The translations under genes were made by a program, and so were the position numbers. The notes beneath the pieces are model-generated. The model was not told the origin of the DNA and did not search any database. It was given only the letters and a program-made list of their open reading frames with translations. Below, piece by piece: positions 1 through 64,000 of a stretch of 64,000 nucleotides of DNA. This stretch comes from an uncultured virus (IMG/VR IMGVR_UViG_3300031993_000050). Lineage: Duplodnaviria; Heunggongvirae; Uroviricota; Caudoviricetes. Numbering within the stretch: position 1 is the stretch's first letter; every line of letters starts with the position of its first letter. Where the stretch lies: the IMG/VR virus record IMGVR_UViG_3300031993_000050; one strand, written 5' to 3'.

Positions 1-933
1 GCTATTTAAGTCCCAAACAAATTTTGGATCTATTTGAAACATCATGTTCCGGCAAGTTGATGTAACTGTATCATTAACGTATGGAAAATTAGTTAAATTT
101 ATCATGCCGGCGAATGCTCCGCCAATATCTGTTACTGAAGCGGGTAACTCAGGAAGTGAATCTACTTTAGAGCAACCCCAAAACATACCAGACATATCTT
201 GTACATTGTTACCGTATCCGTTTATTGATGTTATGTTTTCACACCACTCAAAAGCATGTGAAGCATTAACAACTGAATCAGGTAGTGTTGGAACTGAAGC
301 TAACTTAGAACAGTATGCAAATGCACTTTGTAAATTTGTAACTCCGTTTGAAATTTGTGGTGGATTTACTAAGTTTTTACAGTTTTGAAAAATACCATTT
401 GTTTTTGGTACATTAAAAGTTTCAATTACGTCTGCTTCTGTATTACGGAGTAAAGTCATCTGACCCATGTACGGTAACGTAATAGTAACGTTTATACCAT
501 CAACGTTATCTATGGTAGCAGTGCCCATTTTATAATAAGAGCCTTCACCTTCCCACTCATAGTATTCATAGGCGTTTACAACAGCACCGGTGGTGGGTTC
601 AGCATCAACAAATATTTTTGAATACAACATTCCTGACCCATCATCGTCTAAATTATAATATCCACGCTGTGTAATAATAACAGCGGTGTTTCTAACTGAA
701 GCAGGAATGGTCGGTGCATTTGTTAAGTTACTACATTTATAAAAAGCACCTCCTAAGTCAGAAACAGTCGTACTTAAATTAGTAACAGATGTTAAATTCT
801 GACAGTTTGAAAAGGCACGAGAACCATCATTGTTTACGAAAGGCGTGTTATTTGCATTAACACTAACGATATTCATATTGTTAGTAAACGTTCCCTTGTC
901 TAAATAAACTTTATTTACATTTACGATTGACAT
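1..933 (-). CDS. BspA/TpLRR-type leucine-rich repeat protein, putative receptor-binding/adhesin (3' end outside window; absent from ORF track)
   Basis: Manual translation from ATG 933 (SD GAGGT) is open to position 1: MSIVNVNKVYLDKGTF...AFSNCQNLTSV...AFYKCSNLTNAPTIPASV...FQNCKNLVNPPQISNGVTNLQSAFAYCSKLASVPTLPDSV; recurring AFxxCxxL..P.IP.SV repeats. Confidence 0.85.
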   Translation of the reverse strand, partial: MSIVNVNKVYLDKGTFTNNMNIVSVNANNTPFVNNDGSRAFSNCQNLTSVTNLSTTVSDLGGAFYKCSNLTNAPTIPASVRNTAVIITQRGYYNLDDDGSGMLYSKIFVDAEPTTGAVVNAYEYYEWEGEGSYYKMGTATIDNVDGINVTITLPYMGQMTLLRNTEADVIETFNVPKTNGIFQNCKNLVNPPQISNGVTNLQSAFAYCSKLASVPTLPDSVVNASHAFEWCENITSINGYGNNVQDMSGMFWGCSKVDSLPELPASVTDIGGAFAGMINLTNFPYVNDTVTSTCRNMMFQIDPKFVWDLNS

Positions 934-942
934 TTTCTACCT

Positions 943-1179
943 CTAAACGTTAGGTACAGTAACATCTGTTGAGTTACCAGTATAGTTTGTAATGATAGCA
1001 TCATCTCCGCTCATTTGATAGTCAAACCCGTCAAGGTCAACTGGAGTAAGTTCTCCTGGAGTAGGTGTTGGTTCTGGATCAAAATCAATTACCTCTGTAT
1101 TACCAAGGTATATTTTGGTGACTTCAACGTCACCAAAATATGAACCGAGAATATCTAAAACACCGAGTTTACTTGCCAT
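943..1179 (-). CDS. small tail-fibre adaptor protein with C-terminal LRR N-cap-like module
   Basis: 78 aa; N-terminal VTKIYLG motif, Pro/Thr linker, C-terminal FDY...AIITNYTGNSTDVTVP. Confidence 0.6.
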   Translation of the reverse strand: MASKLGVLDILGSYFGDVEVTKIYLGNTEVIDFDPEPTPTPGELTPVDLDGFDYQMSGDDAIITNYTGNSTDVTVPNV

Positions 1180-1186
1180 AAGTCAC

Positions 1187-3472
1187 CTATGATGCCTGTT
1201 GTTCTGCTCTGATTAAGTACCAGGTTGTTGAAACCAAAGTACCTGCTTGTTCCATTGCATCGTATTCAGCTTGTGTGCACAGTACAATGTTACGAATATC
1301 TGTTGATGTAACCATGTTCGCAACTGATGTCTGTGTAGCATAGGTTGATGCAGCCTCTGTTTTTGTTAAGTAAGAACTTAACGAGGCAGAAATCTCACCT
1401 AATGCAACAATGGTAACTATATCAGTTGCTACTAATGCTGTTGTAAATACAATGTTGTTAGTACTAATTGCGTAGTCGTTTGTTGATGCTGGATCAACTG
1501 TTGTTTCGCGTTGCAATACACCATTTTTATAGACTAGTATTGCGTCATAATCAGAAAGTGTAAGACCTGTAGCTAAAGTTGCTCCTGTTTGATCTGTAAA
1601 GGACACCACTGTTGGTGCTACACCTGTACCACCACCGCTTACAGTTGCCCATGACGCTGTTGTACCGTCCGTTGTTAAGAACTTACCGGATTGACCTGTT
1701 TGGTCTGGTAATGAGTCACCAGATGCAACAGTCGCCCAGGTACCATCTGATTTCAGATACTTATTTGTATCTGTTGTAGCAGGAGCAGGTACAAGACCTA
1801 CGCTACCAGATGCAGAACCATCGGTACCAACAAAAGTTGAGTACGTTGTATTTGCTGCACTGATTGAATAGGTATGTTCACCTGATGCTGCATCATAGAA
1901 GTCAGTCGGAACTGTAAAGTCCGCCGTCCATCTTGCAGTGCTAGATACACGTAAACCTTGTAAGTATACTAAACCACTTGAACGTAATGAGAAGGCTAAA
2001 CCTTGGCTTTGTGTATGGGCAGAACCTGAGAAGGTTGGGTTGTCCAAGTATTTGCAAAGAACACCGTCTACAAATACGCTAAAGCGTGAGTTTGAAGCAT
2101 CCCACACGTATGCGTAATGGTGCCAATCTGTATCAAGTGTTGGGAAGGCTGATACTGTTACAGCAGATGATTTGTTGCTGAATACTTCAAATGCATACCC
2201 TGCACCATACTCTGCTCCTTCTTGATTATATACGCCAAACTCATATGTATACCCCGACTGACCTGATGCTACGTTTGGAAGTACGATATCTACTGAAGCT
2301 AATGTTGTGTCAGCACATTTTAAGAAATAATCTACTGTAAAGCTTTCTGTTGCATCTACAGATAAGTAGTTATTAAATGCTGCACTACCAACATGATAAC
2401 TCATTAAAGTACCAGCAGTTACCAAGGCATCTGCATTAAAGTGCGGTGCTGCGTTTGAGAAGTCTACCGCATATGTTGAATCAGTAGTCCAAGAGGAAGA
2501 ACCAGAAACTGAATCTTCCAAGTCTTCTGACATCTTGAAGTAAGCTACTGTATCTGAATCAAGTGCACTATTCTCAGTGATTGTTACGTTGTTTCCAGCG
2601 AGTAAGTTTGTCTTTGTGTATACATTAGGTGCGCTTACAGTTGTTCCACTGATTGAGATGTTGGCACCTGCTGTATAGGTTGTATCTGTGAATACTGCAT
2701 CGGCAGGAACTGACTTAGCTAACGAGTAAGTAGTTGCTGTTGCTGTACCATCAGCTGCAATATATACAGGTTGTGTAGCGGAACCAGCGGCTGTTGATTC
2801 TGTATGTGTAACAGCGGTTGCTGTTTGTTGATAACCGGAGAGGTCTACAAACCCAGCTAATACGTCGAATTTGTAAGTACCTGACGTAGGTTCAACTACG
2901 ACAACGTTTGTTCCGGCTGGATATGAGTTACCAGCTCCTTCAACGAAGTCTGCTGTAGTTGTGAAAGAGTCAGTTACGTTGTAAACGTTGCCGAGTACAG
3001 ACGCACCTAAGGTTGGTAAGCTGGCGAATGCTACTGACCCAGCAGGTTTGTATACGGATGAAATTGCCGTGTCGATAGCTGATTTAACCGCCACACCTGA
3101 TTGAGCGTTTGTAGATGTACCATCATAAGTTTGATCTACTGTTACCGCTGCAGGAATGGTAGGTTTGTTTGTTAAGTCGTTATATGACCCTGAGGTTGCT
3201 ACTGTTGCCAATGAGGACTTTGTTGCATATGTTGAAGAAGCATCACTCTTTGACAAGTAAGTTGTACCGGCATCGGTCTTTGTAAGATATGTAGTAGCTG
3301 CGTCTGATTTAGCTAAGTATGTTGAAGCAGCATCTGTTGACGCAAGTTTTTCGTCTACTTTCTCTTCGAGAGTAATGCCAGAATCGGTTGCACCGTAAAC
3401 TACGTTGACACCCTTGGTTATTGGATAAAGAACATCTCTACCACTTTTTAATAAAATATCTTTTTCTGCCAT
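1187..3472 (-). CDS. tail fibre protein with LamG/concanavalin-like domain
   Basis: 761 aa, Thr/Ala/Ser-rich; LATVATSGSYNDLTNKPTIP and LPDQTGQSGKFLTTDGT fibre motifs; LamG-like FTVDYF...WHHYAYV...FVDGV...LRVS.TARW; C-terminal TQAEYDAM...WYLI module. Confidence 0.8.
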   Translation of the reverse strand: MAEKDILLKSGRDVLYPITKGVNVVYGATDSGITLEEKVDEKLASTDAASTYLAKSDAATTYLTKTDAGTTYLSKSDASSTYATKSSLATVATSGSYNDLTNKPTIPAAVTVDQTYDGTSTNAQSGVAVKSAIDTAISSVYKPAGSVAFASLPTLGASVLGNVYNVTDSFTTTADFVEGAGNSYPAGTNVVVVEPTSGTYKFDVLAGFVDLSGYQQTATAVTHTESTAAGSATQPVYIAADGTATATTYSLAKSVPADAVFTDTTYTAGANISISGTTVSAPNVYTKTNLLAGNNVTITENSALDSDTVAYFKMSEDLEDSVSGSSSWTTDSTYAVDFSNAAPHFNADALVTAGTLMSYHVGSAAFNNYLSVDATESFTVDYFLKCADTTLASVDIVLPNVASGQSGYTYEFGVYNQEGAEYGAGYAFEVFSNKSSAVTVSAFPTLDTDWHHYAYVWDASNSRFSVFVDGVLCKYLDNPTFSGSAHTQSQGLAFSLRSSGLVYLQGLRVSSTARWTADFTVPTDFYDAASGEHTYSISAANTTYSTFVGTDGSASGSVGLVPAPATTDTNKYLKSDGTWATVASGDSLPDQTGQSGKFLTTDGTTASWATVSGGGTGVAPTVVSFTDQTGATLATGLTLSDYDAILVYKNGVLQRETTVDPASTNDYAISTNNIVFTTALVATDIVTIVALGEISASLSSYLTKTEAASTYATQTSVANMVTSTDIRNIVLCTQAEYDAMEQAGTLVSTTWYLIRAEQQAS
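3220..3340 (-). repeat. four tandem 10-aa repeats (S/T)DAxxTYLxK within the tail fibre
   Basis: TDAASTYLAK SDAATTYLTK TDAGTTYLSK SDASSTYATK in the translation; boundaries approximate. Confidence 0.8.
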
Positions 3473-3477
3473 TTAAG

Positions 3478-4755
3478 TTACTCTCCTATTTCCTCACCGA
3501 CATATGCAACTGCTGCTTCAAGAGCTGCAATACGGGATTCTAAAGTTGCTACGGCAGCTGCGATGTTTCCTTTAGTAGCGAGCTCATTTGCTTCTACTAA
3601 ACGCTCATTGGCTGCTTGATTTCCTTTTGTATAGTACATGCCCCCTTTTGTAAGGTCAATGCGTGTACCGTTGAACTTGTTTTCGTTGTCTTTCTTTAGA
3701 ACATAGATCTGACCGGCAATACCATTCTCTCCACCATCATTAACTCCGGTGAAAGACCAGGTACCATCTGCGTGCTCAAATTTAGCACCGCCTCCATCAG
3801 TTTCATTGAAAATGAGGGCTTTACCTGATGCACTTGTAAGCTCTTTGTCTACTTTCGTAGCATCTGCAGCTGAACGAGCCGCTGCTTCGGATGCAACTGC
3901 ATCTGTTACATCATGTTTGACTGCTACTTCATTCTCAGGAATTGCTCTTTCTGCAAAAGATTTATTACCAACGGTATAATACATACCGTCGTTTTTAACG
4001 TCAAGTTTAGCACCTGTCCATTTACCACCAACTAAACGGTCTGCATAGATTTGTGCGACTAAGCCATTTTGACCTCCGTCATGCACACCTACGTAAGATT
4101 CAGTACCATCGTTGTGTAAGAATTGTGAACCGCCACCATCTGATTCGTTAAAGATAATTGCTTTACCATTTGTACCGGTAATTTCTTTATCTACCTTTGT
4201 GGCATCAACGGCTAAGCGAACTTGAGCTTCTGCGTCTACAGCGGCTGTTGCAAAGTCTTTTGCATCTTGTAAGATAATTGCGTCTGCTGCTGTTGCAAAA
4301 GCCTCAGCTGCTGAAACTCCTTCTTGTAATTCAGTTTTGGTAGCAAGTGTACTAAAATCAACGAATCCGCCTAGGTTATCCCAAGCGGTTCCGTTCCAAG
4401 CCAGGTTGTCGTTTGCGTTTACATGATGCTCAGCATCTGCTGTTTCTACATTGTAAACGTAACCTGCTTCTTGTTCTGTTAAATTGGTAGGGAGGTCGTT
4501 ATAAGTAGCTACAGAGCCCTGGTATTTGTAAACGGCAGAAATCTTACCATCGACTTCTGTCTTGGTATAATAATTTGTGTTAAGATCGTCTGTTAAGCTT
4601 TCAATTGACGCAGTATTTGCGGCAATGTCTGAAGAGTTTTCAGCTATGTCTCCGTCTAAACGTTCAACGTCAGCATGTAACTCTTCTCTTAATTCATCGA
4701 TCCCTTCTTGTTTACCCTTCTGAGTAAACAGACCTTGAGAGAAGAATGATCCCAT
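3478..4755 (-). CDS. tail fibre/appendage protein with two 114-aa tandem domains
   Basis: 425 aa; coiled-coil ends, VYKYQGSV...GYVYNV module, duplicated DATKVDK...IFNExDGGG...GMYYT domain. Confidence 0.65.
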   Translation of the reverse strand: MGSFFSQGLFTQKGKQEGIDELREELHADVERLDGDIAENSSDIAANTASIESLTDDLNTNYYTKTEVDGKISAVYKYQGSVATYNDLPTNLTEQEAGYVYNVETADAEHHVNANDNLAWNGTAWDNLGGFVDFSTLATKTELQEGVSAAEAFATAADAIILQDAKDFATAAVDAEAQVRLAVDATKVDKEITGTNGKAIIFNESDGGGSQFLHNDGTESYVGVHDGGQNGLVAQIYADRLVGGKWTGAKLDVKNDGMYYTVGNKSFAERAIPENEVAVKHDVTDAVASEAAARSAADATKVDKELTSASGKALIFNETDGGGAKFEHADGTWSFTGVNDGGENGIAGQIYVLKKDNENKFNGTRIDLTKGGMYYTKGNQAANERLVEANELATKGNIAAAVATLESRIAALEAAVAYVGEEIGE

Positions 4756-4756
4756 G

Positions 4757-5035
4757 TTATGCCTCCGTTGTGTCTTGGATTGATGTTACGATACCACACT
4801 CAGAAACGGAGTCTGTTTTGTTTTGATAAACGGCACAAATCCAACGAAATTGTCCTTGAAGAAGGTTAATACCCTCTTTAACTTCGTCTGTGATTTCTGT
4901 CATCTGTTCCAAGGTAGGTTTGTATGTAGCTAAAGAAATGTAAATCTTAGCGGAACCTTTGTACTCCAACGACGGGAGTGGCGTACCACTAGAGTATACG
5001 TTAGCTCTGTAGATTTTATTTGATACCAATTTCAT
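4757..5035 (-). CDS. hypothetical virion protein
   Basis: 92 aa ORF with SD GAGAGG, directly downstream of a motif copy. Confidence 0.6.
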   Translation of the reverse strand: MKLVSNKIYRANVYSSGTPLPSLEYKGSAKIYISLATYKPTLEQMTEITDEVKEGINLLQGQFRWICAVYQNKTDSVSECGIVTSIQDTTEA

Positions 5036-5048
5036 TTATAATACCTCT

Positions 5049-5070
5049 CTATAAACAACCTATGTGTTCA
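5049..5070 (-). promoter_or_regulatory. phage-specific promoter-like motif, copy 1
   Basis: minus strand TGAACACATAGGTTGTTTATAG, intergenic. Confidence 0.8.
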
Positions 5071-5073
5071 ATT

Positions 5074-5463
5074 TTAGTCCTTCAGTTCGAAATGAGGTTT
5101 GTCGACGATAGATGTCCAACTACCGCCCCAGACCATCTTTACACCTAACTGTTCTGCCTTTTCCAAGACGATCCCGGCTAGTTCAGCCCATGCAGGATCG
5201 TCGGAGTTGATTTCTTTATTCTCAAGACGTGGAACCGGCCACGGCCAAATATCTATTGCCTTTGATGGGAAATAGTTATGTTTGCTATTTGGCCACTTTA
5301 CTCTAGAAGTACCTTTATAAAACATTACGTCCTGGTCTTCTTTTGTTCTGTACCCTTCTATGATTGTAAAATCGTGTGTTTTAATTACCTCAAGCATTAC
5401 CCGTTGGATGTCTGGATGGCATTGCATGAGCTTATTTAATGACTTTTGTGATAATTCAGGCAT
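5074..5463 (-). CDS. endolysin, peptidase M15 family (L-Ala-D-Glu peptidase, T5-like)
   Basis: LSQKSLNKL..CHPD, EGYRT, SKH...AID, WGGSW...DKPHFEL motifs; catalytic domain only. Confidence 0.9.
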   Translation of the reverse strand: MPELSQKSLNKLMQCHPDIQRVMLEVIKTHDFTIIEGYRTKEDQDVMFYKGTSRVKWPNSKHNYFPSKAIDIWPWPVPRLENKEINSDDPAWAELAGIVLEKAEQLGVKMVWGGSWTSIVDKPHFELKD

Positions 5464-5464
5464 G

Positions 5465-7255
5465 TTATTCCTCCTCTACCGGCGTAGATTCCGTTGTGTC
5501 GAAACCTATGACGTGGTGGTTTTGCTGCATGATTATGTTGTTAATTGCTGTTATAGCAGCATTTACTGTCACTAAAGCTGCTTCTACATTAGCGAGACGT
5601 GCTTCTATAGATGACGGACTTTGTGGATTTGTGATAGCATCAATCTCACCTTGAAGTTGCTGTGTTGCCGTTGACAGTGCTGTTGCTGCATTTGACGCTG
5701 CTGTTGAAACAGCTGTATATACGGCACCGGACTGAATCAGTTTAACAGACCCTTGTGTAACTGTTGTATCTATAACTGATGTATCAATAGTATTAACAGA
5801 GAATTCAGCTCCGTTAGGGGTATTTTGTAGAGTTAAACCGTTTCCGGCAATATAAACATCTACAAGGTCTGTTGCATCAATTTCAATCTCATCACCATTT
5901 GCTAGAACCAAAACAATCTTTTTGGTAGCTGAATTGTAATAACCGTGGTCTACGAGTAATTCCATCGGTAAGTCGACAACGGCTGGTACGCCAGAATCAC
6001 GGGTAAAGGTTAATTTACCTGTTGTAGCATTATACGTTACGCCATTAAATGTTGGGTTAATACGTTCTGATAACGATGTATCTTCAGTTTGTAATCCACT
6101 GATTGCTAAATCAACGCCGTCTAAATGCTCGTCAATTTCTGCGATGTTGCCGTTTACCTGTGCAATCTGACCGTCTACATAATCAGTTACGGTATCGTGT
6201 ACGTCTACAATACGACCTTGTACCCATGCTGTATTTGGTACTGTCGTGTCAGAAGAATTATCTGAAAGTTCTTCTGCTGTTTTTAATCCGGCTGAAAAGG
6301 TCTTTACACCAGAAACTGTTTCTTCCCCTGCTTTATGAACGGCAGCTGCATCATTAGCTATAATCGTTGCATTGATTGTATCAATAGCGTCACCATGCTC
6401 AGTAGCAGTTGTTTCAAGTGTTTCAATACGAGATTCGTGGTCTGCAATGTCTGCTTCGTCAGCAATTACACGTGCTTCAAGTCCTTCAATGTCTGCTTCC
6501 AGCTCGTCATCTTTTTCAATACGGGCTGCACTTTCTTCACTTACAGCGTTAAGAATTGCTGTTGTTCTGTCAGCTACTTCTTGTTCAATGGCTGCAGCAA
6601 TTGCCTCATTCCTGTTAACAACCTCTGCTTCATCAGCGGCTGTACGATTATGAATTTCTGTTTCAATTGCTTGAGTTAGTTCATTTACGTCGTGTATGCG
6701 AGCTTCTGTCTCTGCAGCAAGTGCTGCTTCTTCTGCTGCTGTATGAGCATTAAATTCATCTCTGTATACATAATCCTTGTCAAGAAAGGCAGTTGCCATG
6801 TCCTTTCCTGGATATACAGATGTGATTTCACCGTTCTCAACAACAAAGCTGCCAATGCGATAGCCTTCATTAAATGCCGACGCAGCTGCTGAATAATCCG
6901 TAGATGTTGAATAAAACGGAAATACTGGTGTTAAAGATTTGGAGACTAAAATATCTGTTGCGAGTCCGTTAGATACAGCAAATACATACCAGTTCCCGTC
7001 TTCAAAAGTTTCTTCTGCCGGTACAGCACCGCTTCCAGCACCAACGTCAAATAATGTTGTTACATCTTTTCTGTAATCTTCTGTGAGTTTGTAGAGACGG
7101 TTGTTTGCCATCACAAACCCTTGAGCAATATACAGAGTTGTTCCGGAGAATGTCAATGTCATCCCAGTAGGGGCATTGTATCCACCAGAGCTAATATCGC
7201 TGTACGGAATTTGGTCAAGTACAACATCCACGCTTACTAAATCGCTACTATTCAT
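5465..7255 (-). CDS. coiled-coil tail fibre/whisker-like protein
   Basis: Likely start ATG 7255 (SD AGAGGGAG); long acidic heptad region, AVHKAGEETVSGVKTF fibre motif. Confidence 0.65.
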   Translation of the reverse strand: MNSSDLVSVDVVLDQIPYSDISSGGYNAPTGMTLTFSGTTLYIAQGFVMANNRLYKLTEDYRKDVTTLFDVGAGSGAVPAEETFEDGNWYVFAVSNGLATDILVSKSLTPVFPFYSTSTDYSAAASAFNEGYRIGSFVVENGEITSVYPGKDMATAFLDKDYVYRDEFNAHTAAEEAALAAETEARIHDVNELTQAIETEIHNRTAADEAEVVNRNEAIAAAIEQEVADRTTAILNAVSEESAARIEKDDELEADIEGLEARVIADEADIADHESRIETLETTATEHGDAIDTINATIIANDAAAVHKAGEETVSGVKTFSAGLKTAEELSDNSSDTTVPNTAWVQGRIVDVHDTVTDYVDGQIAQVNGNIAEIDEHLDGVDLAISGLQTEDTSLSERINPTFNGVTYNATTGKLTFTRDSGVPAVVDLPMELLVDHGYYNSATKKIVLVLANGDEIEIDATDLVDVYIAGNGLTLQNTPNGAEFSVNTIDTSVIDTTVTQGSVKLIQSGAVYTAVSTAASNAATALSTATQQLQGEIDAITNPQSPSSIEARLANVEAALVTVNAAITAINNIIMQQNHHVIGFDTTESTPVEEE

Positions 7256-7586
7256 TGACAACTCCCTCTTTAACGTAGAATGGTCCTGACGCACATTCAT
7301 TTACATACGATTCCCGTCTTACTTGAAGTCCCCACCAGTAAGTGGCTACAGGTATTTTAGTATCTTCCGGGAGCATTGTAACTGTAACTTCATTTGTTTC
7401 AGTATTTTCTACGATTTTAGAAATTAGGGCAGATGAATCAGGATCTTTTTTTGATTTCTTAACCATGAAAACAAACGTATAGCCGGTTACATTAAACGGA
7501 GTACGGTCTGGACCATACATACGAAATTTAAGACTACCAGTATTACCTTGAACTATACTTACAGTCCGTCCATCTAGCCTAATCAT
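7248..7586 (-). CDS. BppU N-terminal-like / fibre-attachment protein
   Basis: 112 aa; I.QGNTGSL.F...PFNVTGYT..F.VK...PEDT...YWWGLQV pattern typical of small Ig-like baseplate adaptors. Confidence 0.55.
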   Translation of the reverse strand: MIRLDGRTVSIVQGNTGSLKFRMYGPDRTPFNVTGYTFVFMVKKSKKDPDSSALISKIVENTETNEVTVTMLPEDTKIPVATYWWGLQVRRESYVNECASGPFYVKEGVVNE

Positions 7587-7880
7587 TTAATTACCTCGTT
7601 TATAAATATATGTATCTATTTTGTTTTCTGTACGAACAACATGCTCTTTAATTTCTTTAAGAGTAGTACTTGTTTCTACAGTTGTTTTTTCTAAAGCACG
7701 GATACGTGTTTCGTGCTCTGCTACCTGAGCGGTAGCGTGCGTTGTATTGGCATAAAATAAAATCATTGTGACAATCAGCGCAGCCATACCGGAGATCACA
7801 CCCCAGTATTTAACAATTGAATCGCGGTGACGCTTTTCCATCTCTTTGCATACATCGCAACCTTCTGCATCCTTACACAT
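7587..7880 (-). CDS. putative holin / single-TM membrane protein
   Basis: One hydrophobic helix (WGVISGMAALIVTMILFYA) followed by a coiled coil (HETRIRALEK); near the endolysin. Confidence 0.5.
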   Translation of the reverse strand: MCKDAEGCDVCKEMEKRHRDSIVKYWGVISGMAALIVTMILFYANTTHATAQVAEHETRIRALEKTTVETSTTLKEIKEHVVRTENKIDTYIYKRGN

Positions 7881-7881
7881 T

Positions 7882-8577
7882 TTAGTCTCCTATATTAGGA
7901 ACCGTTGTATCGGTATCCTGTCCTACATAACCTGTAATGGTGGCATCGTTAGCTTCGTCAATTGTGTACTCATATCCTGCAAAATCAACTGGATGAAGAT
8001 CCGGTTCAGGAGTAGGAGGAGTTGGCGGAACTGGTGCAGGTGTAGCACCATCAACAAGCTTATCCTTCAAAATAAAATATGACCCTGCAAATCTACAATC
8101 TGGGATCTTAGCAATGCTGACAATTATCTCAGTAACTCCATCTGTATTTTTCTTTACGAAAATATCTTGTGGAATAACTTCTCTCTTGTGCTGAGCGTTG
8201 TTAATTTCCCATAACTTCAAAATAAAATCATTAACCGGATTCACAACCGGTATTCTCAATTCAAACGTATCGTCTTCGACTGTATCCTGGTCTGTCCATG
8301 ACGTAGCTGTTGATGTGAATGTGCCTTCAATTGCCTTTGTTGAATACGAATCAATTTGTACCCAACATCCTAAAAGGTCTTCATTGTTTGTAGCAATTAT
8401 AGATACGCCATCATCTACAGGCATCTTGGTAGCGTCTTCGTATTCAACGTACTGGTACATGGTCTTGTTTTCTAAAACCAAAGACATGTTACCGGGGAAC
8501 GCATTTACTTGTGCACGCAAATCATCAAGTGTGCCTACTGTTAAGTACCTGAGTTGTATCTGTGCTACGTTAGACAT
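7882..8577 (-). CDS. putative fibre/baseplate adaptor with C-terminal LRR N-cap-like module
   Basis: 231 aa; Pro-rich linker then PVDFAGYEYTIDEANDATITGYVGQDTDTTVPNI. Confidence 0.55.
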   Translation of the reverse strand: MSNVAQIQLRYLTVGTLDDLRAQVNAFPGNMSLVLENKTMYQYVEYEDATKMPVDDGVSIIATNNEDLLGCWVQIDSYSTKAIEGTFTSTATSWTDQDTVEDDTFELRIPVVNPVNDFILKLWEINNAQHKREVIPQDIFVKKNTDGVTEIIVSIAKIPDCRFAGSYFILKDKLVDGATPAPVPPTPPTPEPDLHPVDFAGYEYTIDEANDATITGYVGQDTDTTVPNIGD

Positions 8578-9062
8578 TAAACACCTCGGACGTGGTCAAT
8601 TACAATAATATCACCCACCTGCAATCTGTCTGCTAAGCGAATGTGATTATCACTTACGAATACTACATCAGAACCTTTCATCTGTAGTACACCGTTTTTA
8701 TAAATCTTTAGAGCGTTCGTGTTGAAGAGTTCTTCATCTATATCGAACTTTTCAGTATCCCCACCATAAACACATTCACCATTAGGTTGCCCATTCAAGG
8801 TAAGTGTTGGTGCTTGGTCAATGAACAATACAACACCGCCCGCTGTTGTGTTGGTTGTAACAGAAAAGTACATTTCGGCAATAAGATCAACCGTGTTTAC
8901 ATCTTCAACAATACTGTTCTTACCGCTGATCACGCTTTTCCATTTGGCCAAAGCTTCGGCATCATATTCACCAACTACCCATTGAAAAACTTGGGTATGT
9001 GTTTTCTCGTCTCTGTAGGTATTCAACCGTATAGGGTACGATAATTCTTCTGTATCTGCCAT
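8577..9062 (-). CDS. putative baseplate/tail protein
   Basis: 161 aa; YKNGVLQ small beta-domain shared with the 761-aa fibre; translationally coupled to neighbours. Confidence 0.5.
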   Translation of the reverse strand: MADTEELSYPIRLNTYRDEKTHTQVFQWVVGEYDAEALAKWKSVISGKNSIVEDVNTVDLIAEMYFSVTTNTTAGGVVLFIDQAPTLTLNGQPNGECVYGGDTEKFDIDEELFNTNALKIYKNGVLQMKGSDVVFVSDNHIRLADRLQVGDIIVIDHVRGV

Positions 9063-9063
9063 G

Positions 9064-9891
9064 TTAACTCCTCAACTTAAAAGCAACTGAACAATCAATT
9101 GTTTCACCTGCTTCACTCTGAACAATTACTTTCACAAAGAAAGCGTCTGCTGCAAATGGTGCAGCTTCAATTGTGATGCCTGTAAGAGCATAAATACGCT
9201 CTTCTGGTAAATAGTCTTCTGGTTGATTTTGTATTAAGTTACGAACGGCATCTGAAATCGTAGCTTGCATAACGATACGTAAATCGTCTGTAATTACTTT
9301 ACCAACCATGTAGTTTAGTTCTGACCCGAAACTATAATCGGATACACAAGAACGGATCGGTTGTAACAAGGCTTTGACAACACGTTGTTTGATCTTGTCA
9401 CGTCCGGTCACGTAAGCAAAACTACCTGTATCTAAAACAGCCAAATCTACTACAAAGTTTTTACCTCCACAGCGAGGACAATTCTTTGAATCGCAGTAGA
9501 AGTCAACTAAATAAATATTTTGTGGTACCAGGTCCGGGTTAGGATCCACGGTACGATATTCACCTGGAAGTACATCGAACTTGATTGTACGAGGTGAAAT
9601 AAAAGCAAACCCTCCAATGCCTATTTTTGCATTGGCCCCGGAAATCGGTGTATCCCATCTCTGTGCACCGCTTCCATTATAAAAGATGTGTGATTGTGCG
9701 TATTCAAAACTCTTTAGTGATTTCAAATACTTTTGCTCATCTTCCCAAGATCTAATAAAAATAGCTCCACGTGACTGAATAGGCTCCACAGGAAATGTGG
9801 CAGTATATTCACCACGTTGTTTTCCATCTATTTTTAATTGGTAGTTCTGTATGCGATGGTCACACAGAGTCACCATTAGTATGTCTTGCAT
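9064..9891 (-). CDS. baseplate wedge protein, gp25/GpW-like C-terminal domain
   Basis: VTGRDKIKQRVVKALL...YSFGSEL pattern; CPRCGG Zn-finger-like motif; adjacent to baseplate J. Confidence 0.65.
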   Translation of the reverse strand: MQDILMVTLCDHRIQNYQLKIDGKQRGEYTATFPVEPIQSRGAIFIRSWEDEQKYLKSLKSFEYAQSHIFYNGSGAQRWDTPISGANAKIGIGGFAFISPRTIKFDVLPGEYRTVDPNPDLVPQNIYLVDFYCDSKNCPRCGGKNFVVDLAVLDTGSFAYVTGRDKIKQRVVKALLQPIRSCVSDYSFGSELNYMVGKVITDDLRIVMQATISDAVRNLIQNQPEDYLPEERIYALTGITIEAAPFAADAFFVKVIVQSEAGETIDCSVAFKLRS

Positions 9892-11300
9892 TAGCCAAGT
9901 ATAATGTCTTCAGCTGAAATACGGATATATTCCAACGGAGACGATTCAATATCTTCTACTCCTTCGGCATTCTTCAAGCTAAAACGTCTCATCGGGAATT
10001 TGACATAGTCAACCCCTTCGGTGTTCTCAACGAGCCCGATAATATCTGACTGACGTAATGTTTGATTTAGTTTGAAGTCATTTACGAAGGTTTCGATTGC
10101 GTATTTAACGCTGTTACGGACTGACAAGGAGTCATATCCGGGTAGTGTTACAATATCAAAATCCATTGCTGCATCTAGTTGATGTGTTGTACGAATTAGT
10201 ACATCTGCTGTTACGATTCTGTTTTCTTCTGAGTCGAATGTTTCTTGAACGTCGTTTACAAGTTTATTATATGTGTAATCAATCGTGTATTTATTTAGGT
10301 CACGAATATTCTCATCGAAGAAGTCTTTGTCCCACACAAGTTTGTCTTTAGAACGAGTGGAAGACGTATAAATGGAAGTTTTGTCTAAATATACATTAAA
10401 TACAGAACCGTTTGAAAAGGAACGACCGTCCGGTAATGTAACAACAACGTCGTGATCAATGTTTACAGGACTCTTTGTAAAATAAACTGTATATGCACCG
10501 TATGTTGGCGTAACCTCTTGTGTAAAAGGTGCGTCAATACTGCCTAAAAGATAGATGTCGATTGTACCTGGACCACGAACAGAAAACTCGTTATCTGGAT
10601 CAACGACAACCGCATCTTTCACGTTAGGGTCTTCGTATACTTTTGCCAAGTAAGAAGCTACGGTACCAAAAACTGTACCACGTAAGCGAAGTCTAATACG
10701 TTCAATAAGTTCTTCTGTTGTCTCCTCTTCAGTACCATTTGTAATGGCTGTTGGGTTATAAACAACAGAAACGCCGCTCACAGAGCCTTTAATTTGGTTA
10801 ATTGCTCCAGCAGCGACGTTGCTTCCTATACCTTCAGCTTGTGCCTGAACGGTTACAGTACATTCATAATAATTTGTAGAAGGATTTAATGTAGTAGTTG
10901 AAGTAATATATCCAGGGGTTACAGTTACATAGGTCTTTATACCTGTTGATTCACCACTTGTTGTTACTGTAGTACCAACTGGGATTGTAAACACCTGACC
11001 ACTTTCTGGACGCTCGGCTGCACCAAAACGAACTACGCCTGTTGCACGCGTAGCTGCAAGACGATAAATGCCGTAAGAAGACCCTAATTTGTCTGCTTCA
11101 TCGCTACTGAAGGCTGTTGCATCCAACAAGTATAAGCGGCGAATACGGTCTTGTTCCGTATATAAAGCTGCTAACTCATCTGAAAAAGCGTCTACGCCAA
11201 TGTCAGTAGTAACGTTACCAGATACCAAATCGATTTTAGGATTATCGTATGCTATTCTGGTTTTTAAGTCTTCTCTAATTTGTTCAGCTGTTTTTTCCAT
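9891..11300 (-). CDS. baseplate J / Mu gp47-like wedge protein
   Basis: YGIYRLAATRATG, IPVGTTV, G.GSNVAAGAI, NGTEEETTEELIERI, RGPGTIDIY motifs. Confidence 0.9.
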   Translation of the reverse strand: MEKTAEQIREDLKTRIAYDNPKIDLVSGNVTTDIGVDAFSDELAALYTEQDRIRRLYLLDATAFSSDEADKLGSSYGIYRLAATRATGVVRFGAAERPESGQVFTIPVGTTVTTSGESTGIKTYVTVTPGYITSTTTLNPSTNYYECTVTVQAQAEGIGSNVAAGAINQIKGSVSGVSVVYNPTAITNGTEEETTEELIERIRLRLRGTVFGTVASYLAKVYEDPNVKDAVVVDPDNEFSVRGPGTIDIYLLGSIDAPFTQEVTPTYGAYTVYFTKSPVNIDHDVVVTLPDGRSFSNGSVFNVYLDKTSIYTSSTRSKDKLVWDKDFFDENIRDLNKYTIDYTYNKLVNDVQETFDSEENRIVTADVLIRTTHQLDAAMDFDIVTLPGYDSLSVRNSVKYAIETFVNDFKLNQTLRQSDIIGLVENTEGVDYVKFPMRRFSLKNAEGVEDIESSPLEYIRISAEDIILG

Positions 11301-11309
11301 TTACAACCT

Positions 11310-11843
11310 CTAGATAATTATCGAAATGATTTCATTGATACTTTTGTTTACAGTATCCATTTCGTTTTGTATAGCTGCCTCGAGTGCTGCTTTCTTTTCC
11401 TCTACTACTTTTTCTGCATCCGGTATGACCTTCTCAATTTGATTGTTTAGATTAGATACATCTTTTCCGGATTCTATTACACCGTAAGCATTGTTTAATA
11501 CCGTCATTGGTGTAATTGGTGTTGGTAACGGTCCACCGTCACCCATAAAACTTCCTGGTTCTTGAATTACTTTTAAGTATGCATCAACATCTGTATTAAG
11601 AACAACGTGGTAAGAAATCGCACGATCTTGTTCGTATTTCAATGTTGCTTCTGCGTTCTCCAGGTCTTTCTCAGCTTGTTCACGTGCTGCCTTAGCATCA
11701 GATACATTCTGTACTAGTTGTGGACCATCTTTGTATCTGTTATATAAGTACGGAACAGCTGTTATTGCTTTTACAAAGTCCAGTGAGGACATGTTGTAAT
11801 AAAATCGTACCCCTCTGTTTTCGTATAGGTTCTTTAAGTTCAT
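11310..11843 (-). CDS. hypothetical baseplate-region coiled-coil protein
   Basis: 177 aa ORF with ATGA overlap to the upstream spike gene. Confidence 0.55.
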   Translation of the reverse strand: MNLKNLYENRGVRFYYNMSSLDFVKAITAVPYLYNRYKDGPQLVQNVSDAKAAREQAEKDLENAEATLKYEQDRAISYHVVLNTDVDAYLKVIQEPGSFMGDGGPLPTPITPMTVLNNAYGVIESGKDVSNLNNQIEKVIPDAEKVVEEKKAALEAAIQNEMDTVNKSINEIISIII

Positions 11844-13348
11844 AGTGCTTTAAGCTCCCCATACGAAATTACTGCTTCCCCTGCTGCTTCTGCGTCTCCC
11901 ATTACTTCACGTGCCATCTCCTTCGTAAAAGACTCAACTGAGTCATCAGATGAGAAGTTGCGTGGTAGTATATCGCAGCGTTGCAAATAATTTAAGTTTC
12001 CGTATACGTCTGGCGTAACTACACCATATTTACGTTCATCTGCATCGTAGTAAAATAATGGGTACGTATCATCAATGTAAAAGAACGTTACAGGACCTAC
12101 ACTATAGTATGCTTCTTCCGGTTGAACGGTTGTTACGCGTGCTGTCTTACTTACTCCGGCTGAAAGTTCAACACCGCTCACTCCGGTTGAAATATGCCCA
12201 TGTAATCTGTCTCCAACCTCTACTGAGGTTCCACCAAGACGCACAGACCCGTCGGCGAACAGTCCTAAATAAGAACTGTTCCCGTTGGCACGCATAACTA
12301 AATTCCGTGCATCCATAAACAGATCCCCCAGATCATTACCTGCAATGCGTATGTCGTTTACTCGGTATGTATAGTTAATATGCACCTTTGAGTTTGCGCC
12401 TATATATCCAACAATATTTGGAGTAATTTCAACATAAGCAAAACTATGGTTAATATCCAGGGTGCAGGGATTCGTGGTGGCACCATAGTCTCCTAGCTCC
12501 TTAGATAAATATGTATAGTTCTTAAACAGCTTTACACCCGAGCTAAAAGACGCTGACGTCTTATAACTCTTGCTTTGCGTATCGAACTCCAAAATATTAA
12601 AACTGTCAACGCTTACGACTTCTTGTCCATCGGCTACAGGCAGTGAAAACTGCGTTTGCCCTTGTGTAGCATCAACAGTAATAGACGCTTGTATGCATCG
12701 TCCGGTTTTTAGGTCGAACACAGAATATGAACATCCTGCATCTGGGCCAACTGTCTCTTCCGGGCTTCCAATTGTCAAATCGACTAATGTATTTGTACGG
12801 TCTGCAACAGGTCTTTCGTATACAGGTTCTGTATTTCTAACATTATCCTCTGATAAAACTGTTGACCGTGTTGTTCCATCCACTGCTACTACATGAATGG
12901 TACCGTCGTTCTTAAAATGTGTGTAAGACTGTGACTTACCTTTTACTACAATCTCACCTGACTTAATCGGTGCTACATACCCAAGTTGACCAAATCCATT
13001 TGAATCTGCGGTTGTAGCTGCTAAAAACTGGTCTTTAGCTAAAAAACCGATAATAACAGGAGGGCCATCTTGCTGGTGTACACAAACAGCAATGTCATTT
13101 ACACACGGGAGAGCATATATTCCACACCCATAAACGGTTGAAAAAAACGGTTTAATTACATCAATGCTACCGTTTACAGGGTCCAACGTATCTAGCCAAA
13201 CTAAGTCTACTTTGCCGTATTTGTCGCTCTCTTCGAGTGTGGAGGCATCATATACTTTTGTGACTTTAGCGTACCGGATATATTTTGTTATGTCTTGCTG
13301 CCCGGTTACGTCTCTGTTCTCGTCTACGGCTAGAATTTGCTCTTCCAT
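11840..13348 (-). CDS. baseplate central spike (gp5/GpV-like, OB-fold N-terminus)
   Basis: Likely start ATG 13348 (SD GAGAGG); AKVTKV...GKVDL...GIYALPCVNDIAV...PVIIGFL OB-fold pattern; follows the hub gene. Confidence 0.65.
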   Translation of the reverse strand: MEEQILAVDENRDVTGQQDITKYIRYAKVTKVYDASTLEESDKYGKVDLVWLDTLDPVNGSIDVIKPFFSTVYGCGIYALPCVNDIAVCVHQQDGPPVIIGFLAKDQFLAATTADSNGFGQLGYVAPIKSGEIVVKGKSQSYTHFKNDGTIHVVAVDGTTRSTVLSEDNVRNTEPVYERPVADRTNTLVDLTIGSPEETVGPDAGCSYSVFDLKTGRCIQASITVDATQGQTQFSLPVADGQEVVSVDSFNILEFDTQSKSYKTSASFSSGVKLFKNYTYLSKELGDYGATTNPCTLDINHSFAYVEITPNIVGYIGANSKVHINYTYRVNDIRIAGNDLGDLFMDARNLVMRANGNSSYLGLFADGSVRLGGTSVEVGDRLHGHISTGVSGVELSAGVSKTARVTTVQPEEAYYSVGPVTFFYIDDTYPLFYYDADERKYGVVTPDVYGNLNYLQRCDILPRNFSSDDSVESFTKEMAREVMGDAEAAGEAVISYGELKAL

Positions 13349-13362
13349 TAAGCAATACCTCT

Positions 13363-13384
13363 CTATATACAACCTAAGTGTTCA
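13363..13384 (-). promoter_or_regulatory. phage-specific promoter-like motif, copy 2
   Basis: TGAACACTTAGGTTGTATATAG; overlaps the last codons and stop of the hub gene. Confidence 0.8.
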
Positions 13385-16300
13385 TTAGTTGCTCTTTAGC
13401 AGGCTCAACTAAACCAGGAACAGCAAGGTCTGTAAATACGTAGCTTTTGTGGTCAAATACGTCTGGAAGCTTATTAGGATCGGTAATTCTTGGAATGTCA
13501 ATATAGAAGAGGTTAAAAGCGTTCTTTTCCTCATCAGACAGTGCACCAGCACCACCCTTTTTATACAATCCGGAGGATTCTAATAATTTACTAATAGGTT
13601 GATTAAGTTTAGATGTTAATGAGGCAGACGTAACAAAACCGGTAACATCTTTGTTTGCAAATAGCCATCCGTAGTTGTATACCAACTCTTCAAATGAAAT
13701 ACCGGAAACGTTGTCCCACAACATACCGTTGTAGCAGCAAATAGCTGCATTCTTTGTACACAGATCAGCACTACCTGAAAACATGTGCTTATACTGTGCA
13801 TATACAGTTGGAGCAATCTCGTTTTCCTTTAAGAATTTATTTTTAATAGCAGTTAAAAGTCTCTCGTTTTCTGTAATACGAACATTACCAGTAAAGATGT
13901 TCTTATATTTAGTACTATCGCCTTTAGAAGAGCCGACATAGGATTTAAGAGAAACAACTGGCTTTTTACCGTAGGTCGCGCCCATTGAATATGTACAAGT
14001 ATCTCCAGCACGATAGTTTATACTTAAACTCTCACAGAAGTAAATAATCTCATCGTGTTGGACATAGTATGGTCTGTTAACATCCATACGAGAATCATAC
14101 ATGCCACGGATAACAGCTGAACGATACCGTTTATTTTGACGGTCCATCCATGACAACCCGTAAAGCAATAATGAATCTGCGTTTTCAATACCGATAACTG
14201 AACGATTTCTACCAGCTCTTACCCCGAATTTCTTAATTAAAACTGGATTGAGTACGATAGTTTGCAATAGGTTTAACGGTCCACCAATTACCCAGCTTCC
14301 TGATAAACGAATCCAGTTTACAATACGGGTCTCATCCGACGTCTTTGTGTATGATGTCATATACTTACGCTTTAGAATAAGTGGGTTTGTATCAGCATCT
14401 AGTGTTGTTGATGGACGCTGTAACAACATTGCACCAGTGTCTATTTTACTGTCTGCATAATCACGTGTGTTCAACGTTGTAAGGTCAAAGTTATATGGAG
14501 CAAAACGAACAATACCGTTGTTATTTGTGTAGCAAAGGAAGTTTAGTTTGTCTGCAATATCATTTACAATTTCTAAATTTGTTTTCCAGTTACTAAATTG
14601 AATTGAAAGACCTAGACCTTGCAAAACGAACGAAGGTTGAGATGTACCATCAATGACAGCAGCAATCTCACGGTCCTCAATTGAAGAATTAGAAGTCAGG
14701 GTACCTTTGCTACGCTGTTTCATAATTAAGTAGGTACCACGATCACCTTTCTTCAAAATATCAATTATATTTTTTGTACCTTTTGATTCTGATAACTTAG
14801 GTCCGGTTACTGGGTCAGCAATCGATGCTAAAGCTGTCTTTACGTAATCGTTTGTTAATTTAGTTTGTTCTGCGTCCATGAAATCAGCTTCTGTTTGCGG
14901 ATACTTACTTGCTGACTTATACCACAAATAGTTGAATAACGGATCACAGAAGTTTACTTTACGCCAATATGTACCTAGTGCAGCTTTTTTATTTCTAGTA
15001 ACTGTTTCAACTGAAGCAGCAGGAGACTCTTTTGTGGTAGATACCAACTCCTTTGATTCCTTGCTAGAAACCTCTTGTGTTTTTATCTCATTAGACCCTG
15101 TTTGTTTATTCTGGGAGTCAGTAACAGAGATGGAGGTTGCTTCTGTTTTGGTAGTTACAGATTGCGTTTCAACCGTCTTTGCTTCATTAACATACTGTTT
15201 TACATACTCATATACTGGAGTAGGGTCAACTGTAAAAAGTTTAGCTTTTCCGTCATTCTCCAACTGCCTTGGTTGACACTCAATATATGTTAATGCTTGT
15301 GCAAACATGAACGGAAGAAATTGATCAATTGAACTGAACATTTTTTCCGGAACACAAAAAGCAGTAAGCGGGTTGTTCTCAGACTCTTGTCTGGACATTG
15401 ATGGTTTAACGTTCGTTCTGCTCAGTTGCAAATACTTTAAGTTGCAGTCTGCATACAAGGTAATTTCATGGAATCCACCAACATCACCAGCCTGTACTTG
15501 TGAAACGAAACCAGAGAACACTGGACGTACCTTACCTTCAAAATCAGGTAAAAAAATAGTAATCTGGTCCATAGGTTCAATACATACAAGTGCTCTGTTC
15601 GTTGGATCAGAATCTTTGTCACGATTAAAGTTGTATTTCTCTTTATCGTTTTTAAGTTTAACAGTAGCAGTACTAATTCCTTGAATAACACGATTTATGT
15701 TAATTGAGCTAACATCTTTGTTGTTGCATTTTACAACAGCCTCTGTAAGAACATTCATTACGTCTTGGTTACGCTTGGTCTGGTCAACTACATCAACAAT
15801 TGCATCACTTACAGGATTGTTACTTTTTTCTGTAGAATATGCAGCAAAGTCTGTTTTTTCAGGTGCTGCATTCCACATCGGTGCTTTAACAGATGGGTAA
15901 CCTGTGGAAATGGATGTTATGAAAAAACCTCCTAATGAACTGAACAAGGCTTGTTCCATTTTTTGACAAAAATCTACGGCAACAGACTTATTATCATCTT
16001 CGGATGATTCACTACCTAGCTTGTAACCTTGTTTTGTTAGCGTCTTACGATACCTTGAGTTGAAATCCTTAACTGTCATTGATTTCATCTTTTCAAGGGT
16101 TGCAGTACCGATTGTATTTACATCTGTCTCACCTTTACCAAAAACAGTACAGTAATCCTTGTATGCTAAACACCTGTCTAGTGATGACCGAGTAGGAATT
16201 TGAATTACATTATCATTTATAAAATCGTAATACTTAACTATTTTCTCTCCAATCAAATTCAACAGAATAGCATAATAACGTACACGGAAATCCAACTCAG

Positions 16301-17786
16301 ACATCTCTACCGTTGACTTTGTTGTTACGTAGTTTCTTGTTAAACATCGGTCTAGCAATGCATCACGATTACGTTTTCTGATTTCCCAAAAATCTAAATC
16401 ATATGCAAAGAAAGGAACTCCGCCCTGATATAAATCAGCCCGCTGCTTATCAGAAATCATCCTACTACCTTCAATAACAGTTCCGCCGTAGGAAAATAAG
16501 TATGAATCTAGTTCTATGACAGCCAATCTTGACTGTGGACATGGGTCCCAAGAAACAAACGTAGCAACAGTATCATAAAACTGAGCAGCTCCTTTCTTTA
16601 TTCTGCTTGCAAGATCTGTACCGTTTTCAAGTTCACCAGTAACTTTTATTGCTCCACCTTTATAAACTACTGTTGTATCAAGCCAGTTTCTAAGCTTGCG
16701 TGCTGCCTTCAGCTTCTCACTCTGTTCCTTTGTGTTAATGAACTTAGAGTACAGACCAGTTAATGTGGAACGAAAGTTTTTTATTTCTTTATTGTAATGT
16801 TTATTTTTAAGAATACAGTCAATCAATTCTGCTAGACGCTTATCAAATCTAGATGTGGAATATGTCATGTAAAGGTCACGCATTTCTTGTTCGCCAATTA
16901 CAAAAGGCTCAACGTTATGTGGAACATCAAAACGCCACTTGTAAGCCATTATGGTGTTAAGTGGTAGTTTACCAAACGCATTAAGCATGAACTCTTTAGT
17001 TATTTGTTGTACGCACCCTTTTCCGTTACCTTTTTCGTCAACTTTCCAGAACTCAACCATTTTAGGTTTACCAATATAGACAGGTACATTATTATCAATA
17101 AATAATGCCTGGTTTTTTATTAGACGTTCTGTAGTTGTAGAACGAATATAGTCTTCGTCGGTACCATCAGGATTTAACTCATCATGGTCAGTTTTATCAA
17201 ATACGTACACAACTACATGTTTATCTAAAATTTCCTCAAGAGGTGCTACTGTTGCGGTCTCAAGCTGACCATATGACGGACTTTTTACGTTAGCTGGTTT
17301 TAATCTGAAAACCTCTAGCTTTGGATCTTTTCCTAACAACTGATTGCTATTTTCAAAGTATTGTGCATGCAAATAGCACATAGGACTGCTACTGATAACT
17401 AAGTTTTGGTCAAAACGAATAACTAACGGTTTTATCTCAGCTGCAGTTTTACTATACTCATTCCACAAACGAAGTTTCTCTTCATCAATACCACTCGCTT
17501 TCCAGTTATAGTGAGGATACTTCTCTTTTAATGCGGCAAGTTTATTTTCATCATACACCTGGTAGAGAATTGCGACAGCACGAATAGCCAGACCACCTGT
17601 TTGGTCTGGTTTACTGAAACGACCCATGTAGCATGGCGGTACATAGTTACGAAGCGTTCTTGTCAAAATGTCTGACATGTCAGCAGTTGATAAGAAAGGC
17701 TTACGAATTGTTACCGCAGCAGGACGCTTTAAGAACGAATTATTACGCTCTTTGAAATCGTACTCGTCTTGGTGTAATGAACTCAT
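13374..17786 (-). CDS. baseplate hub (gp27/VgrG-like) with long N-terminal extension
   Basis: 1470 aa; C-terminal half has SININR...ATVKLKN, IEPMDQITIF...VFSGFVSQV, LEIVNDIA...YTNNNGIVRF, KKFGVR hub-like patterns; position after tape measure. Confidence 0.65.
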   Translation of the reverse strand: MSSLHQDEYDFKERNNSFLKRPAAVTIRKPFLSTADMSDILTRTLRNYVPPCYMGRFSKPDQTGGLAIRAVAILYQVYDENKLAALKEKYPHYNWKASGIDEEKLRLWNEYSKTAAEIKPLVIRFDQNLVISSSPMCYLHAQYFENSNQLLGKDPKLEVFRLKPANVKSPSYGQLETATVAPLEEILDKHVVVYVFDKTDHDELNPDGTDEDYIRSTTTERLIKNQALFIDNNVPVYIGKPKMVEFWKVDEKGNGKGCVQQITKEFMLNAFGKLPLNTIMAYKWRFDVPHNVEPFVIGEQEMRDLYMTYSTSRFDKRLAELIDCILKNKHYNKEIKNFRSTLTGLYSKFINTKEQSEKLKAARKLRNWLDTTVVYKGGAIKVTGELENGTDLASRIKKGAAQFYDTVATFVSWDPCPQSRLAVIELDSYLFSYGGTVIEGSRMISDKQRADLYQGGVPFFAYDLDFWEIRKRNRDALLDRCLTRNYVTTKSTVEMSELDFRVRYYAILLNLIGEKIVKYYDFINDNVIQIPTRSSLDRCLAYKDYCTVFGKGETDVNTIGTATLEKMKSMTVKDFNSRYRKTLTKQGYKLGSESSEDDNKSVAVDFCQKMEQALFSSLGGFFITSISTGYPSVKAPMWNAAPEKTDFAAYSTEKSNNPVSDAIVDVVDQTKRNQDVMNVLTEAVVKCNNKDVSSININRVIQGISTATVKLKNDKEKYNFNRDKDSDPTNRALVCIEPMDQITIFLPDFEGKVRPVFSGFVSQVQAGDVGGFHEITLYADCNLKYLQLSRTNVKPSMSRQESENNPLTAFCVPEKMFSSIDQFLPFMFAQALTYIECQPRQLENDGKAKLFTVDPTPVYEYVKQYVNEAKTVETQSVTTKTEATSISVTDSQNKQTGSNEIKTQEVSSKESKELVSTTKESPAASVETVTRNKKAALGTYWRKVNFCDPLFNYLWYKSASKYPQTEADFMDAEQTKLTNDYVKTALASIADPVTGPKLSESKGTKNIIDILKKGDRGTYLIMKQRSKGTLTSNSSIEDREIAAVIDGTSQPSFVLQGLGLSIQFSNWKTNLEIVNDIADKLNFLCYTNNNGIVRFAPYNFDLTTLNTRDYADSKIDTGAMLLQRPSTTLDADTNPLILKRKYMTSYTKTSDETRIVNWIRLSGSWVIGGPLNLLQTIVLNPVLIKKFGVRAGRNRSVIGIENADSLLLYGLSWMDRQNKRYRSAVIRGMYDSRMDVNRPYYVQHDEIIYFCESLSINYRAGDTCTYSMGATYGKKPVVSLKSYVGSSKGDSTKYKNIFTGNVRITENERLLTAIKNKFLKENEIAPTVYAQYKHMFSGSADLCTKNAAICCYNGMLWDNVSGISFEELVYNYGWLFANKDVTGFVTSASLTSKLNQPISKLLESSGLYKKGGAGALSDEEKNAFNLFYIDIPRITDPNKLPDVFDHKSYVFTDLAVPGLVEPAKEQLMNT

Positions 17787-17793
17787 AAATCCT

Positions 17794-18651
17794 CTAGAAT
17801 ATGCTTGATACTGTCTTGAAAATATCTTTTAGAAGAGACCCGAGAGTTGTAACTGTGCTGGTAAGACCCCAAGCACCGGAAACTATACGTCCTGCACCTG
17901 TTGTTACTAACATTGTCTCAATCCAGTCATAGGTTGTACCAGTTACTAAAAATTCAAATGTTACACGGTTTACAAAGGGTTCAGAACCATCTTCTTTCCA
18001 TTGCATCTTTGTGAAAAAACCAGTATAAATACACCCTTTGTAATAAATAAATGTGTCTGTAAAAGTATTTAAGTAACCTGAAAGTGTGGCCTGACCAGGC
18101 TCCGTATATACGTTATCATCAACTAGCTTTTGATACGCTGCATCTTTACCGCTTCCACTCTTAGATATTAAAGAAGCAATACCACTAACAGCAGTTGCAA
18201 CAGTTGTAGCACCACCGCTGAGTACTCCCATTGTAATACCACCAGCTATTTTACCAGCCTGACCTAGCAAATCTCCTGTACGGTATGCAATCTTACGTTG
18301 GTCTACATCGAAAAGCGTTTGTAATGTAAAGAGTTCTGGGCTAAATGTTTTGTCTTCGAGATCAAATCCTGTGGTCTTTGTATTAACACCAAATACTTGT
18401 GCGATGGAACCCTCTTTCTTAATAAGAACTTCACCACGCATGATGGTAGGTTTCTTACCCCAGTGTTCATACACATAACCGCCAATGGTTTTTGTCTGCC
18501 TGTACTCTTTCTCCATACTGAAAGTGAGGTTGTTTGGGTTCTGGGTAAACCTAAACATAAGAGGTATCGCCAAGTTTCCAATGATAACTTGGTGTTTATG
18601 ATATGCGTCGAAAGCTCCAACGCTTCCACTTGTACTATCGTATAATGCCAT
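17794..18651 (-). CDS. tail tube initiator / baseplate protein
   Basis: F.QNPNNL...KTIGGYVYEHWG and Y.GFF...F.FEF patterns; directly after tape measure. Confidence 0.65.
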   Translation of the reverse strand: MALYDSTSGSVGAFDAYHKHQVIIGNLAIPLMFRFTQNPNNLTFSMEKEYRQTKTIGGYVYEHWGKKPTIMRGEVLIKKEGSIAQVFGVNTKTTGFDLEDKTFSPELFTLQTLFDVDQRKIAYRTGDLLGQAGKIAGGITMGVLSGGATTVATAVSGIASLISKSGSGKDAAYQKLVDDNVYTEPGQATLSGYLNTFTDTFIYYKGCIYTGFFTKMQWKEDGSEPFVNRVTFEFLVTGTTYDWIETMLVTTGAGRIVSGAWGLTSTVTTLGSLLKDIFKTVSSIF

Positions 18652-20819
18652 TAGTAATAATTCCCGACAGCTTTACGACCACCGGAGCTGCCTTGTTTTT
18701 CTGTATTTTCTTGAACAGCAACTTTATTGCCGTCCAACGCATCTGCCAAACGTTGCATCCACTCGTGTGAATCTTTTGTAATGTCTGTTAAAGCCTTAAT
18801 GTTTTCAGAAAGTGCCATACGGTCTGTTTTTACATCTTCCTCTTCTTTGGCTTGTGCATATTTCAAATAATCTTCTCTAGATTGTCCTGACAATCCTAAT
18901 CTATCTGCCTCAATACGCTGTAAGTTCCAACTTGCTGCAGCATGACTACCAATACCTGGGAGAAAACTAATAGGTAGTGTAAACAACCAATCACGTACGT
19001 GTTCCATTGGTCTGCGGATAGCATCTAAAGTTGCTGCTTGCTTTGTAAGTACGTCTTTCTCTGTTTCTGAAATACGTGTAAGTTCTTTAATTGCGTCTTT
19101 GTTACCAGATGCAGCCTCTGAAAGAAGTTCCATTGCGTGTGGGTTATTATTTAATGCAGACCCACCAAACATATCGAAGATACCGCCAACAGTTCCTTTG
19201 AAGAATGCATCAGCATCAGTACCATCGCTATTACGTCTTAAAACATTTAATAAAGTTCTTGAGTTTTCTTGCCAGTTTGTAACACGACCAGAAGCATCCC
19301 TGGAACGTGCAACCATGTTGTAGTAGTCTTGTGCTATGCTTCCTGTCCTGTTAGGATTCATGGCAATTAAGTTCAAACGATTTTGTGAAGACATTTCATT
19401 AAAACCGTTGAACATGTTAATAAATTCTTGTGTGGTAAGCTTTCCAGTGTTCAGTTGTTTACTGAATTTATCCAAAGCAGCAACGACAGTTTCTATGCTG
19501 TTGCCCATTCCGAGCATGTCTTTTGTGATTGCATCGACAATGCGTGCTTGTGAACCAATACCAAGTCTTACACCGGCATCTGTTTCACTACGTTTAGCAA
19601 CAGCACCCATCGCTGTAACTAAACCACCCACACCAAAAGAACCGTCTCCTTTTGAAAAGAATGAACCACGACTTGTCTGGGTACCTACATACATTCTGCG
19701 AAGGAATTCAGCATCAAGAGTAAGCCCCATTCGTTGTCTTAACGATTGTACGTCAGTAGCCATTGCAGCTGCATCACGCACGTTGAAACCAGCACCGGTA
19801 AAACTCATTAGCATACCGGCAATTTGGTCTTCGTCACGTAAACCTCTACGACGCATACCACTACGATATAACAAATAGTCTCGTGAGTTGAAACCTACGT
19901 CACCAAACATCTGGAAGTTACCGCCGGCACCCATTGCCATGCGTGAGTATACAAACGCATCACCAAGTAAAGCGTCTTTATTCTCTTTCCATCCCTTTTT
20001 GACTTGGTCACCTACTTTTTCAAGTGTCTTTTGTAGTGCATACATTGCAGCTGCTAATGCAATTGCACCGATGATACCACCAGCTGCTGCTCCTGCTGTT
20101 GCACCAGCTGCGGCTGCTCCACCTGCAGAAGCGGCTGCAGCTCCACCAGCTCTTGCTGCTGCTCCACCTGCTGCACGTGTTGCTCCGCCTGCTGCAGCAG
20201 CGGCATCGGCACTTCCTTGCATCCAACCTTTCACTCCGTGGTAAATACCTTTACCAGCATGGAATAACATTTGATAGTTATTTTTTGCATGGGTAAGATT
20301 GTAAAGTGAATCGTAAGCACGTAGTGTTTGCTCCATAGGAGTTCCACGTGCTGCTTGTATACCACGGAGTGCTAAATTATGTTGTGCAGAGGACCATGTA
20401 GAAGCATACGCGGAATTTATGCCCAAATATTTGGCCATAAACTGCAGCATGCTTCCGTAGCTATTTCCTGCTGATGGTGGGGTATTGTTTTTTGAACTCT
20501 TTAACCAATTAAGAAGCTCTCTTGTTAAGTTGTCTTTATTTGATGATTCATGAAACTTTCGGATGAAATCAGCGGTAAATGTTCCATGCTGCCGCTGAAT
20601 TTGAGAAACGATTTTTAACAGTTCTTTATCACGACCAGACTTGGCAGCCTTAGATAATTCTCTAAGTTCACGTACCATTTCAGCTTGTCGTTTTTCGTAA
20701 CCACGAGCGACCTCACTAGCACCATCTAGCTTACCAAGAATCTCACTTGCTAGATTTAGTAAGGCTTCTAATTTAGGAGAAACAGATTCAGAATTGTTAT
20801 TGGTCGTTTCGTCAGCCAT
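18651..20819 (-). CDS. tape measure protein
   Basis: 722 aa, helical, Ala/Gly-rich with a hydrophobic segment; follows tube and frameshifted chaperone. Confidence 0.75.
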   Translation of the reverse strand: MADETTNNNSESVSPKLEALLNLASEILGKLDGASEVARGYEKRQAEMVRELRELSKAAKSGRDKELLKIVSQIQRQHGTFTADFIRKFHESSNKDNLTRELLNWLKSSKNNTPPSAGNSYGSMLQFMAKYLGINSAYASTWSSAQHNLALRGIQAARGTPMEQTLRAYDSLYNLTHAKNNYQMLFHAGKGIYHGVKGWMQGSADAAAAAGGATRAAGGAAARAGGAAAASAGGAAAAGATAGAAAGGIIGAIALAAAMYALQKTLEKVGDQVKKGWKENKDALLGDAFVYSRMAMGAGGNFQMFGDVGFNSRDYLLYRSGMRRRGLRDEDQIAGMLMSFTGAGFNVRDAAAMATDVQSLRQRMGLTLDAEFLRRMYVGTQTSRGSFFSKGDGSFGVGGLVTAMGAVAKRSETDAGVRLGIGSQARIVDAITKDMLGMGNSIETVVAALDKFSKQLNTGKLTTQEFINMFNGFNEMSSQNRLNLIAMNPNRTGSIAQDYYNMVARSRDASGRVTNWQENSRTLLNVLRRNSDGTDADAFFKGTVGGIFDMFGGSALNNNPHAMELLSEAASGNKDAIKELTRISETEKDVLTKQAATLDAIRRPMEHVRDWLFTLPISFLPGIGSHAAASWNLQRIEADRLGLSGQSREDYLKYAQAKEEEDVKTDRMALSENIKALTDITKDSHEWMQRLADALDGNKVAVQENTEKQGSSGGRKAVGNYY

Positions 20820-20821
20820 GT

Positions 20822-21558
20822 TTATTTCTCTTTAAGTTTTTCTGGATCAAGACCCATATTACGCATCATTACGTCATACAGGTTATCAACTTTAACGTTT
20901 TTAGCTTCTGTCTTTGCAATGCGTTCAAGCTTGGCTTTCCGTTGTTGTTCCTTCTTCTCGATTGATGAGTATAAGTCAATATTTAACCAAGGCTTCAATG
21001 CATTAAAGACGTCTTTAATTGTTTCGTTTAAGTCTTCCCGATCTTTGTCGATTTGTTCACAGACCCAACTGAAAACTTCGGGGTGTTTCAGTGTCTCTCT
21101 AAAGACTTCCGATCCTAACGCTTTGTGAACTTGCCACAGGCGTCTTCCTATTGGGCCTTCGAATCTTTTTTTAATGCTTCAATGCTTTTTTCATGCTCTG
21201 TAACTAGCATATCGTAACACGTATACAGATTTCTGATTACAATATCATCGAATTTACCAAGAATCTCAGCAAGTAAGTCTACTTTAGACATGCTTTCATT
21301 TCCTGGTTTGCTTCTCAAATCTGCTACTTCGGGAATAGCCATTACATCTACGCCGTTAATGGCTTCGATTGAATAGGCTAAGGTGAGTTTGCGTGATAAG
21401 ACTGCTTTTGTTACGTCTGTTACAGCTAAAAGGTCTACACGTCTGAATACATCTGCAACTTCATCAGTTGTTAATGTACGAAGGGTGAGCGTTACTTTGC
21501 TCGTCTTAAATGTCTTTTTTGTTGTATGTCCTGCAAATAACTCAATCAATGCGTCCAT
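20822..21558 (-). CDS. tail assembly chaperone GT-like -1 frameshift product (about 245 aa)
   Basis: Slippery A AAA AAA at 21172-21166; the -1 frame is open for 114 codons (RFEGPIGRRLWQVHKAL...DPEKLKEK) to TAA 20822. Confidence 0.8.
21148..21558 (-). CDS. tail assembly chaperone (G-like)
   Basis: 136 aa between tube and tape measure; ends ...ALKKDSKAQ. Confidence 0.8.
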   Translation of the reverse strand: MDALIELFAGHTTKKTFKTSKVTLTLRTLTTDEVADVFRRVDLLAVTDVTKAVLSRKLTLAYSIEAINGVDVMAIPEVADLRSKPGNESMSKVDLLAEILGKFDDIVIRNLYTCYDMLVTEHEKSIEALKKDSKAQ

Positions 21559-21580
21559 GATACTACTCCTCTACTGTGCT

Positions 21581-21609
21581 TGGTGTGGGGGCTTTATGCC
21601 CCCACACTA
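21581..21609 (-). terminator. stem-loop after the tail tube gene (no U-tract; attenuator or mRNA stabiliser)
   Basis: GTGTGGGGGC-TTTAT-GCCCCCACAC inverted repeat. Confidence 0.6.
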
Positions 21610-21616
21610 AATTAAC

Positions 21617-22210
21617 TTAGTTTTGTCCGAAAGGATTACCTAAGGTTCCACCTGCGATGTCGCCATCAAAGTCTGAAGATGGAACGTATACAATGTCTTT
21701 GAAGTCTACGTTCATTTGTTCAACAACACGAATGTCTTGCTCATTCATTGATTTAGGCATTGTGTAGTTGCGGATGTAACATCCGGTGTAGATGATCTCA
21801 TACAATGTATGACCTGTTGAAGGGTTCAGCCAGCGTTCAACTAAGTCGAAAGGACGTTTGTTGTAAGGCAAGGCTGGTGCAATTGCTTTGTCGGTTGGAT
21901 GCGGTGTTGTGAACAACCCGATACCGTTTACTTGGTATAAAGAAACCATGTGTAATGCAATTGTGCTGGAGTTCACTGGTCCGGGGATCAGGTCACGGCA
22001 GCGAGATGGGTTTCTGTTACCAATCACGAAGTTGTAAACAATGTTACGTGTTTCGTTTACGTCAAAGTTTTGTGCCATCCCAACAGGTGTTGAGTAGTAC
22101 GTACCAGTTGAATCTGGAACACGTACGAATAACTCTAATGAAGTTACTAACCGTACTTTACCTTCGGGGTTAAGAACGTCAGTTGCGAATGTGAAATCAA
22201 TATTCGGCAT
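21617..22210 (-). CDS. tail tube protein
   Basis: 197 aa directly after the sheath; PFDL.E...YTGCYIRNY...EQMNV pattern. Confidence 0.8.
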   Translation of the reverse strand: MPNIDFTFATDVLNPEGKVRLVTSLELFVRVPDSTGTYYSTPVGMAQNFDVNETRNIVYNFVIGNRNPSRCRDLIPGPVNSSTIALHMVSLYQVNGIGLFTTPHPTDKAIAPALPYNKRPFDLVERWLNPSTGHTLYEIIYTGCYIRNYTMPKSMNEQDIRVVEQMNVDFKDIVYVPSSDFDGDIAGGTLGNPFGQN

Positions 22211-22222
22211 GTTCTATTCTCC

Positions 22223-23752
22223 TTAGATTGTCACCATGAATGAAATGTAGATGTAGTTCAACGGTCTGAGGACTGCGAATGCCATCTTTACGTTCACTCT
22301 GGTCGTGTCTTTAGCATCAGGGGTTACCACGATGTTAGACTCGTCGTAATCTTGTACAAGGCTACCGGTCATCTCATCAAGCATCAACATAATTGCTGTC
22401 TTGATGGCTGTTGGGGTTTTGTTCCGGTCATAGAAGTGCCCAATAAATTCCTTGTCCAAATTGTATCTGATGGTTTTCATTACTTCGTCTTTAATGAGTA
22501 CCACAGATAGTTCACGATTGTTCTGGTTGGTATTGTCAGTTGTTACTGCTTGGTTTACTGTAACTGCTGCATTGCGAGTTACGAGTACTGTTGTACCAGC
22601 TGCGGACATTTTCTCAATCTCTGAGCGAATGTACTCACGGCTTAAACCATAAATACCAGCAGGATTCTCACGTGTTAAAGGCTCAGCAACTGTGCGGTTG
22701 TTGTTTGTTGTCATACCTGCTAATGCGGCAGCTGCATAGATGGAAGATACGCCTGGGAATTCGTGTGAATCACCATTCTCGTCTTCTACTAAGAGTGTTA
22801 CACCTGCAGGAGCAACGTTAACAATGCGTTGTTCTTTGAATGCTTTGGACTGAGCAACTACTGCATCAGGAGCATCATCTAACGCTGCAACCCATGCTAC
22901 ACGTTCTTTACCGTTCTCTGTTGCAGAGTCGATAACTACTTGTTTTGCAAGCATGCTTTGAATTGCTGCATTTTGTGGGATACAAACGATTGTTTGGATC
23001 TCGTAGTCAGAAAGTTTCTTTACAGCTGTTTGTACGTTCGCTGCAGATACCGTTGGTTTGCCTGTTTCAGCATCAACACCAGGTACAACTTCACAAATGT
23101 ACATTACGTTAGCACCGTTGGTAAACATCAAACGGGCTGCTGCTGTAATTTCGTTTAATTTCCACTCACCGTCCTCTTGATAGCATTCCGGACCGTAATA
23201 AGCGGTTACAGAATCGAGGTCATCAAAAACCTTTACTTCATAGTAAGATGAGTCTTTTTTAATTTTTAATGTAACATAATAAGATGCCCCACGGACTGGT
23301 GCCACTGGGTCTGCATCTTCTGCTACTTCTTGGTCTGGATGTAACCAGATAATTTTGTTGCCGTCTACTTTATAGTCGGCTGCAGCTTCGGCAGCTGCTA
23401 CAGCTGCTGCATTTTCTGCATCGATTGCTTCCTTTTGTTCTGGTGTAGCATCCTCTGGATACTCAATTACTTCCGGTGCTTCATATGCCTTGTATTTAGG
23501 CAAGTTAGAACCGTACGCATTGACATAATCAGAAACGCAATAGACTTCCAGAACATTTGCGTAATCGTATTCAAGTACGTCTGTGGATCCTTCTGTTGCG
23601 CGTACTACTGCATGGTTGTTGACGTTAAGCGTGGGCGTAGCATGGCCTACGAGCCCAGCCGCTTTCAATCTTTGTTCAGTAATAGCTAACGCTGGATTCA
23701 CTTCTTCCTGGATGTATACGCCAGGAACTGTTCCTAGTTTAATTGTAGCCAT
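22223..23752 (-). CDS. contractile tail sheath protein
   Basis: N-terminal PGVYIQE, AAALAG, EPLT, C-terminal PLNYIYISF. Confidence 0.92.
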   Translation of the reverse strand: MATIKLGTVPGVYIQEEVNPALAITEQRLKAAGLVGHATPTLNVNNHAVVRATEGSTDVLEYDYANVLEVYCVSDYVNAYGSNLPKYKAYEAPEVIEYPEDATPEQKEAIDAENAAAVAAAEAAADYKVDGNKIIWLHPDQEVAEDADPVAPVRGASYYVTLKIKKDSSYYEVKVFDDLDSVTAYYGPECYQEDGEWKLNEITAAARLMFTNGANVMYICEVVPGVDAETGKPTVSAANVQTAVKKLSDYEIQTIVCIPQNAAIQSMLAKQVVIDSATENGKERVAWVAALDDAPDAVVAQSKAFKEQRIVNVAPAGVTLLVEDENGDSHEFPGVSSIYAAAALAGMTTNNNRTVAEPLTRENPAGIYGLSREYIRSEIEKMSAAGTTVLVTRNAAVTVNQAVTTDNTNQNNRELSVVLIKDEVMKTIRYNLDKEFIGHFYDRNKTPTAIKTAIMLMLDEMTGSLVQDYDESNIVVTPDAKDTTRVNVKMAFAVLRPLNYIYISFMVTI

Positions 23753-23761
23753 CTGTTTCTC

Positions 23762-24427
23762 CTATTTTGAAGGAATTGTAATGGTACGGTTTTTAGTTGG
23801 ATCTATAGGATCCTTCTCTACTATACCATTCATTTTTATTTCTTCAATTAAAATCTTTTCGATACGATCAAAGTCGGTTATTTTGATATTCCAGTTTGTC
23901 ACAAAACTAACTTTAATTTGCTCAACCTGCAACTGCTGCGTACCGATTTGTTTATAACGAGTTCCTTGTAAATCAACACCTACAATTTCAATGTTGCGTT
24001 TCTTCAAAACCCGGGTCCCGATGTGACGTAAAGCGGAACCAACTAAATCTGTTACTCTTCTACGTGAGGATGTATTATAATCGTAAACACCTATATTGCA
24101 ATTAAGAGAATACACCCCGTGAATATTATAGCCCGTAACGACATTTCTAATTTCTCCATTTATTTCCTTGTCCTCACGTATCTCGGTTATCATTTCCTGA
24201 CCGATTACACGATTGTACAAGTTACCTGTAACATCCTCTACAATGACAGAAGGTATATTCATACGCTGGGTATCATTGTATGTAGTTGTAATGTTGATGT
24301 TTGTTTCGGCCTGGTTCTTAGTCCACTTGTAGAAATCTTCTGGTTGCTTTGCGAAGTATTCACGAAGAAACCTTACTAATTCCTGTTGGCTATGAGTTTC
24401 TGCCGCTAAGCTAATTAACTCTTTCAT
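23762..24427 (-). CDS. putative tail terminator/completion protein
   Basis: 221 aa immediately before the sheath; IPSVIVE motif; call rests on gene order. Confidence 0.55.
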   Translation of the reverse strand: MKELISLAAETHSQQELVRFLREYFAKQPEDFYKWTKNQAETNINITTTYNDTQRMNIPSVIVEDVTGNLYNRVIGQEMITEIREDKEINGEIRNVVTGYNIHGVYSLNCNIGVYDYNTSSRRRVTDLVGSALRHIGTRVLKKRNIEIVGVDLQGTRYKQIGTQQLQVEQIKVSFVTNWNIKITDFDRIEKILIEEIKMNGIVEKDPIDPTKNRTITIPSK

Positions 24428-25371
24428 GCTAGTGGTAGAGGACCAGGAACTTTAATGCGGTAGAATGCATGATTCATCTCAAGCAATCTCCACTTGAAGT
24501 CCTGTCTGGCATACATACCACCCAGCATAGGTGAACTCTTTTCAACAGCCGTAATGTCATAACGTTCTCCGTTGTGGTCAACGATAACGTCTCTGGGTGC
24601 TAATTTAGGCTGCCAAATAGTCCAGGACTTTGACTCTCTTACTGTACGGATTCCCAGATCCTCATACTCCTCTTTCTTGTCTCCGTACACCATTACAACT
24701 TTAATTAAAACGGGTGGTAAGAATGGGTCCTTCATGTCGGTTCCGAAACAGGTCGTACATCTTGTACCGAATCGGCATTTGTTATTGTCTGGTTCGCAGT
24801 ACGGGCATCTCTCACCATACACACGACGTTTCAGTAACCAGACCCACTGACCATCCATTTGTAAAATCGATAATGTGCGACGTCTAATTTCCGATAAATA
24901 CGGAAGTAACTGATTCGCACTGGGAATTGGTGCACCTGTACCACATGAGTAAATGGAGTAATCTCCTATGGTATAGATGCTATCCCTGTCCGCTGCACAC
25001 GAAATTACCGCATCTTCCGGTGAAGTTGGTCTTGATTGCTCACCAACCTCTTTATTGCCGTCTTCATCAACGGTATACGCAGCAACGGTATAATAAAAAT
25101 TGGGACGCTGCAATATAGTAAGCTCGTTTGTGTAAACATCATACGGCTCCGCATCATTGGTTGACTCAATTGTTGGCGTCTCGTCAATCCACACAGTTGT
25201 CCCTACTGGTATATCACCAACTTCTGTAAAGTTTCCATAAGGTACCATGGAACGGTAAATCTTGTATCCGTCTGCCCCTGTAACTGACGTGAACTCTACT
25301 TGATTGTTTTGTAGAGCCCCATCGTTTCTATTCAACAGGTTCAGTACTTTTACAGCTGGTGCTTCCAACAT
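24424..25371 (-). CDS. putative head-closure/neck protein with FN3-like N-terminus and Zn-finger
   Basis: GADGYKIYRS...YYTVAAY FN3-like; RCPYC...CTTCFGT; PRDVIV...RY pattern. Confidence 0.6.
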   Translation of the reverse strand: MLEAPAVKVLNLLNRNDGALQNNQVEFTSVTGADGYKIYRSMVPYGNFTEVGDIPVGTTVWIDETPTIESTNDAEPYDVYTNELTILQRPNFYYTVAAYTVDEDGNKEVGEQSRPTSPEDAVISCAADRDSIYTIGDYSIYSCGTGAPIPSANQLLPYLSEIRRRTLSILQMDGQWVWLLKRRVYGERCPYCEPDNNKCRFGTRCTTCFGTDMKDPFLPPVLIKVVMVYGDKKEEYEDLGIRTVRESKSWTIWQPKLAPRDVIVDHNGERYDITAVEKSSPMLGGMYARQDFKWRLLEMNHAFYRIKVPGPLPLA

Positions 25372-25379
25372 AAGCCACC

Positions 25380-25847
25380 TTATAAGACATTTAAGTCTTT
25401 CAAATCGACTTTCAAAGTGCCAACATAGTAATCCTGAGTACTTAAGTACCCGGATTGATCCTTTGCTGTAACCTTGATGTTTGCGTCAAAATTGACCGTG
25501 GCTGCGTTTTTTTCAACGCCTACCACTTCCCCAATATACCCAGCAGGTAAAACTGCTTCTGCAATGGTATATAACGCTGTTGGGGTTTTAATTAAGCAGT
25601 TCGTACTGGCAATTACATCAGCTGATGTTTGAACACGGGAACCAGGGAGCATCGGCTTGTCAGCTTCTTTTTCAAAGCATTTAACTTCCAGTACTGGAAA
25701 TCCGTTTGAAATAAGAAGTTTGTGTAGTTTAGCAATGTCTGCTTTATCTGAAGCCAACACAACATGGACCTCTGTCTTACCGCCGGTAAGTCCTGTTTCT
25801 GTATCTGGCGTATACTCATTCGCCAACTCTGTGATCCAATCTTCCAT
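25380..25847 (-). CDS. hypothetical neck-region protein
   Basis: 155 aa ORF with SD, in operon. Confidence 0.55.
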   Translation of the reverse strand: MEDWITELANEYTPDTETGLTGGKTEVHVVLASDKADIAKLHKLLISNGFPVLEVKCFEKEADKPMLPGSRVQTSADVIASTNCLIKTPTALYTIAEAVLPAGYIGEVVGVEKNAATVNFDANIKVTAKDQSGYLSTQDYYVGTLKVDLKDLNVL

Positions 25848-25856
25848 ACTTTCCCT

Positions 25857-26318
25857 CTATCTACTATATCCGGCACCGTATAAAATACGCATGAAAGAGG
25901 ACATTTGTGCTGTGAACTTCGGATACCCGAGTCCAGCAGGACCAATACCCATACCGTAGTATTTTTTAATGTTCCACTTCATTTGTTTATAACGTTCCAA
26001 AATCTTATCGTTTACGCTGAGTAACTTACCATTACGGTCTAAGGTCATTGTCAGACCGTTATCATTGTACGAGAAGTCGTCAAACGACATGTCTGCTGCT
26101 ACTAAAATCGAAGCTACTGAGGAGCAAGAAAACAAAACTGCCGTCTCCCAAAGTTGGGGGGCGGTGCTTAATGAATAACTGGTCTGAGGGGTCGTATAGT
26201 TAATATCGTCGAGTCCCATTTGTAACCAAATTAACAGTTTGTCATCACAGAGACCCTTTACAAATCTTGCTGGGAGTCCTCCGTTTCTTGCTTTATGCAG
26301 TAACTGTGGTACGTTCAT
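25857..26318 (-). CDS. putative head-tail adaptor
   Basis: 153 aa helical; DD.L..WL...L.DIN..P and FSYNDNGL patterns; position after capsid genes. Confidence 0.55.
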   Translation of the reverse strand: MNVPQLLHKARNGGLPARFVKGLCDDKLLIWLQMGLDDINYTTPQTSYSLSTAPQLWETAVLFSCSSVASILVAADMSFDDFSYNDNGLTMTLDRNGKLLSVNDKILERYKQMKWNIKKYYGMGIGPAGLGYPKFTAQMSSFMRILYGAGYSR

Positions 26319-26902
26319 TTATTTTCCTTATCAAGACGTTCTGATAATTTATTCATCATCGTTGTGAACGCCTGTGTCATTTGTGTCATCGCCTGCATCT
26401 GTTGCTGCATCAGATCGTTTTGTTTCTTCATTGATTCCAACACAGCATTTGTAGTACCAGACTGAGCGGGAAGAGCAGTGCCTTGAATGGCTGAGTCTTT
26501 TTTATCGCTCGTAAACATCTGCATGTTGAAGTATTTAGGTGCTGACTGATCAGCTGGTTTTACTTCCTGTGCAGCTACTGGTACGGCTACAGGTTCGGCA
26601 CCGTTATCCAGTGATTTCCCCTGCTTGATGAGCTCAACTTCCTTTGGGTCCGTATAAATGTCTACCATACCGGATTGTTCCAAAGCGAAAAGCTGACCTT
26701 TGTGGTTCTCGAATCCTTCTTGTACGTAAGAATATGCACATTCAGTCCACTGATTCGGTCTAAGTACAATTCTTAAAGATGTAGCAGCAAGGTCTTCACC
26801 CATATTGAAACCGCCGTGTACATCGGATAACACTACTTGGATAGGGCCTCTATAAAAAATATAGATTTTACCCTGATAACCACTATACAGTCCTCTTATC
26901 AT
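26315..26902 (-). CDS. hypothetical protein
   Basis: 195 aa; SD AAGGAG; Met/Gln-rich C-terminal helix. Confidence 0.6.
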   Translation of the reverse strand: MIRGLYSGYQGKIYIFYRGPIQVVLSDVHGGFNMGEDLAATSLRIVLRPNQWTECAYSYVQEGFENHKGQLFALEQSGMVDIYTDPKEVELIKQGKSLDNGAEPVAVPVAAQEVKPADQSAPKYFNMQMFTSDKKDSAIQGTALPAQSGTTNAVLESMKKQNDLMQQQMQAMTQMTQAFTTMMNKLSERLDKENK

Positions 26903-26943
26903 TTACAACTCCTTTGCTTAGCTTGGTACTACAATTAAATTGA

Positions 26944-27363
26944 CTATTCGGCGTCTTCTGCTTCTTCAGCAGCTTCTTTTTTGGAACCAAAGATCTTTTT
27001 GAACCAGCTCCAAATACCTGAAGCTACTTTTGTAATCTTGGTGATCCAATCTTTGCCGAACCATTTGTTTAACATTGAGATACTGCCGTCAATCATTAAA
27101 CCAATCAATTTGGCTTCCACGGCATCTGGTAAGTACTTAATGTTGCAGTATTTCAAAGAGGCTTCAATTGCCAATTCGCGTTTATCTGCAGAACTTAAAG
27201 CATCACCAATCTCTTCTACTTTTTTCAAAATGTCAGGAAGGATTTGTGCTACAACAGCAATAACTTCAACTGTTTTCTTACCTTTAAGTGACTTTACTTT
27301 ACCGTGTGCTTCTGTTACGGAAGCTACGATTTCAGCTAATAATTCTTTTTCTTCTTTAGCCAT
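26944..27363 (-). CDS. hypothetical protein, possibly membrane-associated
   Basis: 139 aa; amphipathic C-terminal helices (GIWSWFKKIFG); SD GGAG. Confidence 0.55.
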   Translation of the reverse strand: MAKEEKELLAEIVASVTEAHGKVKSLKGKKTVEVIAVVAQILPDILKKVEEIGDALSSADKRELAIEASLKYCNIKYLPDAVEAKLIGLMIDGSISMLNKWFGKDWITKITKVASGIWSWFKKIFGSKKEAAEEAEDAE

Positions 27364-27371
27364 AATTACTC

Positions 27372-27569
27372 CTATAGTAATCTCTTATCTTTGTTAGGGT
27401 CGTTGTCGAAAGGTTTTTCAACACGTAATCCCAACTTTTCCAGACAGCTGACTATGTTCATAGCCATTGTCTCACATTTATCCTCAAGAGGGGATGCTTT
27501 ACCAAATTTAATGGTAAACTTATATCCGAAGACCTTATTACCGTTATTATTACTGTAAAAAAATCCCAT
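27372..27569 (-). CDS. hypothetical protein
   Basis: 65 aa; SD GGAGGG supplied by motif copy 3. Confidence 0.55.
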   Translation of the reverse strand: MGFFYSNNNGNKVFGYKFTIKFGKASPLEDKCETMAMNIVSCLEKLGLRVEKPFDNDPNKDKRLL

Positions 27570-27580
27570 GATATACCCTC

Positions 27581-27602
27581 CTATTTACAACCTAAGTGTT
27601 CA
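27581..27602 (-). promoter_or_regulatory. phage-specific promoter-like motif, copy 3
   Basis: TGAACACTTAGGTTGTAAATAG, just downstream of the capsid terminator. Confidence 0.8.
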
Positions 27603-27615
27603 GTTTACTACTCTT

Positions 27616-27649
27616 AAAACCCCGGGAGATAAAACTCCCCCGGGGTTTA
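27616..27649 (-). terminator. rho-independent terminator after the major capsid gene
   Basis: AAACCCCGGG...CCCGGGGTTTT stem on the minus strand. Confidence 0.75.
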
Positions 27650-27659
27650 TAAACGAGAC

Positions 27660-28634
27660 TTATTTCTCTAAGTCTAAGTGCATGATACCTTTGGTGTAGC
27701 GGATGATGAAACCGAGATCTTCCCAGATCAAGAAGTCATCTGTCATGCTACCGATCATTTTCTGTGTTTCAACAGTAAGATCGGTACGGATGGCCATTAC
27801 ACCGACTTTCTCAGGATCAGTTACGATGAAAGCATCGTTAGGGCTGATGATTTGAATGTCTTCGATTACTTCTTTGCCTTCTTCATTGCGATAGGCGAAA
27901 GATTCACCGTTCGGTACGTTTAAGATGGTCAAGTTCCACACTTTACCCATAATACCTTTCTTCATATTTTCATTGGATTGCTCCGGCATGAAAAGAGGTT
28001 GAGAGGCATTTTGGTCTGTATGCAACATCAAGAGGTCTTTTTGTGCACGTGGATTGATGATCATTTTGTTCGGGTTGATACGGGCTTCCAACATGTATGT
28101 GATGCCGGCTGCTACCATATCGATACCTAAACCACCGTTTACGGTTTTCAAGTTCGGGTATTTTGCTGGGTCGTTGTAGAAGGCGGCTGGATCGGTTGCT
28201 GCTACTTTCAAGAGTGAGAAACCTTTCAAGTCTTCTTCTGACATAACGGCTGATTTAGCACGTTCTTGTGCACGTGTCAAAATATCGTATTTACGATAGT
28301 TTGATTCATTCCAACGAGTTTTCGTAAGAATGGAGATCGGTGTCGTGTTGATACGTACACGATCTGAGTTGATGTGCACTGCTTCCGGTAAACCGTTCAT
28401 AGCGATTTGATACGCTTTTACGGACACGTCAGCATCCAAGAGGGCTTCTTCACCGAGACCCAATTGGTAGGTTGCGTATACTTGACGTACACGAGATTCG
28501 TGTAACAAGTCACGAACTAACGGTTTCATCATTAAGTTTGCAATGACGTTTAAGCCGTTAGGTTGTTTTGCGATTTTTGACAATTCTGCTTCGCGGACTA
28601 AGTAGTTCGCTACGTTGGTCATATCTTTTTCCAT
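27660..28634 (-). CDS. major capsid protein (HK97-like fold inferred)
   Basis: 324 aa after scaffold; ILTRAQERAKSAVMSEED, MIINP, GIMGKVWNLTI patterns; followed by a terminator. Confidence 0.8.
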   Translation of the reverse strand: MEKDMTNVANYLVREAELSKIAKQPNGLNVIANLMMKPLVRDLLHESRVRQVYATYQLGLGEEALLDADVSVKAYQIAMNGLPEAVHINSDRVRINTTPISILTKTRWNESNYRKYDILTRAQERAKSAVMSEEDLKGFSLLKVAATDPAAFYNDPAKYPNLKTVNGGLGIDMVAAGITYMLEARINPNKMIINPRAQKDLLMLHTDQNASQPLFMPEQSNENMKKGIMGKVWNLTILNVPNGESFAYRNEEGKEVIEDIQIISPNDAFIVTDPEKVGVMAIRTDLTVETQKMIGSMTDDFLIWEDLGFIIRYTKGIMHLDLEK

Positions 28635-28654
28635 AATTCACATGTCTCCTTAAC

Positions 28655-29152
28655 TTATTTAACCGCTTTGAAGAAGAGGATATCGGATGCGGCTTTAGGA
28701 GCACGAACTACGAATCCTAATACTTCTGCGCCGAGTTTGCCTTCTGTACCTGCTTCTGTACCTAATACGCCATCAGCGTTTAAGTAAAGAGGTACGCCAG
28801 CTTGGGCATTGATTACATCTTCTGCAAATACTGCACCACGGCTGTCGTCCCATACGCGGAATTGACCGCCGAGGATGAAAGAAGCCACTGTGAAGTGTTT
28901 GAATGTACGATCGATGGTCTCATAGAAACCATTGAACGGTAAGAATTTTGTATCATCAGCTGCTAAGCCGATGTCTTGGAAGTCGTCACCACCTTTTGCA
29001 GGTTTTACGACTGGAAGTGCCGCACCTTCTTCGGTTACGAATTTTACATAACGACCAGAAACGATGTGGTTTTCTTCTAAGATAGCACCGGTTGCTTCCA
29101 CTTTCGGAGGAAGACCAACGGTACGACCTAATTCTAATGCTGCATTGATCAT
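28655..29152 (-). CDS. putative capsid decoration/cement protein
   Basis: 165 aa between scaffold and capsid; G.PLYLNADG.L...LGFV motif. Confidence 0.6.
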   Translation of the reverse strand: MINAALELGRTVGLPPKVEATGAILEENHIVSGRYVKFVTEEGAALPVVKPAKGGDDFQDIGLAADDTKFLPFNGFYETIDRTFKHFTVASFILGGQFRVWDDSRGAVFAEDVINAQAGVPLYLNADGVLGTEAGTEGKLGAEVLGFVVRAPKAASDILFFKAVK

Positions 29153-29174
29153 ATTATTATAATCTCCTTATGAT

Positions 29175-30857
29175 TTAGTCCCAACCAAACAATTTGAGCA
29201 AGCGGTCTGTTTCGTTTTCCGCATTTGCTGATGCTTTGATGGTAAGAGCTTGGCTAGATGACGCTGATGTGGTCATAGCAGGGGTGCTCACGCCTTTCAA
29301 GCTGTTCATATAAGCATCCAATTGTGTTGAGTTCATACCAAATAAATATTTGGCTTGTTTATCGATTGAGGCTGCCATGGCACGGCCATTTGCTGCTTCA
29401 ATTGAGAGCCCTTCTTTAAGTGAAGCTACACGTACTTGTTCATCAGCTTTGATGAAACCTTTGTTGCACATTAAAGCTACACACTCTTTTACTTTTGCAG
29501 ATTTCTCTTTGATTGCTGCTTCAGTTTTCAAAGTATCGATCTGTTTGAGTAATGCTTCTTTTTCAGAGGCTTGCTTTTTGATTGTATCTTCGTAAGAAGC
29601 AATCAATTTGCGGTCTGTCTCTTCCTCTACTTTGATAGAGTTCTTAGCATGTGCTGACTCTTCGGTGTTGTTGCTCACTTTTTCAGAGCGGTTATCAGCA
29701 CCATCGAGTAACAATTTGTCGCTTGGAATTTCACCATTCTCGGTTACACCGGGAACATTGTACTCGGCTTTCTTTGCAATGGCTTCATTCGCTGCGGCTT
29801 GTGCTTTTTTACCTTCTTCCGGGATCAGGTTTTTATCGGTTGTTACATCGCCTTCACCTGATGCTTTGGAGTGTGAGGATTTAGGGTTATCTTTGAATTT
29901 CCCTGTACCTGCCCACTCAGGACTGTAATGTGCTACTACTTGTAATACGGCTGCTGTGGTTGAAAGAACATCATGCACTTTGTTAGCTGCAAATGATGCT
30001 ACCACTGCTTTACCGAATTCTTCACTTGTTGCATACGCTGAACGAACTTCATCTGTATCGATGTGCTCGCCAAACGCTGCTTTGATGTTGAATGATGCAA
30101 ATTCTTGATTGCTCTTTGAATCTTTAATCATCCAAACACTGTCGCCAACGCTGGCTTTTTTATCCAATGTGGCAACTAAGTTAGCATACACGCCACAAGC
30201 TGGGGCGGCTGCTAAGTCACCCTCGGGAGCTTCTGCAGGAGCTGCTGCGATTGCAGTGGCTGCTTCTGCTACAGGCGGTACTGGAGCTGTAGTTTCAATT
30301 TGTTGAACTTCAGCTACTGTTTCTTTACCTAAGAACGGAAATGCTGATTTCAAAGCATCTAAAGCTGCTTTACAAGCAGGATCTTGGCATGCTTCTACAG
30401 CTTTTACTGCTTCTTCTAAAGCAGATTTCTGTTCCGGTTTTAATTGACCGTCTTTTTTCTCACCGGGTTTTTCGTCTTTTTTACCGTCTTCAGGTTTAGC
30501 TTCCGGTTTCTCATCTGATTTCTCAGTAGATTTTTCCTCAGCTTTGCCTTCTTCCGGTTTTTCTTCTTTGGCTGGGGCTTGAGCACCTTCGGTTTCTACA
30601 GTTGCGGTTTCTTCCACTTCTGCTACCGCTTCTTTAGCGGCTGTTTCCGGAGTTGCAGCGGCCTCTGCCGTTTCTTGGATTTGATCCATGTTTTTCTCCT
30701 CGGCTTCTGATGTAATTTGTACTTCCTCTTCAGCATTAACTGCTACATTCTCCGTGTTATCAGAAGCTGTTTTCTCTAAATTTTGACCGGTAACTGCGGC
30801 CAATTTCTTTAACAAATCGTCTGCAAAGCTAGACGCCTTGTTGTTTAATTCACTCAT
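29175..30857 (-). CDS. capsid scaffold/core protein
   Basis: Likely start ATG 30857 (ATGA overlap, SD AGGAG); Glu/Ala/Lys-rich, C-terminal coiled coil; between protease and capsid. Confidence 0.65.
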   Translation of the reverse strand: MSELNNKASSFADDLLKKLAAVTGQNLEKTASDNTENVAVNAEEEVQITSEAEEKNMDQIQETAEAAATPETAAKEAVAEVEETATVETEGAQAPAKEEKPEEGKAEEKSTEKSDEKPEAKPEDGKKDEKPGEKKDGQLKPEQKSALEEAVKAVEACQDPACKAALDALKSAFPFLGKETVAEVQQIETTAPVPPVAEAATAIAAAPAEAPEGDLAAAPACGVYANLVATLDKKASVGDSVWMIKDSKSNQEFASFNIKAAFGEHIDTDEVRSAYATSEEFGKAVVASFAANKVHDVLSTTAAVLQVVAHYSPEWAGTGKFKDNPKSSHSKASGEGDVTTDKNLIPEEGKKAQAAANEAIAKKAEYNVPGVTENGEIPSDKLLLDGADNRSEKVSNNTEESAHAKNSIKVEEETDRKLIASYEDTIKKQASEKEALLKQIDTLKTEAAIKEKSAKVKECVALMCNKGFIKADEQVRVASLKEGLSIEAANGRAMAASIDKQAKYLFGMNSTQLDAYMNSLKGVSTPAMTTSASSSQALTIKASANAENETDRLLKLFGWD

Positions 30858-33800
30858 TTCTTGTTCTCCTTGTTCGTTAACAGTACTTTCTTGGCGTCTG
30901 TAGCCCAAGCAGTAAGTTTTTCTTCTAACGAACTAACAAAATCTTTTATTCCTTCTACGTCTTTTTTACCAGCCTCGGATAAATCCTGAGGCAAGCTATC
31001 AACAATTGGAGTGATAGCATACAGGTAGACTGGTATGTTTTGTTCCAAATGTTTCTCAATTTTACAGGAACCAACAGGTACTTTTTTACCATTTGGTAAT
31101 GTAAATGAGATTTCATACTCAAAAGGTTCACATTCAGTTACAGAGTCGAAGAACTCTTCAGTATTCGGTTCGTTCTTTGCATCAATTTCAGTTTCGAGCG
31201 TATCTTCTGTTATAGCTGCGTCTTCAATTGTTTCTGCAGATTGTGCACCGATTGAAACAAAAATCTTGTTCATAACATCTGATAATGATGTACCAGAGCC
31301 ACTTTTTGACTTACCCTTAATATCTGACCCGGACACAGTGTATGAAAAATTCTCTCCGGATCTAAGTAATTCAACTTTATATGGATGCTTACCATATTGC
31401 TCATTTGTTGGCGTAAGTTCCATAACTAACTGAACAGAATTATCATCTTTGGAAGCAAGGAAAGGAGCACTTAATGCAAACTCAAAACCTTTTGTAATTT
31501 TTGATGTTCTATTCTGCTCGTTTAATTTCTTTAAGCTAAGCACTTTTACATGGAATTCATTGTTTGGCCCGATATCAAACTCAGGTAAACCTTGACCATT
31601 AAAAGAAACGTCATCGTTCTTTTCTTGTTTAGTTTCTTCCTTTTGTTCACCAGCTGCCGGTTGTTCGCTTGCTTTTTGTTCCGATTGCTCTTGTTTTTCT
31701 TCTGTCTTTTGTTCTTTCGGAGCAAAACGTTTTAATGCAGCAGCATAAAAAGCCTCACCAAACCGTTTGTTACCAAGTGTTTCGCCTAATGTAATAAATT
31801 CATCAGCATGTACTTCCAAAAATCTGCGAATTTGCTCTGGTGTATATTTGCTAAAAGCAGAACCAAAAGCTTTTGAATTGGCTAATGTACCAAACATGTT
31901 TATGGCCATATCAACTAATTCGTCTTTATTGCTTGGGAATACACCATTGTACTCAGTGTTTAATTTGCCTTCAACTACGTGTCTGATTGCACGTAATAAA
32001 CGTTGCAACATCTCTGGTTTAACACGTTTAACTAATAAATCTGGGTCATCCTCTGCAACCTTTTCTTTTTTGGCTTTGGGTTCTTCTTTTACTTCCTCAG
32101 CTTTAGGTTGCTCTTCTGTTTTAGCAGATTGGTCTTCCTTAACTTCCTGCTCCGGCTCTGCTTCCTCTTCAGTATATTCAAAATCTTCTGGGTAAGCAGC
32201 TACTCCATTTTTAATAGTGGAGCTCATTTGTTTAGCAATCTGATCTGCATGCTCACTTGGTAAAATCTCTACCAAGGCATTTTCTACAACAGGTGCTAAC
32301 TCCTCACGAGCTTTCTCAGAATATTCAGGATTCTTTAATCCTTTTTCATCAAATAAAGCGTTAATGTCATTTGCCATGTCAGCAGGGTTGCTATCACCAC
32401 TAATACCCTCTGCTAAAATCTGTTTAATTCCTTCACTGATTTCTGTCTTAAACGCTTCATATTTCTCATCTACTTTAGGAGCTTCCTCTACAGGTTTAGC
32501 TGCTTCCTCAGTAGGTTTATCGGTGAATAAAGCTTTTACTGCTTTTTTCTCTTCTGGGTTTGTTGGATTAAATTGTTTACGAATCTGCTTAATTACCTTA
32601 TCGCTATATTCAGAACGATATTTATCAGCAAACTCTTTGTTATCACCAAAAGAGTCATCAATTGCCTTGTTAAAATCTGCTTTCAATTGCTCGTTATCAA
32701 TGTCTTTAATATCCTGTGAAAGATATTCTGTCATGGCAACAGCAATTGCTTCATTTACTTTAGGAAGAAGTGCCTTAAACTCTTCTTCTTCTTTTTTAAG
32801 TTGGCGTTTAGTTTTCTTAGCAGGTTTTGCTTTTTTTGCTGTTTGTTCAGCATTAAATTGCTCTACGCCACCAAGGTCGCCATCATCGTTGTCAGGATTG
32901 ATTTTATTAGCCTCTTTACCCGCAGTTTGCACGGTTTCCTTGACATTTTTATCAAGTTCTTTAAGGGCTGTATCACTGTTACGTTTTTCGGCTACCTCAC
33001 CTACACTAGGTCCATACTCATCACGATAAATATTACGAAGAATAGCGTGTACCTCTGGAGGGAATGCTGTTAGATCTAAATCTTTTGATCTCGTATTTGT
33101 CTCAGCTGCTTTGTCAAATACCTCTTTTACCTCTTTTGGCAATGACTTACGTACGCGTTGAGCATATTTGTTTAATTTATCTTTAAGTGCTAAATACTCT
33201 TTTTGCTTGTCAGTTTTTTCGTTTTCAACATCCGGCTTCTCTTCAGTAATAGGCTTTTCTTCTGAAGCAGGTTTTTCTTCCTTTTTAGGTTCTTCATCAC
33301 CCCAGCCAGATAGGTCAAAATATACATCTTTAAGAGGTTCTTCATTGGCTACATTATGAGTATTTTTTGGTAACTCACTGCGTCTACCATCTTCACCATC
33401 ATATTCATTTGAAATCTGTTGTAATCTATCTGATAAATAACTACGTAATCCTTGTTGTGTAGCTTTTATTTTTGATTTAGGGTTCTCGGAACTAAGGTTC
33501 TGACAGATACTATTCCATTTGTCAGTAGGGAAAGTAAACGATACTTCGCTTACTGAACCATCATCACCACTGCTTGTTGTAGTTGTTGTAATTCCATCAT
33601 CACCTACTAAATAGGAAACAAGTTCTTTAACTGTATCTTCATCATAAGAATTATCACCAAAAGAGAGTTTTACAGTAAAATTTTTACCCTCTCCTGCTGC
33701 TTTCCTTGAAATAGAAAGATTGATAGGGTCTGTATTGCTAAGCCATGGACAATATACTTCATTGGATGCAGCTGTTTTTACGAGTGTATTCTTATAAGCT

Positions 33801-34840
33801 GCTTCTTTCTCTGGTAATACAACACCAGTTGTCATAGTCAAACCGAATACAGCAACAGCTTCTTCAACAAACTTCTCTGGATTTTCTACATCTGGAGCAA
33901 ACAGAATTTTTACAGTTTTGTCCGTTACATCGAGTTCTACGATGCCTTTATTTATGTATGGCTCCAAAATATAGTAGAAAAAGTCTGCCTTTTCTGGTGA
34001 AGAACAGTCTAATTGGTAGTACCCAGTATCTCTATTTATGGCCTCAACATACTCTCCAGTGTTTGCAGGTGTCTCTGTTGAAGGTTTTTGTTCCTCTGCA
34101 GGAGCATCTACAATAACTGTTTCTTCCACATTAGAAGGCGGTACAACGGTGTCAGACTGGTCTTCAGCTGTCTTATCAATACCGCCTTGCTGATTAAATA
34201 CTTTGTGCATCTTGGCAGTAGGATCTGCCGGGACTGACACTAAGGACAGCTCGGTAAACTCTACACCGTGGTTGATTGAATAGTTTGGTTGGCCTGTATA
34301 CGGATCAATATACCGCCCTAAGTTAGCAAGGTGCTCGCAAAACTCGGATTCACGAGTTGCTCTGTGGTGGCATACTGAACATTCTGCTTCTTTTACGTTA
34401 GCACCCATTGACACTGAATCGATAATACCGTCCTCGATCTTCATGGCAATATCTGGGTGGATCTGACGATCTACTTTGAATAAGCACGCAACGTATGTGT
34501 AGCCTTCATCGTCTTGACGAAGCTCGGCGGCTACAATTTTACCTACTGCGTTACGTACAGATTGTGTATTGTGGTCTAAGAAAATGTTGCGTCCAACGAA
34601 GGTAGGATATGCACGTTGGATCTCTTCCATTGGGAACAAGTCCCAGTTTTTGTTAGGAACTTCAGCTGTAACGGCACGGGCGATAGCATAGACAAAACGA
34701 GGGTCCTTCTGCTCAACAATAGATTTGCTGAAAGAATTCCCTAAATCTTGGTTCAAAGCTGCTGCTTTGATTTTTATTCCGCCTTTTGGTGCATATGTCG
34801 CCAAAATAGGCATTGATTGATTCGAATGTATATAAAACAT
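30854..34840 (-). CDS. prohead (maturation) protease fused to a ~1100-aa acidic/Lys-rich region
   Basis: N-terminal PNKNWDLF, IFLDH, AVGKIV, SVSMG, CSVC...CEH, FTELSLVSVPADP protease motifs. Confidence 0.8.
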   Translation of the reverse strand: MFYIHSNQSMPILATYAPKGGIKIKAAALNQDLGNSFSKSIVEQKDPRFVYAIARAVTAEVPNKNWDLFPMEEIQRAYPTFVGRNIFLDHNTQSVRNAVGKIVAAELRQDDEGYTYVACLFKVDRQIHPDIAMKIEDGIIDSVSMGANVKEAECSVCHHRATRESEFCEHLANLGRYIDPYTGQPNYSINHGVEFTELSLVSVPADPTAKMHKVFNQQGGIDKTAEDQSDTVVPPSNVEETVIVDAPAEEQKPSTETPANTGEYVEAINRDTGYYQLDCSSPEKADFFYYILEPYINKGIVELDVTDKTVKILFAPDVENPEKFVEEAVAVFGLTMTTGVVLPEKEAAYKNTLVKTAASNEVYCPWLSNTDPINLSISRKAAGEGKNFTVKLSFGDNSYDEDTVKELVSYLVGDDGITTTTTSSGDDGSVSEVSFTFPTDKWNSICQNLSSENPKSKIKATQQGLRSYLSDRLQQISNEYDGEDGRRSELPKNTHNVANEEPLKDVYFDLSGWGDEEPKKEEKPASEEKPITEEKPDVENEKTDKQKEYLALKDKLNKYAQRVRKSLPKEVKEVFDKAAETNTRSKDLDLTAFPPEVHAILRNIYRDEYGPSVGEVAEKRNSDTALKELDKNVKETVQTAGKEANKINPDNDDGDLGGVEQFNAEQTAKKAKPAKKTKRQLKKEEEEFKALLPKVNEAIAVAMTEYLSQDIKDIDNEQLKADFNKAIDDSFGDNKEFADKYRSEYSDKVIKQIRKQFNPTNPEEKKAVKALFTDKPTEEAAKPVEEAPKVDEKYEAFKTEISEGIKQILAEGISGDSNPADMANDINALFDEKGLKNPEYSEKAREELAPVVENALVEILPSEHADQIAKQMSSTIKNGVAAYPEDFEYTEEEAEPEQEVKEDQSAKTEEQPKAEEVKEEPKAKKEKVAEDDPDLLVKRVKPEMLQRLLRAIRHVVEGKLNTEYNGVFPSNKDELVDMAINMFGTLANSKAFGSAFSKYTPEQIRRFLEVHADEFITLGETLGNKRFGEAFYAAALKRFAPKEQKTEEKQEQSEQKASEQPAAGEQKEETKQEKNDDVSFNGQGLPEFDIGPNNEFHVKVLSLKKLNEQNRTSKITKGFEFALSAPFLASKDDNSVQLVMELTPTNEQYGKHPYKVELLRSGENFSYTVSGSDIKGKSKSGSGTSLSDVMNKIFVSIGAQSAETIEDAAITEDTLETEIDAKNEPNTEEFFDSVTECEPFEYEISFTLPNGKKVPVGSCKIEKHLEQNIPVYLYAITPIVDSLPQDLSEAGKKDVEGIKDFVSSLEEKLTAWATDAKKVLLTNKENKK

Positions 34841-35302
34841 TTAACCTGCCCGAGTTACAAGTATCATGTCTTCGCTATCAGTGCTCTTAAATACGAGTAA
34901 ATGGCATTTACAGCCAACATGACTCCAATTATAAATAGGAGCGTTTTTATAAATCTCCACAATCGGTTCCAGTTCAAACTTCTGGAGTCCGTTTGCATCA
35001 AAATCAGGTTGTTTTTCACCTGTTTCTTGGTTTACTACGAACTTTAAGTTCTTTCTAAACCCTAAAAAATTTGCTAAATCGAGTCCACCGTCCTGGTTTA
35101 CTTGCTCTTCAATATGAGCACACAACGGACATGGGCTTCCAAGATCCTCTGCATTGACCCACCGCACCTTATCATAGCCGTTCCTGAGCAAGTCATACAG
35201 CTTTGCATAAGAATTGTCGGTCGCAACCGCGATTTTACTTAGAGGTATCAAGATCGGAGCTCTTTTTGAAAGCTGTTCCGACCACTCTTGGAAGGAGCTC
35301 AT
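34841..35302 (-). CDS. Mu gpF/SPP1 gp7-like minor head protein
   Basis: W...CPLC and SHVGCKC motifs; lies between portal and protease. Confidence 0.6.
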   Translation of the reverse strand: MSSFQEWSEQLSKRAPILIPLSKIAVATDNSYAKLYDLLRNGYDKVRWVNAEDLGSPCPLCAHIEEQVNQDGGLDLANFLGFRKNLKFVVNQETGEKQPDFDANGLQKFELEPIVEIYKNAPIYNWSHVGCKCHLLVFKSTDSEDMILVTRAG

Positions 35303-35531
35303 CTGTTGGTGTCCTCGTAATTTTGCTCAAATCATACATATTGAGCGTATCGTTCATAATGGAAATACCATTATACGATGCTTTCTTTACTAGTTTAATA
35401 AACTGTGCTAATTTCTTCTGATCGTCAGGAAACAGCGATTTAGCAATATCAAGGATATTACCCATGATATGCTTCTGCACGCCGACTTTAATCAGTGCAC
35501 TTATGTTATTTTCGTCGTTAAATTGATTCAT
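35235..35531 (-). CDS. hypothetical protein
   Basis: 98 aa; first gene after motif copy 4. Confidence 0.55.
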   Translation of the reverse strand: MNQFNDENNISALIKVGVQKHIMGNILDIAKSLFPDDQKKLAQFIKLVKKASYNGISIMNDTLNMYDLSKITRTPTDELLPRVVGTAFKKSSDLDTSK

Positions 35532-35547
35532 TTGAAACTGTTCCCCT

Positions 35548-35569
35548 CTACTAACAACCTATGTGTTCA
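35548..35569 (-). promoter_or_regulatory. phage-specific promoter-like motif, copy 4
   Basis: TGAACACATAGGTTGTTAGTAG, abutting a terminator U-tract. Confidence 0.8.
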
Positions 35570-35605
35570 AAAAATAAGCCCCAACCAGAACAAACTGGCT
35601 GGGGC
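35569..35605 (-). terminator. rho-independent terminator after the portal unit
   Basis: GCCCCAGCCAG-TTTGTT-CTGGTTGGGGC-TTATTTTTT on the minus strand. Confidence 0.8.
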
Positions 35606-35627
35606 CATGGAATTAGCAGCAATGGAG

Positions 35628-35723
35628 CTAATTAGATTCTTCTTTTTTCTCGTCGGTTTCTGGCTTAATTTCGCCTTCACGCACGACGCTAATGCGAGTT
35701 ACTTCGCCTCTTTTTTGTAACAT
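35628..35723 (-). CDS. putative 31-aa small protein
   Basis: ATG 35723 with strong SD AAGGAGAG right after the portal stop; MLQKRGEVTRISVVREGEIKPETDEKKEESN. Confidence 0.4.
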   Translation of the reverse strand: MLQKRGEVTRISVVREGEIKPETDEKKEESN

Positions 35724-35733
35724 AAATCTCTCC

Positions 35734-37464
35734 TTAGACGTTCGTCTCACCGCCGGTACCGCCCGCGCTGGCTTCACCGCCAACTGAGGTATCCGTGGGG
35801 GTTTCACTTTCGGAATTACCGCCACCTAAGGCAAAGTCACGTAATTCTTGATTGCCTTTACCGTCGGTAACATTTCCTGTTGCACCACCTGTGCCAGTAG
35901 GAGATGCGTTACCTGTACCTTTTGATACTGTCCCTGGGTTTCTTCCTAAACGACGATCTTGTTTGTCAAAGATTGTGCCTTTTTCATCTTCGAGACGTGT
36001 CATTTCGAGTGTATAGTCGAACTTCTCTGGGCATTTCTCAAATAATGACATAGTGGAAATTAAACCGTCTTTCCACATTTTGTAGCACATATCAAACTTC
36101 TCTTTATCTTGTTCTGGTTGTAAAGAGAGTTCCCAAACAAGATCAGGTACAATGTATTGTCCTTCCTCATCTACTAAGTTATTTGCTCTAGCAATAGGAA
36201 GTAAGATATTGATTTTTACAAAGTTTGCAAATAAGTCACGAACAACTGAATACTCACGTATTAAACGGTTAAGTGAAATGGTCTTACCTTGTACATTCGG
36301 ACCTTCACCAAGCACAACCGCTTTATTTACGCCTAAACCGACCAGGATTTGGTTTTCTACGTATCCCAGGTCATTGTATATATCCAACAGCTTACCAGAC
36401 ACGCCAAGGGCTTCATATTTCAAATAAGGGCCATATACGATTGAGTACGGAGGCTGTTGTGTAGCGTTTGTAATCATTGTACGTACTTCTTCGAGCATTT
36501 CTGGGCCAGGAAGGATGGATGATTGCTCATCATTACCTAAGTGACCTACAGTCCATAACTCGATTGGTAACTGTGTTTTTTGAGCAACTGCGATTTGTGA
36601 CATACGCAATTGATCTGCATAGATTAAATCTTTGAATAACGACTGAATAATTGATGTACCACGAGAAGAAGAAACATCAGTTCTACGGGCAAATACGAAT
36701 ACTTTTGCAGGTGAATATTTCTGACCAGTAAATACGTTTTCTTCTGTACCTTCTGTATCAAGTGGTAGCTTCTTGTTATTTTGTACTGCGTCTAACAGCA
36801 TCGGGTCAATATCACGACGACCTTGCATGATAGCATCTTTAATGGTCTTTTTCATCTCTACTGTTGGGATGAGTTCAATCGTTGCATGACCGGTAAATAA
36901 GTCTTCTTTGTATTCTACCAAGGCTGGATCAATCAATGTGAAACGGTTCCAAGTACGACGTGCTGCGTTCCAATCACCCCACATTACTGCCTCACCATAT
37001 TTATAATAAGACAAAGCTACATCTAATGTGAATTGATACCAGTCAAATGTTTGGTTGTGGAATAATAAGGTGTTAAAAAGTTTTGTGATGTTTGGATCTT
37101 TGTACTGAAGTTTGAAACGAGAAAATCCGTACTGTGCATGCATGTTTAAGATGGAGTGGATGTACGGATTTAAGTTATAATAAATCTTGCAGAAACGTAA
37201 GGTTTCAACACGTGATTTCGGCAACAACCAAGAATCTGGTGTTAACTCAGGTGAGTACCAGAATGTAGGCTGTTGAATTGAGTTTCCACCAACCATACCT
37301 GCATAATCGGCTTGTTTAGCCATTACAGAATTGTTAGTAGAACCATGGATCATGAGCGGGGCCGGAATCGGGTCACTCATTTTAGCTGGTGCAAATGTTT
37401 TTAATTTCGGTGCGTCTGCAGTTTTTCCAAGTCCTGCTTGATTACCTTTGATTATCTCCATCAC
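35734..37464 (-). CDS. portal protein
   Basis: 576 aa downstream of terminase; YYKYGEA, RGTSII..LF..L, ILVGLGV patterns; disordered Gly/Thr tail. Confidence 0.8.
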   Translation of the reverse strand: MMEIIKGNQAGLGKTADAPKLKTFAPAKMSDPIPAPLMIHGSTNNSVMAKQADYAGMVGGNSIQQPTFWYSPELTPDSWLLPKSRVETLRFCKIYYNLNPYIHSILNMHAQYGFSRFKLQYKDPNITKLFNTLLFHNQTFDWYQFTLDVALSYYKYGEAVMWGDWNAARRTWNRFTLIDPALVEYKEDLFTGHATIELIPTVEMKKTIKDAIMQGRRDIDPMLLDAVQNNKKLPLDTEGTEENVFTGQKYSPAKVFVFARRTDVSSSRGTSIIQSLFKDLIYADQLRMSQIAVAQKTQLPIELWTVGHLGNDEQSSILPGPEMLEEVRTMITNATQQPPYSIVYGPYLKYEALGVSGKLLDIYNDLGYVENQILVGLGVNKAVVLGEGPNVQGKTISLNRLIREYSVVRDLFANFVKINILLPIARANNLVDEEGQYIVPDLVWELSLQPEQDKEKFDMCYKMWKDGLISTMSLFEKCPEKFDYTLEMTRLEDEKGTIFDKQDRRLGRNPGTVSKGTGNASPTGTGGATGNVTDGKGNQELRDFALGGGNSESETPTDTSVGGEASAGGTGGETNV

Positions 37465-37808
37465 TAATCTCCAATCTTCTTAACATCACGCTCGAAGTTG
37501 TTTATTTTATCAATAGCAGATCGGATGCTCCACGATATATTTTCAAGTAATTCAACGATCTCTTTTTTACGCTGTTCGAAGCCTTCGACGTTGACGCCTA
37601 CATACTTGTCGTGTATTTGTCTGATGAACTCATCAATCCCAGCGAGGCCCTCTTTGGTGCCCTTACGTAAAATATACAACTTTTCGATGGAAACATACAA
37701 GTCCTCTAAAGAACGTTTTGCTTCCTCTTCCTTATCTAAAATTTCTTCATTGGTAGCCATCTCTTGTCTGATGATGGAATCTACCACGGTTGATGCTTCG
37801 TTTTCCAT
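37464..37808 (-). CDS. hypothetical helical protein
   Basis: 114 aa, coupled between terminase and portal. Confidence 0.6.
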   Translation of the reverse strand: MENEASTVVDSIIRQEMATNEEILDKEEEAKRSLEDLYVSIEKLYILRKGTKEGLAGIDEFIRQIHDKYVGVNVEGFEQRKKEIVELLENISWSIRSAIDKINNFERDVKKIGD

Positions 37809-39433
37809 TATTTGTTACCTCCCCAGTACTTGCGGAGACCTGCAGGCATGTTGCGGTTTGCACCACCCTGCGAGAAACGATTCATTGTTGTACTCCCACT
37901 TATATTAGGAGAAACCAACCGTTCCAATAAGCCACGGCGTGTAATTCTACGAAGCTCATCTTGCATCTTATCAGCAGCCCAAACTGCCAACACACATGCG
38001 TTACAAGCATCGTCGTGTTCATCGGTATTTGCCGGAGCTGCAATCTGAACGTTTCCGTTCGTATTAACCTTACGCTCCAAGGCTGACCACTCTTCCATAT
38101 GTTTCTTTAACAAGTAGTTTGTAGCCATATCGTGGGCACATGGGTACTTAAAGTAACCCGACCGTAACTCAGTAAATAAATTGTCAAACAATGCCATCTT
38201 ATACGGCATGCCTGTAGATGGTTCAGAAGCCCGATAGCGAATACCTGCAATAGGTAAACCAGATCTGCTCAAAATATCTACAACTGCTGGACCCAATGAT
38301 CCGTAATCTGCTGTTCCAAACCGACACTTAAATCTCCCTTCCGTTGGATGGATTACAGCAATGATTTCCTCCATTTGGTCTACAATGTCACCCTGCCACT
38401 CCTCGCAACGAACAACTTCTTTCATCCCATCCGGATGCTTACGAACTACTACCAATGAGGAGTAGTCCCTTTTAATACCTTGGTTAATCAACAAACCACC
38501 TGCTAAGTCTAAACCAAAGTAATACTCTTCGCCTTCTACACCGACTTGCATATACTTGTGTTCACCAACCATCGACTCTAAATCCTTATCTGTTAAGAAC
38601 TTAGATATTGAGTCCACCCATTTCATTTCATACTGAGTATCAAAATCCTCTTCTGAGATGTTATTCTCTGACGGAAAATGATATTCCGGATGGTTAGGGA
38701 ACCTTGCCTGCTTATACGATAGAGGCATATCGTTAATAATCGTGGTGGGGTAATCAACACCATCGATTGTTGTTGTACCTGCGTTAAACAAGTTCTCACA
38801 CTTGTCCCATGGGTAGACCAAGTTGGTCCACGTTGGGTTATGGCAGGACTCATAAAAATGGTTTCTAAAGAGCGAAATACCAATCTTGATTACCTTAGGA
38901 TTGGCAGCTGCTTTCAACATTGGGCTGATTTTCTTGTTGTAGAAATCAGAGGAAACCGCGTGGGCCTCGTCGATAACTACCATTGGAGCGTGGTAACCTT
39001 CTACCTGTGTTCCATCAGCCGCACCCAGAGCACGCATTCTGGATCCATTAAAAAACTTAAAATCTGCTTTATTACTATTTGCCCAGTCAATCTCTTTATA
39101 TAGCGTGTCTTTACATTTGTTACATATTGACTGAATCTGCTCTAAAATACGAGTAGCCTGTGCAGCTTTAGGAGCGAAGAAGATAACTTCATAATCAGGG
39201 TTATCAATGCACATCTTGGTTGTACCCAACGCAACGGCATAAGTTTTCCCTGCGGAACGAGCAGCCAATATCGTTATGTTTCTGTGCTTTTCATCGCAAA
39301 TGGTATTTATAATTTCGATTTGGTTCTTGTACAAATCGACTCCCATCTGCTTTGCCCAATTAACGACTGAACTGTTCATTTCGCACGCGAGTACTGCACG
39401 TTCGAATAACAACTCAACTATGGGTTTCTTCAT
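37808..39433 (-). CDS. terL: terminase large subunit
   Basis: Walker A ARSAGKT, Walker B VVIDEAH, nuclease GLDLAG and HDDAC. Confidence 0.93.
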   Translation of the reverse strand: MKKPIVELLFERAVLACEMNSSVVNWAKQMGVDLYKNQIEIINTICDEKHRNITILAARSAGKTYAVALGTTKMCIDNPDYEVIFFAPKAAQATRILEQIQSICNKCKDTLYKEIDWANSNKADFKFFNGSRMRALGAADGTQVEGYHAPMVVIDEAHAVSSDFYNKKISPMLKAAANPKVIKIGISLFRNHFYESCHNPTWTNLVYPWDKCENLFNAGTTTIDGVDYPTTIINDMPLSYKQARFPNHPEYHFPSENNISEEDFDTQYEMKWVDSISKFLTDKDLESMVGEHKYMQVGVEGEEYYFGLDLAGGLLINQGIKRDYSSLVVVRKHPDGMKEVVRCEEWQGDIVDQMEEIIAVIHPTEGRFKCRFGTADYGSLGPAVVDILSRSGLPIAGIRYRASEPSTGMPYKMALFDNLFTELRSGYFKYPCAHDMATNYLLKKHMEEWSALERKVNTNGNVQIAAPANTDEHDDACNACVLAVWAADKMQDELRRITRRGLLERLVSPNISGSTTMNRFSQGGANRNMPAGLRKYWGGNK

Positions 39434-39681
39434 TCAAAAATATTTCCTTTGCTTGCACTACAAATTACATCTTTGAACCCGAAATGTTGGCAGAATGCAG
39501 ACATGTATTTTTCTACATCACCGTACTCAAAACCCTTTACTACAACAGCAACAATCCCATCGTTTTGTTCTTTTTCTTTTACGATAGGAAAGGCTATATG
39601 CTGTTTCAGTAACGATAGAAGTTTGTGAGTGTCTTTAACATTAACAAAAATCAACGTTACAAATCGTGGGTCTTTGTTCAT
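39430..39681 (-). CDS. hypothetical protein
   Basis: 83 aa with ATGA overlaps on both sides. Confidence 0.55.
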   Translation of the reverse strand: MNKDPRFVTLIFVNVKDTHKLLSLLKQHIAFPIVKEKEQNDGIVAVVVKGFEYGDVEKYMSAFCQHFGFKDVICSASKGNIFE

Positions 39682-40226
39682 TTTCCTAACAACTTTTCAA
39701 GTTCGCCTAACCCAAGGTCGTCTTTGCCTTCAGCTTCTTCAGATTTTTCACCTTCTTTTTCTGGTTTGTCTGTAGGCTTTTTCTCTTCTTTCTCAGGTTT
39801 AAGGTCTTTATTCTTATCTGTAAACGTCACACCGAACATCTTCTGTGCGAGTTTTTCATACCCAGCATCACTTAAGGATGGGGGAATTTTTCCAACATTG
39901 GCTGTAATTAAAATCTCTTCTACTTTAGCTTTGAAACTCTTTACATTTTTAGTAAGAGTCATCAGCTCTTGTTTAATAGCTGGATCTTTTGAAATCTCAG
40001 CTGCGAGTAATTGCTCCACTTCTTGTAATGCTGCTTGGTCTACATCAGGCTCTGGTTTCGGAGCCACTACTTGAGGAATTGAATCCTGCGAAGACCCATC
40101 GGAGTCTTTAGACTCTGCTTCTGGGAAAAGAGCACGTTTGCGTAAAGCATCTACACGCTCACTTCCGGATTTTTTTAATAAGCCATGTCTGTATAAGGCT
40201 TCGATAAGGTCTTCGTGGTTATTCAT
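39678..40226 (-). CDS. putative internal head protein
   Basis: 182 aa, charged, LRKRA motif. Confidence 0.5.
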   Translation of the reverse strand: MNNHEDLIEALYRHGLLKKSGSERVDALRKRALFPEAESKDSDGSSQDSIPQVVAPKPEPDVDQAALQEVEQLLAAEISKDPAIKQELMTLTKNVKSFKAKVEEILITANVGKIPPSLSDAGYEKLAQKMFGVTFTDKNKDLKPEKEEKKPTDKPEKEGEKSEEAEGKDDLGLGELEKLLGK

Positions 40227-40234
40227 TTCAATTC

Positions 40235-42004
40235 CTATTTTGCTGCTTCCAAGCTGGCATCACGATCTTTGATGTCACCTTGTGCTGCTACTAATTGCTC
40301 ATCGCTGAGCTCGCGTTTTTTCTCTTCAACTGGTTTACCTACTGCTGCTGTGGTATCAGTACCGATTGTACCGTTACCTGCTTGAGTTTCTTCAGCGGTT
40401 TTTTGAAAACCTGTGAATGAAATAGAAGCAATAGCTTTAGGTAAGTCACCTGCTACTTTTTCTTTATCGGATAATTTGTCGATTTTGTCTAAGTAGTCAG
40501 CTGTTTTATGACCGGCACCAGCTAAAGGTTCTTTGGTATCTTTGGTTTTTTGAAGTTCACCAGTAACGATACCGTTGTAGTCAAACCCTGCTTCAAGATG
40601 TGTTGGTTCATCAAGTTTAATAGGTTGCATGAAAGCAATTGTTCCACCTTTTACATCAGTAATTGATTTAACATTTGCTTTTGAAACTTGAGGATTATAA
40701 ACATCTACGCCTGGTTTCCCTGCTACGTTACGAACTGTTTCTACAGGAGCATTTCCACCTTTACGATCTTGGAATGCTTTTTGACCTGGGAAGTATTGTT
40801 GTTTACCGTTTGTATAGGAAACTTTATCCCCGTTAAAAAGCTTTTTACCAGGATGTTGTGGGCTGCCTGACTCTTCGTCAAGTTTGTTTGCTTGTTTGTT
40901 TACTGTAGCAATTTTTTCAAGCCATTCTGCTGCTGAGGAAGCTGTTTTTGCAGTCTCAAGAAGTGCATCTTCTGCAGAAGCTTCTGGTTGATAGCTGTTA
41001 TAAGATGTAATTAAATCGTCCATCTTATTTACTTTATCACCCAAGTCTTTTGGACCTTCTGCGTCTACTTCATCGATTGCCTTTTGTGCTGTAGCTTCAT
41101 CAATATTAAAGCCTTGTCCACCTAAATCAGCTGCAAGCTTTTGTGCATCGCAGTCAATTCCAGTATTTTTGCAGTTCGTGTAGTGAGCTTTCGCTTCATC
41201 AAATACTGCTTCATCTACTGAAGTGGCTGTTTCGGCTGTTGTTTCTACAGGAGCATCACCGGCTAATTCGTTAACATCGTATGCTGTTTTTGTAAGATAA
41301 TCAAACAAGGATGCTTTGTTCAGGATAGGATCTTTCTCGGTTGTTTCTGGAGTAAGCGGTTCTTCCTCTTCTCCTGCCATAAACTCTGAGCCTTCCTCTT
41401 TAGCACCTTTGTCACCACCTTCTTCTGGTGCTGACCCGGTTTCTAAGTTTTGCATTGCATCTTGTAATGAAGTATCATCTGCTGCGCCTGGGGTTGCAGT
41501 GGCTGCTTCTTGTACTACAGGTTCAGCTGCTGCTTGCTCTTGTTGTTTCTTTTCAGCTTTAAGCTCTTGTTTTTCGTTGTTTACTGATTGTGTCATACCT
41601 TCACGAACTGCTGCTGAAAAAGATTGGGCTACATCTGGTCCCAACGCCTCTTCAACTTTTGCTGTCCATGCTTGAATGGTTTGTGAAACACCGTATTCAT
41701 TTTTATCAGCATATTCAACAACTACTTTAACAGCGTCACCATACATACGTTTTGAACAATAATCAATAATGGCTGCAAGAGGATCTGCCTTTGCATCCGG
41801 ACCTTGTTCTACAAGTGTTTTAGCAGGAGCTGCTGTTTCTTCTTTAACAGGAGTTTCAGCTTCTTTTCCGTTCCCCAAGCCCATGGCATCATCAATCTCT
41901 TTCTCGAGATCTTTTGTGTCAACAGCTTCTTCCTTCTTTTCAGTAAGTTCTTTAGCTTGCTTGATTAACGCTTCGATTTCTGCTGCTTTTTTATCTAAAA
42001 ACAT
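40235..42004 (-). CDS. putative internal head protein
   Basis: 589 aa, acidic and low complexity, many hydrophobic-x-K-x-A motifs; SD GGAGG. Confidence 0.55.
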   Translation of the reverse strand: MFLDKKAAEIEALIKQAKELTEKKEEAVDTKDLEKEIDDAMGLGNGKEAETPVKEETAAPAKTLVEQGPDAKADPLAAIIDYCSKRMYGDAVKVVVEYADKNEYGVSQTIQAWTAKVEEALGPDVAQSFSAAVREGMTQSVNNEKQELKAEKKQQEQAAAEPVVQEAATATPGAADDTSLQDAMQNLETGSAPEEGGDKGAKEEGSEFMAGEEEEPLTPETTEKDPILNKASLFDYLTKTAYDVNELAGDAPVETTAETATSVDEAVFDEAKAHYTNCKNTGIDCDAQKLAADLGGQGFNIDEATAQKAIDEVDAEGPKDLGDKVNKMDDLITSYNSYQPEASAEDALLETAKTASSAAEWLEKIATVNKQANKLDEESGSPQHPGKKLFNGDKVSYTNGKQQYFPGQKAFQDRKGGNAPVETVRNVAGKPGVDVYNPQVSKANVKSITDVKGGTIAFMQPIKLDEPTHLEAGFDYNGIVTGELQKTKDTKEPLAGAGHKTADYLDKIDKLSDKEKVAGDLPKAIASISFTGFQKTAEETQAGNGTIGTDTTAAVGKPVEEKKRELSDEQLVAAQGDIKDRDASLEAAK

Positions 42005-42015
42005 GTGATTCCTCC

Positions 42016-42747
42016 TTAGTCGATTTTGAGCTTGAATTTAAGGAATGAACCCTCTACAGAAATACATTCGTAGGCGACACCTTCAATATCTAATGCGTCA
42101 CCGATACCATAGCTCGCTGGTAAGTTTGTTTTAGCGATTTCAATGTAGGCTTGCGGCATTGCATTGATGCCGATGTTTGACTGATTGTTCATGCCTGCAT
42201 CTTGGATGTGGTCAAGTTTAGCTTCTGCTTTCAAAGCTGCATTCAAATTGAATACTCTCTCAGCAGCTGCTTCTTTAGAAAGACCTTCTTCCATAAGAGC
42301 TGTAATTTTAACGTCAGCTTCGTTTTCTGCGTTAAACTCAGCGATGCGAGCATCGTAAGCTGCTGCTTTCTTAGCAATCTCTTCATCCTCTTTGGATGCT
42401 GTTTTTGCTAAAGCGGCTTCGATGTTTGCTTTAACGTTCAAATCTTTATCTAAGACTGCTTTTGAGGAACGAACCTCGATAGGATAAGCAATTCTTTTAA
42501 TACCTGAACCAGTTTCTACTGATAATTGTGCTTCCACTTTACCAGAAAAAACACCTTGGCGAATCTCGACGAGACTGTCTTTAGATGCGTCCAAGGAGAT
42601 ATTTGGTCCGTAATTTGCTACGATTTGTCTGGCAGCGTCGTTAAGTGCGGCATGGATTACATGATCTTTTGCTGCAGCTAAACGAGTTTGCTCACGAAAG
42701 TTACGAAGGGATTCTTCGTTTGAATAAACTCTCTTTAGTGATTCCAT
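42016..42747 (-). CDS. putative internal head protein
   Basis: 243 aa; LAKTAS, IAKKAA; first gene after motif copy 5. Confidence 0.55.
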   Translation of the reverse strand: MESLKRVYSNEESLRNFREQTRLAAAKDHVIHAALNDAARQIVANYGPNISLDASKDSLVEIRQGVFSGKVEAQLSVETGSGIKRIAYPIEVRSSKAVLDKDLNVKANIEAALAKTASKEDEEIAKKAAAYDARIAEFNAENEADVKITALMEEGLSKEAAAERVFNLNAALKAEAKLDHIQDAGMNNQSNIGINAMPQAYIEIAKTNLPASYGIGDALDIEGVAYECISVEGSFLKFKLKID

Positions 42748-42795
42748 TATTTGTTCTCCAATTAAAAAACTCCGTAGAAGGGGACTACACCCCCT

Positions 42796-42817
42796 CTAAT
42801 TTCAACCTAAGTGTTCA
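42796..42817 (-). promoter_or_regulatory. phage-specific promoter-like motif, copy 5
   Basis: TGAACACTTAGGTTGAAATTAG; its TGA is the stop codon of the upstream ORF. Confidence 0.8.
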
Positions 42818-43813
42818 AATTTTGTCAGTATCATTAGGTTCAACTGACTCGTTTTGGCCTATTTGAACCATAAATTGTGTTGTATTGCTTGCCTCATTAT
42901 CCGGCTGGTCAATATCTTTTTGAACAATCTTACGAGGCAATTCACCTTCTTTCGGTGAAACAACTTGTTGTACAGGAGCTACTTTCTCTTGATATGATGT
43001 CGGTTTCTGATTCATTTGAAAACCAGGAATAGGTGCAGTACGTTCAACCAATCCATCTTCTGTAATTTTAGGTTGATTAACACCAATTGTCGTTGCACAC
43101 TTAAAAAATGGAGCAGCTACTGAAGCGCGGGCACCACGAGCAGCCCCAATAGGACCACCACTGATTGGTTCCTTTTGATGTTTAACTTCATTTTTAAGTT
43201 TTGCATGGTTGGCAGCTTCTGCTTCTAAGTCAGCACCAGCTCCTGCATTGTTAAATAAAAATCCATCTGTCTGGCTAAAACCTGATGCTGGCACAGGTAC
43301 GGAATCACGCTCTGGAATACCATAAGGCCACACCTTTTTAGAACGCTGTGGAGCAATTGGTCCGTTTGTACCACCATCCATACGTTCTGTGGTTTTACCT
43401 TTACCTTTGAAATCAAATGTAAACCCTGCTGTTTCTTGGTCAGTATTGTTATTACCTTCACCTTGGTACCATTGATTTTGAGCAGCATACTCAACTTCTT
43501 TGTAGTTTTTATCTTTAACTTGGTCGAGTTTACGGTTTACACTATCTGTAAATTCTTGGTTGGCTGGGGTAGGGGCAGTTGGATTTACATAAACAGGATT
43601 TACAGATTGCGGGTAATAAGTATCACCATCTTTGTCTGAAACTACACCTTGCTCTTGATCTTTGTGTTCCAAAATAGGATACTTGGTTTCCTGTAAATCT
43701 TGCATACGTCCGATTTGATCTGGTGTTCCACCACCCAAATCTTTGACTTCTTTCATACCTTTATCAGGTAATGATTTATCCAAACCTAAATTCTTATATG
43801 TAAATGAACCCAT
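42815..43813 (-). CDS. probably disordered virion-associated protein
   Basis: 332 aa rich in Gly/Gln/Asn/Pro/Asp. Confidence 0.5.
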   Translation of the reverse strand: MGSFTYKNLGLDKSLPDKGMKEVKDLGGGTPDQIGRMQDLQETKYPILEHKDQEQGVVSDKDGDTYYPQSVNPVYVNPTAPTPANQEFTDSVNRKLDQVKDKNYKEVEYAAQNQWYQGEGNNNTDQETAGFTFDFKGKGKTTERMDGGTNGPIAPQRSKKVWPYGIPERDSVPVPASGFSQTDGFLFNNAGAGADLEAEAANHAKLKNEVKHQKEPISGGPIGAARGARASVAAPFFKCATTIGVNQPKITEDGLVERTAPIPGFQMNQKPTSYQEKVAPVQQVVSPKEGELPRKIVQKDIDQPDNEASNTTQFMVQIGQNESVEPNDTDKI

Positions 43814-43814
43814 A

Positions 43815-44138
43815 TTACTTTGGCAGGGTAATCATCGCCTGCCCCTCCTCACCCAATAAGTGTTTTTTATCTGTGCGTTCGTATCTGACACGCTTCCAGT
43901 ATTCGAGACATTCAGAGCCTTTCTGTGTTAGACCAAGTTCATTTTTGTACGTTAGCACTTTCACGCCATCTTTTTTGGCACGAATTAGCCCGTAGGCAAT
44001 GTGTTTCTTAACAATACGTTCGAACTCTTTTACTGTTAGTTTTTTATTGTAATACTTTGCTATACGCATCATGTGGTTAAGGTCGTACCAGTGACCGCCA
44101 CCTAAACTTACCAACACTTTATACTCTGTCTCGTTCAT
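43815..44138 (-). CDS. small basic protein, winged-helix-like
   Basis: 107 aa; KHIAYGLI...LTQKG pattern of MarR/wHTH wings. Confidence 0.45.
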   Translation of the reverse strand: MNETEYKVLVSLGGGHWYDLNHMMRIAKYYNKKLTVKEFERIVKKHIAYGLIRAKKDGVKVLTYKNELGLTQKGSECLEYWKRVRYERTDKKHLLGEEGQAMITLPK

Positions 44139-45025
44139 TACTTTGCTCCTGGAAACATTGTCTCCTTACCGGCCTGTTCATAATCGTACTCTTGTACTTC
44201 TTTTGACTCAGGCTTTACATATACTTCACGCTCTTTCTTTTCTTCTGTACCGAATTCCGGCATTACCTTTTGAAGTTTCTCATAGTAATGCTCGTCTTCT
44301 GCTAAATGGTCCAAAGCAATTTCCACTGCTTTAGCTGCATCGTCCGTATGCTCAAACTCACGTCTTACACCGTTACGAAGTTCTGTTTCAATCGGAGATA
44401 CTCCGAACCCGGGTTGCAATAAAGACTGACCGGGCTGCTCTTGTTTAACATCTTCTTCAGCAGAGGCTTTATCATTTATACCTAATAATTGTTTATCAGG
44501 ACCTGTACCTAAGTTATACCCATCGCCTTTACCGGGCTCATATTCCTGCATCTTTTGTTGTGGGTTAAACCCAGCATGCGGAACAGCGGGTTGAATATTG
44601 CCTGTATAAAACCCAGGATCAACTTCAATACCTGTAAAAGCAGGTGCAGCTTGACGAATAAGTTCAGCATCCCAAGAAGCTGGTTTTGCACCCAATGTTT
44701 CTTCTTGGTCTTCCTTCATTGTTTCATCAGATTTCTGCTCAGGATCAGACTTAGCATCCGACTGGTCTTTGTGTGAGTTTGCTTTATCGAACTCTGCTTC
44801 TTCTTTTGCATCGTGGATGTCCAAATAAGCAGAACGGGCTTGGTCTACTGTATCGTAGACCATTTCAGTACGTGTCGATTGCGTAATAACGAACTCGTTC
44901 TCTGAGTTCTTTTTCATATTACGTTTAATTTGTACGCTCTTTACACCAGCTAACTCTTCCTGACCTTGAACTACTGCAGGATGACGTTCTGATGCACTTG
45001 CGTCTTTAATAAGCTCGTCCATCAT
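44138..45025 (-). CDS. putative internal head protein
   Basis: 295 aa; ELRNGVRREFEHT...EIALDHL.ED..YYEKL motif that I associate with large-phage proteins. Confidence 0.55.
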   Translation of the reverse strand: MMDELIKDASASERHPAVVQGQEELAGVKSVQIKRNMKKNSENEFVITQSTRTEMVYDTVDQARSAYLDIHDAKEEAEFDKANSHKDQSDAKSDPEQKSDETMKEDQEETLGAKPASWDAELIRQAAPAFTGIEVDPGFYTGNIQPAVPHAGFNPQQKMQEYEPGKGDGYNLGTGPDKQLLGINDKASAEEDVKQEQPGQSLLQPGFGVSPIETELRNGVRREFEHTDDAAKAVEIALDHLAEDEHYYEKLQKVMPEFGTEEKKEREVYVKPESKEVQEYDYEQAGKETMFPGAK

Positions 45026-45033
45026 GGACCTCC

Positions 45034-46377
45034 TTATTTTCTCACCAAGTAGTCAATTGCGTCGTTTGGATTGTCGAAAATATGCTCTTCTGTTTCCGTT
45101 ATGTACACAATGTACTTACCAGATGAAGGATCTTCACGCATACCTTTCCAGCGTTTTACATCATCGTCGCCGGTTGCTGCGGTATCTTGTGGATTCTTCT
45201 CTGCTGGGTCACGTTGTACTTCCTCTTTCGGTTGTTCTTTTGCCGGCATAGGAGGTACTTGTTGTGGAACACCTGCAGGTGCTGCAGCTGCTGCCAACGA
45301 AGGGTCTAAATCCTCTTGCACTTTAATTACTTCTTTTGCAGAATCATCAGTACGACGTGGATCACCTTCAGGGATTTCCTCTTGTGTATTTTTATCTAAC
45401 ACAACTGCTTTCTCAGCTGATTTCATTAAGAAGTCGTTGAGTTGCTCACTAAAAGATTTTAACTCAGAAGCAACGTGGTGCATTACTGTACCATCAGAAG
45501 CAGTGATTGTGTAATTTGAATAATGTGCTTCTGCATACTCTTTCAATGTTTCTGCTGTTGAAGCATGAGAAACTTTTGGTGAATCTGGTGATGTCAATGT
45601 ATATGACACTTTTCCAGCAGGACCTTGTACTGCAGTAGGAGCTTGCTCTACTTTTTTATCTTCTACTGCTTTTTGGCATGCAGGGCACCCACAGCAAACT
45701 TCTCCGGCTTCGTTACAAACATTTACATTTTGATCTGGTACATAAATGTTGTGGTTGCCTAAGAATTTGTGTGCGTCTTGATGGATTTGTTCCATCGGGT
45801 TTACACTGTTAATATCAAACACAATTTTCTTTTGCATAGGGCAGCTAAAAGATTTCGGATCTGCACCCATCTCTTCTACTGCATACTCTGCAATTTTAGC
45901 AATCTCTGCTACGTTATGTGCTTCAATGCTAATTGTGTATGTTTGTGGTTTTGCAGAAGCTGTTTTAGTAAGAGCTGCATCTTCTGATGCTTCTTTTTTC
46001 TGCTCTTCAGTATCTTCACCTTCTGCTTTAATAAAATATTCGACACCGTTTACAGAAACTAATTGCCACGGTTCTCTGTTGCTATCAGCAGATGCTTTCT
46101 TGCTTAAAGAAACGGCATTTTCTGTTACGATGATTGACGAGAAAGGAGCCAGCTCTGTTACTGCTTTAGTGAGTTCAGCATTCAAGTAAGAACCGCCACG
46201 CAGTGATGCGATTGTTTTGAGCGTATTCTTGCTGTTCTGGATCTCAGCTAACTTCGTCTCGTGTGAGTATATTTGATACGCATCACTCGCCAAACGTGTG
46301 ATTTGATAGTAAGGCGTGTACGATGCTTCCTTTTCTAAGTTCTCCTCGAACTTAACGTTTTGTTCGAACTCTAACAT
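45034..46377 (-). CDS. putative internal head protein
   Basis: 447 aa; LEKEAS, LSKKAS, LTKTAS motifs. Confidence 0.55.
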   Translation of the reverse strand: MLEFEQNVKFEENLEKEASYTPYYQITRLASDAYQIYSHETKLAEIQNSKNTLKTIASLRGGSYLNAELTKAVTELAPFSSIIVTENAVSLSKKASADSNREPWQLVSVNGVEYFIKAEGEDTEEQKKEASEDAALTKTASAKPQTYTISIEAHNVAEIAKIAEYAVEEMGADPKSFSCPMQKKIVFDINSVNPMEQIHQDAHKFLGNHNIYVPDQNVNVCNEAGEVCCGCPACQKAVEDKKVEQAPTAVQGPAGKVSYTLTSPDSPKVSHASTAETLKEYAEAHYSNYTITASDGTVMHHVASELKSFSEQLNDFLMKSAEKAVVLDKNTQEEIPEGDPRRTDDSAKEVIKVQEDLDPSLAAAAAPAGVPQQVPPMPAKEQPKEEVQRDPAEKNPQDTAATGDDDVKRWKGMREDPSSGKYIVYITETEEHIFDNPNDAIDYLVRK

Positions 46378-46386
46378 TTTTTCTCC

Positions 46387-49300
46387 TTATTGTTCTTCTT
46401 TCGGGGTTTTACCCTCAAAAACGGATTTATTCTCTACAGCTTTCTCACCTGTAGGTGCACCCTCTGGGTTATCTTCATTACCTTTGAATTTGGCATCTTC
46501 AAATGTAGGAATTACTTTCTCGTTCTCATTTGGATGTTCAACTTCTTCATCCACAGGAGCATTTGTATTAAAGCCCTGGAGAGTGTCTTGTATTTTATTA
46601 TACATTTCAGTTAAAATCTTTTGACGGTCTGCTTTCTCGTTTCTATTAACAGTTGTCTTAGATTTTATAATTGCTTTCTTAAACTCTGGCATGAAGTTTT
46701 CTTTCAGTTCACGTTTGAACTCAGCTTCATTTGTTTCATAACCCATTAACAAAGTAAACTTGCTGTAAAGGTCTGAATAATAAGCTGTACGTGTATCACT
46801 AGAAAGAGTATCTTTCTTTTCTTCTTCCTCTGCCTTCTCAAACACCTCTGCACCTTTTTCTGGGTCTTTTAATAATGCCATTAACCCAGCAGGTGTGATA
46901 TTCATTTTCATTTTATTGCGAGCGAGGTCGAGTGTCTTTTCTAAATCTGCAAGTGTCTCAGACCAGGTATCAGAATGCTCCTGTAAGTCAGATTTAGAAT
47001 AAGATGTATTATACTTAGTTCTAAATTCATCATCACGTAAACCTTCTTCCTCGTCGGCTTTTGTACGCAAGTCGTGAATTTCAACAGCTTGTTCATGTAA
47101 AACTTTAATAAATTCATCAACGGATCCACGAGCATTAGCTAAGGCAAGAACTGATTGTTTAGGAAGTTTACCATTAGCAATAGATTCCATCAAATCTGCC
47201 ATTGCAGACGTAGCTTGTTCCTTGCTAGAACGCTCACTTAAATCTACTGGAGTGCGTGAATTATATGTCTTAGCACCCTCTGAAACAACACGTGAAGTGT
47301 AATCGTTAATTAAACCATTATCAATTGTTGTATCTAAATTCTTTTTAGAATCTGCTGAAAGATTTTTGTTCTCAGCAACAAATGACTGCAACATTTCCTT
47401 TAACCACTTACGCGTATCGAGTGGTACATGTGACATCCCGTCTCCCATATCTTTTGATGATGCAACAACACGGTCTAAAAAGGACTTAATATCATCAGAC
47501 GAAAGTGCTCCATCCTCAGTATCAACATCGAAAACATATGAAGGTTTTGCTTTACCTTCAAACTTAGTATACGTTGAATCCAAAAATTCTTTGTTCTTGT
47601 TGTAATCCTCTAGTTTAGCAGTTAAGTCTTCTACGTTCTTTTCTGCCTGTTGTATTTTATCAGCAATTGACTTACGTTCCTCCTCAGTAGATTCAACGTC
47701 TTCTTGGGAGGAAACAACATCTGAAATGCTATCTCTCACTGCGTTCATAAATGCCGCGTGCATGAAATTTGCACCACGAGCATCTTCAATAAGATTTTGC
47801 ACAGGAGCAGATTCACGAACAACTGATGAAGAACGAAGAACCTTCTCTGGTAGCTCAACATTCACATGATATGCATCACGTAGTGTGTTATATAAGATAA
47901 TCAAAACACTATCTGCTGCTGGGTCCAAATACTTACGGTTTGAAGCATTCAATTTACTACCAAAGTAATCTTCTAAGTGTCCACGAATAATCTTTGCTTC
48001 ACGTTCAGAACTTAACTTACGGCTTGCTTCATCAATTGCGTAGGCGTTCAGTGCAAAACGAGCTGCATCCTCTGGTGTTTTAATATATGGTAATTTGCCT
48101 TGATTGTTTTTAGCATACTCATAGAGAGCATACCAACGATAAGCTTTAAGAATTTTATCGGACATATCTGGCTGCATACCCTCTACTTTCTTACCAGAAA
48201 AGTCAGAGTAAATTTTTTCGTGAATTAAACGCTCTGCTGTACCACGATTTACACCTTTTAGCTCGTCTCCAAGTTCATGGATAGCCCATCTGCGAGCAAA
48301 AACATCACGTGATAACGGAGCAGTTGATAATGCCTCACCACGACGTGAATTAAAATCTTGTTGTTCCTTACTACCTAATGATGTTGTAACAGAATTTACA
48401 ATTTCACCGGTATGGTCTTTTACTGTACCTGCTTTAATAGCTTCTTGCTTATTCTGTAAATCCTCAAGTTCTTTCTTAGCAGCTTCAAGCTCTTTAGAAA
48501 CATTTGATGTTTTATCTGATAAGTCTGATGTATTTCTGTACATCAAGTCCTGTCTCTTAAATGCTTCATCTTTTTCAGAACGCTCAGTTTCTTGTTGTGT
48601 ACGCATTGTCTCACGAGCTTCAGTAGCACGATCAACTTCTGCTTTTGCTGCGTCCAAAACTTGGCTCCAAGTCAAATCTGAAGTATCAGAAAACTTAGCA
48701 TCGTTAACTGCCTTATATGCTGCACTTTGTTGTGCATTACGCCACTCTTCTTCTGCTTTAGGAATGGCTGAGTTAACTAAACGGAAGTAATCGTTCTTAG
48801 CATTTGTATATCTCTTATATGCAGTTTTGAAAGCTTTTTGAATTTTAGGATCCGTACTGTTTTTGTATGAATCATTTTTCATTATCTTTTCAGAAGCTTC
48901 CATTACATCCTTTTTGTGGTTACGGTCAGCTATTAACTTAGCATAAAGACGGTCTTCTTCTTTAGGATGTTTCTCGTTTAACTCTTCAAGCGTCTGGTTG
49001 ATCTTATCATAATACTGTGAAGTTAAAGATGAATACTTCTCAGTTTTGTCGCGTAAATTATCTTCGATATCTGTGTATTTAATATCTAAGTCTTTTCCTT
49101 CACTGTCTTTTGTATGAACAACACCGTTCATGAAATTTGCTTCTTCTTGATTCTTCTCAGCAAATGCTGTATCAACTGAATCTTTTAATTGTTTAACAAT
49201 GTTGCTAAATTGATAGCCGGTTGGAATAATTGATTCAATTGCAGGGTTAGGGATGGATGCTTTAATTGCGGCAAGCTCGTTTAAGTATGCTTCTTTATCT

Positions 49301-50589
49301 TCTGCTTTATGTGAGCTTACTTCATATTTTTGTTTTGCTTTCTTTACAGCATCGATGGCCTTGCTTGCTTGAGTAAGTTCCTTCTCAAGCAGTTTACGTT
49401 TTGTAACTAACTGATCGATTAACGCTTCATAAATTTCAGATCGTTTCAATGTGACAGAGTCACCACCAGCATACTCTTCTTTCTGTGCATAGCGTTTAAG
49501 AGAACGCATCACACGCATATCGTCGTTAATCTGGTCAATCTCATTTTGTACTAAAGTATAAAAAGGTTTTGTATCTTCTTTGGATTCATACTTACCAATA
49601 CCCAAGAAGTGGTCTAAATATTCATTACGAATCTTAGCTTCCTGTGCCTGTGTTTTGTGACAGCCAGTAATAGCGTTACGAAGGTCATAAAGAATTCCGT
49701 TGTCTTCCTTAACTGGATTGTTGTCATCATCTTTACGTCTTGCGCCCGGCTCATCTGCCAAGATATCAGAACGAAGCTTGATGGAGAAATTCTTTACATC
49801 TTTATCTTCCATGTCAGCAATGTCTTTCTTCAAATTGCTTAAGCTGCTAATAGCTTTGAACAGATAGTTTGTCCAACCATACATACCACGACTGTGTGTT
49901 TGTACAGCAGAACGCATACCTTCCTTCATATTTTCATCGCCATACTTAGCATAGTTCGGAGACTCGCGTGTATAGCTAGGTGAGTTTACTGGAGTGGTTG
50001 CTTTTCTGTAATCGTTAATTGCACGTTGTGCATCACCTGATAAATCAATTGATTCGTAATTACCTGTAGAAGTATACTTATCTGCCAAAACTTGATAAGC
50101 TTCGTTCATGAAATCTTCTACACTTTTTGCAGAAGAAGCTGGAATAATAAATGTTGGTTTCTTGTTCTTACCAACAGACAGGGTCACATTTGTTTTTGGA
50201 TTGTGATGAATGTGGCGTTGTAGTTTTTGGATGTCCAAGCTTCCATCTGTAATGTCTAAATCTACGTAAGCATATACATCTTTAACATCAACAGAAGCGA
50301 CATCACCAAATGCTGCTACCAGCATATCGGTAACAATTTGTTTAAGGTCAGCACCTTTACGAGAAAACTCTGTGCCAACATTGATTACAGCTTGCGTAGC
50401 CAGTTTTTTATCTTCGTTGTTCAAGTGTTTAACAGCGTTCTCGGAGATACTAATCTTAGACGGAAGAGTTGAAATCTTCTTCGCCACGGAAGCGACATTT
50501 CCTTTCGTGTAATCAAGTGTAATATCAGCAACAACATATCCTGTTGGCTTGATGCTGGTTAATTCTGCTTTAACGTTCAGTTCCGACAT
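46387..50589 (-). CDS. large coiled-coil putative internal virion/ejection protein
   Basis: 1400 aa, Lys/Asp/Glu-rich, helical; no catalytic motif recognised. Confidence 0.5.
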   Translation of the reverse strand: MSELNVKAELTSIKPTGYVVADITLDYTKGNVASVAKKISTLPSKISISENAVKHLNNEDKKLATQAVINVGTEFSRKGADLKQIVTDMLVAAFGDVASVDVKDVYAYVDLDITDGSLDIQKLQRHIHHNPKTNVTLSVGKNKKPTFIIPASSAKSVEDFMNEAYQVLADKYTSTGNYESIDLSGDAQRAINDYRKATTPVNSPSYTRESPNYAKYGDENMKEGMRSAVQTHSRGMYGWTNYLFKAISSLSNLKKDIADMEDKDVKNFSIKLRSDILADEPGARRKDDDNNPVKEDNGILYDLRNAITGCHKTQAQEAKIRNEYLDHFLGIGKYESKEDTKPFYTLVQNEIDQINDDMRVMRSLKRYAQKEEYAGGDSVTLKRSEIYEALIDQLVTKRKLLEKELTQASKAIDAVKKAKQKYEVSSHKAEDKEAYLNELAAIKASIPNPAIESIIPTGYQFSNIVKQLKDSVDTAFAEKNQEEANFMNGVVHTKDSEGKDLDIKYTDIEDNLRDKTEKYSSLTSQYYDKINQTLEELNEKHPKEEDRLYAKLIADRNHKKDVMEASEKIMKNDSYKNSTDPKIQKAFKTAYKRYTNAKNDYFRLVNSAIPKAEEEWRNAQQSAAYKAVNDAKFSDTSDLTWSQVLDAAKAEVDRATEARETMRTQQETERSEKDEAFKRQDLMYRNTSDLSDKTSNVSKELEAAKKELEDLQNKQEAIKAGTVKDHTGEIVNSVTTSLGSKEQQDFNSRRGEALSTAPLSRDVFARRWAIHELGDELKGVNRGTAERLIHEKIYSDFSGKKVEGMQPDMSDKILKAYRWYALYEYAKNNQGKLPYIKTPEDAARFALNAYAIDEASRKLSSEREAKIIRGHLEDYFGSKLNASNRKYLDPAADSVLIILYNTLRDAYHVNVELPEKVLRSSSVVRESAPVQNLIEDARGANFMHAAFMNAVRDSISDVVSSQEDVESTEEERKSIADKIQQAEKNVEDLTAKLEDYNKNKEFLDSTYTKFEGKAKPSYVFDVDTEDGALSSDDIKSFLDRVVASSKDMGDGMSHVPLDTRKWLKEMLQSFVAENKNLSADSKKNLDTTIDNGLINDYTSRVVSEGAKTYNSRTPVDLSERSSKEQATSAMADLMESIANGKLPKQSVLALANARGSVDEFIKVLHEQAVEIHDLRTKADEEEGLRDDEFRTKYNTSYSKSDLQEHSDTWSETLADLEKTLDLARNKMKMNITPAGLMALLKDPEKGAEVFEKAEEEEKKDTLSSDTRTAYYSDLYSKFTLLMGYETNEAEFKRELKENFMPEFKKAIIKSKTTVNRNEKADRQKILTEMYNKIQDTLQGFNTNAPVDEEVEHPNENEKVIPTFEDAKFKGNEDNPEGAPTGEKAVENKSVFEGKTPKEEQ

Positions 50590-51308
50590 TATATCTCCTT
50601 TAATAAATCTGTTAAAGTATCAATCTTTGTGCGGTTAATGTTCTCTGTTAGCACTTTGAAGAACATTTCACGCTGTGATGGATTAACTTCAGTAACAGTC
50701 TGGCTCACGCATTGAAATAGTTTGTTCATGATGTAGTTCACTGTTCCTACATCAACTTTATCAGAGTCACGCAACTCCTCAGCCATTTTCACCTCTGTCT
50801 GAGTGTGTTTGGCGAGCTCTTTATAATAATCTTTTAGGGTCGATTCCAATTTATCATTGTACTCGTTGCCCAGTGAAATTCTTTTCTTCTCGAGACGGTT
50901 AATGGATAATTGCAAACGTTTCTTTACGTCTTCGAGTGTGTTCTTTGGTGTTGACAGGTCGATTAGTTCTGCCAACGCTTTATCCTCCAAAGATTCTGGT
51001 ACTGCAACCCGCTCAAGCTCAAGTTCATTATCTACTGCTTCTTCATCCATCTCAGCAAAAAGACGGTCAGAAGCAGACATTGGTGTATCAGATTTTACAA
51101 CATCACCACGGTTTTTCTTAGCCCACTTTACATACTTGTTAATGTCTGTAAATGTAGGTGGACGAATACCTTGGTCCATCATCTGTTTACCAAAGGTGCT
51201 CTCAATAACTTTCTGTATCATGAGAGCGTTCTGCTTTTGAAGCCTAAGCTCCTCTACCTTTTCTTGTACTTCCATAGGTAGACGCAACAACGGATTTGTA
51301 TCACTCAT
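50589..51308 (-). CDS. hypothetical protein, possible terminase small subunit
   Basis: 239 aa; HTH-like N-terminus plus coiled coil; no small terminase seen next to terL. Confidence 0.35.
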   Translation of the reverse strand: MSDTNPLLRLPMEVQEKVEELRLQKQNALMIQKVIESTFGKQMMDQGIRPPTFTDINKYVKWAKKNRGDVVKSDTPMSASDRLFAEMDEEAVDNELELERVAVPESLEDKALAELIDLSTPKNTLEDVKKRLQLSINRLEKKRISLGNEYNDKLESTLKDYYKELAKHTQTEVKMAEELRDSDKVDVGTVNYIMNKLFQCVSQTVTEVNPSQREMFFKVLTENINRTKIDTLTDLLKEI

Positions 51309-54300
51309 CTATGCTTGTCCTTCGTTTGACTTTTTCAACAACTGTACAAACTGGTCATTCTTTAACATCGCTGGCCAGCCGTCACGACGTAAACATTCTT
51401 GGAAATAATGTCTGTCATGTGACTCAGCCACATTACTTTCATTGTACATACGATATGCCGCTTCCATGCTCCACTGCGTTTCTGGCAAATGGGAGAGTGC
51501 GTCAGCCGTAGCGGGGCCAGTTGTAGGATTTGAATCACGTACAACCTGGACTAATGTATTAAACAGTTCATGGCTAGGGTCAGCATCGTATGCCATTTTC
51601 AAAGCTTGTGCTACCTTCTTTGTCTTAAAGGATTTTGAATCCTGTATATCTTGTTCCTGGGATTTTTGCCCAGACAAAAGTGTTTCATTGCTGTTGTTAT
51701 TTTTATCAGCAACCATTTCATCAGGTGTCTGAACTAATGACGGATCTTCAATTTCTTTTTGTAATTGATTATCTGTCATATCTAATGCAACACGTGAAAT
51801 GTGGAAGAACGGAGCAGCTGTTTTTTGTAAACCTGAGAATGAGAATCCAGCAGTATGGTCTTCTTGTTTTTTCTCCTCTGGTTTAGATTCTTCTTGCTTC
51901 GGTTCTTCTTGTAAAACTTGTTTATAGTTTAGACGCTCGCTTGGGTATGTGTTATCTTCGTCTGTTACTTCAAATGGATCTAAATCGCGGTCATTGTTTA
52001 CAGCATCACGAAGCTCAGTGAGTTGTTGCTCTGTAGGAAGCTCAGTATCTTTAAGACCAGTCTTAGCTCCGTACTCTGTAACAACATCACGCAACTTGTC
52101 TTCAATAACTGTAATAGCGTCAGCTAATGCTTCTGGCTGAGGACGCAAGATTGAAACTTCCAACGGCTCACCTTTTTCATTCGTGTACTTTTTGTCAGTC
52201 TTTTTTGTTTTGTAAAACTGCTCAATCTCTTTGAGTTTATCGTAGATGTTACGTAACACAGGAGCTTTGTTTAATACTTCGCGTGCATTATCTTTAGAAG
52301 GATCTACTTCAATATAAATCTTCTTGATAAGCTCGGTCATATATTTCTCAAGCTCTTCACGTGTCATACCAAAATCACGTTTCAAAAAATAATCTTCATC
52401 AGCAACTTCTTTGGAAATTTCCTTGTCGTTCAACTCGTTTTTCTCTTTTTCCCATTGAGCAAATTCCGCATTGTTCTTGTCAGTTGTGTCTTTCAATTGC
52501 TGTTTTTTAGCTGCATTAGCATCAGAGTTTTCATGGCTGATGCGTATTTTTTGTGCAGTCATTTTCTCATTTAAGTCCTCGATGCTGTATGATTTTAAGT
52601 CGCCAAGCAAACGTGCATCAAACTCTCCTGTAAACGGATGAGGACTTACACTTTCTTTTAAGTTTCCTGTTAATTTATCATCTTTTACAGGATACATTTT
52701 ACCAGTGTTTCTATCTTCAATAAAGAAACGAACAAAACCTTTACCTGTGTATGAAACCAACGCTGGGTCGGTTATGGCTGGTTCAGGCACAGGTTTATGC
52801 GCCAGGATAAGCTCATCGCTTCCAGGCGTTCTAAAAACTTTGTAATATTTACCGTGGTCTAAAGCAACGGCTTCTTTTGTATCGTAAAGATATAGTACAT
52901 CATCTGCTTTAATCTCAGAATGAAGTGTAACATCATCAATTTTATTGAGATCCGGGAACGGATTTTCTGCTTTCCATTTCTTTGCGTCTTGTTTGTTCTC
53001 TTCTAAGAATTTCTCGCGATTTTCAATACGGTCCTTAATCTCTTGTAATTCAGCTACCTTTGAAGATATAATGTCTTCATCCTGCAATACATATGTACCA
53101 TCTGTATTTTTCTTATTTAACTCTTCTTCTTTTTGCTTGTAAAGTTTCTTATCCTTTTCAAGATCTTTCTCTAATTTGCGAATATTATAATCCGTTTCCT
53201 TTTGTTTGAATTCCTGCATTTCCCTTCCGGACTCATTATCATTTTGAACACGACGTGCTACCTCAGGTACGACGCTATGATACATACGACCAACTTGTTC
53301 AAAATCTGATGGAATATAGGTAGTAAGATGATAATCGTTTCCTTTTGCAAAAGTAGTATCAAAAGAATTTACAACACGTGACCCATCAACTCCTGCTTCA
53401 TTTAATGCAGCACGCGTTTGTTTTATTGCGTCAAGTACTGCATTATGGATATTACGAATTCTTGGTTCAAACCCTTCATTACGTGCAACAGAAGCAAGCT
53501 GCGATGCAGTCTTATAACTTTCTACAGGTTGACCGCTGCGTGTTTTAATAGCGTCGGCATTCTTAAGCATATCGATGATAGGTTTAACATCGAGTGATAT
53601 TTTTTTATCTTGAATGACGGTATTCTCAAGAGTAGAGAGCCTGTCAATTAAGAAGTCACGCTGTTTTGTTACAAAAGAAGCTATATCATAACGAGCTGCT
53701 GCACGAGAATCTTTCTTTAATACTTCAGCTTCATTATTTTCTTTGTTTAGTTTCATAGCTGATTTACGTGCATTGTTTTGCAAGAAATCATACTCTGTAT
53801 CTAAGTAAGATAAAACAGAATTCAATTTATCAAAGTTAGTGTGATACATACGTTTTGCAACGGCGTTGGAATACTCTTTACGCTGACGTAACCACGTTTC
53901 AACACGGTCTGCAACATTTGCCTTTGATAATGAAAGTACTTCACGAATTTGGTTAGTAAGATCTTCAACAATTTCGTGTGTGAATTTACGAAGGTCTGTT
54001 TGCTGACTTCCGTATGCTTTCTCACGTTTCTTTGCTAAAGCAGCGGAAAGTCTATCTACGAAGTCAACGCTTAGGAAAGAACGTGCAGATGCTTTCTCTT
54101 CATCTGTTTTTAGTGTTTTCAAGAATGCATCAACCTGTGTTTGATACTGGTCTAAGTTCATTTTACGACTATCTGTTGGAGCACCACTTGTATTATTTAA
54201 CAAATGCCCGCCCAAGAACTTAGCTGCTAACTCTACACCATCACGTTCTGCCTTCAACTCTTTTACTGTCTTTGCTTCAGCAGTGCCAAACAAGACAGCA

Positions 54301-55523
54301 AACTTGTCTGGAAAAGTCATGGTATCGTAGTCTTTGTGAATTAAATCTTTAATTTCACTATCTGTAGGAATTAACAAAAGTTTAGACGCATGAGGGTCAG
54401 CAGACACCACATCTTCTTTTGGTGAAGTGTTGCGAAGTACTTTCTTTGCATCACGTAAATATTTTAATTTGAATAAAGGAAGCAACCCGGAACTTTGCAT
54501 TCCAGGCATACCAGCCATAATTTGTTTTGCTAAATAAGTAGCTAAATTTACACGTTCACGAATAGCTGCGGGTGTATTTGTTTTTGGATCAACTAAGTCA
54601 ACAGCTTGGGAAGGATCAGCGAGTCTTTCAGCTAAGGAATTTCCTACTTGTTCATCATCACCAAAGTTATCGTCATCATCATCGTTGTCTTGTGCGTCCA
54701 TACTAACAACACGTTGGTCATTTGTGTTTGAATAAAGTTTCTTTGTGATATTACCAAGCAAGTTGCTGCCTGCACCAGAACAATACGTATAGAAAGATTT
54801 ACAAATACCTGTAAAAAGAAGATTTAATACTTCTAAACGAACTGCTTTATCAAGTTTCTTTTGCGTGTGCTCAACGTCACTTGCTGCGCCTGTTTGTGCT
54901 TTTTCAGCAGCATCCATGTCAGCATCGTTAATACTCTGTTGTAATAATTTGATGTAATTGCTGTCCAGTTTACGTGTTTTAGGTTTCTTTGCGTTTTGTT
55001 TAATTGCTTCCGGACTGTTAGCAGACTCGATTGCAGTTTTAATCTCTTCTTTGGTTGAACCTAATTTGTCCAAATTGAAGTTTGATAAAAAGCGAGTTAA
55101 TAAAATGTAAAGACCTGTGGTAGCATCTTCTTTGTATGCTTTTGAATCTAAGAAAGCATTAAGCCCTTTGTTCTGTAATGTACGAAGTTTATCTGTAGAA
55201 AATTCAGCACCCAAGTCTTTGTTATTGGTAGTAAAGTATGCTGTAATTACGTTTGCCCAAAACCCTTTTGTATTTTGCTCAGGTGTTATTAAATACTTAA
55301 GCCCGGCTGACTCCAGTTGTTCATCAGTGAACATGGGTGCAGACGGGTCATAGTTTTCTGTGGCTGAAGCAAGTTCATTTTCGATAGTTTGTGAATAGTC
55401 AGCTGCACTATCGGTTTCTGCTTGCTCTCTGTATTTATTTTTGGATTCTTGTTCTGCTTCTTTAGCAGTCTTTTGAATAGATGAATCTTTTCGTGCAAAG
55501 ATATTGATAAACCAGTTGAACAT
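51309..55523 (-). CDS. large putative internal virion protein with sigma70-like N-terminal region
   Basis: 1404 aa; first gene after motif copy 6; SD AAGGAG; KTA motifs near both termini. Confidence 0.5.
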   Translation of the reverse strand: MFNWFINIFARKDSSIQKTAKEAEQESKNKYREQAETDSAADYSQTIENELASATENYDPSAPMFTDEQLESAGLKYLITPEQNTKGFWANVITAYFTTNNKDLGAEFSTDKLRTLQNKGLNAFLDSKAYKEDATTGLYILLTRFLSNFNLDKLGSTKEEIKTAIESANSPEAIKQNAKKPKTRKLDSNYIKLLQQSINDADMDAAEKAQTGAASDVEHTQKKLDKAVRLEVLNLLFTGICKSFYTYCSGAGSNLLGNITKKLYSNTNDQRVVSMDAQDNDDDDDNFGDDEQVGNSLAERLADPSQAVDLVDPKTNTPAAIRERVNLATYLAKQIMAGMPGMQSSGLLPLFKLKYLRDAKKVLRNTSPKEDVVSADPHASKLLLIPTDSEIKDLIHKDYDTMTFPDKFAVLFGTAEAKTVKELKAERDGVELAAKFLGGHLLNNTSGAPTDSRKMNLDQYQTQVDAFLKTLKTDEEKASARSFLSVDFVDRLSAALAKKREKAYGSQQTDLRKFTHEIVEDLTNQIREVLSLSKANVADRVETWLRQRKEYSNAVAKRMYHTNFDKLNSVLSYLDTEYDFLQNNARKSAMKLNKENNEAEVLKKDSRAAARYDIASFVTKQRDFLIDRLSTLENTVIQDKKISLDVKPIIDMLKNADAIKTRSGQPVESYKTASQLASVARNEGFEPRIRNIHNAVLDAIKQTRAALNEAGVDGSRVVNSFDTTFAKGNDYHLTTYIPSDFEQVGRMYHSVVPEVARRVQNDNESGREMQEFKQKETDYNIRKLEKDLEKDKKLYKQKEEELNKKNTDGTYVLQDEDIISSKVAELQEIKDRIENREKFLEENKQDAKKWKAENPFPDLNKIDDVTLHSEIKADDVLYLYDTKEAVALDHGKYYKVFRTPGSDELILAHKPVPEPAITDPALVSYTGKGFVRFFIEDRNTGKMYPVKDDKLTGNLKESVSPHPFTGEFDARLLGDLKSYSIEDLNEKMTAQKIRISHENSDANAAKKQQLKDTTDKNNAEFAQWEKEKNELNDKEISKEVADEDYFLKRDFGMTREELEKYMTELIKKIYIEVDPSKDNAREVLNKAPVLRNIYDKLKEIEQFYKTKKTDKKYTNEKGEPLEVSILRPQPEALADAITVIEDKLRDVVTEYGAKTGLKDTELPTEQQLTELRDAVNNDRDLDPFEVTDEDNTYPSERLNYKQVLQEEPKQEESKPEEKKQEDHTAGFSFSGLQKTAAPFFHISRVALDMTDNQLQKEIEDPSLVQTPDEMVADKNNNSNETLLSGQKSQEQDIQDSKSFKTKKVAQALKMAYDADPSHELFNTLVQVVRDSNPTTGPATADALSHLPETQWSMEAAYRMYNESNVAESHDRHYFQECLRRDGWPAMLKNDQFVQLLKKSNEGQA

Positions 55524-55552
55524 TTAGTCGGGCTCCTTAAAACAACACTCTC

Positions 55553-55574
55553 CTATATACAACCTAAGTGTTCA
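55553..55574 (-). promoter_or_regulatory. phage-specific promoter-like motif, copy 6 (start of morphogenesis region)
   Basis: TGAACACTTAGGTTGTATATAG, intergenic. Confidence 0.8.
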
Positions 55575-55578
55575 AAAA

Positions 55579-56286
55579 TTACTGGTCTTTGTACTCTTTT
55601 ATTTTGGGTATGATGAAGTATCCTCTGCTGTATCGTCGAGTCTTAGGAATTTTGTAATGTTTGAACGGACCGGTAGGGGAAATTCCACCATATCTAAGCA
55701 CATTTGCTATCGTACGACGTTCAAAACTGTGTAATCCAAGGAGCTTATAGGCAAAATTGCTTATTATATTGATGTTTTTTATACTTGTATCGAACATCTT
55801 TACAAGTTCTTCGTCCTTATAACCACGTATCTTGGCTCCCAAAATACAGGCTTCCCTGAAGGTAAGACCGTTGCTAAGAAGGAAATCATACCGGGAATTA
55901 AGGAATTTAGTGCGATATTTCTGGGTTAATTCTACTTTTGGTGACGTACCTAGCATCTTTACGAGCTTGTACATCTTCTCTTTCTTGATATCTGTGTCTA
56001 CTACAGCTGAAAATCCATTGATGAAGGCGGTTCCCAATGCCACTTGTTCTACGCCAGAACGGACGTAGAGGGTGTTTGCAGTAGGATAGGAAGCCACTGC
56101 TACCCTAAAATCTAAAAGTGCGTCATACGGGTCATTTTTGGTTAAAATAACAAGATCCGGTATGACCTCGCCCACGTCTTTTTTAGTAAAAATAGTGATG
56201 TCACTATAATTAGCTAGTACCCGTTTTATGGACAAAGCTACCGGATCTTCGTTGTAAAGTAATACGTCTACGTTACAGATCGTCAT
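55579..56286 (-). CDS. NarL/LuxR-like regulator (degenerate receiver plus HTH)
   Basis: Likely start ATG 56286 (SD GGAGA); VLLYNEDP, PDLVILT, LTFREACIL...GYKDEELVKMFDTSIKNI. Confidence 0.6.
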   Translation of the reverse strand: MTICNVDVLLYNEDPVALSIKRVLANYSDITIFTKKDVGEVIPDLVILTKNDPYDALLDFRVAVASYPTANTLYVRSGVEQVALGTAFINGFSAVVDTDIKKEKMYKLVKMLGTSPKVELTQKYRTKFLNSRYDFLLSNGLTFREACILGAKIRGYKDEELVKMFDTSIKNINIISNFAYKLLGLHSFERRTIANVLRYGGISPTGPFKHYKIPKTRRYSRGYFIIPKIKEYKDQ

Positions 56287-56893
56287 ACAGAGGGTCTCCC
56301 TTCGCATCCCTGAGAATACACTTCTGCGTTATGTAGTTATCATCGTCTTGAATCCAGTCTTTTATTTTCTGAATGTCACGGTCGTTTAAGTATTTCTTAA
56401 AAACGGTTGTCCGAAACTGATGCGGAAGACCGGATTTCTTAATTAAATCAATTGACGCTTGTATCTTTGCTTCGTTGAATGGAACCTTGGTAAGCAACTC
56501 GTATTTCTCTTTAGGTGCTTTAATATCCATGGCAATAAAATCAACTAACTTTGCATTTAACACTTGCTTAAGCACGTCTGGCCTATACCCGTTGGTATCG
56601 AGCTTAATTAAATAAGTGGAGAGCCCACGCAATTCCTTTAAGAACTGTAGGAGATCAGGCTGTACGGTAGGCTCACCACCAGTTACAACTATTCCTTGAA
56701 GTTTACCAGATCGCTTCTTCAAGTATGCCAGAACCTTCTCCGGAGTCGTGTTACATGGCCCGTCGAAGGGAATGATATGCTTGTTGTGGCACCACTCGGA
56801 ACAATTAAAATTACAACCTCGCGTAAAAATAACCGCTGCGATCTTACCCGGGTAGTCTACAAACGAGCACTTCACAAAATCATATATTTTCAT
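56273..56893 (-). CDS. nrdG: anaerobic ribonucleotide reductase activating enzyme (radical SAM)
   Basis: SFVDYPGKIAAVIFTRGCNFNC..WCHN, VTGGEPT, KLDTNG, MDIKAP, FRTT. Confidence 0.9.
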   Translation of the reverse strand: MKIYDFVKCSFVDYPGKIAAVIFTRGCNFNCSEWCHNKHIIPFDGPCNTTPEKVLAYLKKRSGKLQGIVVTGGEPTVQPDLLQFLKELRGLSTYLIKLDTNGYRPDVLKQVLNAKLVDFIAMDIKAPKEKYELLTKVPFNEAKIQASIDLIKKSGLPHQFRTTVFKKYLNDRDIQKIKDWIQDDDNYITQKCILRDAKGDPLYDDL

Positions 56894-57459
56894 TCTGTAC
56901 CACCTGCGGACTGTGTCCAGTCTGCCATTTGTTTCTGGATACGTTCCTTTACTTCTGTAAGTGACAGAATATGACGACCATCATCTTTATCACGAACATC
57001 CCAGCACATGTTAAAGTAACGAGGATCTTCGATTGAGTTACGATGATTGTGTCCGTGAATGTTGTAAGTATCTTTGAGATCACCTGAACGAGTTGTTACT
57101 TCTTCCAACAAATACGGATGCACCGGAAAGTGTGTTAACAAATAACCGTCAATGTTAACACCACCGGTCACTTTAATATTTGAGAATTGACTGTAAAATT
57201 GAATTTTATTTGGTGTATCATGGTTTCCTGTTACTAAAATGATCTTTCCTGTCAGACTGACAAGAACCTGTTTTATGCGATCAAGATCAGTACCAAGAGC
57301 GAAATCACCAAGATGGTAGACAGTGTCTTCATAATTTACAATGGAATTCCATTCACGCACGAAAGAATCTGCCATCTCATCCAAATCTTTGAACGGACGA
57401 TGCATGTACTTAATTACGTTCTCGTGGAACAAATGTGAATCTGATGTAACGTATTTCAT
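56890..57459 (-). CDS. calcineurin-like metallophosphoesterase
   Basis: SDSH, LGDF, GNHD, THFP, HGHNH. Confidence 0.9.
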   Translation of the reverse strand: MKYVTSDSHLFHENVIKYMHRPFKDLDEMADSFVREWNSIVNYEDTVYHLGDFALGTDLDRIKQVLVSLTGKIILVTGNHDTPNKIQFYSQFSNIKVTGGVNIDGYLLTHFPVHPYLLEEVTTRSGDLKDTYNIHGHNHRNSIEDPRYFNMCWDVRDKDDGRHILSLTEVKERIQKQMADWTQSAGGTE

Positions 57460-57824
57460 TCTTTTTTCTTACCCATGAATGGATTGGAGGCCGAGAAATC
57501 ATATTCGGATTTTGGTCCTTCATATGGTTCCGGCGTATCTACCAATGTTACATTGGCATCTACGAATTTACCTGTTTGCTTAAGCAATGTTTTAAGAGCC
57601 CCGTACGACGTACGCACCCAATAATTCGTGGAATGGTCTTTACGTGAATAACAAATTTCCGTTATGACATTTCCATCTTTGAGATGGACTGGCCGGGCAT
57701 AAACAATGCAATCTGTGTTGAATAAAAGAGGCTGTCCGTGCTCAGGTGCCGTAGCATCTACGCGGTCAGGCTCGTGTAACTCGTCGTCAAATTCGACTCC
57801 AACATCTTCAAGTTCTATAAACAT
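57456..57824 (-). CDS. hypothetical protein
   Basis: Likely start ATG 57824 (SD GGGAG); the longer ORF-track start lies inside a terminator. Confidence 0.55.
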   Translation of the reverse strand: MFIELEDVGVEFDDELHEPDRVDATAPEHGQPLLFNTDCIVYARPVHLKDGNVITEICYSRKDHSTNYWVRTSYGALKTLLKQTGKFVDANVTLVDTPEPYEGPKSEYDFSASNPFMGKKKE

Positions 57825-57840
57825 AGCTCTCTCCCTAGGT

Positions 57841-57874
57841 AAAAAACCTCCCCTTAATTGTATCAAAGGGGAGG
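57841..57874 (-). terminator. rho-independent terminator after the small NrdD fragment
   Basis: CCTCCCCTT...AAGGGGAGG-TTTTTT on the minus strand. Confidence 0.75.
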
Positions 57875-57896
57875 CATGTTGTCAACAACTTCTTAA

Positions 57897-58094
57897 CTAT
57901 TTCCCGCAAGAGCAAGGTTTCATCATTTTACGCATCGCAACTTCAGCTTTTTTACCTGGGTTGTACTGAGATGTTGGACGGATAAACCCTGTCACACGTG
58001 TGTATACTTCACATTTTTCGCCTTTGATTGACGCTTTTTCCGCTTCCAGTGAAGCAATCTGGTTCTCTACTGCTTTTTTTTCTACTTCTGACAT
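57897..58094 (-). CDS. nrdD: NrdD C-terminal glycyl-radical domain as a stand-alone 65-aa protein
   Basis: ATG 58094 with SD GGAG; CEVYTRVTGFIRP...NPGKKAE...R glycyl-radical signature. Confidence 0.85.
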   Translation of the reverse strand: MSEVEKKAVENQIASLEAEKASIKGEKCEVYTRVTGFIRPTSQYNPGKKAEVAMRKMMKPCSCGK

Positions 58095-58107
58095 ACTTCT
58101 TTTTCTC

Positions 58108-58377
58108 CTATTTCGTTTTTTCAAAACCAAGTAGGTCTTCGAATTGGACGATGATATACTTCTCTCCGTCATCACCTTCCACATTCGCACCGGTGTACCT
58201 TGGGTAGTATACTACGGTTCCCTCCGTGCAATTGCCGGGAACTGAGTTCCCAACTGCCACCACGAGTCCTTTCATGGGGCGTTCCACTTCTGTGTCTGGA
58301 ATCTTAATGCCGAGGGATGTCTTTGCTTCATTCTCTATGGGTTTGATCAGAACCCTTTCACCATATGGTTGAATCAT
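58108..58377 (-). CDS. groES: co-chaperonin GroES-like protein
   Basis: IQPYGERVLIKP, TSLGIKIPD mobile loop, GLVVAVG, YTG, EDLLG. Confidence 0.9.
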   Translation of the reverse strand: MIQPYGERVLIKPIENEAKTSLGIKIPDTEVERPMKGLVVAVGNSVPGNCTEGTVVYYPRYTGANVEGDDGEKYIIVQFEDLLGFEKTK

Positions 58378-60179
58378 AATACATCTCCTTTACTTTGCTG
58401 GATATCGAGCAACGCCTTAAGTCGTTCCTCTTCCAAATTTATTTTGTGTAGCTTTTCGGTTTTGCACTGTGGACAATAATGATGTTCACCAGACAAGTAG
58501 CCATGCACAGGGCAGACCGAGAAGGTAGGCGTGATTGAAATATATGGAATCTCGTAGTTAGAGAATACGGTCTTGATTAACTGCTTCATCGATTCGAGAT
58601 CCGTTACACGCTCACCAAGATACAGGTGCTGCACAGAACCACCAGTGTACAATGCGTTGATTGCAGACTGGTTATCCATCATTTCAAAGATGTCGTCTGT
58701 GTAGTTGACCGGCAGTTGTGTTGAGTTTGTGTAGAACGGAGCTACACCTTCTTTCTCAACGGTTTCATTATCAGCCACAATGATGTCCGGGTATTTCTTC
58801 TTATCAATCTTTGCTAAACGATAAGAAGTTGCCTCGGCAGGAGCTTGCTCAATGTTATATTGATGGCCGGTTTCTTTCTGAAACTCAACTGCTTTGTTAC
58901 GCAAGTAGTTCATCACTTTAATTGCAAAAGCACGTCCACGTTCATCACCGATTGAGTAACCAAACATGTTCATGCAGCACTCATTCATACCAACTGTTGC
59001 GATGGTAGAGAAGTGGTTTTTCCAGTATTCCTGGAAACGTGCGAACGTCTTGCGTAAGTAAAATTTTAAGATTGGGTAGAAGTCTCCGCGTGTGCGAAGT
59101 TCTACATATTTACGACGGGTTTCCAATGCTTCTTTAGCAAGAAGTAAAAGCTCATCAAGCTCTTTGAAGAAACCTGCTTCGTCGTTTTTGTGTAAATAAC
59201 CTAAACGTGGGAAGTTAATTGTACAAACAGAAACAGACCCGGTTAACGGGTTGGCCCCGAATAATCCACCCTTTCGTTTAAGTTCTGTTAAGTCAATTCT
59301 CAGACGGCAGCACATTGACATTGCATCTGCTGGATCCATGTCAGAGGACACATAGTTGCAGAAATATGACTGACCGTACTTTGCTGTGTTATCCCACAGG
59401 GCCTTGTAACGTGGGTTGTTCCAGTCAAAGTTTTTTGTGACGTTAACAGTGGGGATCGGGAAAGAGAAAATACGACCGTCCGCGTCCCCTTCATTCATGA
59501 TTTCAAAGAAACACTCATTGAATAAGTCCATCTCTTTTTGGAACTCTTTGTAGCATTTATCCATGCGTTTACCGCCGAGAAGTACAGGCTTTTCTGCCAT
59601 GTGTTTCGGTACGGTAAAGTCGAGTGTACAGTTTGAAAACGGTGACTGATAACCGGTACGTGTAGGAACATTTAAGTTGAAAATAAATTCCTGCAATGCT
59701 TGTTTAACTTGTTTCTTTGTTAAGTTATCGTAGAAAATAAAAGGAGCCATCAGGGTATCCAAGTTAGACACCGCAACGGCACCTGCTACCTCACCGGTTA
59801 CGGAAAATAATAAATTGTTAAGCTGTGATAATGCAGCTGATAAATGGGAAGGTGGATTGGAACGGACCTTACCCGGACCGCCATAATATCCTACTTCAAG
59901 TAAATCTTCTAAGTCCAAACCCATGCAGTAACCAGACAAGGATCCGGAGTCATGTAAGTGAAATCTACCGTCGACGTGTGCTTGTTTTACTGCCGGTGAA
60001 TAAATGTAATTCATCCAGTAGTACTTGGTGACTTCTTCTTTAATATAATTGTTAAGACCTTGTAATGAATACGCCATGTTTGCGTTTTCATTTACACGCC
60101 AATCGTCTTGTTTTACGTAGTCTTCTACCAAATTTTTGGCAACAACTTCCATTGGATTTCTTTCTTCTGACATAACCAC
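58374..60179 (-). CDS. nrdD: class III (anaerobic) ribonucleoside-triphosphate reductase, catalytic core
   Basis: DWRVNENAN, HLHD, FSFPIPT, SMCCRL, PAEATSYRLA, YTNS, YTGG, CPVHG...CPQC; no ATP cone, no glycyl motif. Confidence 0.93.
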   Translation of the reverse strand: MVMSEERNPMEVVAKNLVEDYVKQDDWRVNENANMAYSLQGLNNYIKEEVTKYYWMNYIYSPAVKQAHVDGRFHLHDSGSLSGYCMGLDLEDLLEVGYYGGPGKVRSNPPSHLSAALSQLNNLLFSVTGEVAGAVAVSNLDTLMAPFIFYDNLTKKQVKQALQEFIFNLNVPTRTGYQSPFSNCTLDFTVPKHMAEKPVLLGGKRMDKCYKEFQKEMDLFNECFFEIMNEGDADGRIFSFPIPTVNVTKNFDWNNPRYKALWDNTAKYGQSYFCNYVSSDMDPADAMSMCCRLRIDLTELKRKGGLFGANPLTGSVSVCTINFPRLGYLHKNDEAGFFKELDELLLLAKEALETRRKYVELRTRGDFYPILKFYLRKTFARFQEYWKNHFSTIATVGMNECCMNMFGYSIGDERGRAFAIKVMNYLRNKAVEFQKETGHQYNIEQAPAEATSYRLAKIDKKKYPDIIVADNETVEKEGVAPFYTNSTQLPVNYTDDIFEMMDNQSAINALYTGGSVQHLYLGERVTDLESMKQLIKTVFSNYEIPYISITPTFSVCPVHGYLSGEHHYCPQCKTEKLHKINLEEERLKALLDIQQSKGDVL

Positions 60180-60181
60180 CT

Positions 60182-60739
60182 CTAGATTGAAATACCAATT
60201 TTAGCTGCTTTCGAGGCCACAATTACTACCTTTTGGCCGAGGGCAATGGTCTTTTGTCCGATTGATGCCATCTTCGCTGTTTTAACTGTATTTGCTACTT
60301 CGGCATCTGCTTTTTGTGTTGCAATTTTATCAATTCCCAACACCTTTGTAATGTTTTGTAGAGCTGTAACCAACGCTGATGCAAGCTGACCTGGATCGGA
60401 TGGTAACGACGTAGGAATAGCAGTTAATGCTTGATAGGTTGCATCAATTTGTGCTTTTTGAGCAGTTGCATTTGTATCAACTTCGGTTGCACTTTCAGTT
60501 GCCTTTTCCGTTGTAGCTTTTATCTTATCTTTGATTTGATTACACAAAACTTTGGCTTCGGCCATGGCCGCTTCTTTTGCTTTTCCAAGCGGATCATTCA
60601 ATATATCAATCAAACCATCCAGCTTATCCATCATGGTGTTTACTTCTTTTGTTGTTGTGTCTAAAGTCTCTTCTATACCGTCTAAGTTACTGTTTACCCA
60701 CGTGGTCATGGGAAACTGATCCCCTTGCATCTCGGCCAT
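60182..60739 (-). CDS. hypothetical helical Ala/Thr/Lys-rich protein
   Basis: 185 aa; SD GGAG. Confidence 0.55.
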   Translation of the reverse strand: MAEMQGDQFPMTTWVNSNLDGIEETLDTTTKEVNTMMDKLDGLIDILNDPLGKAKEAAMAEAKVLCNQIKDKIKATTEKATESATEVDTNATAQKAQIDATYQALTAIPTSLPSDPGQLASALVTALQNITKVLGIDKIATQKADAEVANTVKTAKMASIGQKTIALGQKVVIVASKAAKIGISI

Positions 60740-60748
60740 ACTTCACTC

Positions 60749-61177
60749 CTATAAATCTTCAAATGTTAAGTAACAACTGCAACTTGGCTTGTACGAAAGA
60801 CGATCTTTACGATGGTCTTTGCACAAGTGGAAATAATAAATTCGTTTTATACCACCTGCACAGATAACAAACGGTACAACGTCGGCTTTTGCCTTGAAGT
60901 TTGATATGACGGCGTTCGGATGGGACTTAATTGAACGATAAAGTTCCACTTCGTTTTTCGCCTTCTCAACGTACTCATGAAGGAGTACGGCTTCAAATGT
61001 TATCTGGTTGGTATTTTTCGGAATAAAGGAAAAACAAGTTGAATAAAACGTAATTACCGACTTACCATTTGGAAGAATTCTAAGAGATGTTCTGGGCTCC
61101 GTTTCGGCTTTATTAAATATGCCTGCGGCAATCATACCCAAATTGTGCAACTCTCTCAATTCTTCGTCGAACGTCAT
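60749..61177 (-). CDS. hypothetical protein
   Basis: 142 aa ORF. Confidence 0.5.
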   Translation of the reverse strand: MTFDEELRELHNLGMIAAGIFNKAETEPRTSLRILPNGKSVITFYSTCFSFIPKNTNQITFEAVLLHEYVEKAKNEVELYRSIKSHPNAVISNFKAKADVVPFVICAGGIKRIYYFHLCKDHRKDRLSYKPSCSCYLTFEDL

Positions 61178-61199
61178 ACCCTTTTCTTCCGATAAATTA

Positions 61200-61231
61200 A
61201 GGGGGCATAGGTGGTATGGAATACGCCCCCA
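61200..61231 (-). terminator. possible terminator hairpin
   Basis: GGGGGC...GCCCCC-TTAATTT with a large loop, intergenic. Confidence 0.4.
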
Positions 61232-61263
61232 TAAATAATACTTCTTTTACAAAGTAAAGTCAA

Positions 61264-61527
61264 CTAGAGGTTTGCCATCCCAAGTGGGCAGCCGGAACCA
61301 TCCGACTCAGAAGGATAGCAAGGCTCTGCGTGGATCGCACAGATTTCATTATAAATTCTGTCGATTTCGTCTTCTGTTACAAAGTCAGCAAGGTCTAGTT
61401 CTTCCTTTTTTCCATGCAAATAGGTAACGATTACTTTCGGTTTATCGTTACGGAAGTAAACAGACTGAATAATTCGTCCTTTGATGATATTGTTACCAAT
61501 CTGGACGTAGAGGTTTACCATGCTCAT
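61264..61527 (-). CDS. small hypothetical protein (paralog of 61527..61712)
   Basis: 87 aa, TAATG-coupled. Confidence 0.55.
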   Translation of the reverse strand: MSMVNLYVQIGNNIIKGRIIQSVYFRNDKPKVIVTYLHGKKEELDLADFVTEDEIDRIYNEICAIHAEPCYPSESDGSGCPLGMANL

Positions 61528-61712
61528 TAGCGGTCCTCCAGTTCGGCTTCGTAGCCTGAGATCTCTTGTTTTGAGGGGGGATAATCAAGCAGGAACTCCT
61601 CTTTACGACCACCAATATACACTACCGTAAATTTGTTGCCGTCGAAGAGGAAGTTGCGTACATAGCGTTTGTACACTATGACGTTCTGTACTTTCATATG
61701 TGTAGCTGCCAT
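61527..61712 (-). CDS. small hypothetical protein
   Basis: 61 aa, TAATG-coupled on both sides. Confidence 0.55.
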   Translation of the reverse strand: MAATHMKVQNVIVYKRYVRNFLFDGNKFTVVYIGGRKEEFLLDYPPSKQEISGYEAELEDR

Positions 61713-61873
61713 TATTTTTTACCCTTCTCAATAATCTGTACACTGTAGAGCTTGGATTCCTTTTCAGGTCCCAACTCTGCATCTAATTTGTTCATTTCAA
61801 GCAAAGTAACGAAGTTTTTAACGTCTTCGGGTTTCATACGTAACTCAGCTGAATAGATCTCTTTGTCTGCCAT
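61712..61873 (-). CDS. 53-aa hypothetical protein (absent from ORF track)
   Basis: MADKEIYSAELRMKPEDVKNFVTLLEMNKLDAELGPEKESKLYSVQIIEKGKK; SD AGGT; stop overlaps the next ATG. Confidence 0.6.
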   Translation of the reverse strand: MADKEIYSAELRMKPEDVKNFVTLLEMNKLDAELGPEKESKLYSVQIIEKGKK

Positions 61874-61905
61874 ATGTTACCTATTCGAGGTCCCTATAGA
61901 CCCCT

Positions 61906-61927
61906 CTATAAACAACCTAAGTGTTCA
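61906..61927 (-). promoter_or_regulatory. phage-specific promoter-like motif, copy 7
   Basis: TGAACACTTAGGTTGTTTATAG. Confidence 0.8.
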
Positions 61928-61941
61928 ATCCAAAAACCCTA

Positions 61942-61970
61942 TTGACAAGCCCTTAAATCTGTTATATAAT
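61942..61970 (+). promoter_or_regulatory. consensus sigma70 promoter
   Basis: TTGACA (61942-61947), 17 bp spacer, TATAAT (61965-61970), then SD GGAGG and ATG 61991. Confidence 0.9.
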
Positions 61971-61990
61971 AGGTGGGAGGAGACCTAAAT

Positions 61991-62377
61991 ATGTACGAAT
62001 TTTACGAAGAAAACATGAAATATCGTTGCATTGCAACGGAAGATCGCAAACACTTCATTTTGGTTAACCATACCAAAGAGGAAATGGAGGAGTTTGCCAA
62101 GGAACATGGGTTCCAACTGGCCGAAAACCCCGAAGAAAAGCTATACGTAGTCCACGAAAGCACCGACCCTACCTTATTTATGCTAGCCGTATCATCGCTC
62201 ACCAGACGCCTGGCTCCGTTGGAACCCAGTGGTAAGATGTTCCCATGGTTTTACCACACAAAAGACCGTAAACTCATTGCAAAAGGCGTTTACGTAGGTA
62301 CCGGAGAGGACATTCCTTTCGTAGAAGTACCCGAAGGGGTTGAGATCCGTCAGTTACAAATGCCAAATGCCCAGTAG
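61991..62377 (+). CDS. hypothetical early protein
   Basis: ATG 61991 after SD GGAGG and the sigma70 promoter. Confidence 0.7.
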   Translation: MYEFYEENMKYRCIATEDRKHFILVNHTKEEMEEFAKEHGFQLAENPEEKLYVVHESTDPTLFMLAVSSLTRRLAPLEPSGKMFPWFYHTKDRKLIAKGVYVGTGEDIPFVEVPEGVEIRQLQMPNAQ

Positions 62378-62900
62378 CCTAAGCACACCGGAAATGAAGT
62401 ACTATGTACTATCCTACTACCGTTTTCAACGGCAATATCCCATTGCTGCCACGGAAGTAGGCGTATTTGGTGGCTTCATTGCCGATGTTTTGGCATCCGA
62501 CCTGGAAAACGAATTCGTTGAAGTAGAAATAAAGATTTCGGAGTCCGATATGCTCAGTGATTTCCAACACAAGTCACTGAAGCACACAGCATATTTGGAC
62601 TCCGTCTTACATAAAGAGGGTTCACTAACCACCAAAGAACGCAAACTTATGCCCAATAAGTTCCTATATGCCGTACCTCGGGAAATGCGTAAATTTGCAA
62701 AGGAAATGGTTACCGGAACACCGTATGGACTGATTGTTGTAGACACCGAAGATATGAGCCTGTCCAACAACTCTTTTGTAAAGGTTGTAAAGCATTCCGA
62801 CATCATCAATCGGGTTTACCCCAAAGAGCTCGAAAGACGTGCGATGATGCGAATGTCTTCTGAGATTATCAACTTGTACGAATCACAGCTTGATATTTAA
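62367..62900 (+). CDS. PD-(D/E)XK nuclease-like protein (MmcB-like)
   Basis: TEV...IADVL...EVEIKISESD..SD..K and FLYAVP...YGLI patterns; start uncertain. Confidence 0.65.
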   Translation: MPSSLSTPEMKYYVLSYYRFQRQYPIAATEVGVFGGFIADVLASDLENEFVEVEIKISESDMLSDFQHKSLKHTAYLDSVLHKEGSLTTKERKLMPNKFLYAVPREMRKFAKEMVTGTPYGLIVVDTEDMSLSNNSFVKVVKHSDIINRVYPKELERRAMMRMSSEIINLYESQLDI

Positions 62901-63262
62901 GCGATATGTAATCCGTCTCCCCGAAACTTGGTAATCCAAGGACACAGCTTATAAACTGTGTCCTTTATTTTTTCGGTTTGAATGGAATTAAAGGTACAGA
63001 GTACGGTCTTGGTAGGAGCATATTCTCCGTGCTGTCCGTAACAGGCAATGACATGACATACATTCTTTACAAATTGGAACTGAAGCACCATCCGGTTGTT
63101 ATAGGGTGAAGCGAAGTTGAGGGACTGCAAATTATCACCATCACCGACGTACGTGGTGAAGAACTCGAACCGAAGCCGGCGATGTGGGAACAGTTCGGCC
63201 GGCATCACGAGGTCATGATTCTTCATCGTATATCGAAAGACATCTGCAATGGTAAGCTGCAT
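62897..63262 (-). CDS. hypothetical protein
   Basis: 121 aa; SD GGAG; converges on the nuclease gene. Confidence 0.55.
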   Translation of the reverse strand: MQLTIADVFRYTMKNHDLVMPAELFPHRRLRFEFFTTYVGDGDNLQSLNFASPYNNRMVLQFQFVKNVCHVIACYGQHGEYAPTKTVLCTFNSIQTEKIKDTVYKLCPWITKFRGDGLHIA

Positions 63263-63271
63263 AATTCTCTC

Positions 63272-64000
63272 CTAAATATAAACGATTCTTTCTACAGGCA
63301 TTTCCTCTACGATGTGTGCACGATCATTTATATATTTATGAAAATATCGAAGCAATTTCTCTACGGTATCGAGTTCATAAGGCCGTTCCGAATCAAAGTC
63401 CCTTGGTACGACTACGGAATCGAAATAGAGACGATTGGTACGGAAATCGAGTGCGATGAGTGTAATTGTTCCACTTCTGTAGGTATAACCCACAACATAC
63501 AAATCCGCAATGGGCATTATGATCTTTTCCGATGTTGTTATTTTGTTGGTCGCATCGTCCAATGACGGGACGATACCACAATCGAAAAGGTATGACATTC
63601 GTACGAGGGGCTTATCGAACAAAGCGTAGTTACCACCGTCGTTACCGTCGATTGCAAGGATATCCTTGAATATAGTAAAGACACAGTACGTACCGAGTGA
63701 ATGGGTAAATGCGTCTTTGAACTTCCAGTACTTCGTTATATCCGACATTTTCTTTAACACCTGTTCCAAAGAACGTGTGTTGGTACTGATCGAATAGGAT
63801 GTAGCGAAGGTTGGCGTATTTGCTATTCCGATGGTTCCGGGGGTGGTTGTTATATAATGCTCTGCGTTATATCCATGACCGGTATTCATAAAGTCTGGGT
63901 GATACACCAAGTCCCCGTCGGCATTCACGGAAATGGTCATACCACCGGTGACACTTGTATTCGTTCCACCCGACTCCCGGGTATACTTTTTTATGACATG
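63272..64000 (-). CDS. hypothetical protein, probably starting beyond the window
   Basis: The frame stays open for 20 codons upstream of ATG 63940 to the window edge. Confidence 0.55.
   Translation of the reverse strand, partial: HVIKKYTRESGGTNTSVTGGMTISVNADGDLVYHPDFMNTGHGYNAEHYITTTPGTIGIANTPTFATSYSISTNTRSLEQVLKKMSDITKYWKFKDAFTHSLGTYCVFTIFKDILAIDGNDGGNYALFDKPLVRMSYLFDCGIVPSLDDATNKITTSEKIIMPIADLYVVGYTYRSGTITLIALDFRTNRLYFDSVVVPRDFDSERPYELDTVEKLLRYFHKYINDRAHIVEEMPVERIVYI

What the first reader, a model, noticed from the sequence alone, without database searches (positions are those of the whole stretch)
1..8577. Split LRR adhesin: the N-cap sits on two separate adaptor proteins, suggesting a plug-in receptor-binding system
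Seen: two otherwise unrelated proteins end in the same module after a Pro-rich linker. 943..1179 ends EPTPTPGELTPVDLDGFDYQMSGDDAIITNYTGNSTDVTVPNV*; 7882..8577 ends PPTPEPDLHPVDFAGYEYTIDEANDATITGYVGQDTDTTVPNIGD*. Known: (F/Y)xY...a.ItgYxG...v.IP is the usual N-terminal cap preceding BspA/TpLRR repeats in the same polypeptide. Here both proteins stop right after the cap, while the LRR protein (ATG 933, own SD) starts with no cap. The 231-aa copy is followed by a holin-like gene, so it has no LRR in cis. Inference: the cap works as a docking tag that completes the LRR solenoid in trans, letting LRR heads be mounted at two virion sites or swapped.
Basis: partly seen in the sequence, partly recalled or inferred. 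Interest (0 to 1): 0.8.

Follow-up and report, generated by a model that had tools for sequence, protein, structure and literature searches.

The report
Split LRR cap docks phage adhesins
In this uncultured phage and several relatives, the short end-piece that normally opens a leucine-rich-repeat binding protein is encoded at the tail end of the preceding protein instead, which probably lets the phage snap binding heads onto its tail, or onto each other, like beads on a string.

Summary
Two otherwise unrelated proteins (78 aa, 943..1179; 231 aa, 7882..8577, both minus strand) end in the same Pro-linker plus roughly 32-aa module (18/37 identical, E 6e-9). These are the only two copies in 64 kb. 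The module matches the N-terminal cap of a solved BspA-type LRR (4gt6 residues 14-41). The LRR gene after the 78-aa ORF has no cap of its own.

The split is not an accident. In 8 viral or MAG contigs, 15 of 19 cap-ending ORFs are followed directly by a cap-less LRR gene with its own stop, SD and ATG, in mixed frames. One contig chains five such junctions. A control set of 64 LRR-free fibre loci has no caps.

A predicted complex of the 78-aa cap with the LRR N-terminus scores ipSAE 0.82, against 0.00 for the best control. That pass may reflect memory of the cis fold.

The 231-aa cap is a recent in-frame insertion, absent from 9 of 9 relatives, and no LRR gene follows it. Its function is open.

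Earlier scan notes on other DNA describe phage LRR cassettes and N-terminal tags. None shown describes cap donation.

The parts
1..933 (-). 5' part of the cap-less BspA/DUF285-type LRR gene. It starts at ATG 933 and runs off the window. Record G001 adds 265 nt, giving P0001 of 399 aa, still open.
   Evidence: Pfam LRR_5 at 59.8 bits against a cutoff of 27.7. The AF2 model is an LRR solenoid whose best structural match is TpLRR 6mlx, Z 19.0, rmsd 3.4, 192 aligned. There is no cap HMM hit. The 43%-identical relative P0011 (660 aa) starts with the same MSIVN....
934..945 (-). Gene junction: TAG AGG TAG AAA, then ATG. It holds two in-frame stops and an SD-like GAGGT.
   Evidence: The same TAG(G)AGG-N-ATG layout occurs at other junctions of this phage.
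946..1041 (-). Cap module of the 78-aa protein (residues 47-78).
   Evidence: Translation. HMM score 44.4. It is the predicted interface with LRR residues 1-30.
1042..1080 (-). Pro-rich linker of the 78-aa protein (residues 34-46).
1081..1179 (-). N-terminal 33 aa of the 78-aa adaptor (contains KIYLGNTEV); its partner is unknown. It has its own SD (AGGTGA) overlapping the stop of the 761-aa gene.
   Evidence: The analogous 74-aa adaptor in L085 has IYYGN-type repeats plus linker plus cap, and sits between a fibre-like gene and a cap-less LRR. The sources call the 78-aa ORF a gene.
1187..3472 (-). 761-aa tail-fibre-like protein directly upstream of the adaptor.
   Evidence: PHROG 38190 at 1.8e-22. 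Residues 130-216 are shared with 64 other viral fibre loci.
8053..8577 (-). Conserved body (residues 1-175) of the 231-aa protein. It lies downstream of the baseplate J, 275-aa and 161-aa genes.
   Evidence: 8 of 8 body relatives end here. Synteny is conserved in L005. AF2 gives a beta-rich fold with pLDDT about 80 for residues 11-171.
7990..8052 (-). Inserted Pro-rich linker (residues 176-196) of the 231-aa protein.
   Evidence: Translation. It is absent from L005 and from 8 of 8 relatives.
7891..7989 (-). Inserted orphan cap (residues 197-229) of the 231-aa protein, followed by GD, TAA, A and then the ATG of the next gene.
   Evidence: Translation. HMM score 40.6. The junction CCTAATATAGGAGACTAAAATG has the same layout as the true cap-to-LRR junction in L017.
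7587..7880 (-). 97-aa protein with one hydrophobic segment. It is the gene that follows the orphan cap, and it is not an LRR.
   Evidence: Its orthologue follows the cap-less 177-aa gene in L005.

Best explanation
Fold complementation serves as a docking device. In this family of uncultured phages the BspA/DUF285-type LRR binding proteins are encoded without their N-terminal beta-hairpin cap. The cap, behind a flexible and often Pro-rich linker, is encoded as the last roughly 30 residues of the protein made from the preceding gene. After translation, the cap of protein A lies onto the open N-terminal end of the LRR solenoid of protein B as its first turn, and so tethers B to A non-covalently.

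In the window, the 78-aa protein is a minimal adaptor made of a 33-aa N-terminal piece, a linker and a cap. It links the LRR head to some virion part, probably the 761-aa fibre encoded just upstream. In relatives the donor can be a long fibre (1171 aa, 1751 aa), a PEGA-domain protein (189 aa), or another LRR protein, which gives chains of up to five LRR 'beads'.

The 231-aa baseplate-side protein acquired a linker plus cap recently. It either offers a second mounting site or is a young recombination scar.

Shown:
- the module, its homology to cis caps, and the absence of a cap in the LRR ORFs;
- the recurrent stop/SD/ATG boundary at one fixed position;
- the insertion in the 231-aa gene.

Inferred:
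- physical docking, which is predicted only;
- virion location;
- receptor binding by the LRR.
For: (a) The module is a cap. Profile A4 has as its best PDB hit 4gt6_A residues 14-41, E 0.0063. The same chain is the best sequence hit of the LRR body (E 3.6e-11). Bacterial-type proteins carry the module in cis, followed by ...IPS..G..V.sIG.

(b) The boundary recurs. Of 24 LRR ORFs with a complete N-terminus in 12 sources, 0 have an internal N-terminal cap. 14 are directly preceded by an ORF ending in the cap: 10 by HMM and 4 degenerate ones seen in alignment A4. L085 adds a 15th junction. These lie on 8 contigs.

(c) All 18 aligned caps stop 2-6 residues after the one invariant Pro.

(d) The polypeptides are separate. 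Every junction has a stop, an SD-like motif and an ATG. Gaps run from -13 to +14 nt, and one junction has 110 nt with a hairpin and T-run. Only 4 of 14 junctions are in frame.

(e) The pattern is offset by one. In L007 the order is 83 aa+cap, then LRR+cap four times, then an LRR without cap. Cap-only adaptors therefore exist, and the last LRR lacks a cap.

(f) In L013 the cap-bearing 48-aa ORF and the LRR gene lie on opposite strands 3.6 kb apart.

(g) Predicted complex of LRR residues 1-300 with cap residues 36-78: score 0.82, best of 3 controls 0.00. That mark was reached by 116 of 157 solved complexes and 2 of 215 mismatched pairs, which applies only roughly because my own alignments were used. 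The runs agree in at least 97% of contacts and partner pLDDT is at least 84. The interface is LRR residues 1-30 with cap residues 42-78.

(h) Cap similarity tracks the next gene's N-terminus (r 0.54, Mantel p 0.0008, 14 junctions) and not its own gene's N-terminus (r -0.25).

(i) Negative control: 64 fibre loci without LRR genes (592 kb, 5888 ORFs) contain 0 caps.
Against: - No experiment supports docking. The complex pass may come from the model's memory of cap plus LRR in one chain in solved structures such as 4gt6, so it shows likeness and not binding.
- 10 of 24 cap-less LRR ORFs have no cap-ending ORF in front of them (L008, L010 first gene, L011 first gene, L012, L013, L015 x3, L016 x2). 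The LRR can evidently exist without an adjacent donor, and the AF2 monomer is confident from residue 11 on.
- 3 of 19 cap-ending ORFs are not followed by an LRR gene (window 231 aa, L011 708 aa, L013 48 aa). One more is cut off by a contig end.
- The correlation can also come from simple linkage of adjacent DNA. It is also helped by the fact that the own-gene N-termini include unrelated adaptor types.
- The cap HMM was seeded from C-terminal matches, so its seeds are circular. However, it was run on all ORFs.
- The N-terminal 33 aa of the adaptor has no identified partner.
Confidence: 0.65

Rival explanations
1. The 231-aa protein's linker and cap are a young recombination scar with no function. 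A donor segment [linker-cap-SD-stop-ATG] from another phage's cap/LRR junction recombined into the end of the 175-aa gene at the TAGGAG...ATG junction, or an LRR gene that once followed was deleted. The tail simply has not decayed yet. This rivals only the 'second mounting site' part of the reading.
For: - 8 of 8 body relatives and the L005 orthologue end at ...KDK(LV/ML).
- P0002 is 99% identical over 174 residues yet lacks the tail. Its 90% cluster holds only these two forms, so the gain or loss is very recent and intactness says little.
- The insert sits exactly between the old last codons and the old ATAGGAG SD.
- The next gene is not an LRR.
- No second LRR gene lies in the 64 kb.
- The tail is unstructured in the AF2 model, with pLDDT below 50 for residues 176-231.
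Against: - The fusion is in frame and keeps every conserved cap position, with an HMM score of 40.6, within the 30-50 range of caps that do precede LRR genes.
- It ends at the same place as the other 17 caps.
- Orphan caps recur elsewhere (L011, L013), and in L013 an LRR gene lies elsewhere in the locus.
- Roughly 116 kb of this roughly 180-kb phage lies outside the window and was not seen.
Confidence: 0.5
2. The cap/LRR gene boundary is real, but the caps are inert leftovers of cassette shuffling. LRR genes are exchanged as ATG-to-stop cassettes, each dragging the next block's cap, and the LRR heads attach to the virion in some other way.
For: 10 of 24 cap-less LRR ORFs lack an adjacent cap donor. 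The LRR monomer folds confidently without a cap. The cap travels with the neighbouring DNA. Earlier scan notes describe recombination of phage LRR cassettes.
Against: - Inert tails would decay or vary in length. Instead all 18 of 18 keep the motif and stop 2-6 residues after the invariant Pro, at 14-53% identity to the window's 78-aa protein.
- Caps sit on five unrelated carrier types: 33-aa and 45-aa peptides, PEGA proteins, fibres over 1100 aa, and a baseplate-side protein.
- A predicted complex exists.
- No caps occur in LRR-free fibre loci.
Confidence: 0.15
3. The cap folds back in cis onto the N-terminus of its own LRR. The proteins would then be circularly permuted LRRs and not a chain.
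For: In the LRR+cap proteins the cap is tethered by a linker to the same polypeptide.
Against: Carriers with a cap but no LRR exist: 78, 231, 83, 189, 74, 48, 1171 and 1751 aa. The last LRR of a chain has no cap, as with the L007 274-aa protein and with P0011. Cap similarity follows the next gene's N-terminus and not its own.
Confidence: 0.05
4. The 78-aa ORF and the LRR ORF are one gene, read through by TAG recoding, suppression or frameshifting.
For: The two ORFs are in frame, separated only by TAG AGG TAG AAA. Reading TAG as a residue also merges four other neighbour pairs in the window.
Against: - 20 of 62 long frames end in TAG, and ORFs of 1328-1470 aa have no TAG.
- No suppressor tRNA was found.
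- Each merged pair has an SD-like motif and an ATG right after the TAG.
- Two stops stand in tandem at this junction.
- 10 of 14 homologous junctions are out of frame or overlapping.
- The 231-aa ORF ends in TAA.
- P0011 is called from the same MSIVN start.
Confidence: 0.03

Closest known systems
BspA/TpLRR-type LRR surface proteins (Pfam LRR_5 PF13306, DUF285 PF03382; solved examples 4gt6, 4fs7, 6mlx)
   Same: Same repeat family and fold (LRR_5 at 59.8 bits; TpLRR Z 19.0). The same cap sequence is found at the N-terminus of 4gt6 and in front of each LRR block of P0010.
   Different: In those proteins the cap and the repeats are one polypeptide. Here a stop codon, an SD and an ATG separate them, and the cap belongs to the preceding protein.
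Branched or adaptor-based receptor-binding-protein systems of phages (K1-5/SP6, G7C, CBA120 types; recalled from general knowledge and named as closest known in earlier scan notes)
   Same: Several binding heads are hung on one virion through short conserved docking elements, and the heads are exchangeable by recombination at the docking element.
   Different: There the head carries an N-terminal docking peptide or domain that binds a folded adaptor. Here the carrier donates a piece of the head's own fold. No such docking domain was found by Pfam or PHROG in the window's proteins.
Donor-strand complementation of chaperone-usher pilus subunits (recalled from general knowledge)
   Same: An incomplete fold in one subunit is completed by a short element donated by the neighbouring subunit, giving ordered head-to-tail chains.
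   Different: Pili use an Ig-like pilin fold, an N-terminal donor strand, and a chaperone and usher. Here the fold is an LRR solenoid end, the donor is a C-terminal hairpin, and no chaperone is known. The complementation here is predicted only.
DUF7941 'fibre cloud' proteins of the jumbo phage Goslar (bioRxiv 10.64898/2026.04.21.720040; passages of section 12 read)
   Same: Head-to-tail assembly is predicted by AlphaFold. One protomer's linker and C-terminal part docks on the N-terminal domain of the next, and some members carry LRR or carbohydrate-binding heads.
   Different: The module is different (DUF7941). Docking is between complete domains and not by completing a split fold. No Pfam family of that kind hit the window's proteins.

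Membership tests
BspA-type LRR (Pfam LRR_5, PF13306) | Sequence match above Pfam's gathering score | tested here: met
   Window LRR ORF scores 59.8 bits against a cutoff of 27.7, with two stretches.
BspA-type LRR (Pfam LRR_5, PF13306) | LRR solenoid fold of the TpLRR/BspA class | tested here: met
   AF2 model (mean pLDDT 74, residues 11-300 mostly above 80). Best structural match is 6mlx_B at Z 19.0, rmsd 3.4, 192 aligned. This is a model, not a structure.
BspA-type LRR (Pfam LRR_5, PF13306) | N-terminal cap hairpin (F/Y-x-Y...I-T-x-Y-x-G...V-x-I-P) in the same polypeptide as the repeats | tested here: not met
   0 of 25 LRR ORFs in 12 sources have the cap within their first 80 residues. The cap is found at the C-terminus of the upstream ORF for 14 of the 24 with a complete N-terminus.
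Stop-codon-recoded phage (TAG read as an amino acid) | In-frame TAG inside conserved genes, TAG rare as a terminator, suppressor tRNA | tested here: not met
   20 of 62 long frames end in TAG. Four ORFs of 1328-1470 aa have no TAG. One tRNA call was made and none is a suppressor.
Branched RBP systems with N-terminal docking domains | Recognisable docking or anchor domain on the head or adaptor (for example T4 gp10-like) | tested here: not met
   No Pfam or PHROG family of that kind in the 78-aa, 231-aa or LRR proteins. Absence from two profile libraries is weak evidence.
Donor-strand/fold complementation assemblies | An incomplete fold of one subunit completed by an element of the neighbour | tested here: inconclusive
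   Predicted complex at 0.82 against a best control of 0.00, with interface at LRR residues 1-30. The pass may be memory of the cis fold, and there is no experiment.
Donor-strand/fold complementation assemblies | Physical presence of donor and acceptor in one particle | not testable with these tools
   Needs virion mass spectrometry or cryo-EM.

The most novel reading that the evidence does not exclude
Phages of this group build heteromeric 'beads-on-a-string' adhesin fibres by cap donation. Each LRR protein ends in the cap that completes the next LRR. The gene order then writes the order of heads along a non-covalent chain, and any virion protein can be turned into a mounting point simply by acquiring about 50 codons (linker plus cap), as the 231-aa protein did recently. 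This would be a new assembly principle for virion fibres, the solenoid counterpart of donor-strand complementation in pili, and a natural split-protein docking tag.
Probability: 0.4. Interest if true: 0.85.

Novelty: new variant of a known kind. Interest (0 to 1): 0.78.

Why it matters
How phages with many interchangeable binding heads fix those heads to the particle is known for only a few cultured systems. All of those use dedicated docking domains.

Here the comparative pattern points to a different and very economical trick. A fold is cut at its first turn, and that turn is put on the carrier.

If true, it explains three things:
- why gene callers see 'cap-less' LRR genes and tiny ORFs in uncultured phage tail loci;
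- how chains of different LRR heads could assemble in a defined order;
- how a new mounting site can arise in one recombination step, as with the 231-aa protein compared with its 99%-identical 175-aa variant.

It is directly testable by co-expression. It would also offer a natural, orthogonal family of short protein-docking tags.

Tried and rejected
- **TAG recoding or read-through.** Rejected.
- **phmmer of the 231-aa tail against PDB.** It gave designed 'Pizza' beta-propellers at E 1e-10. Rejected as an artefact of summing six weak repeats (each stretch i-E 23-51). The 18-sequence profile does not find them and finds 4gt6 instead.
- **megablast of window 1-9000 against GenBank phages.** No match.
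- **tblastn of the LRR against GenBank phages.** Only a 26%-coverage hit in Synechococcus phage S-CBWM1.
- **Word-based search for longer (fused) relatives of the 78-aa protein.** None among 59 candidates, which is weak evidence.
- **Viral-contig scans with the 231-aa protein, the LRR and P0011.** They found only the window's own record or nothing.
- **Alignment A1.** Too divergent for a locus scan.
- **Foldseek of the 231-aa model against PDB.** No match at E <= 0.001.
- **ESM Atlas.** Only sub-0.9 leads to small viral proteins, some with Mtd_N or Gp53-like_C.
- **Window's own assembly.** Not held, so the 3' end of the LRR gene and whatever follows it could not be read.
- **Complex of the 231-aa cap with the LRR.** Not run, because only one job was allowed.
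- **Literature.** Four full-text searches listed no paper on an LRR cap supplied in trans or on cap-ending phage proteins. I saw listings only, apart from passages of two papers. No supplements were looked at.
Full report
**Setting.** The window is part of a large uncultured myovirus-type phage. The longest contig carrying these proteins is 180,172 bp. TerL is 30% identical to that of Bacillus phage G. All genes lie on the minus strand.

The finding covers the distal end of the tail module. The gene order is:
- baseplate J (9891..11300);
- 275-aa and 161-aa proteins;
- the 231-aa protein (7882..8577);
- a 97-aa protein with one hydrophobic segment;
- a 112-aa protein;
- a 611-aa fibre;
- an M15 endolysin;
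- 92-aa and 425-aa proteins;
- a 761-aa fibre (1187..3472);
- the 78-aa ORF (943..1179);
- an LRR gene that starts at 933 and runs off the window.

The nearest held record (G001) is identical over 1-9000 and adds 265 nt, so the LRR protein (P0001) is known for 399 residues and is still open.

**Observation.** Both quoted C-termini are present. BLASTP gives one shared segment, 18/37 identities, E 6e-9. Regex and HMM scans of all six frames find the module only at these two places in 64 kb. The LRR ORF matches Pfam LRR_5 at 59.8 bits against a cutoff of 27.7.

**Is the 78-aa/LRR break real?** The two ORFs are in frame, separated by TAG AGG TAG AAA, so I tested TAG recoding. Reading TAG as a residue merges this pair and four other neighbour pairs. 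Several results argue against recoding:
- 20 of 62 long minus-strand frames end in TAG.
- ORFs of 1328, 1400, 1404 and 1470 aa contain no TAG.
- Every merged pair shows TAG followed by an SD-like (G)AGG and an ATG.
- The only tRNA call is not a suppressor.

TAG is therefore a stop, and TAG(G)AGG-N-ATG is this phage's usual coupled junction. The 231-aa ORF ends in TAA. Three sources call the 78-aa ORF a gene.

**What the module is.** An exhaustive phmmer search with the 231-aa protein found 9 proteins at E <= 0.001. One of them (P0010, 2043 aa) matches only the tail, five times, each time directly in front of an LRR_5 block. A profile of 18 such tails (A4) has as its best PDB hit residues 14-41 of 4gt6, the N-terminus of an LRR_5 cell-surface protein (E 0.0063). 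4gt6 is also the best sequence hit of the window's LRR body. Among 139 stored proteins, the profile finds the module at the N-terminus or between blocks of bacterial-type LRR proteins, followed by the usual first repeat. It finds the module at the extreme C-terminus of six phage-type proteins.

**The LRR has no cap of its own.** No cap HMM hit falls in the first 80 residues of any of 25 LRR ORFs. The AF2 model of P0001 (23-row alignment, mean pLDDT 74) begins with repeats. Residues 1-10 have pLDDT 62, a beta-rich insertion spans 84-180, and residues 302-399 are poorly modelled. Its best structural match is TpLRR (Z 19.0, rmsd 3.4, 192 aligned). The closest relative, P0011 (43% identity, 660 aa, on a 137.7-kb contig), starts with the same MSIVN... 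and ends without a cap.

**Relatives.** Of 772 LRR homologues I read only the top 8. Locus scans then gave 13 viral loci on 12 contigs and one contig binned with a Clostridia MAG.

- **L007** carries 83 aa ending in the cap, then a 399-aa cap-less LRR ending in a cap, then 349-, 409- and 564-aa LRRs each ending in a cap, then a 274-aa LRR without one.
- **L017** has a fibre (1751 aa in full, P0133) ending in the cap, followed by three LRRs that each end in a Pro-linker and a degenerate cap.
- **L018** has a 1171-aa protein ending in the cap, then an LRR.
- **L019** has a 189-aa PEGA-domain protein ending in the cap, then an LRR.
- **L010** has two degenerate junctions.
- **L085** has a fibre-like gene, then a 74-aa protein (IYYGN-type repeats, linker, cap), then a cap-less LRR. 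This is the same layout as the window's 761-aa, 78-aa and LRR genes.

Counts:
- Of 24 LRR ORFs with complete N-termini, 14 are directly preceded by a cap-ending ORF and 10 are not. L085 adds a 15th junction.
- Of 19 cap-ending ORFs, 15 are followed by an LRR gene and 3 are not (window 231 aa; L011 708 aa, followed by a 187-aa non-LRR; L013 48 aa). One is cut by the contig end.
- In L013 the LRR gene lies on the other strand, 3.6 kb away.
- All 18 aligned tails stop 2-6 residues after the single invariant Pro.
- Every junction has a stop, an SD-like motif and an ATG. Only 4 of 14 are in frame, and one has a 110-nt spacer with a hairpin and T-run.
- As a control, 64 fibre loci fetched through the 761-aa protein (592 kb, 5888 ORFs) hold no LRR gene and no cap.

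**Docking test.** A predicted complex of LRR residues 1-300 with residues 36-78 of the adaptor scored 0.82, with the best of 3 controls at 0.00. That mark was reached by 116 of 157 solved complexes and 2 of 215 mismatched pairs, which applies only roughly because my own alignments were used. The runs agree in at least 97% of contacts and the partner's pLDDT is at least 84. The cap strands (residues 60-63 and 73-75) pair with LRR residues 8-12 and 24-30, meaning the cap is placed as the first turn of the solenoid. Because cap and LRR occur in one chain in solved structures, this pass may be memory of that fold. It shows likeness, not binding.

**Co-variation.** Over 14 junctions, cap similarity correlates with the similarity of the next gene's N-terminus (r 0.54, Mantel p 0.0008). 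It does not correlate with the N-terminus of its own gene (r -0.25). In L017 two near-identical caps precede two near-identical LRR starts, although they sit on genes with different starts. This fits a co-evolving interface, but plain linkage of adjacent DNA would give the same result.

**The 231-aa protein.** Its 8 body relatives (162-231 aa) all end at ...KDKLV or its equivalent. One of them (P0002) is 99% identical over 174 residues, and the two are the only members of their 90% cluster. A 67%-identical metagenomic orthologue (L005) keeps the gene order 161 aa, 177 aa, 97 aa, 112 aa.

The DNA alignment shows about 159 nt inserted in the window between the last codons and the old ATAGGAG SD of the next gene. 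The new junction, CCTAATATAGGAGACTAAAATG, has the layout of a true cap-to-LRR junction in L017. At DNA level the insert is homologous to, but diverged from, the 78-aa gene. It is therefore not a recent internal duplication.

The AF2 model has a confident beta-rich body (residues 11-171) and an unstructured tail. No fold match was found. No second LRR gene lies in the window.

The tail is a very recent gain. I put a functional second mounting site and a neutral scar at about even odds.

**Comparison and novelty.** The repeats belong to the BspA/TpLRR family, but one of its usual features, the cis cap, is not met. Functionally the nearest systems are phage adaptor and branched RBP systems, and donor-strand complementation in pili. 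Both comparisons are recalled from general knowledge.

The Goslar preprint proposes AlphaFold-based head-to-tail docking of DUF7941 proteins, some with LRR heads (passages read). That involves a different module and no split fold.

Four literature searches listed nothing on a trans-supplied LRR cap. Earlier notes of this scan, on other DNA, describe phage LRR cassette arrays and N-terminal tags. None shown describes C-terminal cap donation.

I rate this a new variant of a known kind (modular attachment of phage binding heads) with an undescribed docking principle.

Noticed in passing
window 22223..24427, 25380..26318, 50589..55523, 62897..63940 (minus strand): Four further neighbour pairs are in frame and separated by a single TAG (221+509 aa, 153+155 aa, 1404+239 aa, 222+121 aa). 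The 509-aa member carries a tail-sheath C-terminal domain. Each TAG is followed by an SD-like motif and an ATG, so I read them as coupled genes. Whether any pair is one protein in relatives was not checked.
   Followed up: partly
window 8331..8423 (minus strand): ARAGORN calls a 93-nt 'tRNA-Cys (aca)' inside the coding region of the 231-aa gene. It is probably a false positive. It is the only tRNA call in 64 kb.
   Followed up: no
P0012 (695 aa, LRR homologue), residues 569-692: A cap-less LRR protein whose C-terminus has a weak, sub-threshold match to Pfam Intein_splicing (19.7 bits against a cutoff of 35.8). This is a possible Hint-type domain on a phage LRR head.
   Followed up: partly
L011 6927..9053, L012 4715..7375, P0131: Two-block LRR proteins keep a degenerate cap in cis between the blocks (for example ...LLYEYLG..D.VVP...). 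Split and fused cap/LRR junctions therefore coexist in the same phage group.
   Followed up: partly
window 1081..1179; L085 5677..5901: The N-terminal parts of the two mini-adaptors share a short (I/V)Y(L/Y)GN.E(I/V) strand motif, single in the window and three times in L085. Both follow a fibre-like gene whose product ends in ...(W/Y)Y(L/F)(I/V).... This may be the other half of the adaptor's docking. An earlier scan note (e1-5348613) mentions an (I)LG(G)Y N-terminal tag, and the 78-aa protein has ILGSY at residues 10-14.
   Followed up: no
window 56273..60179 (minus strand): Anaerobic ribonucleotide reductase NrdD (538 bits) and a radical-SAM activase-like gene lie next to it. This fits a phage of anaerobes.
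   Followed up: no
L085 5908..7532: The LRR gene behind the 74-aa adaptor is broken into two overlapping ORFs (268 and 303 aa) in this MAG contig. The cause is a frameshift or an assembly error.
   Followed up: no

Follow-up and report, generated by a model that had tools for sequence, protein, structure and literature searches.

The T4 factor gp55 is small and free-standing and depends on gp33 and the sliding clamp, and the N4 virion RNA polymerase (vRNAP) is a whole polymerase packaged in the virion for transcription of early genes. Our literature search, with most subscription journals outside its reach, found no paper on an Elusimicrobiota phage, nor a packaged sigma factor, nor islands sharing a phage-sigma promoter. 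Minimal phage sigmas are described in the accessible part of PMC7824862, and PhiKZ gp68 is presented in the accessible part of PMC7618050 as a sigma-like protein that has an acidic linker and whose sequence shows no detectable homology. Satellites of virulent Vibrio phages, named PICMI, depend on a helper that switches on their excisionase and replication genes; in the accessible text of the PICMI paper, the means by which the helper turns on the early regulon is left open (PMC10803314).

Here we analysed a stretch of 64,000 nucleotides (the window) from an uncultured gut phage, a large myophage whose head-gene block begins with a 1404-aa ORF encoding a giant head-associated protein.

51309..55523, minus strand: 1404-aa ORF (P0001), first gene of the head block, without a family match and with homologs only at 62-65% identity

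According to CheckV 30,453 bases represent 19% of the genome, and the window leaves about 60% of the phage genome unseen, where the true reader of the promoter motif described below may be encoded. No homologs of the 1404-aa protein were found in GenBank phages by tblastn, in viral contigs scanned twice, or among 42 related phage records. When residues 60-610 were compared by phmmer with 1.84 billion representatives, the sole non-self match was the repeat protein P0005, judged spurious. A single RNA run contained 18 contigs matching at a minimum of 99% identity over 44-64 kb; strand and start are not visible from contigs.

A weak, ordered sigma-like signal

The initial annotation described a series of sigma70 motifs at 54339-55136 on the minus strand. 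This interval does correspond to residues 130-395, and every segment it quoted is present.

55065..55136, minus strand: sigma region 2.2-like block, residues 130-153; rank 1 of 17,408 positions, 10.8 bits
54801..55064, minus strand: insert of about 88 aa between 2.2 and 2.3, predicted helical in low-confidence models
54729..54800, minus strand: sigma region 2.3-2.4-like block without tryptophans, residues 242-265; rank 25 of 17,408, 71% invariant
54651..54710, minus strand: acidic segment resembling the finger (residues 272-291), with SMD ahead of a stretch of aspartates; placed third in the best chain
54339..54491, minus strand: segment initially proposed as region 4.1/4.2, unsupported (ranks 154 and 1814)
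53919..54002, minus strand: residues 508-535, the highest-scoring 4.1-like helix among the window proteins; 15.7 bits

Block profiles derived from 54 sigma factors were scored at approximately 17,400 positions of the window proteome, with blocks and gap ranges picked when the initial proposal was already known; this is a custom, post-hoc test, weak for each block. The second-best position for region 2.2 reached 9.6 bits, and the rank of the 2.3-2.4 block at residue 242, 25th in P0001, was 16th in the homolog P0003 and 7th in P0004. Blocks 2.2, 2.3/2.4 and finger, chained in that order at residues 130, 242 and 272, scored 29.2 bits, whereas the next-best window protein had 15.9; the score of 29.2 was reached in none of 100 whole-proteome shuffles in one test and in 1 of 300 in another. 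Across nine three-block settings, 0 to 8 shuffles per 100-300 reached the chain score; two of these settings gave a best path that departed from the initially proposed positions. Without the finger, regions 2.2 and 2.4 were not significant (46/300 shuffles). In ORFs of related phages, covering 155,157 residues, the best non-sigma chain scored 14.7 and one true sigma 89. With a whole sigma class held out, the median block scores of true sigmas were equal to or below those of this protein in two of three splits; in the ECF-held-out split its 2.4 block scored -9.5 to -13, the median being -1.6. No other window protein scored as a sigma2, and in ESM Atlas features the sigma70 clan accounted for all of the 10 best named matches (score 0.88), which we take as a lead only. 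In the block test the likeness to sigma2 plus finger exceeds chance; the signal is weak, yet this counterpart of the part of sigma factors that opens promoters is probably real.

As had been pointed out, the region 2.3 tryptophans are missing, there being none in residues 242-265; this is also the case for the gp3 protein of Bacillus phage G. Invariant F, Y, Y and N residues (approximately F243, Y244, Y246 and N253) nevertheless align with the ECF/gp3 pattern. The SMD of the finger-like segment is invariant, while the remainder varies in length; this segment is a low-complexity acidic sequence. The insert, 57% invariant across the four homologs compared, sits where the -10 bases get read. Invariant positions make up 62-71% of the sigma-like blocks overall; residues 421-632 and the C-terminus reach 70-88%.

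The remaining sigma regions were not supported. At its expected place the region 2.1 helix ranked 1815 of 17,633, and the region 4 pair did no better than chance throughout the first 700 residues (157/300 shuffles), with negative 4.2 scores in the vicinity of helix 508-535. The first three elements of the proposed series stood in order, but its region 4.1/4.2 was not supported. Pfam, PHROGs and NCBIfam gave no sigma match for the whole protein or its slices, which did not match PF04542 (sigma70 domain 2) at its curated cut-off either, and no sigma match of the protein was found among PDB sequences. A profile match to sigma factors, proposed originally as a check, was not obtained: in seven HHalign runs with shallow profiles (Neff 2-5.5), four sigma profiles never matched residues 130-395, with probabilities below 1%. 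HHalign also detected no similarity between phage G gp3 and the 1404-aa protein. A profile of the sigma2 part matched none of 2,478 candidate proteins of 106-342 aa; among the 42 related phage records neither alignment A2 nor PF04542 matched any, PF04542 missing even the gp3-type sigma of G439 there. Two AlphaFold2 models, built from 3-row alignments, had mean pLDDT values of 43 and 40, too poor for fold comparison; fold searches with these low-confidence models gave generic helical matches, with no sigma among the matches listed, and modelling a complex with an N-terminal fragment of an Elusimicrobiaceae beta-prime subunit gave no interpretable model, at a score of 0.06.

A compact putative phage promoter

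The initial annotation also reported a motif just upstream of the 1404-aa gene. This motif, GAAC-N3-TAGGTT-N5-TAG, is real: the window contains seven copies where 0.18 would be expected, and every copy lies on the minus strand.

61906..61926, minus strand: motif above the nrdD/groES/nrdG region
55553..55573, minus strand: motif before the 1404-aa gene, with transcription predicted to start (+1) at 55554, 31 nt ahead of the ATG; conserved in L086 and L087
42796..42816, minus strand: motif before a 243-aa ORF, upstream of the terminase gene
35548..35568, minus strand: motif above the prohead protease and capsid genes, directly following a GC hairpin and its T run
27581..27601, minus strand: motif above the neck, sheath and tube genes, after a strong hairpin
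13363..13383, minus strand: motif above the baseplate genes
5049..5069, minus strand: motif above the last structural genes of the window

The GAAC element lies at -19 to -16 and TAGGTT at -12 to -7, the predicted start is TA+1G, and there is no conserved -35 box; positions -19 to -16, -12 to -7, -1 and +1 are invariant in nine phage copies and 11 island copies (see below). T-12, A-11 and T-7 form the sigma70 -10 pattern. Judged by its sequence, the motif has sigma70 -10 geometry and, as it lacks a -35 box, would suit a factor made of sigma2 plus finger. As a predicted promoter, it would drive the head, tail and nrd operons. Five host genomes contained 12 motif matches against 13 for controls; this lack of genome-wide enrichment rules out a host regulon or an SOS box and implies that a phage factor would be needed to read the motif.

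Other candidates were discarded. A match in a Bxz1-like phage (L030, L065, L070 and L075) lies inside a gene, without the TAG start, and was attributed to chance, and a looser pattern gave four other viral matches, all in unrelated coding DNA. A T7-type promoter, considered in view of the TATAG-purine start, was set aside because the polymerase motif was not found: the four largest window proteins contain neither DxDGD nor R-x3-K-x7-YG (T7/N4-type motif B).

The non-structural genes are served by predicted near-consensus host sigma70 promoters, strong ones being located at 61942, 61263 and 57885.

57857..57885, minus strand: near-consensus host sigma70 promoter, 11/12 with TG, facing the 1404-aa gene through four ORFs
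55579..56307, minus strand: 242-aa ORF that begins like a receiver domain and has a helix-turn-helix (HTH) resembling LuxR/sigma4, a rival reader or a partner

In L087 the host sigma70 promoter at the same place scores 12/12, and the promoter at 57857..57885 is a possible first source of the 1404-aa protein. The 242-aa ORF, also kept in L087, tied for the best 4.2 block score in the window (9.3); it had no Pfam match, and its LuxR label was assigned by eye.

Candidate processing sites

55464..55472, minus strand: KTA at residue 18, candidate prohead-protease site, kept in P0001, P0003 and P0004
53505..53513, minus strand: KTA at residue 671, putative cleavage site, kept in all three homologs
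51816..51824, minus strand: KTA/KSA at residue 1234, conserved
51312..51851, minus strand: residues 1225-1404, most conserved part (88% invariant), candidate capsid-targeting propeptide

KTA motifs had been noticed near both termini of the 1404-aa protein. Those at residues 18 and 1234 are indeed kept; K[TS]A is likewise conserved at residue 671 in all three homologs, so that an internal candidate site exists too. In the head block KTA occurs 15 times, compared with 4.6 in shuffles, none of 300 of which reached this count, and in the tail block six times, compared with 3.0 (27/300). KTA may thus be the cut site of the prohead protease, and a cut at residue 671 would free an N-terminal piece of about 650 aa carrying the sigma-like part. 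Packaging of the protein is likewise a supposition, drawn from the KTA sites and the gene position.

Shared promoter motif in defence islands of Elusimicrobiaceae

The same motif heads Rep or excisionase/integrase operons in tRNA-integrated defence islands of Elusimicrobiaceae, being present in 13 of 13 close islands and in 0 of 16 distant ones. The islands carry integrases, and in one type the Rep is rolling-circle-like (PF05144, E 0.0006 in L103). Direct repeats of the tRNA end lie 12.7 kb apart in L097 and 10.4 kb apart in L095, and copies of a 42-nt repeat are 10.1 kb apart in L094. The window virion proteins had no match in islands L093-L097. By gene content these islands have the features of satellites of the PICI/PICMI type: an integrase, att repeats, a replication or excision gene, and no virion genes.

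Since the islands share the phage motif, which is not enriched elsewhere in the host genomes, the data suggest that the host of the phage belongs to the Elusimicrobiaceae and that the islands are phage-inducible, being switched on together with the phage genes. The shared motif would thereby assign a host family to the phage without a CRISPR spacer; none was found among the short matches of window positions 16-56 kb to 145 genomes, with two candidates scored per genome. The island result holds regardless of which protein reads the promoter.

Proposed mechanism and alternative explanations

The explanation we favour, to which we assign a probability of roughly 0.4, is that the 1404-aa protein carries in its N-terminal part a highly divergent specificity factor of the sigma70 family, consisting of domain 2 and the finger only, with an insert in the 2.2-2.3 loop and no working region 4. 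It would bind the host core RNA polymerase and read the compact extended -10 promoter, activating its own gene along with the nrd, head and tail operons. The earliest molecules would arise by read-through from the host sigma70 promoter at 57885, with positive feedback afterwards. The KTA sites and the conserved C-terminal tail would make the protein a likely prohead-protease substrate, which may enter heads and be cut to the piece of about 650 aa. The Elusimicrobiaceae islands would have copied the promoter before their Rep or excisionase/integrase genes and so be induced by the factor. An extended version, in which a head polyprotein of an Elusimicrobiota phage hides the only specificity factor, the protease frees a packaged 650-aa sigma2-plus-finger piece, and two unrelated island families copied the promoter to trigger excision and replication, seems unlikely to us in its entirety.

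A somewhat less probable alternative is that the likeness is due to chance or is a dead remnant; the protein would then be helical, with a role inside the head or in ejection, and a sigma or a phage RNA polymerase from the unseen part of the genome would read the promoter. The uniformly negative library and profile-profile searches agree with this, as do the dependence of the signal on three post-hoc blocks, the conservation of these blocks, not higher than that of the remaining protein, and the neighbouring 1400-aa ORF, which is another helical giant without a family. Against it, the chain score lies far above both the shuffles and the natural phage ORFs, and the Atlas features independently lean to sigma70. 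A true sigma2 derivative might also act as a blocker that occupies the beta-prime clamp helices and excludes host sigmas while reading no promoter. The core-binding helix 2.2 is indeed the best block, region 2.3 has lost its melting residues and there is no region 4; however, finger and 2.4 helix are retained in order, a promoter of sigma-type geometry lies directly upstream and the window contains no other sigma2 candidate. We regard a blocker as very improbable.

The initial annotation offered two roles: a packaged, injected factor redirecting the host polymerase, or the factor reading the motif upstream of its own gene. The second fits better. If the factor were packaged, cut at KTA and injected with the DNA, it would start motif-driven transcription at once. 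The conserved sites at 18, 671 and 1234, the KTA enrichment of the head block and the place of the ORF as first gene of that block speak for it, as does the motif copy heading the nrd region, which is required ahead of the late genes. But six of the seven copies head structural operons, which are not expected to fire first, and strong host-sigma promoters serve other genes. A late sigma thus fits better than an early injected one, which we consider quite unlikely. Least probable, in our opinion, is that host sigma70 itself reads TAGGTT, aided by a phage activator bound at GAAC, for which the 242-aa HTH ORF would be the candidate. Retention of T-12, A-11 and T-7, together with the block score and conservation of that ORF, is in line with such an arrangement. 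Known activator boxes lie further upstream, that of T4 MotA at about -30, whereas the -19 to -16 site is under the polymerase, and the GGT that never varies within the -10 box points to a dedicated sigma2.

Comparison with known systems

If the 1404-aa protein reads the motif, it would represent a sigma form invisible to standard annotation, tied to head assembly and provided with a cognate promoter. As in gp55-type systems, we propose a sigma2-only phage factor acting with the host core polymerase on late-gene promoters without a -35 box. Unlike T4 gp55, the module resides in a 1404-aa protein with candidate protease sites and includes a finger as well as an 88-aa insert; its promoter reaches -19. 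It resembles N4 vRNAP as a large protein that would be packaged and direct transcription, but it would be a specificity factor with a mostly late promoter. The head module is related to that of Bacillus phage G (25% identity for the capsid, 26% for the portal, 30% for the terminase and 35% for the protease), where gp3, annotated as an RNA polymerase sigma factor, is also encoded in the head-gene region; phage G and G439 have a free-standing sigma beside the terminase. In contrast to the 1404-aa protein, gp3 is a 208-aa stand-alone factor of ECF size with a clear region 4. With PhiKZ gp68 and AR9 gp226, as portrayed in the accessible part of PMC7618050, our candidate would have in common undetectable homology, an expanded fold, an acidic linker at the finger position and compact promoters; those proteins, according to the same text, serve a phage-encoded multisubunit polymerase, whereas DxDGD is absent from the four largest window proteins.

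The Elusimicrobiaceae islands resemble PICMI, as the accessible part of PMC10803314 describes them, in being small, integrated and equipped with defence cargo. In contrast to PICMI in that text, the islands carry the phage's own promoter sequence, sit at tRNA genes and in one type encode a Rep rather than a primase. Promoter mimicry would therefore offer a concrete answer to how a virulent helper switches its satellites on, the question left open in the accessible part of PMC10803314.

Genome setting and probable host

The window represents the structural part of the genome of a large contractile-tailed phage, with the following genes:

37808-39433, minus strand, terminase
35734-37464, minus strand, portal
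30854-34840, minus strand, prohead protease (1328 aa)
27660-28634, minus strand, major capsid protein
22223-23752, minus strand, sheath
9891-11300, minus strand, baseplate J

The closest named capsid protein was that of Bacillus phage G, at 24.8% identity. As CheckV put the completeness of a 30,453-base piece of this phage at 19%, we estimate a genome size of about 160 kb, of which the window covers roughly 40%.

Against 20 Elusimicrobiaceae copies, the phage nrdD showed 55-59% identity; the plasmid and phage copies listed reached at most 49.6% and 43.5%, respectively. All 20 Elusimicrobiaceae genes also had a separate C-terminal piece, and nrdG adjoined in 17 of these loci. In the window, positions 56273-60179 hold nrdD, a separate NrdD C-terminal ORF and nrdG in the Elusimicrobiaceae order, with a groES-like gene inserted; this shared gene order supports the assignment of the host to that family. 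No CRISPR spacer was found among the short matches to positions 16-56 kb of the window in 145 genomes, with two candidates scored per genome. Elusimicrobiaceae are probably the host family, in view of the nrd genes and of the motif-bearing islands described below.

Phage promoter motif

The motif GAAC-N3-TAGGTT-N5-TAG was present in seven copies in the window, all on the coding strand, against 0.18 expected. These copies head the nrd region, the 1404-aa gene (51309-55523, minus strand; motif at 55553-55573) and the terminase, capsid, tail and baseplate operons; five lie 15-50 bases ahead of a start codon (31, 50, 18, about 16 and about 15) and two follow strong hairpins. Numbered from the A of the closing TAG (+1), GAAC spans -19 to -16 and TAGGTT spans -12 to -7; both are invariant, as are the T at -1 and the A at +1. 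Purines come next, and the copies showed no conservation near -35. T-12, A-11 and T-7, together with a pyrimidine-purine start after a six-base gap, constitute the -10 geometry of the sigma70 family. This arrangement suggests a need for a sigma2 domain plus an extended upstream reader, and not for region 4, which fits what the 1404-aa protein has and lacks (see below).

Near-perfect host-type promoters were located in the non-structural region:

61942, plus strand, 12/12 match
57885, minus strand, 11/12 match (12/12 in L087, a homologous locus)
61263

At 61906-61970 a motif copy (minus) and the perfect host sigma70 promoter (plus, 12/12) lie side by side and point away from each other. An RNA contig terminates at 61897, ten bases away from the predicted start; contigs cannot confirm such an end as a start. 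A second helical giant of 1400 aa, belonging to no family, is encoded at 46387-50589, two genes downstream of the 1404-aa gene; it has no motif copy of its own and a host-type promoter match (11/12) at 50615. In a Bxz1-like phage (L030, L065, L070, L075), which has KTA-rich head proteins and an intein-laden portal, a 15-base motif match about 200 bases before the protease gene lacked the TAG start and is probably due to chance.

The motif in Elusimicrobiaceae islands

Six exact matches to the 22-base motif were obtained in 185,579 prokaryote genomes, five of which came from Elusimicrobiaceae records. Across a sample of 401 genomes from the phylum, every one of the eight matches with at most one mismatch stood at the head of an island operon, and two-mismatch matches were at the control level. 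Two tRNA-integrated island families carried the motif (L093-L097, L331-L338, L357-L361): in type A it precedes a 370-aa Rep-like gene and a tyrosine integrase, and in type B a small HTH_17 gene, a tyrosine integrase and a serine recombinase. The islands were bordered by tRNA-end direct repeats 12.7 kb (L097) and 10.4 kb (L095) apart, or by a 42-base repeat 10.1 kb apart (L094), and their cargo matched IetAS, SoFic, a TIR-like effector and a type IIG restriction-modification system.

In the later-searched set of 145 Elusimicrobiaceae genomes, a motif variant preceded 8/8 close Rep homologs (61-100% identity; 58-122 bases upstream, coding strand) and 5/5 type B islands (288-297 bases upstream); several of these islands are near-identical, the independent contexts being about six (Rep) and two (type B). 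None of 16 distant Rep homologs checked had it; another two, of 18 in all, were excluded because their loci are cut. The island variants retain exactly the core predicted from the promoter geometry, and this core gave 19 matches in 17 of the 145 genomes against 3 in controls, 13 at island heads and six apparently incidental. A looser core was not enriched in five whole host genomes (12 versus 13 in controls), which argues that the motif is not a host regulon. Our data make it likely that the phage drives induction of the motif-bearing islands. A more distant Rep-like island family (L339-L355, 19-29% identity) lacks the motif in the same hosts and may respond to another phage.

Sigma likeness of the 1404-aa protein

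The only homologs of the 1404-aa protein were P0003, P0004, L086 and L087, at 62-65% identity; an extra match among 1.84 billion representatives, a single repeat protein, was rejected as spurious. No sigma match was obtained in Pfam, PHROGs, NCBIfam or PDB sequences. The initial annotation had proposed an ordered series of sigma70 regions at residues 130-395 and a profile comparison with sigma factors; run as HHalign against ECF, group 1-3, phage G gp3-type and mixed profiles, this comparison gave no match on the region (probabilities below 1%). As those profiles were shallow and the sigma-like domain is split by an 88-residue insert, ungapped block profiles were built instead from 54 fetched sigma factors (22 ECF, 24 group 1-3 and 8 gp3-type), and every position of the window proteome was ranked; blocks and gaps were chosen with the proposal already known.

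The region 2.2 block ranked first of 17,408 at residue 130, narrowly (10.8 versus 9.6 bits), and the 2.3-2.4 block ranked 25th at residue 242. The ordered chain of 2.2, 2.3-2.4 and finger scored 29.2 at residues 130/242/272, the next window protein reaching 15.9, and recurred at the same places in P0003 (28.0) and P0004 (23.7). Locally shuffled whole proteomes reached 29.2 in 0/100 and 1/300 cases in two run sets. Across nine three-block settings, 0/100 to 8/100 shuffles reached the target score; two settings, both lacking the gp3 class, had a best path that left the proposed blocks. The pair without the finger was not significant (46/300, 29/100 and 5/100 shuffles). In a natural control of 155,157 ORF residues from ten related phage records, the best non-sigma chain scored 14.7, and one true gp3-type sigma, whose family is in the profile, scored 89. 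Holding out one true sigma class at a time exposed the bluntness of the method, with median block scores of 4.0, -0.4 and 9.3 for 2.2 and of -1.1, -1.6 and 0.9 for 2.4; the 1404-aa protein lay within or above this range, except for 2.4 with ECF held out (-9.5 to -13).

Region 2.1 ranked 1815 in the window proteome, region 4 alone was at chance level (157/300 shuffles), and the proposed 4.1 and 4.2 ranked 154 and 1814. The initial observation was thus confirmed in part: the ordered 2.2, 2.3-2.4 and finger series was recovered, and no region 4 was found at 345-395. By profile, region 2.1 and region 4, the protein was not recognizable as a sigma70 family member. On balance we consider it somewhat more likely than not that the 2.2-2.4 and finger segments derive from a sigma factor, the sigma call for the protein being uncertain.

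In the ESM Atlas the sigma70 clan was common to the 10 best among named clusters (score 0.88) and stood at rank 20 in another listing, a weak agreement that we take as a lead only. Two AlphaFold2 models from three-row alignments had pLDDT values of 43 and 40, too low for a fold test. Residues 508-535 (53919-54002) gave the best 4.1-like score in the window proteome, with no 4.2 helix after it. Directly before the 1404-aa gene, a 242-aa ORF (55579-56307) has, by eye, a LuxR/sigma4-like HTH and a receiver-like start without the usual aspartate; it could supply region 4 in trans.

Possible head association

KTA occurred 15 times in the head block versus 4.6 in shuffles (0/300); neither tail nor non-structural proteins showed a clear excess. 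The 1404-aa protein, P0003 and P0004 share K[TS]A at residues 18, 671 and 1234, and the highest conservation in the protein is that of residues 1225-1404 (88% invariant). We infer that KTA is the prohead protease site; a literature search found no report of KTA as a protease cleavage site. Cuts at these sites would release a piece of about 650 residues including the sigma-like part. The protease itself has its catalytic domain in the first 220 residues, then KTA at 223 and 355 and a long remainder, only 51% identical in L053.

Proposed mechanism and alternatives

The explanation that we favour, with a probability of about 0.4, is that a sigma2-plus-finger module of the 1404-aa protein reads the extended -10 promoter. 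Early genes would be transcribed by host sigma70, and read-through would provide the first supply of the protein. The module would then capture core polymerase, read the extended -10 promoter, amplify its own gene and activate the genes for nucleotide supply and for the virion; at a later stage, the protein would be drawn into proheads and cut. Appearance of the factor would trigger excision and replication of the islands carrying the promoter.

A somewhat less probable reading, on which the shuffles and the profile searches bear in opposite directions, is that of a helical head protein whose likeness to sigma factors is due to chance or is a dead remnant, the true factor lying in the unseen genome. 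The interpretation in the initial annotation is partly supported, but its injected early factor is unlikely. Transcription from the promoter at 57885 would run through four ORFs and enter the 1404-aa gene, no strong hairpin intervening ahead of the motif, so that first copies could be made without injection. That the protein acts as a clamp blocker appears very unlikely, and activation by the 242-aa HTH protein even slightly less probable.

Comparison with known systems

There is good support for the promoter, for its geometry and for its reuse by host islands, which makes both the sigma and the island claims directly testable. T4 gp55 works in a manner like that proposed for the 1404-aa protein. 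The proposed mode of working also resembles that of PhiKZ gp68, which is described as having an acidic linker and no detectable sequence homology to sigma factors, yet occupying their place (PMC7618050, in the part available). Phage G, as also described in the available part of 10.1101/2024.12.16.628780, and the related record G439 each encode a small stand-alone sigma among the head genes; no such sigma was found in the present window. In the related record G446 a 151-aa ORF (L481, 31553-32005, minus strand) matched the sigma profiles in their region 4 part alone (E 3e-8), and is a possible stand-alone sigma4 protein. The available text of a jumbo-phage survey treats phage sigmas, minimal as well as full, together with polyvalent proteins that are injected and carry ART and GNAT domains; it names no sigma2 in a virion protein (PMC7824862).

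The Elusimicrobiaceae islands resemble PICMIs, whose activation route is stated as open in the part available of PMC10803314, and I55, an island described in the corresponding part of PMC12595487 as transduced by a jumbo phage.
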